From Bugula neritina (lineage: Eukaryota; Animalia; Bryozoa): 64,000 bases of DNA. Within the stretch, counting starts at the first letter, position 1; the number at the start of each line of letters is the position of its first letter. The position numbers were made by a program, and so were the translations under genes. The stretch is from the NCBI GenBank assembly GCA_964035545.1, contig OZ037766.1, forward strand, positions 2,356,001-2,420,000, written 5' to 3'. Below, piece after piece: positions 1 to 64,000 of this stretch. The notes below the pieces were generated by a model. The model ran no database searches and was not told the origin of the DNA. It worked only from the letters and a program-made list of their open reading frames with translations.

Positions 1-529
1 GGTATGAAAATACTCTATTGTGTTCTAATAATGCTCTCCAGTTTTCATTACATTCTGAACTATATAGCTTCTTTCCCACCCATGACAAATAAAAAACATA
101 AAACGGGAGTTATCTCCTCCATTATAAATTATTGCATTTCCACCCAATAATATTGTTCTTTGTTGATAGGAATAACATCAGCATGATAAAAATGTATTCT
201 TAGTGTATTTATATTAGGTTATTGACTTATTTTGAATAATTGATTACAATCAATATACTATTAAGTATTAATATTCAATATTTACTGTATAAATTGAGTG
301 TCAGCATTAATTAACAGACCACTAATATTCGATTTTTTATCCATAAGTATAGTAACATAAAATATGGTTCATAAAAAAGTAATATTATGATTTCATCATA
401 ACAAACAATTACTATGCTCTTTTATATCAGATATTGGTAGACATTTTTAATTGTATTTATTTATAAATAAGATAGTATTTAAATTTTAATTTACAATAGA
501 TCAAGCTTTATTACAAAGTTTTGTTATCT

Positions 530-2400
530 CTAGCGTTTATATACTAAATTTAATATATTATAATTCTTCATCAGAACTGTGTTTGTTGCCATCATCATCA
601 TAATCAGGTTCTTTGTTTGAAAAAGAAGGCTGGCTACTTTTGTTGTTGCAATCGAAACATTCGCATATAAACCACAGCATTTCATCATCAGGCGCTTGCA
701 TTTGCATGATTTACTCTTACAGCCTGCTTTTTTGAATTTACATGCTGTTAAAATCACATATCTGCGTTGCTCTCAAAATAATATATCATTGGAGTCAAGT
801 TAGTATCCTGACCATAGTCAAAAACTGGCTGATGAAGTAAAATAGGTGTTAAAGCAAGTTGCCAAAGTTTAACTTGATAATTGGCTCATTCCACGTGGTA
901 TTTTAGGGAATTCCTACTAGGTGGTAGCTGTGTTTCACTAGAGACATTCTTTAAAGCCAATATTTTATATCTTGCTTCAGTGATATCATCATAGGCATCG
1001 TATAGGCTGAAGACAAATCATTCACACTCTAAGTATGTTTAATCTGATAATGGGGACCAATCATCAGAACCTAAAGACAGATTATAGCTTCCCTTTTCAA
1101 GTACCTCCAAAGCACGCTTTTTAGATATTCGGAAGATAGAACTTACTGAGTCACAACCTGTAAGTGCATGAAGTGATAACAGATTCTTGAGAATTTTTTG
1201 TGGAATTTTTTGGCTGATTCAAAAAGAGATATATATCTTCTGTGACTCCCCATTCCAACAAAGTTTACTACATCTTTATTAGCCTGCTCAGTTAAAACAT
1301 TACTAAAATGATGTTAAGCGCAATAATAGCAACATCGGTATCTACTGATCTTATTACTACCAAATCGTAATCACTCAGTGCATCAGCTGCGTGAAGAATT
1401 AATCTCGTGTCTGCTTCATCATGATTGGATTTCAATTTGTTATAATTGTAATGATAATGGTTTTGCAGAACACAGACTTCTTTGGTGCTGCACACTAAAA
1501 ATGTACCAGCTGGAATTTTCTCAATATGTTTACTTCATGCACCTTCACTATGTAATCTACCAACTCATTTTTGTTGTGAATATTGTAGTGAATTTTGCCA
1601 GTTCACTATTATTATTTGTGGGTCTACTTAATCAAAGCCACTGCGACAGGTTGTTTACGATAAGATACTTTATTATTTACACAAATACAAGAAGGTTATT
1701 TACTGCTAGCATGAATAGAAAACGATTACATAATTAGTGAGCTTTAATACACAACTGTTCTAAATGAAGTCCCAAGCTGCTCTGCCGGCTAGCTACTCAG
1801 CGCACTGCAACTACGAGTAGCTAGCTCTACCTGCTATCAATTAGTGTGACTGTCCTGATTGGCTAGCGTTAGTGGTGCCACTGTCGACTGTAAGATATTG
1901 TCGGGTAACCGTCTATGCCGAGTCGTCTCTGTCGCTACTAATTAACTCCATCACCATAAGCATAACACTAGCATTTGCTACTAAGCAGCTAACTGCCAGT
2001 GCAAACCATCTACGCCTCCTACAGTTGTTGATTCTATTTAACTAGTCTTGCCTTGTTTAACTGCGTGCATTAGTAGCTAGCAATAATTGTCCAGCAGATT
2101 GTACGCATTCCAATTGTCAGCTATTATGATAATTGGTCTCCAGTACTTATAGCCATTATGCCAAGCGTATAGAGAGTAAGCCACAAAGAGTTATCCTTTC
2201 GATAATAACATAATCTGAAATCCATTACAATATTGCTCAGAAAAGCATTCCAGTTTTTAGGAACAAGCACGTTGTTATGAATAATGGAAATACAGCAAGC
2301 TCTTGTGCTTTAATTGATGTTTCAGAATACACATCAAACACTACATCAACCCTTGTATATCCTTTGCCACATTCAAGAATTATTTCCAACATCTTCAGAG
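530..2400 (-). pseudogene. Decayed PIN/FEN1-like nuclease + Cys-rich CXC-domain gene (transposon-like invertebrate family)
   Basis: Minus-strand fragments in the expected order: RVDVVFDVYSETSIK (~2310-2355), VPKNWNAFLSN|IHNKNELV (split by an LTR), HDEADTRLILHA...VVIRSVDTDV (1292-1495 ORF), HALTGCDSVSS (~1140-1172), LPPS..SLKYHVE*ANYQ (~875-930), then CKKAGCKSKSCKCK..CC (530-757 ORF). Several stops and frameshifts. Confidence 0.75.
1584..2229. mobile_element. Solo LTR (646 bp, TG...CA, 4-bp TSD ATAT)
   Basis: Begins TGTAGTGAATTT and ends AAATCCATTACA (imperfect 12-bp inverted termini). ATAT at 1580-1583 and 2230-2233. Removing it restores the host reading frame CTG AGC AAT ATT CAC AAC AAA (LSNIHNK). 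Confidence 0.8.
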
Positions 2401-4139
2401 TGTATAGTTATATTTGAATTTTTATAACTTATAAATAATTATATGAAACAGCAACCGAGCTGCATTCTGTCACATCACCTAGTATCATTTAGCTCATTGT
2501 GTGATGTCATGTCACATTCACGCATGTCACATTCATCAATTTCAGACTAATCTCGCTGAGATCGTTGTGATAAAATGTGCTTAGATCGATAGTTGTTTTA
2601 TGAGGGCGTCAGACCTATCTATCGGAGTTGCTTCCTCTTAAGTGACGGGTACCTTAGTATTATAATATTTTGTTTACCCATTTAAATGATTAAATCTACT
2701 GCTTTTGAAAAACAAGGTTGCTGCAGTCTAAAAATCAACATTGGCTATATAAACTATATATACGCAGCAAAGCTTTTAGTGTAAAGTAATTTGGTCAATT
2801 AAAGACATTTACTCTCAATTTTTTAGCTTGACAGTTTATATATAAAAAAATAATAGCTGTCTTCAAGATTGTTCATAAACTTACAGGATTGCTAAGCTTG
2901 AAATACGGAGCAAATAACTGATGTAAGTATATAAGTTTTACTACTTTTTTAAATTCAATGTGAATGCTCCTATTTTTGTATTGCCTATAATAATTTTATA
3001 AAAATTGGGTTTTCTTAATCATTGTACTGAAAGTCAAAGTTTTGGCATCTGAAAATGTGGCTATCGTAATTATTAAGTACTTTGCTTAGTAATTAACAAT
3101 AAGTTATTATTGTTATTAGCGGACAACATTTTAGCGAGCAATATTTTTCTATTTCTCTGAGATCGATGCATGCATGGAAAGACGGCGATTGCATAAAATA
3201 TTATTATAGTGTTATATAGGCAATTATAAATGGGTATTTATTATCTTTATTGTTGAGGTAGTGCCATAAATTTTGTTTGTTGGTTTTAAATAATATTTTG
3301 AGTTTTTTGCTGAAAATTTTTAAAACTGTTTAGATATTAATTGTAGGTTATACAAGCAAATATAGTAAATATGTTCAATAATACAAATATGCAATGCTTT
3401 ATGCAATACTTCAATTTTTTGCTTAACAATTTCAAATTTAATGTTACTTTTAATGGTTGTATATTATTTTGTCGCATAAGCTTAATTTAAGCCAAGTTTT
3501 TATGTATGTACATCAAAACTAAATTTAAATTGATTTTTTTTATGTTTTTGAAGTTATGCACACTATTTTGTGCTCAGAGAAGATCAAAGTTGTAGTAAAA
3601 TTTAAGTTGGCAAAAACATTTACCATATTTTTATTTATGTAGCTTCATAAGCCACACATATGGTAAAACTTATAACAGCAATGTGATGTTTATCTTATAT
3701 ATGTTGAGTAAAAAAAATAAATTATTTATTTTTAGCTATAATAAAGATATGATGTCGAAGCATATAGAACTATATTATGATCTGTATATATATATATATA
3801 TATATATACTATTAAGTTTTGATTGTCGTATCATGCAAGGGCTTTATATGAAAAATTAATGCTTTTTAATAGTTGGCCATAATATCATTGTTTTGGTATG
3901 AGTCAGTGCGTATATAATGTGCCAAATGGCAAGCCTATAATTTACCAAATATTTAATATACCAAATATTGTAAATTATGGGGACATATATGAGAGCAAAT
4001 TGTTATAGAACTATGAAAATGTTCTGTAAGCATAATATGAGATAAAATGATGAGAGAATTTTTGACCATTTGGGACTCCTTATAGTATTATGCAGTGCAG
4101 CAAAAGAATTGGAGAAGAAAAGTTAGCTGCATATTTACT

Positions 4140-4530
4140 TCACTCATAGTCATGGAAGTTTGGCAAGCGTCTGTCAGCGTTGACAATGCATAGCATCTTC
4201 AGTGCTGGTGTCTTGCACGTCTAGCCACAAGACTCTTAGCGTTGTTATCTGAGTCGAATGTCTGTCCGGTATGAAGGTTTTTCCTCCATTCAGCACGATC
4301 ATAGGAAAGTGCATGTGGTTAAACTGCTGGGATTTATATGGAAGTTTTTAAGATCTTGCTTTTGGACATCTTTAAACCTTAGATATAAGGTTTCCCAGTT
4401 TGACGGCATCTTTCTGACAATACGCCATGAAGCAAGATGTGTGGAATGCAGTGCTTTCGCATGGGGTTTAAATGACCAGCTCGCCCAGCGAAGGCGGAGA
4501 AATTTTAGCTTTGAGGAAAGAGGACCTGAA
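4140..4530 (-). mobile_element. 3' fragment of an RTE-clade LINE
   Basis: Minus strand, with frameshifts: LRLRWAS..., LYLRFKDVQKQDLKNFHINPSS...YDRAEWRK, which matches the typical C-terminus of the RTE ORF; a short 3' tail follows. Confidence 0.65.
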
Positions 4531-4613
4531 TATAATCATAAGTTTATATAAAGATGCACTAACTTTTATTTTAATGACAAAATAATTGTTGCGATTTCAT
4601 GCATAAAAATATA

Positions 4614-4799
<186 letters not shown>

Positions 4800-6458
4800 G
4801 TCACTGGCCCTGTATTCATGCACAAGAGTGTTCAGACACAAAAGTTGTACTTTATATCAGTTTATTTGTACACTTGCTAGTAAAAAATATATACAATATA
4901 AAATCATAGTTATGTAGCCGATATAAGCATGAATAATTGTGGTCAAATATAAAAGTATCAATTAATCACAAAATTCAGTTTACAAAGAAAGCCATAAAAG
5001 AATTTACTCTAAAAGCAATAATTCAGAATATAACATGTATAATATAGACTAACCTTTTCGGTTTTTCATACAGAGCGTCAGTAAGTTACATTTAAAAGCA
5101 GAATAAAATAATCCAGTTTTGGTAAAAGTGCTGCAGCCAACTGATTCCAATAAATTTATCAAGAGCTTATATACTATAGTACGTATAGTTGTTGCTGAAC
5201 CAGGCAGAAATATGTTGAATAAACAGAAATTGTCTCTAAAATGCCACAATGATTATGTTCCAAAACAATTACTGTATATGATAGCTTCAGGGTATATTAT
5301 TCTAGTCAACAGGGTATATTATAGTAGCCTCAGGGTATCAACACATGGCCTAGCAGAAGTAGGGCAAGAATGGCAGCCACTCCAACCATGCAATGGCATG
5401 ACCACAGATCTCATGGTCAGCACAAGGTAGACGAGTAATACTTGGTGACATATGTCACTAGAGCATAAATAAGAAGTTAATTGGGTAATGCGGTCCTGAT
5501 TATTAATGGTGATTACAGTTGTGGGCATTACCACCACCAGTTATGCAACACTGTTGACATTAATAAACAGTAACCCAACTTAAATTATTCTGCAGCACTT
5601 ATGTGCTTAAAACATAGTAGGCCTCAGTGCAATAAACAGCTTCTGTGCTAATACAATTTCATATTAAAATTGTATAATGAATCGCGTATTATATTAGTAA
5701 TTGGTTTTGAATTACTTCAAATTTTACTGAAGACATGTCAACAAATGAGTTGAAATATTATGACCAAAACCATAAAAATTTAAAAAAAGCAGTAATTTGA
5801 ACATTTGAATTGTCCAAGCAGAAATTGTATAAAATGTTATTCGACTTATAGCTCTAGAAAGTGAAAAACTAAGATATGTCTAAAATTTCGCAATCAGTTT
5901 ATGCAAGCCCATAACCAAGTTATATTTAAGACGAATTACTACCTACTTAATACAATTATGCAGAACAGCTTCATTAGCATACAAAGTAAATTCTTCTCAC
6001 GTCAACTGATCCATCAAGGGCCTCAAAAAGGCTCCCACCTACTCACTATTATGTTTCTTTTGGCAAAATCTTCTGAGAATTTGGACCTATAAATCAATTG
6101 ATTTACAAATTTGTTAGAGGATGCTAACTGCAATTAAGTCTTTATTATTTGGCAATTATATCAGGCAAAATTAATGGGCCATCTGTTTTCTTTGTGAATA
6201 TATGACCTTAAGCAATTATCAGATTATTTAAGGTTTTTAATGAGTATAACACAGGAAGTATATAAAGTGATTCTTCCCTTATCAAACATGTTTACTACAT
6301 GCCATATGTTCTTAATTAAAGAGAAATGGGTATGATTATTGAAATAAATGCCAAAAAGTAGTTTTATGTTAATTGATCTTCACACAAATACCACATATAT
6401 TATATTCATGCAATTGATATAAAGCCTATAATCAATATATTATAGTCTAAAACCTAGA

Positions 6459-6497
<39 letters not shown>

Positions 6498-6610
6498 GTA
6501 ATTTAATTTGCAATTTGTCTGTTTATTTTTTACATTACTGATCACAGATTTAGAAGATTTGGAAATACAATATTATGTTATTTAAGAAAAATAGTTGTAT
6601 TGCAGTCTAC

Positions 6611-7140
6611 TTTGTTTGTTTGTTTGTTTTCTTTATTTCCATCAAAAAAAACAAAAGGACAAAAAAATACAAATATACAACAGTAACACAAAAAGAGCTA
6701 AATTCAATTTATATATAATATCAATCGAAGTCAAGATGGGGGCCCATGTGCTCAGTAGCATAGCTATTCAAGGAGCGGGCCCAAGTGGCAGTTGAAAAAA
6801 TAGTGGGAACTATTTATTCAGATTAAGTTAAAGATTTTAGTAGGTGCTTTTTCAACAATATTTTAAATGTGGCAAAGCTTTGATGATGTCTTAAAGTCAG
6901 AGGTAGCTTATTCCAATTGCTAGACATCTGGTAGGACACTTGACGATGACCTGCTGCGGAGGTAGAGAGAGGTAAGGGTAAGGAAAGTTCAGAATGTCTG
7001 GTGAGGTAAGTTGGTAGTTGTTTAGTGTGAGATGGAGTATAATAAGCTGAATGACCAAGAAGACATAGGCGGTAGATATACAAGAGATCAATAGGAAGAA
7101 TTTCTGCTTTGATAAATAGAGGTGACGTGTGTTCAGTTAT
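6611..7140 (-). mobile_element. 3' fragment of a CR1/L2-group LINE
   Basis: ORF 6823-7083 ends YLTRHSELSLPLP...VSYQMSSNWNKLPLTLRHHQSFATFKILLKKHLL, a typical ORF2 C-terminus. It is followed by a 3' UTR, AATAAA and a (CAAA)n tail at ~6611-6637. Confidence 0.7.
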
Positions 7141-8383
7141 AGGTGATTTGTGGAAAATAATGCGAATAATGCGTTTTTGAATTAACCATGCTAATATTTT
7201 TAGAAATAGCTTTTGTTTAGTTTATATATGACAATATAAATTAATGTAGTTGCAAAAAAGATACTGGGAGCAAGAAAGATATAATTTATAGTTGTTAGTA
7301 AGTTACTGGAAAACATTTTAGGTAGAAAAGCTGCAGCACCATTTTTTAAGTTTAGTGCACTGCTTAAGGAAGGTATGTTAATTTGATGTTATATAATAGC
7401 TTCATATATACAAACTTTCATAGCTACAATCACTGCAAAAGTTATATTAGATGGTATAGTACTGCTATAATAAACATAACATTTAGTTTCTTATAGTTTA
7501 CCTAGCAAACTGTCATAGTACGTACGTCAATACTGTATAAGCAGGTTATGCATAATTACACAAATAGGCAGAAAACAATTATGTAAATGAGTTGTAAATG
7601 TACTAAATTATTCAGTAATTTTCTGAAATTTATGTCTCCATAAAATGACACCTCATTTCTATGAAAGCAATTAGGCTTTGAGCCAAAAAAAATTATCTTT
7701 GAAAACAAACTCAAAACCTATATTATTTATTTAAAATCAATTGCCTACAAGAATTGCCATCAAGCCAAATTTAAGTTCATTTTTATCTAACGAAACAGTA
7801 ATTAGATGGGCAAATTTAGAATGCAAATTATGCAACCAAAGCTTCTAATATACATACGGTATGGGACGTAGGTTGAAATTTTTGCGAGAGCATAAATTAT
7901 TTTGCTACATTTCTAATCTAGAACACATGCTTTTCTCAATTTCTTCATTACTGCATCTACCTTAAATCATGCAGTTGAAAGAGAGCATAAACAAGTTTCC
8001 TGGTCTATTATTCATACAGTGTTATTATTTGCTCCGGGCTATAGGTTTTCAGTCAGTAAAAGTAAGACAAACATCAATGTACTTATAAAAGTACAAATAA
8101 GATATCAATATACTGCAACGTGTTTTTTTTATTTCAGAAAAAAATATAAATTTATTTCAATTAAAACAATAAGAAGCAACATAAACGCATCTATGATAAC
8201 TTATAAATCTAAGGAAAGCTATTGGGGGACTATGCAAATTCATGGCCCAGTCAATTTTAGGCCATAAATCTTAAGGCTGTTGGCTTCCTTTCTGTCACAA
8301 ACAAGTTAGAGTTCGTGTGGAAGTGATAAATTCATTCTCTTATTATATAGTCATCCTATTGGCTTTGTACCAAATCTTTATAG

Positions 8384-8450
8384 TATAAAAAGTTTCCAAA
8401 AACCCGATTATGGCCAGTTCCTAAGAAGTTCTGCTGCTCATTGCTGTTTG
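8384..8450 (+). promoter_or_regulatory. Core promoter and non-coding first exon of peptide gene 1
   Basis: TATAAAA at 8384-8390, initiator-like CCAGTT at 8414-8419 (~31 nt downstream), donor GTAAGT at 8451, acceptor TTTTAG ending at 8727. Confidence 0.65.
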
Positions 8451-8543
8451 GTAAGTTTGCTATTACTGGAAAATATAGTGTTGTCAAAGTATCTTACACG
8501 CAGTTAATTTATTTCACATTCTATATAATAATTATCTTTAGCA

Positions 8544-8544
<1 letters not shown>

Positions 8545-8606
<62 letters not shown>

Positions 8607-8624
8607 TATATATATATATATATA
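8545..8624. repeat. (TA)n microsatellite in the 5' intron of peptide gene 1
   Basis: Direct TA run. Confidence 0.95.
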
Positions 8625-8759
8625 TTATAGTAATACATTAACTATTTGCTTGAGCAATAATACTATGAATATAATATTTTAGATTGTATAATAGCCTAGT
8701 CAAAATGTTTTTGATGTTTTGTTTTAGATATTGGTTCGGTTGAGAATATAAAAACCAGA

Positions 8760-9515
8760 ATGAGAGTTCTTTTTTTCCTATTGGCTATTTGCATTGCTCT
8801 TTCTTCAGCTTTTCTTTATCGTAGAAGAATCGGTTTCGGGTATAACAGAGGATTTAGGTAAAAGGACATTATATGATGTGTTTCAAAACCTATAACTTCT
8901 CTTTGAATGCTTAAATTGTTTTGATAAATTAATTATGCTTTTACTTGATTTTACAATACATTTCTCTTATATAACTATTTTACCGTTGCTCAGTTAGAAT
9001 TTTGATTATTGCAGAAACGTTGGATTCCGCAGGGGTTTTGGCAGGAGATTTGGCGGTGGTTTCTATAACAGAGGGGTTTCTGTTCGTAGATTTGGTTTTG
9101 GAGGATCTGGCCGTAAGTTTTAGCAGTAACTTGAAAATACCTGTAAATCTTAGCACCTGCAATCTATATTTAAATTAGGTAATAAATGTAATGCTATTAA
9201 TTGATCAATATTTCCAACTGTTACTGTATATAAATAAAAAAAATTTAAAATTAAGGCTATCATTTTGGGAACAATTGATACTATATACTTGTAGATTTTA
9301 AAGTATTAGCTAAAGAAATGATTCCTAGAAGTAAAAATATGCTAAACAGTTGTACTAAATTAATCTGCTCTTGTAAGCATGTGCATGTGTTGATATATAT
9401 ATAGTCATAAACATTTGATGTACACAGTCTAAATTATATATAAACATATAACCTTGCTTATATTTAAGTGGATTCAAATATATAAATTTGTATTTTATTT
9501 GTAGACTTCTTTTAA
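8760..9515 (+). CDS. Secreted Arg/Gly/Phe-rich peptide 1 (68 aa); exons 8760-8857, 9015-9112, 9505-9515
   Basis: Spliced translation: MRVLFFLLAICIALSSA-FLYRRRIGFGYNRGFRNVGFRRGFGRRFGGGFYNRGVSVRRFGFGGSGHFF*. GT-AG introns in phases 2 and 1; hydrophobic signal peptide. If the last intron is retained the peptide ends GRKF* at 9123. Absent from the ORF track. Confidence 0.85.
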
Positions 9516-10554
9516 AAACATTGAAAACATGGACGTGCTTCAAACGTTATCTATATGGACAATTGTTTGCTGGTCAAGAAATATTAAAATTTGATGCAGT
9601 ACTTTAAGCTTTTCAGTTGTGACATGCTCATACGTTACTTTCTTTTTGCTCTGGTTAATGCATTAACAAATTTGTCTTGCTTTTTCAAATTTAAATTACT
9701 TCATTTTAACACTTTTTTCTGTAAATAATAAGTGTGTGGTGTTTAGGTAACTAAAACTGTTTTATGGCTAAACTTTATAATTTTTTTATTTATCTAAAAA
9801 TAAATATTTATCTGCAGTGAAATGTATTTGCAAATACTTTACCAGAGTTTAATGAATATTTTCACAACTTATTATGAAAAAACTTAACATATGTAGAAGA
9901 CCTATTCTGCAAAATGTATATGCCCATTATATATCAAAGTGATGGTTTATGATACAAACTTTAATATATTTAGCCTGGTATATTTGTTACAAATATGCAA
10001 GTTATGATCTACTAAGAATCGGTATGCTGGCCCATTCTGTACGTCATATTAAATTCCCTGAATGATATTTTCAACACATTCTGTCCTTGGCTCCTATAAC
10101 CTTAAAATGGTTATATCCTGAATACTATCTTAGTTGTGAATGCAAATAATTAATTTATTAAAAGATATAGAAGTTAAATACTGCTTGAATGAAAAATTTG
10201 TTATTTAACTTAAACTAAAACGCAAAAAAATAAAAATTAAAGTGACAGTTGGCACTATATGGCATAAAACAAAGAACATTACTACATTGAAAATTTCTGC
10301 ATTTTAATAAATCATATGTATAGTTTCTTTTTGGGAGTTATGCTCTTTTCTATTGGGCTTGTATTCAGCATATAATTGTTGTCAAAACAAAGGGAAATGC
10401 TTGATAAATAACAAAACGCTTATAATAAATTATTTGCACTGTATATTATCATAGTAACTATAATTATATGTAATTTTAAGTTGTTTTTATAATATATATG
10501 ACGTGTTTGAGAATAAAGGAAATTCTAACGAATATCAGTTTGAAACTTGCTTAC

Positions 10555-12248
10555 TCGATCTGACCTTAATGACCCCAGGACTTTCCAGGAGGACCAGGAG
10601 GGCCCACTTGGCCAAGTCGACCTGCAGGTCCAGTGTCTCCTTTAGGCCCTTTGGGCTCAGTGCTTCCCCTACTTCCAATGCTACCATTAGGCCTGTTTGG
10701 GCCTGTTGGTCCTGTTGGACCCTTTGGTCTAGTTGATATTTTAGATCCTGGTGATTCATTTGAGCCTCTAGGGCCAAGTAGCCTCTGTATAGTTGCAATA
10801 AAACTAATTATATATACAGTAACCACTGCAGCTCATAAGCTTTGGCTGCAGACATCCTTGCTGAGGCTAAAAGTACTTTTTTGCATGACTGCCTTCATCT
10901 ACGGATCTGACAAACACTTTCCAGGTTTATGAAACTTACCTGAGAACCTGGGGGTCTGGAAGGACAGCTACAAGATCTATGATGAGCTCCTCTTTTCTCT
11001 CTCTAAAACTTGTCAAAATATATAATTTTGATTTTGATTATGGTTATAAGTATGAATTGCTTTTCGTAAAATTCGATTATCTAATCAGTTATAGTGAGAT
11101 CAATGTTGAAAGATATAAAATCATCTTATTACAAAACTCAATTATTTGATAAATTTATGTATTATGCACTGTAATTATTTGCATTTCAAAGATAATATCT
11201 GGAAACAATGTTACTTACTAAAACCTCTTTAATATTAGCACCGTTTGTAACTGTTTTTTCAAGTTTACTATTTGATAATCTGATAACTTTAACCTCCAGC
11301 TTTCCAATCTTTTGGCTCCCTTACATAACATAAAACAAATATATAAAAATGCTCATATATTTGAATTATTAGTTGATAATATGTATAGTCATCTATAATT
11401 TACCAACAAGCAAAATTTCAGTGTTTTGGAGTACAAAAGTAGAGGATGTACAACTGGCTATAGCATACAATTATAATTTCAAGGAGTTTTGCAAAATAAA
11501 TTATTGTTTATCAAAAAAATTATTAAAATATTTTTTGATATAATTAGATTTATTCAAATATTTTTAAATAAACTTTGATTTTATTTATAACTTATTCAAT
11601 GAGTTTCCAAAACAATTTATAAAAATAAGTTAAAATCAATTAGTCTATGTATCTAGCTTTCTAGGTTTGTTTTTTATTTAAAATAATTATTATATAAACA
11701 TTTTTTTTTTAAAATAATATATTTTGAAACAATACTACATTGCTGTAAAAACAATTAAATATAAAGCCATCAGCAGTGACAATAAAACATAAGCTTTTAA
11801 TTTGTCAAATTATTTGGCGTAAATTATTACTAGCTATAAGAGTGTAAAATTTTAAAGATTTAATCTCAATTTAAGCATGAAATTAATTAGCATTATATAT
11901 AGTATAATTTACCAGCTTTTTACAAATAAAACGGCAAATGTTATTATAATCACAATCCTTAATTAAAACACATAGTTAGCTTAGCAAAATTTTGTGAGCA
12001 TTAGTATTTTTAAAAATAGCTAATGTTGATGCCCATAAAACTCTTGCAGTTTAAAATGCAATCACTTTACCTTTTCATATCTGCATAGATGTAATTTATA
12101 AACCGACCTGATTAAAATGTTTGAACATGTAACCTGCAAACATAACCATGTTAGAGATGACCAAACCAACAACTAGTAAGCCAATCAAAGCATTGCCATA
12201 GCCATATTGGCTTTTAGTCCAGCTTTGTTTGAATATAAGTTACTGCAT
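10555..12248 (-). pseudogene. Decayed type II transmembrane collagen-like gene (MACIT/gliomedin/EDA-type layout)
   Basis: Exon 12108-12248: MQ*...NALIGLLVVGLVISNMVMFAGY (TM segment, early stop). Exon ~11219-11318: SQKIGKLEVKVIRL. Exon 10940-~11008: furin-like REKR then CSCPSRPPGSQ. Exon 10555-10784: about 23 Gly-X-Y triplets with 6 Gly substitutions and a TAA stop. Confidence 0.7.
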
Positions 12249-13706
12249 ATCTTAGCAAGCAAAAAACAATTTATATTATTCAAGTTAAACTTTTGAAATT
12301 TAAAGACATCTTCCATAATAATTTTTAAAACAGATTGACAATTAAAGCAGTTTGTTGGAAAATATTTTGTAAGCTAACTTATAAAACTTGAGCTGATTTC
12401 TTGAAATTAATAGCTATATATATGCTATATAGCTATAGTTATATAAAATAAATGCATATAATTGTAAAATAAAAATTTACATAAAACTTAAAACTTAATT
12501 TGCCGGTGTAGTGAGTTGTAGGGAGATGATACCAGAAACTTTAAGGCTGCTTTGCTGTCTCATTCTTATTCTGAGTCTTTTATACTTTCCAATGAGAAAA
12601 TTTTCTGTAATAATTAATGTACACTAAATGATAAAATATTGCTGCAATGGCGTATTTAAACACCGTAGAAAATAAATCATAATAAAATTCTATATATGTT
12701 ACCCTGAAGCAAAATAATGTAATTTTAATGCTTGTTAATTGTAATAACACCAAATTGAAAAATTGGTGTTATTTAATAATTTATTTACAATATACTTTAG
12801 CAAAGCAAAATTTTGCAACATTTTCCATATCCATTAACCTGGCAAATTGTCTTATAGGATCAAGAACAAGTTAATAATTTGATATTATAAGCATTTCATC
12901 GTGCTCTTAACTTATTGTTTGTTGAACAATTAATTGTGTACAATATTTTTCATGTCATTGCTTTTATATAATCTATAATAAATGTAGTTATATATATTAA
13001 TAATCAAAAACACAATCATATTGCATCCTTTATACATTGTAGTTCAGATTAAGTGTAAACAATACCACTCTAATATGACAAGCCTTACCAGCATATAATA
13101 TAGTTGAACATTACACTACACAACTATCATATGCTTCATGCTTTTAGTAATATATGCATATATATACATATAATATGCACAATTAGATATATAATATATT
13201 AAAGTAATAAAATAATGTTTCAGTTCTGTAACTCCAAATTATTTTAATAAAGTAAAGTACAAATTAGGCATGCAATAAATTGATGTGGTTTTGTAACCTG
13301 CAGTTTCAACAAAAATTAATATTCAAAAGTTAATTATGTTAACTTAGTTATACTTAGCAATTATATTTACAGTGTTCTATTTAAGCTATTTCAATACATT
13401 TTATATCATAGCAGCATAATACTGGTCATAAGGATGAGTGGTATATAGTCCAGTAATGCAATTAGATGTTGTAGCATGTATTAAAAGTATAACTTAAGCT
13501 TAATCTTACAAAAAATATCAAATAATATGATTAATAGTTATAATAATTTCATTTAGTTATCTGTTTATACAAATTTAGATCTCTCTACAGAGTTGTAAAT
13601 AATTCTATAGTTTATTGCGTAAAAATATTTATATATTACACAATACTTATTCGGTCTTTATAATATTTAGTTTTTTAATATTTAACATTCATGACTACTA
13701 CTATTA

Positions 13707-13707
13707 C

Positions 13708-13747
<40 letters not shown>

Positions 13748-13755
13748 CTGCTGCT
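13707..13755. repeat. (CTG)n trinucleotide repeat
   Basis: Direct; produces the poly-Cys ORF 13615-13845. Confidence 0.9.
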
Positions 13756-14244
13756 ACTATACTAGTACTGCTACTAGCATTATTACTGTATACTACATAT
13801 ACTTATACTATAGCAAAATGCTATTTCAGGTTTATTACCTTTTAAAACTATAAGGTTAACTTATTTTAAATAATGATTGAGATTTCAAAAAACATAGAAT
13901 CCATGTAGCCTGAATACTTATAATACAATATTATATTTTTGTACCTTAAAGTAGTATAAAAGTATGACTGATAGAATATATTTAATTTATAAACCGATAA
14001 CTATATAGCTATTTTGAAAATATATCCCATAGCCATAACATAATAACAGAATAAGATGCTTTATAAGTAAATACCATACTTTAACATGCATATAGTATAG
14101 TATTTTATATTAGTACTATAATATTATTTTAAAAGCCCAAAGGCATGGTTATAGCTAAGAATTGGAATAAGCTCCCATTGTCAAAAATTGCGTCTTTCAG
14201 GCCAACGTTTCAAATAGCTTTTGACAACCAAGTCCAACTTTTAG

Positions 14245-14412
14245 CAGGGTCAGAGTCAATTACATATGGATGTAATTAATTACAATTACATTTACATGAA
14301 AATTTGTCAATTACAAATACAATTAAGTATAATTACAGTTAAAATTATTTATATAATTAATTATAATTACGCAATTACATGTTAATGTAATTGTAATTAC
14401 AATTGCAATTAC
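14245..14412 (-). mobile_element. Diverged, longer relative of the MITE at 24436
   Basis: CAGGGTCAGAGTCAATTACATATGGATGTAATTAATTACAATTAC...TTTGTCAATTACAA aligns to the reverse complement of 24566 inward. AATTAC motifs recur to ~14705. Confidence 0.7.
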
Positions 14413-15465
14413 TTTTGTTCTATATAAAAGTTATATATAAAAGTTATATATAATCTCCCTTGCATAGGGTGCAACTACCCAGGGAATTTTGACAGTGGAG
14501 AACCTCCTTTGTTTTCAACAGTGACTAATAGGGTGATATAATACTACATTGAATCAATTCAAACTTTCTATTAGACAGTATAGGCATGGTAGGAAATGTA
14601 TAAAATTTATAAAATTGAAAAGTTTGAAGCAATAGACATGTAATTATAAAGTAAGTGTAAAAGTCAATTACATTAGCTATGTAGTTAATTACAATTACAA
14701 TTGCATAATAATATACATTTTCTGCAGAAAAAATAACTTAAACAATCATGCTTGGAGTTGGTTTGCATGCACTGCTGCAAGCATGGTATAAAAATAATTT
14801 TCTGAAATTTAAATACTATGATTTTAAAATTTAGACAATGTTTTTATTATTTGGTAATATTTGTTTGAATATTATTTTTATCTATTATGTATATTATTAT
14901 TTAGCATTCTTATTTTTTGTTTTTCATAATCAAATAATTTTTTAAAATAATTTTTAACTTAAATGCTGATGCAATTTCATAAAAAAAATTTGTTTAGTTG
15001 CGGAGAAATTAAGATTAAACTGGCGCAATTATATGTCATAAAAGTTAAGCAAAAATATTTTTATGACAGTATTTAGAGTTCAATCTATATTACAGTTGGT
15101 GATAATTTTCAAATTTACACTGATGCCTTAGACTATCTAAGCTAGAAGCACACTGATTTCTTGCAATGCCAAAAGTAAATGCTGCAATTAAAATATAATT
15201 GATCAAAATCTAGTCTGAATAAAATTAACAATTTATTACAAAATCAACAAAAGGCTTCAACAAATAACAGCAGCTAAAACTAGGTCATTCGTATCATCAG
15301 GTTTAACAGAATGTTTGAAAGATTTAACAACAATTCAAAGTATAAAAATAAACGTAGTTGTAACTTTTGCCTTCGTGTGTTAAAAGTTTCAGTCGGTTGG
15401 GGAGGGGATAGAAGTGGTCAGGGTTTGGGATTGTTAGGTTCCTATGAGTTCTCCGAACAAGTATT

Positions 15466-16345
15466 TTAGTACAGAGCTGTAATAATAATGTTTTAGTAAA
15501 ATACTTTGCACAGGGGAAGGTACTGATTTAGATAATATCACTTCTTAAGAATGATTATATAGTATAATATTATATTGCAAATATCCAATTGAAATACCAA
15601 CAGAGCTAAAACAATGCAACCGATAAACCAGATACTAGTTTTTTCACAATATCTTTTGAACTAGGATACTTTTTTACACAATAACAACGCATATTAATGT
15701 TAAAAATTGAAAATCATCTGTCAAACTGTTTGATATTTTATATCGATTAAAGTTATCACTCGATCGTTGGTGCTTTTACCATATACAACTGAAGATCAAG
15801 TCTGAGAAATAGTTGCAGCTCATTGAAGAAAGACAAAATACTTTAAAATTTGTTAAACTCTAGAGAATAGCTCACAACCACTGAGATTATAAACAAATCC
15901 AAACCATATACGGTTTGCCAACATGGTATAATTAATTAGCAATGAGATAGTATGACTTACGTCCAAATCTGTTGTATCCTCGGCCAATCACACTGTGTCT
16001 ATAAACAAATATTATATAATAAATTAATATTTAGTATAAATTATGACATTGTTTTTAGCATCTACAGTATAATGATGAGTTTTGGCAATAGATTTACTGC
16101 ATCAAGTTAAATAACAAAGCATATATTTCAAATCTCAGTTAGTTATACCTGAAACCACCAAATCTTCTGAATCCGCCGAATCTGTTATAGCTGTTGTACA
16201 CGCCGCCAAATCTCCTTCTCACACCAAAGACACCACGGTTGAAACCAACACGGTGGCCAGCGAACCCACGGTTGTAACCAATATGGTTAAATGCGGCAGC
16301 GGCAAGAGCCAAGCAGACAGCAAAGAGTACAGCAATGACCTTCAT
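15466..16345 (-). CDS. Secreted Arg/Gly/Phe-rich peptide 2 (81 aa); exons 16345-16149, 15998-15961, 15476-15466
   Basis: MKVIAVLFAVCLALAAA-AFNHIGYNRGFAGHRVGFNRGVFGVRRRFGGVYNSYNRFGGFRRFGGFRHSVIGRGYNRFGPLY*. The 38-nt middle exon (TTTATAG acceptor, GTAAGT donor) encodes the family motif GRGYNRFG. The choice of last exon is less certain. The unspliced form is the 68-aa ORF 16139-16345. Confidence 0.85.
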
Positions 16346-16569
16346 GATGAGAGAATTGGAGTTCTAAATATAAATAATATTTTCACCTAATTATATAAAT
16401 ACATAAAACATAAGATAAAAAGGTTGTAGACCAATTGCAAATAATAATAGATGCAACTATTGCTTTTTTTACATAAACAAGTTTTATGGTGAAGCAATTA
16501 TAAAGAAAATATTTCAGTAAAACTAAAATATAAGAAAATAAAAACAAATGTAAAGCCGGTAATACTTAC

Positions 16570-16644
16570 GTTGATAACTGGAGTAGTTATGTTGATGCTA
16601 TTCTGTAGAATATGACTTTCAAGTTGCTCTCCTTCCCTTTTATA
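16570..16644 (-). promoter_or_regulatory. Core promoter and non-coding first exon of peptide gene 2
   Basis: Minus-strand TATAAAA at 16644-16638, donor GTAAGT from 16569, acceptor TTTAG ending at 16364. Confidence 0.65.
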
Positions 16645-17239
16645 CTATTCGGAGATTGCTAATGGAGTTTGAAAGTTATTAATACTGATTAATTAGACTT
16701 CTACACCGGCATGTATACCTGATCATTATAGCCACCATGTTGAACTTAACGTATATTATAAGTTTTAATTAGCATACATATTAGGATGGTTATAGTATGC
16801 TTTAAAGATGCTTTTCAATCTATTCATAGAAACTGCTATATAACAACTTTTTATAATCTAAACTATTTTCAGGAGTCTGCATGAGACAAAATTGTGTAAC
16901 TCGGTTAAGTTGCGTTTATGGGAATGTATTGCACTTGTCGAGATTAAGTAATCTGTAAGCTGAAAAAGTTTCACTATAATTATATGTGTACATGTCAAAA
17001 AGCAGACTTGAAATATAACAGAAAGGAAGGCACAGCTTTGTACCTTGTCATAAAGTATTTTATTATAGCTTCTTCTGCATTATTACTATAATTATTCCAA
17101 CTTATTCAAACTTCTTAAGCATATTACTAAAAATACACTAATTCATATATATATAAGTGAGATTTTTAACTAAAGAGAAGAATTGATGAGTTAAGTGTAA
17201 ATGTACTTAAGATTATTTATCTAAATAAAAAAATCTTAA

Positions 17240-17442
17240 GCAAGTTTATAGTCACTATCCCTGTGAGAAACCCCTGATGGAAAGGGTTTTTTGTTGAAGT
17301 GGGCTAAGGACTTATTTAAATAAGGCGCAAGAGCAATTATGACTGGATGCTCTTACTAACATCACCAATGGCCTTTGTCAGGGCTCGAGCCCATGACCTC
17401 GTGTTTACTAAGCAAACCAACCCCTAGACCACAGCTGCTCCC
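17240..17442 (-). mobile_element. tRNA-derived SINE, copy A
   Basis: A-box-like TGGTCTAGGGG and B-box-like GGCTCGAGCC; aligns over ~200 bp with 33765-33966. Confidence 0.8.
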
Positions 17443-20400
17443 TCACATTTACAAAATGTGTTTATCCAAATACATTTTGTACATGTAACAGCGGCAGTAA
17501 GTTAGATCAGGTTTTCTGTTTGATTAAAATAATTAATTTAACTTGGGGCAATATTGTACATACAACTATCAATTTTATTATAACCACAACTTGAAGCAAT
17601 TCCTTTTTAGCTCAACACCTTTCTCATGCATTACACTATTTTAGGAATTTTTTAAAAGATTGCAAACTAATTTGACACAGGCAAATTATACATGACTCAT
17701 AGTGGCTAGCTGCTGCATTTTATCAAAACCTCCTTTATAAATGTTCAATAAGCTAAATTGAATATATATGTCTAGAAATCTTAAACTTTAAAATTTGTTG
17801 GCCAGAAATGAAAGTAATTATATTATAGCTCTAGTATAACAGTAATGCAGTTACATTCTTTTGTCTGGCACAGCATTATCTTAAATGTTGAAATATTTAT
17901 CAATGTAGAGAAAACTGTAGCCCAGTGTGTATAGGAAAGCCTGAACCTTATTGCATCTAGTAGGCTATATAGTTGAACCTTGACCCTCAGCATTATCAGC
18001 TAGTGAAAAGAGAAACTCTGGTTAAATTCTTTATTAGAAGTTTTCCTGAGCTTTTTGTAAGCTGCTGTAAAGCTGCAAGACCTTTGTGTTTAGCAATTGT
18101 AGGTAAAGCAAAGTTTCGGAAACTCCGGTAAGACTTCTTTCAAGTAATAAATTGATGTCTATCAAAAAAATCAAATTAATCAGATGCGTATAAATGCTAA
18201 TATGTATGTTAATTAGTATATATGAAATGTTATAAAATAGAGTGATAAAAAATAAACCACTTCTGAAACTATTTAGGAAATAAGGAAAGCAATCAAATGC
18301 TAAATAATTAAATTGTAAATACTTCATTCAACAGAAGATATTTCAACACTGCCTGTTGTGCCAGCTGTACCCTTGTACCAAATACCATGCTTTCGTGCCA
18401 CATTATGCCTACCACCTCCGCTAGTGTCCAAATTTCTAATTAATTATGGTAATTGCATAACATGCATATATAATTAAGGACATAGTAATTCAATTTACAC
18501 AGTTTTTTGTACAATTTAGCCATCAATCTAGATTTAAGTAGGAAATAGTAAAGCAAACTTCCAATGGTTGCTGAATCATTTCTATTTCCTAGTTTAAGTC
18601 AAGTACAAACAAAAACTTTAAAGCTTGTTTTGGCAATACTCAAGCGCTTCAGAACTGGCATAGCTTATGGTGCAGGTGCTATGACGCTGTAGCCTATGCT
18701 GCATATTGTACTAAGAAGCCATTGAAGGCACAGAAGCTATTCAAACTGTGTCCTATCAGTTTATTTCTGCTTTCATAACTTGTATAAAATAAAATACTTT
18801 ATACTTAATGTATAGGTGTGTGTAATTAATTGACAAACCAAAGGGAACAAGTTAGAAAAAATATATTTATATATAAACAGTAGTGTTAGTAGCAAAATAT
18901 GGTGGTCACTATGTTATTATACAGATAATAATTTATATGCATATGCACATGCACGGTGTCCTTATATTATAAGCTTGGAGTACAGTATGTATGGGTATCT
19001 AACTTCTTGGGTCGTTTATACAGAGCTCAGTAAAAGTCATTTTAATTGAGAAAATAACAAATAACAGCAATTAAAGAAAGGGTGCTGCAGACAGATTATA
19101 ATAAATTCAGAGATAATATTATTATAACTATATTATACATTTGGCTATTGGTGGGCAAATAATATTATGTTGAATGCTAAACACTAAAACGGAGTTTTGT
19201 TTTAAACCATGGTGCACATTCACTGTAGATATAGCCCTAAAGCATCAACATAGCTAGGTATATGGCACAGGTAGGGCAAAATTGACAGTCATCCTAACCA
19301 CAATGGTTATATAACCACATGTTGAGTATAAGTCAACAAAAAGTAGTGGCAATATTTTGAGAAAGAAACACAAAGTTGGTGAGGTCACCAAGTGCAATGT
19401 TTGGGGAAAATAATGCCTATACAATGTACTCAATGTTCCAGAAGTTTGCGCTGCTTCTATAATTTTTCCACAAAACAGTTGAATCACATCAGCTACAACT
19501 TGCAATGCTTTAAGAAAGGAGCTGCTGTTGACGCAATAGAAGCCCATGATCATTTACACAAGACTGCTAAAAGTATTTTTAGTTAATTGTATATTTTAAA
19601 AATTCATTTCTAACACGAGTCATTTATCTCAAAGTTGAAATTAGAAAACCACTTCCAATTTGCAAAAAAAATTAAACTGCATTACATAATTTTTTTCCAT
19701 AAAAATTCAAATTATTCAGATTAATAATTAATCAGATTAAAACCAGCTACAGGTACAATTAAATTAACTAATACATAAATAAATAATATAAAAATGAACA
19801 TAATAATTATAATTTAATTGAAAGTTAAAGTTTGAATAAATTTATTAAGCTTCTTTTTAAGTGTACCTTTTTTGAGAGTGTTATGTAATTTTTATTTTAA
19901 GTATAGAGATTTCAACTCCATGGAAACAAGCAAACCATTTCTCATTTAATTATAGCAGCCATTGCTTTCGTATGCTTCAGATTTTGCTTTTCTTCAATTT
20001 TCTTTGATTATATTATCTTTAGAACTTCACGTGCTCTTTAATAACTTCCATAAATTATATTTGAAGCTATTAAACAACATGTTTGAACAGCTGTCCTTAA
20101 AGTTATTAATTAGTTCCTTATCATGAAATTAGCAATTAATTTTGCAGAGTTTAAATGTTGATTTGGTAGCAATTAATAAAGATAAATTATTCAGCAATTT
20201 TAGACTATGGTAGATTTACCCACTTGAAGTGTGTCAATTAGACTACAAACCACTTGTGAGTCACCCAAAGTAAAAAATAAGTTTCGGAAATCTTACCAAT
20301 TATTTGTGTATCAAAACATGCAGTGGTCTTTCTATAGCTTTAACTCACATATTATATATACACTAAGTCGCAAAATATTATGCTTTCTCTAAAAGTGCTT

Positions 20401-22229
20401 TTAATCATAACTTTTGCTTTAGCTTTCAACCAGGCATTTTTAAAGATGTTGAAGCTTATACCATATGAATAAAATTTTAAGCTTAAAGTAGAACTTAGAC
20501 AGTTAGCTTAATAAATCCCTTTAGAAAGTTTAATCTTTTCAACTGAATGATATAAAATTAAAATATTATAGATCTTCAAAACTCACCCACAGTTATATAT
20601 CACTATAGAATTTTAACAATAATATATATGATATATGTACAAGATAAGTAATTTGGGAATATAATGATGTAAGTAATACAAATAACCTGTTGAGATATTC
20701 TTTTATTCACAATATATAAAAATATTTTTTGATATTTCGAGACAAATAGAAACATATAATACACTATAATTAACTCAATACTCTACTTCTAGTGTGCAAC
20801 TGAATTTAAAAAAGTGCATAATCAACATTTACGTTTTGATTTAATGAGATTGAAACAAACAGGATGCACCTTCATACCAATGCTAATCGATTCCTTTCCA
20901 TAATCAGTTTTTTCAGGTATATGCATGTTTTCAGCTTTCATTTAAGTTTGCAAGTAAAAAAGTTTATTCAATTACTTTATAGTTTTAAGAATTTTAATTT
21001 ATATAGTTATTGCAACTTACCCACTGTTCGATTTCTAAAGTATTTTTACTACTATATTATAGGTAGCATATATAAGCCATAATAACTTGCACATGGTTAT
21101 AGGACTATAATAGTATAATATGTTAAGCCAAGTTTACCTTGTTCTGTATTTCTGCAAGTGTTTTAACAACAACCAATGGCTGTTTCGCCAATTATGCAAT
21201 ATTTTCTTGTTTTCTTATATATATTAGGTACCAGTCTGTGTCAAAGTGTGCCATCGGTTCATAAATAATCTCCTGAAATATTTGTTATGTACAGGAGTAT
21301 GTTAATCTGAAATGACCACAGAAAGATATTTTTAGGCCTTTGAAAGACTTTTTGTGAGTGCATATTTTTATCAAAATTGTTTTAATTAGTTTTTGTACTA
21401 TTGTAAACCAAAAATATTACAACGAATTATCAATCAGTAAAAACCTATATTATTACAGTCTATGTGAGGCGTTCACTTAATGCAAGCGTAGCTTTTGAAA
21501 GCTAAAATTCACAGTTGGTATTGTGAGGTTACTTAGTCTAGGCTGTGTTTACCTAATAGATTTTTAGCTCTTGACTTTGTTTAAACAGCATTTATACTAG
21601 AGTTGCTATCACAGGCAAATTCCCATTTCTATAGAAAAAAGTGAGTTGTCACCATGGTTACATGATACACATTATAGTAGTCCTGTACACCTAATTTCTT
21701 TGGTTAATAATATTAGAATATATACAAACTTAAATCAAGTCATTTATATTATATATTTGCATTTCAGCTAAATTTTAAATAATGTAAGATATTTTGTTAT
21801 GTTTAGCTTGTGACTTAAGTATGATGCACCTTTTTTCCAAATTGGTATTTTTAACAAAAATATTTATAAAAACATTTCCCTTTATTTTAAATGTTATAGT
21901 AATCAATTTAGGTTATTTTTGAACTTGTATAAGGCTTTACCAGCTTTCAAATATTATATTTTTGAAAATTGTAGCAGCTATATAAAAAGATAGACCTGTA
22001 GCCTGTTTAATAAATAAATGAAATGTAAAATGAATTGGATTTAGTTTTGATCTTTTTGCATTTTTAGTAAAGGTTGAACTATTGAACTTAGTAAAAATTC
22101 TAGAACAGAAATACTCTGCATAATAATTATAATTAATCTATATAATGACCCATTAGCAGTTTTTGTTGTTGCATAATGCAAGTCATACTGGAAACAGATA
22201 AGGAGATGATTAATTATAGTGCAGACTAG

Positions 22230-22312
22230 TATATAAAGAAGTGGTAGATCTATTACCAAGCAGACTCTGTTTGTAACTGCTTCTGTTCATTCACCAACCG
22301 TTACATTTAAAG
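22230..22312 (+). promoter_or_regulatory. Core promoter and non-coding first exon of peptide gene 3
   Basis: TATATAAA at 22230-22237, CAGACT at 22261, donor GTAAAG at 22313, acceptor TTTGTAG ending at 22640. Confidence 0.65.
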
Positions 22313-22658
22313 GTAAAGTTTATTACAATTTATATTTTACATACATCGATTGTAAGAAATTACTTCTTTTAATTTGCTTTTAAATAGTCGAACTTTATTT
22401 GACTTTTAAAACTATAATTTCTCTTGGCTTGCATGCAGTAGCCTTTTTAGTTTTGATATTTGCAGTTCAAAGTTGAAAAACTACATGCATTGAAAAAAAG
22501 TTTTTTTTAGCTATTTGTTGTAATTTCAAAGTCACTCTAAAGTTTAAAATCAAATTGATAATTGTTCTCTAGTAAAGAGTTATATACAATAGAAAATGTA
22601 ATGATTGAAAATACAACAGATCATGCATATGTTTTTGTAGGATTCCAATTCTCTCATC

Positions 22659-23534
22659 ATGAAGGTCATTGCTGTACTCTTTGCTGTCTGCTTGGCTCTT
22701 GTCGCTGCCCAATACACCCGAGGCTATGCCAACCACAATGTTGGTTACAACAGATACCCTTATGGTGGAGGAAGGTCGTACAATAACGTGCACAGAAGGA
22801 GATTTGTTGGCCGCAGGTGGGTTTTACAAAATAATTATAATATTATATAATTCAACCAAAATTTAAAGTATTCACCAATAAGTTGTTTGCATAAATTTAT
22901 CAAGTTATATAACCCCTTTTTAATAACAGAGCTTTAAGCGTATATGATTGATTGTTATATGCACTTTAATTTAGGTAAATCAATGGGTTTTTTTTCAGAC
23001 GACCTTACGGCAGATCTTACAACAGATCTTACAACAGATCTTACAACAGATCTTACAACAGATATTCAGGTAGGTTATTTTACAACTAATGATCAAATGC
23101 TTTGACCTAATTAGACTAATGGGTGATTATGACATCTCATCAACTGCATTCAATAATGCTGTTAGAAAAATGTCTTGTTGCTTTTACCAGCTCAACGTAT
23201 TCTGTATTCAACTTGTTTTATCTTGAATAGATGATTTTATACATATTATTTTATCAACATTTAAAACATGATGGCTACAAAATAAGCCTACTGGAGTTGA
23301 GTCGCAGTTAAATGTTCACGTATAGTTTAAGGTTTTGCAAAATTGCTGAAGGCAGATCATTTCTGTATAAGTGTTTCTTATTTCATTCTTGAAGCACCAC
23401 AGTTTAGGATTTGTTTATACCATTATAATATTGTTACAATCTTTGAGATTATTCATTATCTATATGCAATTTTCTATTGACTCTCAGTTATTATTAACCA
23501 TGTTACTCTTTATATAGGATCAAACTACTACTAA
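22659..23534 (+). CDS. Secreted Arg/Tyr/Asn/Gly-rich peptide 3 (81 aa); exons 22659-22816, 22999-23069, 23518-23534
   Basis: MKVIAVLFAVCLALVAA-QYTRGYANHNVGYNRYPYGGGRSYNNVHRRRFVGRRRPYGRSYNRSYNRSYNRSYNRYSGSNYY*. GT-AG introns in phases 2 and 1; 246 nt in frame. Confidence 0.87.
23012..23062 (+). repeat. Coding 12-nt tandem repeat (AGATCTTACAAC)x4 = (RSYN)4
   Basis: Four perfect copies inside the middle exon of peptide gene 3. Confidence 0.95.
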
Positions 23535-24435
23535 GACCAGCCTACGCCCACAAAACACTTTCGAGGATCGAGCAGCTATAATATATCAAGTAACACTTTC
23601 GAGATTTTACAAGAACATAAATAACCTAAAATGGCAGCCAACATAGATGAACTTTATAAGTAAATCCAGTTTCTCAATGCTACCCAGTTAGTAGCATAAA
23701 ACATCTTAGCGAATTGGTTTCTTTTTGATGTGTTTATATTGAAACTAGATTTATGTTATATTTTTGTCGTTTTACTACAATTTGTTAATTTTACTGATTT
23801 CATAATAAAAAGTGCATTCATGATAAACTGTCTAAAGTAAAGTTATGTATTCTGATAAAGCTTTATTGAGTGAGTATATAAAATCTACTTTCAACATGCA
23901 GCTGAATAAGTACGTGTCTCTAAAATGTTAACAATAATCAAGCACAAGAGCTCGGAGATTAGCTAAATATCTAAGTACTCAAAAAAATACATATTCGGGT
24001 AAATTTTGATGCAACATGCTTTTATAGCACTTGAAAAGAAAAAATCTTGCATGAAAACGATCTTACTATATGTTGGAGTGATTAAGCTTCTTTTAATGTA
24101 ATAAGCAAGCTTCGTTTCTAAAATTTGCCTAGTAATATAGGCTGAGTCTACAAAATATAATAGTTTAAATGCATAAAACAAGTAGCCTAATATTCTGCTA
24201 TAAATAAAAAGTATTTGTTTCAGAATGTGCCTTGCTAAGTATATCTGCTATAACATTGCCGCGCACCAGCATACTATGAGTTATTCAGCATTTCTAATCC
24301 ACATGTATTTGACTATTATTGCAAATTCATCAGAGTTTAGAGTTGTTTTACCTTGCACAAGCTGATCCATAAAAGCTTGCAGCATAACAACATTTGACCA
24401 AATGAAGATACAGCTTTATTGCTGTAACAAGCAAC

Positions 24436-24566
24436 CAGGGTTGGGGTAATTGTAATTGTAATTAATTACATTTATATATCAACTGTAATTATAATTGTAA
24501 TTGACAAATTCTCATGCAATTGTAATTGTAATTAATTACATTAATATGTAATTGACCCCAACCCTG
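24436..24566. mobile_element. hAT-type MITE (131 bp)
   Basis: TIRs CAGGGTTGGGGT / ACCCCAACCCTG; 8-bp TSD CAAGCAAC / CCAGCAAC (one mismatch); internal GTAATT repeats. Confidence 0.85.
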
Positions 24567-26217
24567 CCAGCAACACAATTATAATTACCAAATCAAATAT
24601 TTTATATTTTTACAAATGATAGCTCCTTAAGCAGAAACTACGTTACAGTTAGTATGTAGCAGGGAATGGAGTTGTCTTTTCTCTAAATACCAGGAATCAA
24701 AATGGAAGGCTACATCTGAGATATTGTATGAACACCATTGGTCATTTAAATTTTACACTCTGTCTTTATACAAATAGAATATTTGTATATTTTTCATGGG
24801 CTAAGTGAGTATAGACCTATATATGTAAAGGCATTGTTACAAAGCCATGCACTTCTCCGACATAATTAAATTGGTTTGAAAAAAAGAAATTAATTTTACA
24901 TTGACACTTAATGCACTAGCATGTATGAGGTGCCATATTCAATACAAATATCAATATATATTTGTTTATTTATTTATAAATTATTTTTTATCCAAGGCGC
25001 ATGGCCCAATAGCGATTCTGAAGTATCTAACTTGTTCTCATTCAATAAATAATTGAGTATAACTGTAAACTATGCTCTATATTATTAGAATCCCTGCAAG
25101 GCACATCACATTTATGCAGCCTATCAAATTATTCAAAGAGATTTTTCTGTCATTTCATAATTTTTTGTTATTGTCGAAAAACTTATTGCACTGATTCTAT
25201 ATTTATACTGATATATAATTCTATAATATAAAATATGGATCACAATAATTATATGTCGACAATATATTCATAAACTTATATATAACGTTATAACCAAATT
25301 ATGCACCCTGTACTTTTATATTATAGCAAAAGGGTATAAAGATAGCACTGCACAGATATTTATGCTGTAAAATGCTTAAAAATACAAAATGTTCTACATA
25401 TTAGAAGAAAGTTAAATATGGCCATTGGCATGTGCATTATATAATATTTTCTCTCTGTTTGATAATAAAATCTCAACTTCACTGCACCATGCAATAAGTA
25501 ATATATTATGGGGTTTAGCTAACCTTATATTCATGAAAATCATTCACTTGAGAACAGGCACTAAGCAGTCTTTCTATCAATAGGATTTAAACGAACACTA
25601 TTTACAGCCTGCCACTCAAATATTTGATTTGTTTCTTTTACAAATCAAATGAGAACAACGTTGCTAGCTATGCATGGATTGATGCAGCGATGAATAAAGT
25701 ATGCACATGCTATTGTAACCAGAATAAAAAAAAGCTGTATGCAACAATAGATTTTTTGTTCGCAATCAAAAGAATGAGCAAATATTTGATTGTATACGTA
25801 GTGCAAGCTGAAGCCTAGTAAAAGAAAGACTGGCTTGTTAGCTGCATGAGCTGTATATTTTCATCTTAACAGAGTTCTTACTGCAAAATATAACTTGCAG
25901 CATAAAGTGTAGCTGGAGATATGAAATATCATAAGGTAAAAATCAAATTTCTAAACATTATATTGTGTATCTAATATTATTATGATAAATATGACTAGTT
26001 GCATTAATTTCATATATATATGTTTTGCATCTTCGATATAAATTATAACAGAGAAAAAATTCAATTTGTATCTGCCATATAAATACTATTTCTGAAAGAC
26101 TTTGTTTGAATTTGAAAGGACATATAATACGTGAGTGCTCGTAAATTATATATATACAGTTAATCCATATCTTAAAGAATTACTGAAACACTCCAGCTAT
26201 ATGCAGTGTAAAATAGT

Positions 26218-26288
26218 TGCTCCTACTGGGAATCGAACCCGAGACCTTTGACTTGCAAGCAATTGTGCTACCATTACACCACGAAAGC
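26218..26288 (-). pseudogene. tRNA-like sequence (pseudogene or SINE head; GCA at the anticodon position)
   Basis: TGGTGTAATGG A box and GGTTCGATTCC B box with tRNA spacing, but mismatches in the acceptor, anticodon and T stems. Confidence 0.65.
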
Positions 26289-27335
26289 CACAGGGTAAAC
26301 TCAACACTACATGCAGTACTAAAATAATTTTGCATATATCATACATATTATATTATCTTATAGCTGATATTTTAGGCCTTCTGCTAGGGTTGTATATGAG
26401 CTCAAATAACGTTGCTTCGTAAAAAATATTGTGCAAACTTGTCTCGAATTGATTTGGAATTTTTGATTGCGTAATAACTAAAGAAGTTTCCATTTGGCTC
26501 TGAATTCCATCGCTTTATTATAAGGCTAATAGTAATTTTGCTTACTTTCATTGCATGCTATTCTTAGCTGCTGCAAAACACAGTTCAATCACTAAGCTGA
26601 CTTAAAATTTCATAGTTTTAACTTTGAAACCAGCTCAGTGATCAGGCTGTGCGTTCTAGCAGCTAAAAATAGTAGCATGCAACGAAAATCAATAACTACA
26701 ATTGGTGCGTATCAGTTATAATATAATAATTTATTACTACTTAAGAGTCACGCGCCAGGGACTTTTTTAGATCGCAGTCAAGTATTAGGAGTTATCGTCA
26801 CTAAACCAATCCAAGAGACCGAGATGTTTTTTTCTAAGAAAGGTCATAGAATTTTCTCATGTGATAGCATAATTTACAAATTACTGATAAATATTTTGGT
26901 AATTACTTTCACTATAGTATTGATATGTGTCATAATATTAAATTACTCTAACAACAGCCTCTGCCCGACGTACTTGTTATCTATGACTTACTTTAGCAGT
27001 GGCTGCTGCGAGGCTGCCCGTTCATGCAGACGAATCTGTCACTCCAATCATCTATCCAATTACTGAATTAGTTATCAATGCTTTCATAGTCTTCTATTTT
27101 TACTCTAAGTTTATTTTAAGAATTTTTAAAATGCTAAGCTACGAAATAGATTATATAAGTAATTTAGCTTGTTAGTGTTAGAGATGAAATAAAATATAAG
27201 TTAAAATATTTAATTTTATCTCCATCATGATGTCATGCTCATACTGATACTCATTGAGTCATACTCATACTGATGTAGTGGTACTGATGTAGTGATACTA
27301 TCAGTATTACTATCAGTATTACTATTATTATTATT

Positions 27336-27622
27336 GAGTAAATTGTATCACAGCTTTTAGCTGGTGTAACCTTCTACCATCGGCCTAGCTCCACTGGGCT
27401 GGGATAAATAGAACTTTATTCAAGATGTGAGCTGATCCTAGTAAGGCTGTCTAGTGTCTACTGAATCAGTGGGTTTTTTTTCAGCTAATCTAAGTAGTGC
27501 CATCCAGTCTACAGTCTTGTGTGAAGTTCCAAGGCTCCAATTACAATGGGATGACTTTTGTTGATGTTTTCCAAAGGCGGGTTAACTCTAGTGCTAAATC
27601 CTTATATTTTCCTATCTCCTCT
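27336..27622 (-). mobile_element. 5'-truncated R4/Dong-type non-LTR retrotransposon in a (TAA)n tract
   Basis: Minus strand: EEIGKYKDLALELTRLWKTSTKVIP/IVIGALGT...TALLGSAHILNKVL, the C-terminal end of a restriction-like endonuclease domain. ATT repeats flank both sides. Confidence 0.75.
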
Positions 27623-29447
27623 GATTACTATCATTATTATTATTAATATTATTAATTATAATATTTTATTATTATTTCAATTTGTTCTCGATAAATATTA
27701 TTAATATATAATTTAAATTTAGGTTAATGTGTTTATTATTGTTATGATATTAGTTATAATTATTTTCATAATCACTATCATAATCATTAACTTTAAAAAT
27801 TTCATATTCATATTGGGTTTGATTAAGATCAAACTCATAGTGGAACTAATCATTTATTATATATTTATTAGTATTACGTTATAATCATGACATAGACTTG
27901 CACTTAGTGCTACCACTTTAAGTTTATGAAGAATATATCATTGTGATTATATCATTCTCATTAAATCAAAATGGTTGTCGTTGCTGATTACCCTCAGCCC
28001 TTAGGCCCTCTAATTATATTTCATCGTATTTCATGCAATAGCTATCACTATAAGTATAGCAGTATATAAGTATAACTATATATACTTATAGCGATATGCC
28101 TATATTGGCTATAGGTATAATATTATATTAATAATAATATAGTTAATTGAATATATATGAATAGTCGTAAAATAGCGATACTGAAAGTATCATATTCATA
28201 ATACAATTGGTAGTTATACTTATAGTAATTTTAGCAGTTGTACAGGAACTGAAAATAATTCAAAATTTTAAATCCATAATTATTGAAATTAAATGTTAAT
28301 GCCATTTTATTTGATATTTCAGTGTTGTAAATAAAATTTTCTGTCACTGGTTTTTTCTGCATGGCTCAACAGTTTAAATCTGTCAAACAAATAAAATTGG
28401 AACTATAGTAACACTATAAGTATTTGATAATTACCAAACAGTTTACTTCTGCAGCAATCAGTGGCTTAATGAGAGACATTGGTTGTCCATATAGTCATGA
28501 GTTTTAGAAACTGGTAATTCTAGAGCTATACGTAGGTGCAGTAACCAGAGATTTCTTAATTAAAGCACCCAAATTTGAAAGCGCTATAGTAGTAACACTA
28601 AATATCTACTTACGTTTTATTATAATTTACTATATATAAAGTATGTGCTTGTGTATAAGTGTATTAAATAAAGCCACCAACAGTGCTTTTACTCATAAAT
28701 ACGAAATGAGGTGTTGTACCTGCTTTTAGGATTACTATAAAAGTGAGAATAAAAATACGTCCTGTAATCAAGATGGTGTAATCTAATATAGCTGCAGTTC
28801 AAAGCTTATCTGAGTTTTTGCAAATAGAAGCATATGCAGTTAATACAAATTTAATTTACCTCAAGATACTTTCACAGCACAAACTTGGTTTCAACTTATT
28901 GATGATTGTCTGTATAATATTGTGCTACATATTTGGAATGTAATGAAGTATTTGCCTATAGTTCCATTGTCAAAGGATGCCTTTTGAGTGGGAATGGCCG
29001 AATGGGTTAGAATTCCCCATTATAAAAACCACTAATGAGTGTTAGATATTTGACACCTGCTGCAATCTCACTGGTAGTAATTATACTGGCAGTGATTGCT
29101 TGGAGTGACCTCATTATAGGCATTTATAATAACACAGATATTCGTGTTATAGCGCTATAACGGCTGCTATAGTTATGACCTTCTAAGAACCTTCTTCTGT
29201 GTATTAGCCAATCAATGTATTGATATCGTATCTAACGCAATGCCACAATTTAAAAAACAAAGCTGGTAGTTACTATAGTTAGTATATATACTAGTAGTCA
29301 CTGTGTAGCAGTAGCGTGCTTTTTTATTATAGTTATAAGTAGACACAGGCTAGCTATGCATTGCAGTTGATAGACAATCCCTAATCTTCTCATTGTGCAC
29401 CAGTCAAATGCACTCGAACATTGTTGTTAAAGGAAAGAGTAAGAGTT

Positions 29448-32400
29448 ATGAAGAAGTGTCTATCATGTAAACAACTTTCAGGCTATGCTATGGTCTCTCT
29501 ACTATCAATATCTGGAACACTATTCATGGTGTCTTACAGAACTGTGAGTATTTACATATCTGTATCGGAAATTTGTGTTTGAGAGGGGTATACATTGGAA
29601 ACCATGCATGCACACACATATAGTTGATGTTGGAGTATTCAAACTTAAACTTTGAAATAGGTTGTGGTTCTTCCAAAACTGTCGTGGCTGGGCAGTTGCC
29701 ATGGAGATATAATGTGTATTACATTTACTGAAATTTCACCTATGAAAGTAGAAATTATATATTTACCTCACAATACCCGTTTACTTACTTTGCACTCTGG
29801 GGAGGTGGATGCAGTAATTTAGAAATTGAGAAAATGTAGCACAAGAAGTTATGTTCTTGCGAGAATTTCAACCCTCGATCCAAACCAAAATTTGTTGGGG
29901 AAAATTGAATTATTTAGGCTATGAAAGTTTCTCCACTGCTGCAGTTAAATGCTCAGGGGTGCTGTATAATGTATATATTATGCATATTATATAATTAAAT
30001 TATTAACTTTGATCCTTATTACCTGAACAAAAGAAGTAAACCTGTTTTTCAATTGACTGCAGAACGATTGTCTACATCTTTGTTTTCACTTATTATTTCT
30101 AGGAGTTGGATGTTTCCCGTTACGAGCCAGACAATAGGCCTACAGATGAAAGGTTTTCATTGTCTAGAACATTTGTACAAACCTCTTCCAATAATACACT
30201 ACAAAGTCTTCCTGTAAATTCCAATGATTTCAAGCAATCTAACTCAACCTCTGAACTAATTATTCATCATAAGCCAACAACTCACAGGGGAGTCACCGTT
30301 GCAAGTAAAACTCCCAGGCAGCCTTATCTACCTGAACAGGAAATGAGGTATCGCGCTGCCAAAATACGAGAGCGCTGCCTTCCAAGGTGAGCATGTGATC
30401 TGAATCTAGTAGTGGCACATGTCACTTACATTTGTAGGGTTTCTTATGTTGGAACATCGAACAAAGATTTATTCATCCAAGGAGGGTTAAGTGGATTAAG
30501 TGAATGAACAATTAGATGGTTGTTGTATCCAACTGCTTCAGTTATAGCTTAGCTATGATTTATACCAGATGAAGTCACTCAATCAAAATAATTACTCACA
30601 CTGTCAAGCATGCATTCACAATGATTTGCAATACCATCTCCAGCATAAATGTGTATCTGAATATTTATGAATCTTATAATTTGAATATTATATTGTTATA
30701 TTTACATGTACATACATCACATGACCAATATCAGCCTCTTTATGGTGGTGGTATGTAGGTACAGTATGAAGCTACTGAGTAGAAGTACTTGACCTGCATA
30801 TTTAATTAAAGGGCTAAGCTGAAGTATACAGTATGAAGTATGAAATAGTATACAGCTATAGTATACAGCTAAAGTATGAGCTGTGATGTAGTGCTTGAGA
30901 CAACATTGGATATACTATGATAACTTGGGCCATCAATTAGCTTTAACAGCAAAAAGATGCTGTTATAGTAGCAGCAATAATAATAGTAGTAGTAGCAGCA
31001 GTACTTAAAGGGATAAAGTGGCACAAATACATCATTTCTGTTTTAGAAAGTCAATTCAGTGCATTTAGCTGCTGGCACTGGCATGCGTTATCTGCACTTG
31101 TCAGCCATCTTACAAAGAGTGGCAGCAGCAGTAGTGAGGAAGTAGCCTAAACCTAGCAGCAGTACCTCTTTACTTGTCAGCCAAGTCACACAGTTTAATT
31201 GAGCCAAGTGGAATAGTTATTCTTTGTGACCATAACACAATGTACCCATCAGTGAAAACTATCAGGGTTCATGATAATTTTATTATTAGTGAGTAATCTA
31301 ATCTTGTTTTGTAATGCATGGCATTTAAGCATGAGTATAACTGAATCACTTCCTAGTTCACTGTGGCTCATAGTTCATTCAGGAAAGTGTTTAGCACAGG
31401 AGTATTGCTGCATATTCTTGGTATGAAAGGAATGAAATGGAAATAAACAGTACACTGTCAGTTTGATGTGTCATTTATATTAGGGCATAAGCAACATGCA
31501 GGTGAAATGGCCCAAATAGTACCTGCATGTAAATATTATATTTTTGATATAAATTCTCAGTCTATGATAAATACAATTTTGTTATGGGGACTTGTATACA
31601 TTATAGCCTCATCGTTACGAGTTTGTGCTGTGTCCCTTGAAATACATTTCTCCACTGCATTGCCCTAGTTCTTGGATTTTGCAAAGTTTGTAGCATGAGA
31701 AGTTGTCTGTTCATACACCCTCCTCTTAAACAGTAGCGAAAGTGAAACTCTGGGCTAATGCACAGTCTCTGCATGCTTGTGATTGCCATCTGATATAACC
31801 AGGGTTGTGTCACTTTTTCAGAGGATGGGAGCATTTAACTTGAGTAGAAGGAGGGGGAAAACACCGTCAATTTCAGTGGATTGATCTCAGTTCACTCTGA
31901 GAAATGTGCTAGGTGTGATGGTTTTCCATGAATTTGTCTGTTTGATCTTGTGTAGTTGCCTTCTTACGTGAAGGGCACTCGAATAAATTCTACCAGTATA
32001 ATTTGTTCGCCAGTCTGGCTGATTGAAGGTTAAAAATACAAGATTGTTGCAGCCTAAAACTTAACAGCAGTTATAACCTATACAACAGCCAAGCTATTCA
32101 ATTTAAGATAATTATTCTTAATTTTTTAGCTTAACAGATGATTATAAAATTAATAGCTGTTAAGCAGATTATTCATAAACTTTTGGCTTTTTAGGCTTAG
32201 AATTGCTTTTATTAGCACAAAACAACTTTTTCTATTCAGATGATCTGGGTGACTCACAAAGTGAACATAACTATACACTGACTCAACATACATAAGAACA
32301 CATTACATATTAGTATATACTAATGAGTTCGAGCTGGACAGGCTGACCATCTTATATTGATTAAGATCGATCCTTGGCAAAGATTTGAACCAAAAAGTCC

Positions 32401-35400
32401 AAATAATCAATTCTGCTACTTGTATTGTAGTTGAGAGGACCCGAGGGTTTGTCTTTGTCTGACAATTAGGTCGTTTGTGGCATTGACCTATAAGTTTTAG
32501 TTCATTGGTTTGTGGACTGTCACTACAGCCCCATGCTTCATGTGAATGGATTTTTCATTCCATACATGGGGATAGTGTCAATTAAATGAACCGCAACCAT
32601 AGGTTGGCCAATGCAAATTCATGCATACCAGCAACCCATTCGAAGTAGGTAGTAGTATTGCTGATAGTAACAATTGATTGAAATGTATTGCAACTCGCCC
32701 CAACATTTCTGACACACAACCAATGTTTTATAGAAGGACAACTCTCAACTTAAACACACCTTTTCCTTGCTGGACTAGTATAATGTATTTGCTGAGAAAT
32801 TATGTGACTGCTTTGTTGGCAGTGCTTTAGCATTGCAGTCTTCTCAGCACAACCTATGAATCATTAGTTTTGTTTATTCAGCAGCAAAGAACCATTGGTC
32901 TCAGGGGAATTACCTGTGTGATAATTGAGTTACTAGAAAATACTAATAAGTTGAGTATATAACTGTAACAAGAACTGATCCTACGCAAGATATGTAGCAG
33001 GAAATTCAAACATTGTCTGCTAAAATTTTATAGAATAGAGGTATTAAGTATATTTGCTCTTTGTTACAGAAGGAAGAACTCTCCAAAAATCACTACCAAC
33101 CAATACATAGCTACTAAACCTGGTCTACACAAAGTTTCCTATGCATATTACCCTATAGCCAAGTGTGGCTGGACAACCTGGGTATATGTCATGTTTGCTA
33201 ATGCTGGAAAACCAGAACAACCTGCTTCCGACAAATTCACGTGCGTATTTATTTACTTCCTGTGCTAGCCATGCAGTTTGTTTTGAGGCAATGCTTTTTG
33301 ACTACTGCATGGAAGGAAAGGTCAGATGCTATTCCAGGCCTATGAGCAAGATTTTAGTTGCTCCATCATTATCTTTTTGTCAGCTGTTTACAGTATTTAG
33401 TTTAATTGCTCTCTCAGCAAGTTGTACCATTTCTAGTACTGATGCATGTACTTTCTTTATTGGGATGGTCATCACGGGTAACATTTCAATTTAATTACCA
33501 AGTTGAGCAAAAATGCATAATAAAATAATACTATAATTTCATTAGAGTTTGAGTTATTCAACAGAAATTTGCAATCATCTTCTAAGTAGAGCAAATGAAA
33601 AATACCTCTTATATGTTTCCAGGAAAGAGTTAAATAATTACATATATATATACATAATCAAATAGTTAAATTATATATGTTGAATTATGTATTTTTATGT
33701 GTTAGAGAAAGCAAACTGAATTAGTAGAAATTTCAAAGACAATTTTTTATTATGACTTGTAAAAGGGAGCACCGTGGTCTAGGGGTCAGAGCGTTTGCCA
33801 AGTAAACGAGGTCATGGGCTCGAGCCCTGACAAAGGCCATTGGTGATGTTAGGAAGAGCATCCAGTCATAATGCCCCTGTACCTCATTTAAATAATTCCT
33901 TAGCCTGCTTTAGCAAAAACCCTTTTCATGGGGGGTTTCTCACAGGGATGGCGACTATAAACTTGCGTGAGTTTTGTTTGTAAAAAACACACTGCAGTAG
34001 CCACCTCACGTTTCCTTATTCTTTTGTCTTTTTATATTCTAATCATACTAAGTCTAATGCTAAATATCAGCTGTGTCACTGTAAACAACTAGATAAATTA
34101 AACACTCAAATACATTACAAGTTACCTAACCAATTGAACAAAGATTAGGTGACAATTGTGGTGTGGTGACATAACTCCAAACTCTAGGAGCTCTGCTTTC
34201 TGGTTGAGAACCAATGTAGAAATAATTGAGTTTTACTGGAGTTACTCTTCCGATGAGTTTATTGACGTATCAGGTGGACAGATATTATAATAGACTAGGT
34301 TAGTTTATATTTTTGAACTTTCTCTCTAGATGGGGTTGGGATTCCCCTTATGGTGACGCCAAAATGAGCAAAATCTCTCGCATATCCGACACACAGCAGT
34401 ACAAAGAAAGGCTCCTGTTTGTGAGGTAAGTTTGATAGGTGACCTATTTATGCACACCTACTTGCCGTGTCACGGCTCGAGAGGCTCATTACTGTGTCTC
34501 TATATCCTGTTTTCAGTTACACAACTGTAAGAGTAGTTAAATATATCAACTTAATATAACATATATGTATTACTTTATGTTATATATTATAACTTATCAT
34601 TATATAATGTAACTTATATAATATTATGACTCATTATAATACAGTATAACTTACTATATATGTGTATTATAAATTATTATATGTATATGTTATAACTTTT
34701 TATAAATAGTATGGCTTCTTACATATTATAACTTATTGTGTCTTATATTTCATGCAGGAATCCATGGGACCGCCTGGTGTCAGCATATAAAAACAAGGCT
34801 GTGGAAGGGCCTTACAGTCTCTGGCTTCACAGACCATGCAAGTGGTTGAAGGAAGGCATGCCCACTCTGACATTCCAGCAGTTTACGCAGTGTATAGTCG
34901 ACCGACTGTCAAGGTGTGTCCTCTGATAATAATACCATTAGATAGGAGGCAGTACACTGCTGCATGATTATATGCTTTTACAAGAGGAAAGATAACTCCT
35001 CATTTAGAGCTCTCTTCTAGCATATGTATATTACATTATCCGTATCTTATAGTACTATAGTTGCTGAGGAAGGCTATCTGTAATGAAGAGGGCCCTGGGA
35101 GGGGGGGGGGTGCCTGACAAACCGTAGTGTGATACGTGGGTTGTCTTGCAGCCTTACCCTACAGTTAGCTGAATATAAAACATGATATGGTACTTGTGTG
35201 GATGAAAGATTTATATAGATAGCAGCGTTCTAATCACTATATCAATTAATATTATTATACTCATAGGCACAATGTACAACTCAACTCTGTTTACTATAAT
35301 TCATAAATAGTGAGTTCAAGTTATACATACATATCTTGCATGTATATACATGTATAGGTGTTTACTAACGTCAAGCGAAATGTCGCTCAGGCTTTATTTT

Positions 35401-36006
35401 TCCTCACAATATAATCTTGATTATGAAATGTTAATTCAAATTACGCTTTACTGTCGTATCATCAAAAATGTTGTGTTGTAATTGATATATCTTACTCAGC
35501 ATTCCTGTGAATATCAATTAAATAGTTTTCATACGAAATATACAAGGAAACCATTTAAAAGGAAGCAAAAAGCAGGGAGATGCAATAAATTATCACTATG
35601 ATTGCACTTGTAATATAACTTGTATGTGTGTACGTGTGTGTGTGTGTGTCTTCAACTCCATGCAAAACTTTTACATAATTTTTGTAGAGTGCGGGATTTG
35701 TCTTCCCAAACTGCAGCTAGACTTCTGGACATCCATTGGACACCTCAGTACTGGTCCGCTCTACCTTGCCAGACCAACTATACTCTGGTTGGTCATTTCG
35801 ACCACATCAGTGAAGATATGGGCGCGGCAATACAAGTTCTGCAGATAAACTCTACTTTAAAGCATAAAAACAAAAGCCAAACTAAGCAAGAAGAGACGTT
35901 GGCGTACTGGTACAATCAACTCAGTCATAATATTAAAGTTTCATTACAAAAAATATATCAGTTAGACTTTGAAATATTTGGCTTTAATAGTACCATACCT
36001 GGTTAG
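29448..36006 (+). CDS. Golgi carbohydrate sulfotransferase, Sulfotransfer_2 / CHST8-14-like (373 aa); exons 29448-29543, 30103-30386, 33070-33240, 34330-34425, 34758-34913, 35688-36006
   Basis: N-terminal type II anchor, Ser/Thr-rich stem, 5'-PAPS-like IAKCGWTTW, 3'-PAPS FVRNPWDRLVSAYKNK, TFQQF, DIHWTPQ..PC, YQLDFEIFGF. All intron phases are consistent (1122 nt). Confidence 0.92.
33765..33966 (+). mobile_element. tRNA-derived SINE, copy B (intronic)
   Basis: Same A/B boxes and body as 17240-17442. Confidence 0.8.
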
Positions 36007-37314
36007 CTGCCTATACCAGTGCACTAGCATGCAGTGTTATGTGTTCCAGATCTGAATTAGGCTACTTCTATAATTTACAAAGGTGTGATTGTTTAATATA
36101 TAATATACATATATTCAACTATGTATAAACAGTGGGTGTATATAATGTGCATATGTGTGTATATGTATATAGTTTGTTTTTGTACCATGCAGACTGAAGA
36201 AAACTTAAGTTACATATGTTTTTTGCAATGTTACATAAGTTAATATTTATGTAGCCCTTTTTTAAAAAAATATTAATAATAGAATATGAAGTTTGTTTTA
36301 CAGTTTTATCATCTTTTAATGGCATGTTATGTTTAATTTTAAATGGCTTATTTTATTGCTCATATAATTTATTTTATTCATCTGAACTAATATATTGTTA
36401 CACGCTGAAGACATTCATTTTACATTAATGAAAATTACGCAAATTTATTTTGCTTTTACAATTCAATGTTGTAAAATATCAGGAGTTGTGCCTCCTTGTT
36501 GCACAGATTATAGCTTTCTCTCAATGTGCAACTTGTAGAAACTTAAAATTTACTTCCAAATTGTTTCCTGTAAAATATTTCCTACAGCAGCACCTGCCAT
36601 AATGTGTCTACGGCCTCAAGATGAAAAAACTATGTTGATCAAGAAATGAGAGTCAAGTAGATAGTGTTGGAGTTGTCTCCCCACTCTGTACTCGAGTTTG
36701 TTCTCAACAGTAATGCCTGGCTATACAGCATATTATTACTAAATTCACCAACCTTTTCTAAGTGAGTCCATAAGATAGAATGAGGTGGGGCTCATTGTCA
36801 ACGACTCATGTGAATGAGAGCTACAAATAGCAGAACACACCAGGTAAAATTATACAAGGTGCATATTGACTATTTTGTAAGCTATAATTGTCATTCAATC
36901 AATGCCACCAAAATATGGTTATATTGCTGGTTGCTTACATCAAGTTTTAAACTATGTACTGAATTGGTTGATAGTATTTGCAGGAAAAACCACCAAATTT
37001 ATAAAAATAGTTGTTTTTAAAGGTAATCTGTCATATTCTTGTGTAGGTATAACTGACTAGCTATGTGTTCACACTATATGCATGCCTAGTGTGGGGGAAA
37101 CTAAGTTTCCATGACTCGCTAGCTGAGTCATTACAGTATATGCAACTAGTAAAAGATAATAACAGATGTTCCACTTTTACAACTTTATACAGCATTTGTT
37201 TGATATGTCTGGGTAAGTTGATATATAACTAAACAGAAGAGTTTTGGTGAGATCTATAGTGTGTGATATGTTGGAAAAATGATAGTAGCTTGCCTTTAGA
37301 TTAGGGTTGTGTAG

Positions 37315-37460
37315 CGAGCAGCTTAGAGAGCACCAACCTATCACTGAGCAGCTTAGAGAGCACCAACCTACCACTGAGCAGCTTAGAGAGCACCAACCTA
37401 TCACTGAGCAGCTTAGAGAGCACCAACCTATCACTGAGCAGCTTAGAGATCATCAACCTA
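37315..37460. repeat. 30-bp minisatellite, about 4.8 copies
   Basis: Unit GAGCAGCTTAGAGAGCACCAACCTATCACT. Confidence 0.95.
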
Positions 37461-39011
37461 TATTCCCCTCTGCTTAGAGAGAGTATCTTTCTGTGAATGG
37501 TTAAATTGTAGCAAGCACATGATAATTTCCTTGTCTTGTGCTGTAGAAGTAATACTGTAAAAGTTTCCCTTTCTAAAACTAAAGTTGTAATTATATACTG
37601 TAACAAGCTTCCTTGGTAGTTCACTGGAATGGACTTTTCTTACCACAGCTGATAACATCAGGATCTGCTGTTAGTATACCTTTAACTAGCAGACTACTGC
37701 ATTGTGTCTGTATTGAATAGTAGCCTATATAATAATATACTGTGAGTAATTTGTTATACTATATATGATACAATATGATATACTGAATATCATATGATAC
37801 ATTATACTATAATATACTATAATAAATGCTATATGATATATATTGTATAATGTATGTTATGCACTATATGATAAAAAGTATATATATAGTGCATAACATA
37901 TATTGCAACATATTATATAATATATATTATGTATTACATGGTATATAATAGTGGTACTTACTATAATATAATTATTATATCTCATATGATATATATTATG
38001 CATAATATCATTAATATGTCTACCATACTATATACACTATATACTTGGAATAACAGATGGCTGTGTTATATTTGGGGATAATAGTTTAACTCCTCCCATG
38101 CAGCAGTCTAAATTGAAAAACAAAACAGACTTAAATAGATAATTTTCATAGTTCTATGCGAATGAATATTAAAAACAAATGTATTATAGCCAATATGCTT
38201 TTATTGTCTCAACTTTATTCAATGTTTAGCTAAAAATTGTGTAACTAAAAGCACTCATCAGAAGTTATAAATATATAATTTTCCTCAGCATGGCGTTTTA
38301 ATGTAGATATAACTGTATAGGTTATAGCTGTATGTATAGCTGTATTGTGTGTTACTGTATGTGTATAACTGTACAGTGTACTACTGCATGTAAATAACTG
38401 TATATAGTGTACTACTACATGTATGGTACTGTATATAGTGTATTACTACATGTATAGTACTGTATTAAACCACTACATGTGAAAATGTATAGTGTTATGT
38501 TATAAATTATAAGGCAATATAGGTATTGGATATGGTTTGAACATTATCACACCTTTGAAAGAAACCTATTTGCTATATAACATATATATTATATTATAGG
38601 AGTTGATATGCTGACGTAAGAGTAGCTATTATGTTACCCATTATTTACCATTCCTCTTGTTACAGGATAAAATAAGCAAATCTTTTGTTCTGGTAATAAT
38701 CCATGCATAGCAAAGTTGCACCCACAGTTTTCCATTACTAATAATATAGACCTTTGTTCTTAGTAAATGATACGTTTGATTTCCTTTTAGTGGGAACTAG
38801 CAGCATATATATACCAATGACTCATTAGGTCCAGTTGATGATGTAATAATATGGGTGATGCAATAATTGTACTGAAATACAAAGTCTAATTGTTTTAGTA
38901 ACAGAAGGGCTGATATGCATGCATGGTAAAGGAACAGTTATGGCTGTACCAAGGGAGGTTAGAGGCAATTTTGTGGTAGGTGTTTTTTTCTAAATAAATA
39001 GTTTAGTTATG

Positions 39012-39170
39012 GCTGTGTGTGCTGCGTGTGTGCTGTGTGTGTGTGGTGTGTGTGCTGTGTGTGCTGTGTGTGTGCTGTGTGTGTGCTGTGTGTGTGCTGT
39101 GTGTGCTGTGTGTGCTGTGTGTGCTGTGTGTGCTGTGTGTGCTGTGTGTGCTGTGTGTGCTGTGTGTGTG
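39012..39170. repeat. (GCTGTGTGT)n GT-rich repeat
   Basis: Direct; source of the CAV/HTA repeat ORFs. Confidence 0.95.
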
Positions 39171-39753
39171 TTTGACTGGTTGTATAAATACATACAGTTG
39201 TATGTAGACACTAGACACAGCTATACTGCTGTTGACTATTCAATTCTTGGTGTATACGGAATAGTAGCATTTGCTGTAAAGTTCATACAACTGGTAATAA
39301 AACATGTAAATGCATAGTTTTATATACTGTATGACTATATATTCATATAATTGGGATATATCAATTTGGCCATTGTTAGCTATAAGGTTAACATGTGGTT
39401 AGTTTACAGCATAAAATAATATTGTAAACTTATAACTTAGTGTATTTCATGGTGTATTGTGTTGTCTACAATGTAGTACATGTCAATCATTTAATAATAT
39501 ATTTTTTAATATATAAATTTGCAATACTATGCAATATATTGTATTAAATTTCTGTAGTGTTATGATTATTACTTTAAGCAGAGAGTTCATATTATAGCCA
39601 TAATAACCTTCTGATAGTATGTAGGTATGTAACTATTGCAATAGGAAGTTATTTTATATTATATTGCATTATAGGTTATTATAATGTTTAATATGATATA
39701 TCTCATATTGTATTATGCTCTATTATATGACATTATATATATTTTATTTGTAG

Positions 39754-42700
39754 CTGAATGATGAGGAAATAGCATGTTTCAAGAAGGATTACTTGTTACA
39801 ACCTCATGGTAAATACGACCTCAAAGTGCAGATACCTCATCTAATCAAGCTAGCAGAAGGCTATCAGCAAAGATATAAAACTCATCACCATTGGACAGAT
39901 GCACTAAAGGTAACCAATGATGTTCAATTACCCAGCCCATGCCTAGCAGATTGGTCAATAAAATCATATGTATGAATATCTTTCTTATAATGTAATACAG
40001 GGTCTTGTATATATAATAGCTTAAAGTAAGCCTTTCAATGCGCACGAAAATATTATTTCTAAAAAAGTCAAACATTTTTCTGTTGCAGTGCCATGCTTTG
40101 TACAACTCAGTTGCCGTCAGGTCCCAGAATAGTGAAACTGACTGGAACCTAAAAGCTTTTCAAGTTCAGCAGATGTTTTGGAAAGACAAAGTCACACTTT
40201 CCTATGAAGAACAGAAACAAATTACTCAAAGCCTCTCTACGTATCTACAGGAAACTCGTATGATAATTAGACAGAACCTTGCGACAGCTGACAGCACCGT
40301 AAAAAAGTTTGCTATTCTACCTGAAGCTGAATTCAATTTAGACACGAAGCTCTTAAGCCATTTCTATGAGTCAATCTCAGAAATTTCTAGCCGCTGTACA
40401 AACAGAATGGTTGAGCTGTCCAGGCGTGTTTTCAACTATTGTGTGAAATACATGAAAGACCGCCCACCTTGTTCTTTTTCAGTGGTAGCAATTGGCTCAA
40501 TGGCTAAAGGAGAGGCAACTCCCTACTCTGATTTAGAGTATATGTTTGTAGTTGAGCAAAAGACCCAGGAGAATCTACGTTACTTTGAACTATTAGCAAT
40601 CATAAGCTACTTCTTTATTGGAAACCTGCAGGAAACTAAGTTGAGTTACATGTCTGTCGAGGAACTAAAATGGTTTGAAGATAAGCAAAAGAATGGCTTT
40701 AAAATTGATGGCTTAGCGGAGGGGGCGGGCAATATTCCAACAGGAAATGGCACCTCAAATGAACCAAATCATTTCATCGTCACGCCACAGGAGTTGCTAA
40801 CAAAATACAAATTAGTTCTAGACAAACCGAATAAGGAAGAAGCCAAGCGTGGTGATTTCACAGCAATGCTGCAATACACACGTCAAATCTTCTGTTACGG
40901 AAAATGTGGGGATTCTCTCTTGAACGAATTTGTCGACCAAAAGTCAAAAATAATCTCAAACAGAGAAAGAAAGCAGATTAATTTAGACATGTTTGAGGCT
41001 GATGCTAAAAAGTACAGCTTCAAACCATCAGAAAATCTGATTGCGAAAGGTTTCTCAGTTGACAGCAAAAAAGAGCTTTACCGATATCCTTCAATACTGC
41101 TTTTCAACATTTCCATTCTCTATAACTTCAGTGAAGCTACATCTTGGTCAACATTAGACAGCCTTCTTGCTAAAGGAATAATTTCTCGTTCTGTTTTTGA
41201 ATCACTAACATTTCTTTTAGCATGTGCTTGTTACTTCCGGTTATCAGCCTATCTCTATCACGACTCTCACGACGACAGACTATCGGTGCTTCCCGTGAGC
41301 GAAATATCCACTGAAAGTAACGCTACGAGCCCAGTAGTCAGGCGGTGGTATTTACCACAAGGCCTCTTCAACAAGTACTGTCAGTATTCTATACCTCTAA
41401 AAGCGCACATTAGCAAATGCAGGACAAAAAATCTAAATGAACTTTTAACCTCAGCTATCCAGCCTCCATCTTGGTTGATCAAATTTCAGACTTTTCACTA
41501 CTGTCATCGTTGGACAAGTGCTTGGAAATATTTCGAAGATTATGTAACTGAAGAAACTGCTTTAAATTTCCCTGAAAAGGCTCTGCAGCTAATAGAGCAG
41601 GAATCAAAACCTGATTTGCAAGAAACTTGGAATTCAGTGAAAGCACTTATTTACCTCTTGTTTCAAAAGAGAGAGCACAAAGCTGCCCTGGCATACTGCG
41701 AAGCCATTCAGTTGAGGACTGAAAGATGTGATAGCTACAAACTTACCGAAGACAGGCGTTTGCTGTCGAGCGACGTGCTTGATTACATCGCTGCTGCCAA
41801 CATTTATTTAGACAATCACCAAACAGCTCTAGCTGCATACACCGAGTCACTCAGTATTAGAGAAAGTATTCTTGAGTCAAACCATGAACTTATCGCTCTG
41901 GCCCACTACAATTTGGGACGTTGTTATCGAGTTCAACACGACTACGATCAGGCAAGTATCTTCTTAATGAAAGCGTTGAACATTTGCAGCAAGAACCAAC
42001 AAGTATCAACATCTGGAGTGATGAGTGGTTACGTTGAACTGTTAGACAGCATAAAGACACCAACAGTGATGCTGACACAGATTGTTTGGCACCTCGGCCA
42101 ACTATACCAGGATTGCAAGTTGTACGAGATGTCAGTGGCATATCTAGACAAAACTAAAAACATGTTTCTGGAGTTGTATGGGAGTGATGCGTACCACAGA
42201 AATATCACGGATATATATTACTCTTTAGCCCAAGTTCTTGATAAATTAGGTCAGACAAAGCAAGCCGATCAATACTACAGAATATCTATGACTGTTATAA
42301 CACAGCTCTTTTCTCAGGGAAACATGGAAAAAGTTCAAAGGCTACACAATTTAGAAACAAAGTCTGATATCGATGCTAACACAGCGTTTGAGTACTACAA
42401 GTTTATTCTAGACACATTTCTTGAGCTCCCAGGCTACAAAAAGCCTCACCCTACTTCAGCTAATGTGTTGAAACACTACGGCCTTCACATGATCAATGTT
42501 AAACAGTACGAGTTGGCTTGCAAGACATTACGCCTATCTTACAAAATGTATGAGAAATCTTCAAAAAATGACTGGCTGAGTATGGATCTCGCAAGTGCTC
42601 TGTCCTTTCTGGCAATGTGCCAATGGAAGAGGGGAGATATAGCTGAGGCTATTAGCACATATACTCAGAGTTTAGAGCTGCTGATGCCAGTTTCGGGCAA

Positions 42701-42887
42701 AGCAGCGCTGCTGAATCTCGCTGAAATTGAGAAGCAACTCGGCGATTTGTACCAAAATGAAAACGACGCAGATCGTGCAAGACATTATATGCTAGCTGCC
42801 AGAACCCACTTCCTGCTGGCGTGGGGCTCTGATACCCATCCTATGAGTTTAGAAGTAGAGAAAATGCTCCATAGACTGCCTTCATAA
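39754..42887 (+). CDS. Nucleotidyltransferase (GlnD/DUF294-like) + helical domain + TPR-repeat protein, at least 984 aa; exons 39754-39909 and 40089-42887, start exon unresolved
   Basis: Pol-beta-superfamily motif VVAIGSMAKGEATPYSDLEY, followed by KKELYR...FRLSAY helical region and TPR-like repeats (IALAHYNLGRCY, DIYYSLAQVL, LASALSFLAMCQWKRGDIAEA, KQLGDLYQNE). The first 17 codons of the ORF-track model lie in an intron (acceptor TTGCAG at 40088). Confidence 0.88.
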
Positions 42888-43901
42888 CTTTTGTTTGCCC
42901 AGTATAGGGTTATCTTCTCCTGCCACATAATCTAGGACTTCAATAGACGTCTTGCTCTTTTACAAGCCATCAACTACATGCAAAATACTACTAATGATTT
43001 CAACAACTCGGTTATTATTTTAGTTTGATTATATTTTCCGATTTTAAAGCTCAAAAGCATATCTCTAGCATTATTTATAATACAAATTATATTTCTTTGA
43101 AGTGCCAAGTCTGACTTTTTCTAAAATTTGAATAACAACAGTGTTTTGTTTTAGCCTCAATATAGTGTTAAAGTATCGTGTACCCATTTTCCATGCTCTA
43201 GATTTCTCTATGGAGGAGACTACTCTTAATATTACATTTGCTACACTTATGGGATGTTTGTTAAGACTTTTATAGCTGTTTTTCAAACACAGCATAATAT
43301 AGAAAGATAGTTGAAATTGAACTGTGAACATTACTCTGTTTATCGTTCTATACGAACAGCACCTAAAATTTTACCACTCAATTTGCCTGCTATATATTAT
43401 TATTTAGAAAATATTCCAATAGGAAGCTGGCTAGCGAACTTTATTCTTGATAAAAGTGAAGATAGCAATGAAAGCATTGGTAGCCATAAAATTGACAGCA
43501 AGATATTACAATATCAAAGTGAACACATAAAAGTAAAATAAATGGTATAAAAACTGAAAAACATTTCAGTTGTACATCAAATTATATAAATTGGTATAAA
43601 GACTGGCGCAAAGAGAGCACAAATCACAGCAAGGTGTGTAGTTTGATATATTCAAGTATAACACAGAGTAGACTAAGAAATTTCTGTTTGACAAGAAACT
43701 CAAAACACAGAAATACATATAAATAGTGGCTAGATACATGTATCAATAAGAGTTATATCATTCTATTTATATCTGACTTCAGTCAACTAAATATCACCAC
43801 CCATTAAAACTATAAACTCACACACAGAGCAAAATAGCCGTTATATAACACATAATATACTACTATATTTATCAATGATTTCAGTACCACTACCAGACCA
43901 G

Positions 43902-46900
43902 TTAATGGTACAATCCCAGTCCAGGGAATTCCTCTGGGGTGAATCCAGCGGGCGCCTTGAATGGGTCGGGTAAGGAGGCAGGATGGCGGCAGATGGGGCA
44001 TGTGGGGGAGCCCTCATTCACCCACTGGCTTACACACTGAAAGGGAAGGTGGTGAAGCATTAGAATACAGTATTCCAGTAGCAATAACATAATATATTAT
44101 GTATATAATAATATATATCATCAGCTAGAGGTCTGAAATGCATGCTTAAATTATTGCTATGAATACAATGCAATTATAGGAGTTAACTTCTCTTGCACAC
44201 AGCATTAACATATCACAAAAGAAATAATCTAATAAAAAATTAAGCTACAACTTTTAAAACTTTATTCTTTGAATATAATTTAAAAAACACATAAGTTCAT
44301 CAACTCTACAAGCAAATGATAAGGTTACCAAGTCAACATTAGTACGTTTAGAGTTATCTTCCCAGACAGTGATAAACTAAACTATCATGTAAATACAAGA
44401 GCCCACCTTATCATGGAACTGGTCGTGGCCACATTTGAGCTTTATCTTCTTCTCTTCAATCGCTCCGTGACATATGACACATTCTTCCCGGTCACCCTAA
44501 CAGAAAGAGGAAGTGATGTCACACATGGTAACCAACGCAATGGATTCACAAAAGTAATTAACAACATGCAAGATATACAGCACTGAGGAGATAATTCCAA
44601 ATAAGAGAACATGGAGGTATTCCTGAACCATATCAAGTTTGAGGAAACTTCTGTTTAGTACTGAAGTTAATCATATATTTATATCAAGTAGATTACGAAA
44701 GGTTAAAAGCTCTTAAAAAGACAAAGTTGAGCAAATTGATGTGAATATTGATTAAATCTGACTACACGAAATTCGGTTAAGTCAAAGAAAGTTTTGTTTG
44801 CACTTCACAGCAAATAGCCGCCCACAGCAAGTACACTAGCAGAAGGAGTGTTTCTACCTGATAAACCTCTTTACACATCAAACGGAACAGCTTACTTACA
44901 AACATATTATTCTTAGAAAGACTTATAAACACAATTCCATTTACACCAGATTTTGCTATAACATACACAGGCATCAAGCTGAAATCCTCGTACAGCACCC
45001 TACCAAACTACTACCAGCCAACAAAACACCCTTAGCTAAAAAAACTTACCAAGTTAGGAGGGTGTTTATCCTCCCCTGCCCAGGGGTCATACTTTCTGGT
45101 GGCGGGAATCAGTCTACCACCGGTTGAAGCCACTTTCTTCTTTCTATTCTCCAGCTCGGCGGGCTTCTTTCTCAGCTCATCCTTAGAGTGAGCGTACACA
45201 CACTGCAAGAACATGGTGTTAGTAAGAACATGGTATGAGTATGCAGCTGGTAGAATGTGTATCATGCTATATAATTGTGATACCTTAGTGCCCACTGAGA
45301 AACAGTAGAGCAAAGTTGTTACTATTTATAGATTCTGCTTGAATAATATACTGTACAGAATAAGCACACTCTAATGGAGTCATATCTTGAGTTTGTTATT
45401 TGATAGACACAACGAATAACAAAAAGAATGAAACAAGAAAGCCATCTTTTCAATTTGTGTAGATTTAATCAATACCAACCGGAGTCAGTCACCTAATGTA
45501 AGAGAAGTATATTGAAACTGTGTTTACAATCTGAACGAGCAGAGCAGCAGAGTAATATCAAACAAGCAGGGGACACAACTACGCCACATTTCAAGTCAAA
45601 ACGAATATACTCAAAGGTATGATGATGTACTGAACATTTTAAAAGACTAAGCAACACAGTGTATTATAAAAAGTAAAAACATATCATACATCATACAGAG
45701 GGGCCACACAGGGTAACAGATTGCATTTAGTTGGCCTCAGTTTCTTCCGACTATTCACCGTACACGCACCTTTTCTGGTTCCTTTTGATGCACACAGGCT
45801 CTTCTCATGTGCTTCTCACAGAGTTCCCATTTTGGCATTTTCTTAAGTTCCTTATTGCTGTGAGCAAAGCGACAGTCCTTGCCCTGCTTACACAGCCCCT
45901 TCTTGTACTTGGTGCACCACCCCGTCTTACGGAGAAGGAACTCGAGCTTGGCAGGGCACAGCTGGTTGTCGCAAGGCTCTTCGTGTGCTCCAGCCACTCT
46001 GTGCTGTAACACACAGCAACAAAAACCTTCTGTCACTCACTTTACACTTTCCATGTGATTTTAAATCATTGAAATTTATTAAATCAGAGAAACACCACCA
46101 AGTAGGAAAATAAAATGTCAAAGTTTCACGTGTATCGTTGCTTTCCAACAACACAGAATATAGCCTTAAAAAAACCAAGTTGTTCAGAATGAGCAAGTGT
46201 GAAGCTGTAGGTTGGCAGACAAGTGTTGGCAGCTGACTCAGATATTGACAGCAACTTAGTAGATGTACTTCTTATATCTGAACTTACACCAAGTAGATGC
46301 GACTGCTACCACTGAATCACTGATAAAGAATGTATACTTCAGAATTTCCAGTCAAGAATTGCACTTTACTTGGTGAAAAAACTTGAAAAAAAGACTTCTA
46401 ACTCACACCAAGTACAAACAAGAATCCTGATACTTCAGGACCAGTAAACAAGCTCTACACACTTCACTCAGTAAAAAAAAGGCACACACTTGGCTGCAAG
46501 AGGCAACCTACATCTTCCAAGGTCTCTCTTGGCCCGGCCAGATCTCGGCCAGCCTCTCCGAACTTGCGGAGATCTTTCTCGCCATGAGCGAAGAGACAGC
46601 TAGCGCCCCAGGTGCAGTGACCATACTGCATGTAGTACTTGCACAGCATTACTTTATACAGAGAGTGCGGGGCCGGGGCGTTCACTTCTCCACTACCACC
46701 CGGTCTCTGCAGAACCACAGGATATGACATCATCAAATGGTATGACATCACAACTGCTAATATTTCACTTCAACAGTTATAGCTACTAGTCTTGACTCAT
46801 CCGTTACTGCATTATCAGTCACATATAGGAGTAGCTCTACTGAGATATATACTTCATAATATAATGTGAAATCCTCACCACACCCGAATAACTACTAACT

Positions 46901-49900
46901 ATTATATGAAGTGCTAGCTCTGCGTAGCCTTAGGGTTTGAATGGCAGCTTACAAGCGGGCCACTCCAACAACCACCCATTTATAACTTCAAAACAGCACA
47001 TGATTACTGAGTGTGAACTTTACACAGGCAAGTAGGCATACATGGTTATACATGGCTATATATACACTACATGGTTATACATACACTACATGGTTATACA
47101 TATACTACATAGTTACACATATACTACATGGTAATACATACACTACATGGTTATACATATACTACATGGTTATACATACACTACATGGTTATACATATAC
47201 TACATGGTTATACATACACTACATGGTTATACATACACTACATGGTTATACATACACTACATAGTTATACATACACTACATAGTTATACATACACTACAT
47301 GATTATACATACACTACATGGTTATACATATACTACATGGTTATACATATACTACATGGTTATACATACACTACATAGTTATACATACACTACATGGTTA
47401 TACATATACTACATGGTTATACATACACTACATGGTTATACATATACTACATGGTTATACATACACTACATAGTTATACATACACTACATGGTTATACAT
47501 ACACTACATAGTTATACATATACTACATGGTTATACATATACTACATGGTTATACATATACTACATGGTTATACATACACTACATAGTTATACATACACT
47601 ACATAGTTATACATACACTACATGGTTATACATATACTACATGGTTATACATACACTACATGGTTATACATACACTACATGGTTATACATACACTACATG
47701 GTAATACATACACTACATATACGCCTTACCTCAGCACTCCTCAGCTCTGCCTTGCCGTGTGCGAAGGTGCAGTGCTCTCCGTTAGGGCAGCGCTTGTCCT
47801 TAGCATAGTTGTTGCAGAGTCTGGTCTTGTAGTTGTGGAACATGAGCTCCTTAGCCTGGGTGCCAGCGCTAGACACGGATGAGGAGGAGCTGGAGGAGGA
47901 GGCCTGCTGAGACGTCTTCACACTAGCCTTGACATTCTTCTCTGCCTCTCCAAACACCTTATCCAAGTCGTGCACCCCTCCGGCAGCATTGGCAGCGGAC
48001 TCGAGGGCAGCTTTGGCCATTCCACTACAGAGATGGGAGAGAAATCAGGTCACATGAACATTGGTTAGATTCTGTCATTAAATGAATCATTTCACATACT
48101 TTTTCAAGTAAAACAAGAAGTTTGATGATCTTTGCATTAATAATAGTGATTCTGGAGTGTGCTGAAAAAGTTTGTAGACAAAACGGAGTGAATTACGAAA
48201 CATCGCGACAACTCTTGCAGCTATCACCTGGGAGAGTCAACTTTAGGAAGTGCTGACTCCTTTCACTGATGCCAGACAGAATAATATAAACATCCACTTA
48301 CTTTTTCACCTTGTACTTGGCAGCCAGCTGGTACACAATGCTCAGAAAGGGCTCTGTATCCCAGTCTATGACATTTTTGCCCTTATTTTTACCCTCTGCA
48401 GTCGCTTTAACTACTTTCTTTGCTGAAACTTTTTTTGACCCTGAATTAAAAGAGTATATCAGTAGTGTGTATACAACAGAGAGCATGGAAATATGATAAT
48501 ATTATTATTAATTATGGTATTATTTATGAAATCAGTCATCCATTAAATTGAAAATAAAACTCATTGCAAGTAAGAAAAGCAGGAAAAGTGAAGATCTAAC
48601 ATCAGATTCGAGGTCCACAAACAGGAATTATCAGAGCATATCTAAGGGTTATCTTCTCCAACTGAGCTGATTATCTCACCTTGTTTATTGGCTAACCTCC
48701 TAGCAAATGCCTCATCATCGTCAGAGCTGGTGTCACTATCTCCAGATCTGTATGTGTCAGCACTTAGATTATGAGTATCTTTACCGGCAGCACCTGTAAT
48801 ACATCCATGTGGGATATAGATACAACTTGAAGGATGTATGTCTTAGCAGCAGCTGTCTATTGCCAGTGGCACACACCGCCAGTGGTGTATCTGAGGGGAC
48901 AAGAGGCATACTGATTGTGATTTACACTTGCAGCTTGGGCATTGTAGATACATCACTATACATTTCTCACAAGTTGGAAAAATAAACTGCTCTAAATTTA
49001 ACAAAACTTTTCCGGAAGCTACTGCAGTGTGCACAATTGGCAGGCTTTGACTTATTATAATCAAGTCACCAGTGGTATATATTTCTCAACTGCGCGGTTA
49101 GCAACTGGGAAATTCCTAAACATTCCATGAATAATCTGGGATATTCCATGTGGTAGTGGGATTTCCACAACGCAATACACGCTATAAACACTGCGCTATA
49201 ATACTCGGAAAATTTGCAATATTTCACCTGTTGAAGCTGATAGCGTGATATCGTTCTTTGAAGAGAATGCACGCCCGTTCACCTGATTACTAGCTGTGCC
49301 TGTACCAGAGTTAATCTAAAAGCAATCATTCATACAGCGTCAGTAGTGAAATAACTGAATGCAAAACCATCACATAGTTACCAACTGAGCTGTTGTAAGC
49401 ATGATCAAGTTTTCAATGAATCAAGAAATCGATATGGAAAATGCTATAGAGTGTAGACCCTTGAAAAGCTCTCAATACCAAACATTGAAAATTTTTCATC
49501 TGTATATTGAAGAGTAGTCTCAAGTTAACTAGTTCCATGCAGAGAAACTTCAAATTTAAAGACTGACAAAATAAAACCAAAGAATTGAGTGAAGCACCGT
49601 CAAAGGGGAAGATGCAATTACATTTTGAGTGGGAGGTGGTGAGGTAAACATATTGTCATCAACTGTAAAGTCATCCAAGCCTCCGTAGCTTCCATCTGAA
49701 TAGGTGAAGTTTTTTCCCAAAGCTGGCACATTATTAGACTGAACAGCTGATGTCGAGGGTGTGGTGGCACTAACTTCCACGGCTTTCACTGTATCTTTTT
49801 TATGTTCATCTAAATTCAAATTATTTACTTGACTTTTGACTTCCGAGAGGCTTTTTTCAATATTCCCATTATTTGACTCAGTCTTCTCACTTTTAGTGGG

Positions 49901-52790
49901 AGTAGCGGGTGGGGAATTAGACAGCACGGTAGACAGGGCAGCGTTAGCAGTCTGTGCTCTAGACACAGGAAACATAGAGAAAAAGCCCCCAGGTTGAGGC
50001 GTATTCACGCGTGTGTTAGAACTTGTTAGGAATGGCTTGGGCTGCTGGGACACATCTTTGCTATGGCCATTCACCTGCTGGTTCGCAACACTAGGGGCTA
50101 CTGGGTTACCGTTAGCTACAGTTACAGGTGAAGGGTACCGCTGGTCTACGGGCATCATAAGTGGCTGGGTGTAGCGCTGCTGTTGGTAGAGCTGCTGCTG
50201 CTGTTGCACAGACATTTGCTGAGCATTGTAATGCTGTACCAGATAATGCTGTGGTAATACTTGTTGCTGTGGTAAGACTTGTTGCTGGGCTAACACTTGT
50301 TGCTGGGGTAGCGCTTGTCTTTGCTGTAACATCTGTGACTGTTGAGAAGGCACCTGCTGGTGCTGCTGCTGGTGTGGCTGCTGCTGCTGTCGAAAGCTCT
50401 GGTTATTATAGTAAGGTGCTCCATTGTAATATTGGTTGCCAGTGGTGGATGCAACAGGGTAGGTAGCAGGGGGCTGTACACCGTTGAACCCGTTGGAAGT
50501 GGATCTACTTGAAACTGGTACTTGCGGATTAGCAGCTGAAAAGAAACATTAGTTAATGTACAGTTTAATACTACATGGTGATGTTAAACTGGGAGTTGAA
50601 GATTGACATCTTTTTGGGTTTTACTCAGTATCAATTAATTCACAGAAGTTGAGTCAATTTAAGAACATATTTTTAGGAGTTTTCCTACTTCTATACCTCT
50701 AAAAGGAGATAACCAGAACTACACTGAATGCAATTGGGAGAATGAAATTCAGTCATAACTCTGAATTATCTCCAGTGACTTGCACTGCAAAACAAAGCAT
50801 ATGATATTTTGCTGCTAGACTTTGACTTGTTTTCAGATAATAACACACGTTACTCTGCTTGCTATGACTTGAGAGATCTTAGGACTTGATTGACTGAACA
50901 CAAGTCTCACTTGGGGAGTAGAACCTAAACTATACCAGCTCAAGTTTCCCTGAAATGTATCTCTCAATATGAACACAGCAAATGGAGTTTCAAGCTTCAA
51001 ATGATCTTCAGCAAGCAAATGACAACTTCTAATTGACTAAGACCAAAGCTGACAATGTTTAGGAAATTCCTACATAAAACTTCCTGTTAGGGATAAAAGC
51101 AGTAAAATTTACCAACAGCTAACTGAAATAGAAATTTGCAGCCAATTTAAAGCGAATTAAATGCACTTAAAATTCTTTTAGAGAACAGCAAACCAATCAC
51201 TATTGCCAAGTACAAATGACTAGTTGCGTTACTAATAACAACTGACTGGACATACAATAGTCTATCACCAACCCATTACAGGTCATTGCTGGTATTAAAA
51301 TCTTCCACTAACAAACAAATCCCTTAGCATTGAGCAAGCACTGGAGTGTGACAACTACGCAACAACTTTCAACAGAATAGAATGAAACTGTCAACTCAAA
51401 GTGATGAGCTAGAATATTATAATAGTAGCTAAATCTTGCAGTAGGTGAGATTATCTAAAGCAACACTATTGGGAGGGGAGAAGGAGATATGAAACTGTAT
51501 TATAATAGATGCTGTTCTTCCGTCTCAATGGAAGATTTTCACAGTTAAACAGTGAATCGAATAGAATAAGAATATGCACTGTTGGACTTAGTTAATAGAG
51601 AGCACTATGTAGTACAATTCCTTTCTAAATCACTGATTAGAGACGTATTCAGCTATTGAAAACCTTCAATTAGGCCAAATAAACAGATCTGGCCTTCAGA
51701 AGTTGAGGTTGGGGGTTGAACACCTCCCAACACAATGAAATACTAGCCTATTTCAGCACACCTTTACAAGAACGCATGATCACACTTACCCACTTCATTA
51801 TCTTTAGAAGAGTTGCCTTTACTTTGAGTCTCTCCACTATCTACTAAAGACTCAATTTTGTTAGACTTCTCCTTAGCTCTAAGCTTTGCTATTATTATAT
51901 CTTTCACCTCGACTGGATTTTCAGTGGAAAGGGGAAGTTCGTCCATTTCTAGTCCACGGTCTATAGCTTCAGTGCAGTAGTCGTATATTTTCTGTAAGAA
52001 ACACAAAGTAAATCCTACTTCAATAGTCAGAGAAAAATCAACTGCACCAACTCTAAACAAATTATTCAATAGTGCATTCATCCTGGCAAAATATCCATAT
52101 ACAGGAACTAGAACATACAACTAGCAAAAATAGCCTGAGTAACACAACATGCATGCTAATGGCTGCTTTAGTCTGAGTAAGTACAGAAGAAAAGCATTTG
52201 CTGCAGATTATACCTCAGTATTCTCTCTTTGACGAAGCAAATCAGCAGAGTTAGATCTAAACTCTGCTACCAATCGTTCAGTTTGCTCCGGCACACCACT
52301 ATACAGTTTGGTTTTATTAGAAAACTCATCTTCTAAACATTTTAATTTAAATTTTATTTTCTCGTCATATACATCTTTTTTCAGGCGGAGAAAAGCTTTC
52401 TGAAAATAAATAGAAAAAAGAAATGATACAAAATAGGCACAAGTATAACTGCATGAGAACACTCCCACAACACCTAACTTCCTAGTTTATTTACTGAACA
52501 TATTTATGCCAAACTAACAGTGATTTTTTTCAACAAGTTACACCATAGTCATTAAAAATACTATTGATCAAAATCATTCAAAAAATTTATTCTTAAATAT
52601 TATATATTTCAAGAAAATCCAAACCAGCTACACTGCGCATGAGTAAAACCACATTGATAGTAGAATTGTTATAATGTATGTATAAATATTAGATATATCT
52701 CACCTCTGCACGTATTGATCTACTACAGTTAACTAGATAAACAGCTTCAGTTTGAGTGGCTTGGTCCACCATGTTATAAATTTGTTTCAT
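43902..52790 (-). CDS. Four CCCH zinc fingers + C-terminal RING-H2 (putative RNA-binding E3 ligase), 940 aa, 13 coding exons
   Basis: Exons 52790-52704, 52399-52214, 51991-51790, 50535-49598, 49282-49228, 48793-48680, 48440-48302, 48024-47730, 46706-46512, 46003-45770, 45202-45050, 44496-44407, 44036-43902; all GT-AG with matching phases (2823 nt). Fingers start YKTRLC, YKVMLC, RKTGWC and PKWELC. RING: CVIC..CGHDQFHDKC..CPIC. Confidence 0.9.
47040..47718. repeat. 19-bp minisatellite, about 35 copies, intronic
   Basis: Unit ACTACATGGTTATACATAC with G/A and C/T variants. Confidence 0.97.
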
Positions 52791-55700
52791 TCTTCAACAG
52801 CTGCACCTGTTAACAGATGGCAATCTACGAGTTTCAACCAAATCAAAGACCACAGTTTATTATCGTAATCTCATGCATAACATAATAATCATCAGACCAT
52901 AGAAATAACAACCATTATGAATATTTAATTTTATATTGAATATTCAGAAATAAAAGGGAAAGTCACTGGAGATGCACATAAAAGTAAAACTCAATGGAAA
53001 GTGAAATATGTTTATGGTATTTTATGAACATCAACATTGACTATTACTATTAGTATTACCTATTACTAATAGTATTAGTATTATAGGTACTAGTACTCAG
53101 TAGTAGTAGTGTCAGTAGTAGTGAAGTACTACTCATACTTAACAACTTATAATATTGATTATATTTAGTTATACTACTACTAGTACCTACCTGTACAGTA
53201 GACGTAGTACTAGTACTAGTAGTATCAGTACCAGTTATTTGTATTACTATTACTATAACTATTAGTGTTAGTATTACTATTAGTATTAGTCTAATTGAGC
53301 GATTAAGTAATTCTGAGTTTTATTACTATTACTATTAGTATTATCAATATGAATATGAATATTATAATTATTATCAATTTAAATTTATTAATGTTGACAA
53401 TAATAATAACGTACCTACTAATACCATAGGATACAAATAGATTGAATCTATTTTCTCAGTGTGATTGTAAACTGATTTTTCTATTTAAGTGTTCGGTATG
53501 AAACTATTAAATTTAATGGTTTTCAAACAACTAAATATACGTGTGAACTCGTGTTGATTGCCTCGATAACTGAATTGACCAAAGTTATTGTTTGCCTCTC
53601 CTTAGATTCGGTTGACTGCGTATTTTTTATCTTTCGTATAACAAATCGGTAATTGTATTATTTTACCGATCTACTGAAAGACCAAGCACTTAAACGCATT
53701 TGTAGCGACAACTCTTATTAAAAGGCATTGAGTGGTAGCTGGCGGCCCTTTTATTATCATAATATTATAATCCACTCTGAAATTACCGCGCCTTTGCAAC
53801 GCGTTGACACCTGCAAGGTGAGATTAAATTAAGATGCCTTTGAAACAAATTTGGCCGCCCCTCGCATTCTTTTAGAACTGCAAGTTATTATTCAAAGGCC
53901 AAGCAATTATTCCAGCTAAAGTATAATCTTTCTTATAATTACAGTCAACAGCTGTTGCCATGTAGCAATTACCATTCACTATTGAATAAAACACTTTGTT
54001 GACACCTAGCTAATTGTATGTTACTTAGAAAAGTAGGTGCTATAAATGTTTTACAACTGTATTGTTGCATAGTAACTATAGAAGAGTATTTTTTGGCCGT
54101 TACTGATGACAAATATATTTTGCAAGTTTCAGAAGACAAAAATGATATAATAATTGCAATGGATATTTATTTCATTTTGTAAAAACTTCCAATTAAAAAT
54201 AAAAACATAACCCCATAAAATTAAAAGAGACATAAACAATTATTTTAGTAATTTTAAAACAAATAAAATTGTTTGAACGCGGTTGAAACAATTGAAAATT
54301 TTTGAAACATCAAAATCATTTTTGACAAAATTTGAAAAAAAAATTTAAAGATAAATGAGCCATTCATTAAAACATACATTTACATCTGCTAACAGCTATA
54401 ATGTGCGCATTTTGAAGTAGCTATTTTATACTAGTGATTTTTACTGCCTAATAAAATAAATTAACATTACATATGCACATTAGAAAAGGAAGAGGAGACA
54501 ATAGCAGGGAAACTGCTATGATGTCTACATCAGTCTCCAACATACTTTTATTGTTTTACTCCTTTCCTAGAGCTCTCTGCATACATTTTGTTACTGAAAG
54601 CAAACACAGTGGTATGAATTCATTTGCTTTCACTTCATTTACAGCATACAAAGTATACAGTGATACATTCCTTTCCTAATACAGTGACTATAGTTCTTAT
54701 AGTTGAGTTGTTACTATACGGTAGTTATATGTTCATCGGCTAAAAGCTCCAATGTTTGTCATACCTACACACTTTGTATGTCTTGTAGCCTTGTCTTGGA
54801 ATATATAAGTGCAATTAAGGTGAAGTGAAATAGTCTATAGCAAGCTTCAGTCATCTGGTATTATTACGTATACCCTGTGGGACATGTATGGATATTATGA
54901 AAAGAGAGAGAGCAAGTTATGTATACTATTCAAAATATAACTGGTGTTTATAGGTTGAGTTTGTGGTGTTGAGCATAGCAAAGTTGAAGAGCTGAGGCTA
55001 TATCCAACAGCATCTGCAACAAACACAAGCTTCATTACTGAGTTGCTCACTGGACATGGTGGATAGTTGGTAATCATAGATACAAATAAAAAGATAATAT
55101 TGAACAAAAAAGCTGTCTTGAATATATCTAACGCTGGTTATCGTACACGTAGAAAGAAAAACAGTTATATGCTTGTATTAAGGGAGAAACAGTTTGATTA
55201 CAGGATTTAGTTCGTTCAATACAGACTTCTGTTTGTTAATAGATTATTGGAGTACACTGAGTCAGATATGCATAATTGCTAAGAAATTAATTATAATGAA
55301 TGTATGAGAATATATGACAAGCATGAGAATTATAATGTCCTGTAAATTGTGTCTTACTTCAGGAATAAGTTATTTTTGATTTATAATTAAGTCAAAATTT
55401 AGATGAGAAGTTACGCAAAAGTATTTTTGTTAGCACTAACCTACCCATCTCTATAAGCATAGAATCTTTCCCTGAGTAATCATTGCTGATTCGGCTGCTT
55501 ATTTTCCGCTCCCATAAATAGACTAATATCTTTATGACTGTACAAGTGAAATGTTTTATTTAAAGAAAGCAATAACCGTCAGATATCAACTGTTTAAAGA
55601 AATCTTCACATTTCAAAATTATCTAGAAAAATTGAGTTAGAGCTGTAAAGTTCATAAGTAGAAGCAAAATTACATAAAAGGCAGCTTTTCTTATAGCTAT

Positions 55701-56731
55701 AAGACAGCTAGTTTATGAATTAACTAACTTTATAGCTGATAGCAACCTAATAAATAGCCTTGAGCATATCAAATGTGAAAAAAAGCAGCAGAAAAAGAAG
55801 GGGAAAGCAGATGCCTACTATAATTGAACAAATGTGTTGATGAAGAAATCAGTAATTGTTTTGTACTTGGCTAATTATCACATTCACCTAAAAGGAGGAA
55901 AAAGTATCAAGATTGAAATGTCTACCAGAAAAATTAAGAAAAAAAGATATAGTTCCACAAGATAACAATCCATTGATTATTTTTACTATATCAGAGTGCA
56001 TGTGATACAGTTGTGAACAGTTGTTTACTTTACATTTTTGAGAAGTAAAGACAAGCAACATCTGCAGTTACGGTTTAGAGAGAATCTGCAGACTATATGC
56101 AGAATAATCCCAAAAAAGTGAGTAAACAGATTTGTCTCAACTAATGTATATTATGTTGTCATCTTGATCATTATAAATTCAAGGATTCAATATTAAAGAA
56201 AAAACTTGACTGAACTATAACACCAAAGGTGAAACAGTCCCATACTAACTCTCTATACACAAATATTATCGACAGACAGGGCATATAGGATATCTGCAAA
56301 CGCAGCTCAGTGGATATCCCATAAATCAGGAGAAAGGAATCTAATTTATTATAACCCCCTTTCTTTCTGTTTATGCAATAAATAAAAAAGGGCATTAGCA
56401 TTTGAGCTGAAAATAATCAACTTTTTAGTGATAAATTTCACATGCAGGTTTGTTTGAATTTTGAGTAAACATGTCTTAGGAAGACAAAGTGCAAGACTTT
56501 ACTATCAGCAGCACATTTGGGCCACCAGAATCTGTTATTAAAAAAGCTGTGATGACATATTATTATATAGCAGAGTGACAAGCACCAATATCTGTCAATA
56601 TTCTCAGAGACAGAAACAGATATGGAGAAAAAAGTTCCAAGACACAGGAACTGGAAAGACATCGATAGTAAAATACTTGGAAATAATAGCTTGAAAACCT
56701 AACTTCAATAATATACTTAAGGGTGTGAAAT

Positions 56732-56802
56732 TCCTCTCCCTAAGATTTGAACCCGAACCACATGATCACAACTTTACATGCTAACCATTGCACAAGGAGA
56801 GC
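56732..56802 (-). pseudogene. Degenerate tRNA-like sequence (GTG at the anticodon position)
   Basis: GCTCTCC..GTGCAATGGTTAGCAT..TTGTGAT..GGGTTCAAATC..GGGAGAG; anticodon stem broken. Confidence 0.5.
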
Positions 56803-57519
56803 TACTGGGTAATCTAGTCACTGTATCCACCCATGCAGCTCTCTAACTCAATATTGAAAGGTGCAACCCAGTCACTGGTGAAGTCCAATGTTACATTCAA
56901 ATTTAACTCTCTGAAGAAAGAAATTACATGAGCTCTTTTAATCTGTCTGGAGCGTCTTAGTAGAAAGGTACAGCTCTCTGGGCCAGCTGGGATTCCTGGT
57001 GGCCGTAGACGCTTGTGTAATGCACATGTCTCCCTGCAGGTGGGTTGACACCCCTCTTTGCGATGCCTTATTTACTGGTTACTAGAGCACATATAGATGA
57101 TTTAAGTGGTCGGCTTTTAGTTGCTCCCCAGTCAGGATGGAACCAGTAGTTTGCGTGCTGGGCCTGACTGCCAGCCGGTGGGATGAGTGTGGGGAAGAGA
57201 TGACGGGAACCTCTGGCATGTACTCATGTGCTTGCATGCCAAAGTGGCCCTGCGGCTCTTTAGGGTGCACAAACCGTTATTCTTCTAAAGTTGAATGTTC
57301 ACAACATCAGAGATCTTTGCACACAGAATGGTTTCTTGAAAATTGACAAAAAAAACCAAAGTTTTACGACCCAAACTTGAGCGGGCATTAACAAAGTTTT
57401 AAAATATTGTACTTATTACAGTACCCTTATGACTGCTCCAAAGTTATTTCAGCTGAAATACGGCTACCTTTTTATTAGTTTAGAGGTTAAAGGTTTAGAG
57501 TTAGAGTTTTTCTAGGCAT

Positions 57520-57880
57520 CTATGCAGCAGCTTTTTTATTGTCTCCCTAGGCGGCAGCACAGCTTGTATATTTGGTAACAAACCACCTGGGGCTATGGTG
57601 ACGCCTCTCAAGAGTCTGTGTAACTTTTCATCATTCCTGATAGCCAGTTGCAAGTAACGAGAAATAATTATGGTTTTCTTGTTGTCTCTTGCAGCACATT
57701 TTCTGCCAACTCCAAAACTTCAGCAGCTAAGTATTCCATCCCAGCTGCAAGGTAGGCTGGTGCACCTGCACCAACTTATTAGGCATAGTTGCCTTTAAGC
57801 AGCAGTCGATAGATTCTGCTGAGGACCCTTGAGGGACTAGTCTTGCTCGTTACTTTGGCCTTTCCTCCTTTTCTAGACAT
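57520..57880 (-). pseudogene. H2A: Histone H2A pseudogene
   Basis: MSRKGGKAK...[82 protein letters not shown]; two stops, a frameshift, and loss of the AGLQFPV segment. Confidence 0.93.
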
Positions 57881-60800
57881 ATTGAAGGTGGTAGATACAG
57901 TAGCAGTCGCAGAACCAAACAGATGCCAGTAGAAATTTACTCATGTGGTGTTGCTGCTGGTTATGACTCATCTTCCAATATATGTTGACTATATATAATT
58001 ACTTTACAGAGCACATACAAACTTTCTGAATACGAAAAAAGAACAACCAGCAGAAAAATAATTATCTAGGTAAACAACAAAGTGCATGAAAAAACAACTT
58101 CAAAAGACAATTAACTATAAATTTTAGTAGGTTGGCTGCAAATCTCAAAAAAGGAACAAAAACATGAAATTAACTTTGTTTTATTATTCTCTCTGTTGGT
58201 TTCAGTGGTGCATAGTTAAGTTGCTAAGAAACTTCTTGAAAACTGGAAATCAGCTACCATATTGTTAGCAGATTATTAGACAGATGCTGATTATTATGCA
58301 GATAAATGCTACATTTCTTTCACTGGTATCGTTAAATTGAAGCTGAAAATTCAAAAATTTTATTAGCAAAATAATGTTTTAGTTCATACAGAGGTGGAGC
58401 ACTAAACAACCATAAACATGTCCACCATGCATGCCGAGGCACCACACCAACACTGCCATCAGCAATAGAAATGCAAATTAAGGGGAAGATATTTGTTACA
58501 GTGGCACATTGAGAATTAAGCATATTATGATAATAGCCTATCAGTTACCTGGAGTTGTCCCACTAACAATAGCATAGCCAATATAGCTACAAGCAGCTGA
58601 CAGACATAAACCCTGAGAAACCTACAAGTGAGGGGATCTTATAACACCTTGGAGCTTCAGTGAGTAATTACTATAATTATGGCAATCTAACAACATTGTA
58701 CTGGCTGCATATTGCATGTATTGCACTTAAGGTATATAGATAGCATGATCCACCTTGAGGTAACAAGTTATTACTAGCACCTCTTGGCATGTTTCAACAA
58801 GTTAGAGACCAATTCACATGTAGAGCCTATACATAACAGCAAGGACTAGCACTAAAGTATTATGCACTTAGAATTACTTATAGTATAGTTGAAATATCAA
58901 GCAAGTGTTGATATAAAAATGCTTCCTGAACAATTGAAGGGAAAGACAACTGTAATCAACACATCTGAGCCACCTGCATGTGAGAACCTCTGCAGACTAG
59001 CAATGAAGTGTTACAGTCCAGCAAAGTAAGTATAGTTCTATAAGCGTCCATCAGGATAGACTCAAACAGCTTTCGAAAAAAAACTTTTAAAGAGAAGTCA
59101 AGGTTTGATTTTAATAATTATTATTCTTGCAGAGTCATTACAAACATCACACTTTGTTTACTAAATACTTAAAGAAAGGTAAGCCGGAACGTCTTTTTGC
59201 TAAAATTTGTTGAAAAGAAAACATACCTCTCTGTTACCGTTACCATCAGATGTTTAAGGGCAGAAATTTTTAGCGAGGAGATCCTGTACATAAAGCCCTA
59301 GCAAGCTAAAATTGAAGTTTGTTGGTACCAGAGTTCCCAGTTATAGCCAGTGAGCTATGGTTGGTTTTTACTACTTATTCTGCAAAGCACTACCAAAGAA
59401 AAGTAGTTTACCCTTTTGCTAATAGTTTGTTTTTATCAGGACTTTCCACTTATGGCCAGCAAACCATTGTTTGGTATTTATTTTAATTGTTGAAGCTCTT
59501 TGAAAAGAGATGAAAATACAAAATGTACAAAGGTTTTTGAATAATTGATTTGCAGATTTATAAAATTCCAACAACAGATACTTCGTGCAGACCAAGTATC
59601 TCTTAACATAAACACAAAAATGTGTTAAATATTTTCAAATATCTAAAAGTATGTTAATAATTTTTGTTTGCCATATTCCACAGTTATTACGCTATTCCAC
59701 TGCTTCAGCTTGCATAAATATTACTTGTCAGACAGGAAGAAAAACAATTCAACTCTTGAAAGAAAAAGTACAAGCTGCTATAGATAAACTTTTAATCTAA
59801 TTTTAGGTAAAAATATGAAGATCTACTGAAAACAAGAATTTAGTTTTGTATGTTCAAAGAACATAATAAATTTGTGCAGATTTTTACAACTTCATGTCGC
59901 ATGCTTTTCCTTTTTAACTTTACATTCTGCTGTTGATATCAAACAATAGAGAAATTTTATTACATTGCATGGATCGACAGCACTCAAAGGAATAGTTTTA
60001 TAAAAAGTTTTACTAATCTTTTTAATTGTTTTAGAGATGGCAGATCTATATACACATTAAAATTTTTCATAAAATCAATCAATTTATTTAATTTACTTTT
60101 ATATACTTTCGTTTCAAACTTTTGGGGAAAATAAAGCAAGGAGACGTACACTTGAGATTTATCTCGCAATCAGCTGCTTGTTGCAAGTAAAGCCATAAAT
60201 AATTTCCTTGTCAAAGAAGTGACTCCATGTTACTCAAACAGAGGACTGGAGAATAAATTACAAAAGTCAAAACATACCGAAATTTTAAATTTAAAGCAAG
60301 ACTAGATCAGTACTTTGAATTTCAATTGGATAATTTACAGATTTCATTTATCTCTGTAGCTAATAACCGGGATATAATATTTAAATTAGCAACATTTTAA
60401 TTATATATTTCAATAGGAGAGAAAAAATTCAATAATAAAACATGGACACTCTTGGTATGACACTAAACAACTCATAGCTAATGTCTCACTTATAGATGTG
60501 ACAACACACAATTCTACAGTCACTTAGAGAAACCATTTCTACCATTTTATGGCTCCACAAAAACTGAATGAGACCTTGCATGAGACAGGTAATGTATCAA
60601 GATATAAAATTCACCTTTTTCAGAACTAAATTCTAAATAGCAAAAGTTTGTTCAATTATATTAAATGTTATATGTTATTGTTAGCATAACATATTGTATT
60701 TATTACTGTTATTATACTATTTATAGTCTTACAGTTATTTAAATTGTTATTGGTTAAATTAATTAGGTAATTGTATGTGTATTGCAGTATGCCACCAATC

Positions 60801-62838
60801 ATTAAAGCTTTCAGGCTTTAACACATTCACTAAAAACTATTATTACCTGGCAGGGCTAGTGCTATAATTCACTGAACTGCACAAGTCAGTGTGTCATAAT
60901 CAAACAGCCAGAGAGGAGCATTTTCAACATTATACGAGCACACAGTTAGACTCCAATATTTACACTCTTTGTGAGAATAGACCATCGGTTTTGGCATTGT
61001 GATGGCAAAGAAGTTTATCTATGCATCAATATTGTAAGTTTTACTAGAAGTATAATAGCTCAGGTCATTTTGTTTGGTTCTGTGATGTTCATGGTGTTTC
61101 TCTGACTTTTGATTCATATTGTTACTACTTACTTATGCAATTTCTATTTTTCCCATTTTTCCAGGGTACGATGAGAGTAAATAAACTTGAAAACCTCTTG
61201 CCAAGTTGGCTTATAGTAGTTAAAGTATATCATTCAACCAGACACTGACACAAAACTGATACAATATGATTCTATGGCAGTTCAGCTTACAGTTTCAGTA
61301 TACAAGAACCAGGACTTTAAAAAAAACAGCTATACATGCAAGGTCAAAAACAACTTTGCATAACAGAAGTATATAGCCAGTGGAAATGCTGGACTATATC
61401 TTGTCCGGAGATTTTGAGTTAACTGAAAATGAGCTGCCAATGTAAGCTTCAAATTTGCATGTATGAAAGCGTACAATGTAGTTAAAGATGGAAATAAAAA
61501 GCTGACAGTATCAATACGAGTCATCTTGCACACCCGCACGCAATTGTGCAAATATTTTATAGGCTACCATTCATTTGAAAATTCAGTATTTTATTGGCTT
61601 TACAAATGGCCGCATTAAAATAATGTTCTAAAAAAAGACTGTTGGAAAAGTCTTTTTGAAATAAGAAAAAAAAACAAATAGAAACAGTGAATAATGCAAT
61701 ATCTAAATTAATGAAGGAAATGGAGTCATCCAAACTAACAGTCAGTGGCATTATCAAAACTTTCTTCTTATCAGAAGAAAACATAGAAGCATATTGTGTG
61801 GCAGATGAGCTGCTTGGAAGAAGTCAAGAAAAAGGTAAATGCTGTACAATCACTCTGCATTGATTTTACCAACAAGTTATCCAGAGTTGCCCACTCTTTA
61901 CTGTTTGAACCAACTGTACAGCTACCAAGTATTTTATTATATAATGTTGATACAGAGTTTATATAGTTTTAAATCGGGCTGTTGGAAAAAGGCATTTTAT
62001 GCTAGACAGTAGACATGCATGCTATTAAAATGAAAATAATCTATAATACATTTTGTATTTTTAGACAGCTAACTGTTAGTTCTCCTCAGCAAAGGCCTGG
62101 TGTCTCGACTAGCTGCAGTGCTATTGCGCCATAGGCCTAAACACATTTTTTGCTATTTTTTTCTTATTCTTGTGAATTTTTCGTAATTGTTAAATAAATA
62201 ACAACAAACAAAGTAAAACATGACGGTACTTTACTTTCTTCTAGAGGTACCATATATTATTATAGCTTTAAATATATGTATGAAAAGTATTATGAAACTC
62301 TGGGAGTAAATGCATGCAATTTAGATATTGTAAATCTTAAGACATAAATGCTAAACAATCTTAGAGGCTTTACCGGAAACATAGCTGTACATTCTTACTG
62401 CTTGTTTATAACATTTATACCTATTTAATGTTTTATTTCAGCAAATATTCTCTTTAGGGATAGAGTGGGGCAAACAACTTTTAAAAGCCTCAAGACTGCA
62501 AATAGTTAAGCAATTTCTAAGAACCAGAAAGCTTTTAAACTCCCTTTACAATAAAGTAAGCTTTCTCAATACATTTTTGGTTGCAGCAACATTTTTAGTA
62601 TAAGAAGTGCACATACAATCTGTTGGAATACTTGCGTGAGTATACCACCACTAAAGAGCCAGACTAATGCATCACTAGAAGTAGAAACATAGTGTTTTAT
62701 GAAAGTTAAAGTTTACTTTATAAATTAAAGTTGAGAAATGCATACTACTTACCCGAACCTGCAGGAGACAAAGTCCTTTGTATATAACCAACAATCAATA
62801 TGCCAGTGAAAAGGGAGAGGGAAAAATCAAAACCAATT

Positions 62839-62926
62839 GAAGCCATTTTTAAAGATCGCAGGAAGCCATTTTTAAAGATCGCAGGAAGCCATTTTTAAAG
62901 ATCGCAGGAAGCCATTTTTAAAGATC
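62839..62926. repeat. 23-bp tandem repeat, about 3.8 copies
   Basis: Unit GAAGCCATTTTTAAAGATCGCAG. Confidence 0.95.
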
Positions 62927-64000
62927 AAGCTGATGTTTAGTACAATTAGCGAAGAGTAAACAATAAATTCAAAGACTAAGATTGTTGCTCCATGCTTGCT
63001 ACTATCCAACTCACTAAGTCCTTCCTGGCACAATAATGAGAACTTTATCCCCCACTCCATCAACACCTATGGTGGTGAAGGTTAACAATTATAGGAACTA
63101 AACTTGGTGGACATACTTTGGGTTTTATATATGGCTGAGAAACTACCATCACCATAGCTTACAGAGAAATGCCTGCAGACTTATTTGATATTATTTATAT
63201 ATACAGTTCGACATTTATATAAATATAATTACTACTGACTAAACAGCTCAAACCCAAAGCAAGAAATATTAAATTAATGAAACCTGTAAGACATTGCTTA
63301 AATATTACACTGCTTTGTAATTAGCAATTTAGTAAAGAGAAAAGCTAAGCACAAGGTATAAGGAAATTAACCTGACTTAACAGCATATAAATTTGTTTTC
63401 TACAGCTCTAATCTTAGTGGTTATACATAATTAAGCTTAATTAAACATTTTTAAACCAAAAATACCCAACACTATTTTTTGGGTCTTTTTACACAGTGTT
63501 TTAAATTACAGAGATAATATAGAGAGCTCTGTATACATCATTATTTGAAATAATAATTCTATTAGTTTGATTTTACTACAACTGTTTATAATAATATTCA
63601 TGCAAAATAGCTAACCTTTTTGACAGGTATAAAAGCCCTGCAATTTCATTTATCTTTACATTCCCCACTTGCAACTTATTGCAACTACACTTATAACTTA
63701 AGATGTAAGGTTTTTCACATTGCTACTTTCAGTCTGCGACAATAAATATGTCTATACAATAAAACACAACAAAAACGAGCATTCATTTTGCAAAATTGAG
63801 AGGCCCGTCAATTAATTGAAGTATTTCTATATATCCATATTGGGTCAACATTTTAGCATCAAGTTTACAAAAAGTAAAACTTGAGATTCCATTATTTTTA
63901 TACTACACTATGCAACCATGTAGACCAAGAAAAACTAAAGCAGAGGTCCTTAACTAGACTATATAAGATGTCCTGAAAGATTATGAATCCAATGTGGCGT

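Follow-up and report, generated by a model that had tools for sequence, protein, structure and literature searches.

A conserved trio of putatively secreted arginine/aromatic/glycine peptide genes in Bugula neritina, an apparently undescribed subfamily of a large bryozoan peptide family

Small secreted proteins rich in glycine, aromatic and basic residues are, as a general kind, already well known. Mussel mfp-3 comprises 30-35 variants of 5-7 kDa with a Gly/Asn/Tyr/basic content and no Cys (PMC5132118). Tick-GRP77, a protein of tick cement, is disordered, Gly-rich and secreted, and in it Arg together with Phe and Tyr drives phase separation, as salt-dependent coacervation, along with ageing and adhesion (PMC11794139). 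In the nematode nlp-29 cluster, a signal peptide precedes a Gly/aromatic/basic peptide, and the genes form fast-diversifying tandem clusters (PMC2453101; PMC6780910). Here, we compare these systems with a locus of the bryozoan Bugula neritina, a complex of cryptic species whose assembly tzBugNeri2.1 holds 216.00 Mb in 320 scaffolds plus the mitochondrion (PMC11480708).

The window analysed is a 64,000-nucleotide stretch of contig C2. We inspected positions 1-24500 and rebuilt by script all three models of a gene trio (+, -, +) that spans 15 kb (Table 1). Each gene combines a TATA box and a non-coding first exon with a hydrophobic 17-residue leader, whose cleavage site was placed by eye and by alignment of the family. 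The coding introns are GT-AG; a phase-2 intron splits an Arg codon (AG/A), a phase-1 intron follows, and the last coding exon measures 11, 11 and 17 nt in genes 1, 2 and 3. The deduced mature peptides are 51, 64 and 64 aa long with 12, 12 and 14 Arg, share the motif GYNR in all three cases, and lack Asp, Glu, Lys and Cys, so that Arg is used and Lys excluded. The original prediction had given this gene structure, the intron phases, lengths, Arg counts, missing residues and motif, and every number proved right on rebuilding. A scan of the window for a fourth copy found none.

Table 1. Features of the gene trio (positions in the window) and distribution of the wider family (positions on contig C2)
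Feature	Position	Strand	Observation
Gene 1, coding exons	8760-8857, 9015-9112, 9505-9515	+	precursor 68 aa
Gene 1, TATA box	8384-8390	+	kept in orthologous locus L036
Gene 1, non-coding first exon	ends 8450, donor 8451	+	first-exon donor kept in L036
Gene 1, exon 2: 5' UTR, ATG 8760, 17-aa signal peptide, mature start; phase-2 donor in Arg codon	8728-8857	+	
Gene 1, exon 3, Gly/Arg/Phe-rich; phase-1 donor	9015-9112	+	orthologue differs by 12 nt, in frame
Gene 1, last coding micro-exon, 11 nt, peptide end H-F-F	9505-9515	+	stop TAA; TGA in orthologue
Gene 2, coding exons	16345-16149, 15998-15961, 15476-15466	-	precursor 81 aa
Gene 2, TATA box (16644) and non-coding first exon (ends 16570)	16570-16644	-	kept in orthologue
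Gene 2, exon 2: 5' UTR, ATG 16345, signal peptide, most of mature peptide; phase-2 donor	16149-16363	-	
Gene 2, exon 3, 38 nt; phase-1 donor	15961-15998	-	exon shared with NCBI model EB796_004447
Gene 2, last coding micro-exon, 11 nt, end P-L-Y	15466-15476	-	orthologue 14 nt, end L-H-Y
Gene 3, coding exons	22659-22816, 22999-23069, 23518-23534	+	precursor 81 aa
Gene 3, TATA box (22230) and non-coding first exon (ends 22312)	22230-22312	+	kept in L036 and L037
Gene 3, exon 2: 5' UTR, ATG 22659, signal peptide, mature N-part; phase-2 donor	22641-22816	+	
Gene 3, exon 3: 12-nt repeat (R-S-Y-N) x4; phase-1 donor	22999-23069	+	one copy in orthologue
Gene 3, last coding micro-exon, 17 nt, end N-Y-Y	23518-23534	+	identical in orthologue; NCBI model ends at same stop
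Family on C2: trio, and three genes just past the window	2.43-2.44 Mb (the three genes)		
Family on C2: main array, ~31 genes	3.23-3.44 Mb		
Family on C2: two genes	15.78 Mb		
Family on C2: four genes	19.85-19.87 Mb		

Genes 1 and 2 are Phe-rich, and gene 3 is Tyr/Asn-rich. The gene 1 peptide contains 12 Arg, 14 Gly, 11 Phe and 3 Tyr (22% Phe, 6% Tyr), that of gene 2 has 12 Arg, 15 Gly, 10 Phe and 5 Tyr (16% Phe, 8% Tyr), and that of gene 3 has 14 Arg, 14 Tyr, 10 Asn and 8 Gly (22% Tyr, 16% Asn, 12% Gly). In the same order, their masses are 6.0, 7.4 and 7.9 kDa, with net charges of +12 to +14 and pI values of 10.8-12. The signal peptide points to secretion and, with neither propiece nor Cys, to mature peptides that are predicted to be disordered, highly cationic and free of disulfides. 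The gene 3 peptide starts with Gln, which may become pyroglutamate.

Conservation argues that these models represent real genes. The orthologous locus in a second Bugula assembly (L036; GCA_010799875.2) is collinear with the window at ~80% DNA identity and keeps all 12 coding splice dinucleotides, the TATA boxes, the first-exon donors and the micro-exon stops. Exon lengths differ between the loci by 3, 12, 15, 3, 15 and 18 nt, each a multiple of three, against 15 of 39 gaps in introns; at the intron rate, the exon pattern has a chance probability of ~0.003. Across the mature regions, pN/pS is 0.47 overall and 0.20, 0.54 and 0.58 for genes 1, 2 and 3, the last value being inflated by repeat misalignment. 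That the models are chance or dead constructs is therefore extremely improbable, given these kept splice sites, frames, stops and TATA boxes, the pN/pS, and independent NCBI models for two of the orthologues. The one point in favour of such constructs is a read-run search whose 8.7-kb query hides small RNAs: it matched a single run, which behaves as DNA; mapped to 18000-23900, this run gave alleles, including T>N at codon 20 of gene 3, and no splice joints. The three genes are very probably functional and appear to be spliced as modelled.

Composition is held more tightly than sequence. None of the ~96 substitutions between the trio and its orthologues creates Asp, Glu, Lys, Cys or a stop, an outcome reached in 0 of 5000 simulations (mean 16.8). 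Those four residues are absent from all six mature peptides of the two assemblies, at sequence identities of only 65-87%, and repeats expand and contract in frame between assemblies. Selection thus bears more strongly on composition than on sequence. In the searches, each exon of a spliced model was used singly, and joined models served only for composition and substitution counts.

The orthologues are partly annotated. NCBI predicts the gene 3 orthologue as a 90-aa protein that ends at the micro-exon stop, equal to 80 aa from three coding exons plus 10 upstream in-frame codons. The gene 2 orthologue is EB796_004447; this model shares the phase-2 intron, continues past the last donor and omits the last micro-exon. 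An unspliced 68-aa frame of gene 2 is disfavoured as the main product because its stop is lost in the orthologue while exons 3-4 are kept. The expectation that gene finders would miss the trio thus held for gene 1, whose orthologue is unannotated, and failed for genes 2 and 3, whose orthologues are listed as hypothetical proteins. Other family members in NCBI are likewise hypothetical proteins of B. neritina: besides EB796_004447, they are _004439, _002701/2/5, _003886, _020104, _020869, _022568 and _010975/7, all unnamed and without assigned function.

No characterised family claimed the trio. Exact look-up of 10 proteins in the protein collection returned none, Pfam searches gave no peptide exon or paralogue above cut-off, and a feature search of the ESM Atlas gave no usable match; structure matches in the Atlas were disregarded, as they were based on a model with pLDDT 0.43. 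As predicted, protein, Pfam and metagenome searches thus revealed no orthology to a characterised family. A literature search, which covered few subscription papers and is not proof, found no description of the family, no paper on the EB796 proteins, and no study that names a cuticle protein, an adhesive protein or an antimicrobial peptide encoded by the genome of B. neritina; a Bugulina zooid expression study (PMC7534450) contained nothing relevant. The trio apparently forms a subfamily, not described before, within a large peptide family of bryozoans.

When the 216.0-Mb genome (321 pieces) was searched with profiles, at least 43 matches emerged at E < 0.002, all on C2; counts are lower bounds. 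The original prediction of a lineage-specific system of three was correct in seeing a lineage-restricted, secreted, cationic Gly/aromatic family and too low in its gene number. In most members, one exon holds the whole coding sequence; a TATA box and a non-coding first exon precede it, and a donor follows immediately on the stop. The trio displays the traits of the 3.23-3.44 Mb array, namely signal peptide, TATA box with non-coding first exon, YNR-type motifs and an aromatic C-terminus. Subfamilies differ in composition (Y/N/R, Y/N/G/H, Y/K/R/P and G/F/L); in the single-exon members, mean contents are 25% Tyr, 16% Asn, 13% Gly, 11% Arg and 0.2% acidic residues, and 22 of 34 end in Tyr. Several subfamilies consist of identical or near-identical copies with TATA boxes. 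At C2:3,407,841-3,435,030 (L039-L041, L048), for example, lie seven short Tyr/Lys/Arg/Pro members, including four identical peptides, with the donor directly after the stop. Outside Bugula, clear relatives appeared only in two ENA metagenome contigs (P0021, P0022).

Intron design links the trio to the more distant members. Two Gly-rich genes, at 19.856 and 19.860 Mb, also have a phase-1 intron followed by an 11- or 17-nt exon with an aromatic end, and the metagenome homologue L045 has a phase-1 donor at the same place; the phase-2 intron was seen in the trio only. Signals of genes 2 and 3 share 37-43 of 54 coding nucleotides with array genes, and that of gene 1, more distant, shares 33-38. What places gene 1 in the family is the arrangement of its introns, together with an exon that matches gene 2 (p 0.004). 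Deep branches in a tree of first coding exons are poorly resolved, and we therefore claim no order of events. Genes 2 and 3 are arranged head to head, and only 2 nt distinguish them across 68 nt of UTR and signal. At two sites in their signal exons, 16295-16363 (-) and 22641-22709 (+), both genes carry the same base within an assembly, but not the base found in the other assembly, a pattern that suggests gene conversion.

Another small secreted-peptide gene lies 4.3 kb past the end of the window (L050:4279-4799; C2 ~2,424,279). It has a similar leader; a phase-1 intron follows the signal, and a basic 40-aa exon carries four Cys in a defensin-like CxxxC...CxC arrangement with no Pfam match.

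Comparison with mfp-3 reveals both likeness and difference. The trio peptides, in the 5-8 kDa range, are predicted to be secreted, lack Cys and contain much Gly, Asn, aromatic and basic residue; the family has many variants (at least 43 genes) behind a conserved signal, and gene 3 and the array genes reach 19-25% Tyr. Genes 1 and 2, in contrast, have 23-27% Gly and only 6-8% Tyr and use Phe instead, and the trio lacks Trp and Lys. The mfp-3-like Gly/Tyr/Arg/Asn composition originally proposed for all three therefore fits gene 3, albeit with 12% Gly beside its 22% Tyr and 16% Asn, and the array genes, whereas genes 1 and 2 are Phe-rich. Against Pfam Mfp-3 (PF04202), the gene 2 exon scored 11.7 bits (E 0.35; cut-off 22 bits) and other exons and paralogues did not match, so membership is rejected for want of significant homology. 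By composition, tick-GRP77 is the closest chemical model for genes 1 and 2, although it has an acidic N-terminal half and a low net charge, and the trio peptides have neither.

Both functions first suggested, antimicrobial and adhesive/cuticle, are supported as the right candidates; sequence alone cannot separate them, and both could hold. We favour, at a probability of roughly 0.55, the reading that the trio peptides, disordered and rich in Arg, aromatic residues and Gly, serve as building blocks for cuticle or adhesive and condense through cation-pi and pi-pi contacts. In this scheme, hypothetical as to site of use, condensation and cross-linking, the precursor would lose its signal peptide to yield a secreted, disordered 6-8 kDa peptide of charge +12 to +14. 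Such peptides would form a bulk part of an extracellular material, either cuticle and frontal membrane or a larval or colony adhesive. The stickers would be Arg and aromatic residues (Phe in genes 1 and 2, Tyr in gene 3), with Gly, Asn and Ser as spacers. Seawater salt would screen the charge and permit condensation, possibly with polyanions or acidic partners; the condensed peptides would wet a surface and age into a solid, after which peroxidase could cross-link their Tyr residues, among them the one that often ends the peptide, or these could be converted to DOPA. Consistent with this, composition is the conserved trait of the trio, and amplified near-identical copies are what a need for dosage would lead one to expect. 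The reading also draws on the behaviour of Arg and aromatic residues in tick-GRP77 and on a size, make-up and number of variants reminiscent of mfp-3.

The same composition and tandem clustering also occur in the nematode NLP/caenacin defence peptides, which counts against the cuticle or adhesive reading. Linear, extended, cationic Gly/aromatic-rich antimicrobial peptides of the NLP-29/caenacin kind are the main, though rather unlikely, alternative; they would be secreted from epidermis or gut, bind anionic envelopes or nucleic acids, and control fouling microbes or symbionts. Such a role would suit the high charge and pI, the N-terminal Gln of gene 3, and a signal that is conserved before a variable mature region (pN 0.03 and 0.15). 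A YGG[YW]G motif occurs once each in five relatives; the trio, however, lacks YGGYG/YGGWG and is richer in Arg and Asn than the nematode peptides, to which no homology was found. With pN/pS below 1 in each of the three genes, there is no sign of positive selection, a weak negative for this role. Two further weak negatives are an amphipathic pattern that is absent from the trio, with hydrophobic moments at 100 and 170 degrees no higher than those of shuffles, and the lack of NF-kB-type sites near the trio and in 14 of 14 representative promoters. By the same hydrophobic moments, the peptides do not fit the amphipathic helical antimicrobial class, with its segregated hydrophobic and cationic faces. 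Seawater salt weakens many linear cationic peptides, another point against a defence role.

In the promoters, Grainyhead sites, a cuticle-type motif, were not enriched, a result that argues against cuticle or adhesive use, and neither were AP-1 or GATA sites, the latter a further difference from the NLP-29/caenacin system. An Ets-like motif (p 0.01 among 11 motifs) and the top 7-mers (p 3e-5 among ~8000) were not convincing after correction.

The genome has 87 heme-peroxidase exon matches, with several tandem arrays (C3 1.19-1.24 Mb, C7 9.24-9.28 Mb and C9 8.06-8.14 Mb), although the many other uses of peroxidases weaken their support for a cuticle or adhesive. The tyrosinase domain, by contrast, has one match (a lower bound). 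This single match and the few Tyr of genes 1 and 2 lend little support to a DOPA glue of the mussel type in their case, and their Phe-richness would make them largely DOPA-independent. A more far-reaching version is doubtful: the family would be the protein base of bryozoan cuticle or settlement glue, independent of mussel and tick adhesives, with genes 1 and 2 as its DOPA-independent Arg-Phe cation-pi coacervating part, maybe also keeping the surface free of microbes.

Two other roles are less consistent with these peptides. They could belong to a calcification matrix or to a coat of egg, embryo or ovicell, and mollusc shell and periostracum do commonly contain small secreted proteins rich in Gly and Tyr. 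A similarly organised oyster protein scored E 0.97, which is not significant, and the trio lacks acidic or Ca-binding residues, making this role improbable. Short signalling-peptide precursors cut at RR/RRR sites would explain the signal peptide and the many polybasic sites, and amidated fragments could arise from the Gly-Arg-Arg of genes 1 and 3. Gene 2, however, lacks Gly-Arg-Arg, the fragments differ between paralogues, acidic spacers and repeated conserved units are absent, and the copy number exceeds 40. The accessible part of a B. neritina neuropeptide survey (PMC4990251) describes no such peptides, and we regard this role as very unlikely.

B. neritina is a model fouling animal, and the family provides short, synthesisable candidates for adhesive/cuticle or antimicrobial function, which makes the question of glue or cuticle versus antimicrobial testable. 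Were the peptides structural, they would represent an independent origin of mfp-3-like chemistry and supply natural Tyr, Phe, His and Lys variants for work on Arg-aromatic condensation in seawater and on antifouling. Were they antimicrobial, bryozoans, whose defence is usually credited to small molecules and symbionts, would possess a large defence-peptide family.

The window contains several further features. Between genes 1 and 2, a small gene (10566-12240, -) joins a transmembrane-like hydrophobic exon near 12200 to an exon of collagen-type Gly-X-Y repeats at 10566-10826 (Pfam Collagen, E 5e-6); the orthologue of this gene, which looks like a short membrane-anchored collagen, is a 132-aa hypothetical protein (L036 13423-15169). 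AATTAC units recur in a short dispersed element that is AT-rich, occurs in both orientations and possibly represents MITE ends; it lies at ~14270-14410, 14640-14705 and 24440-24570, and L036 11918-12050 matches 24447-24567 at 76%. Downstream, 40038-42887 (+) is an intronless 949-aa ORF with DUF294/nucleotidyltransferase and TPR repeats. At 45000-50400 (-), CCCH-zinc-finger-like ORF pieces and a Gln-rich exon are probably parts of one spliced RNA-binding protein gene, and a 19-nt tandem array occupies 46897-47750.
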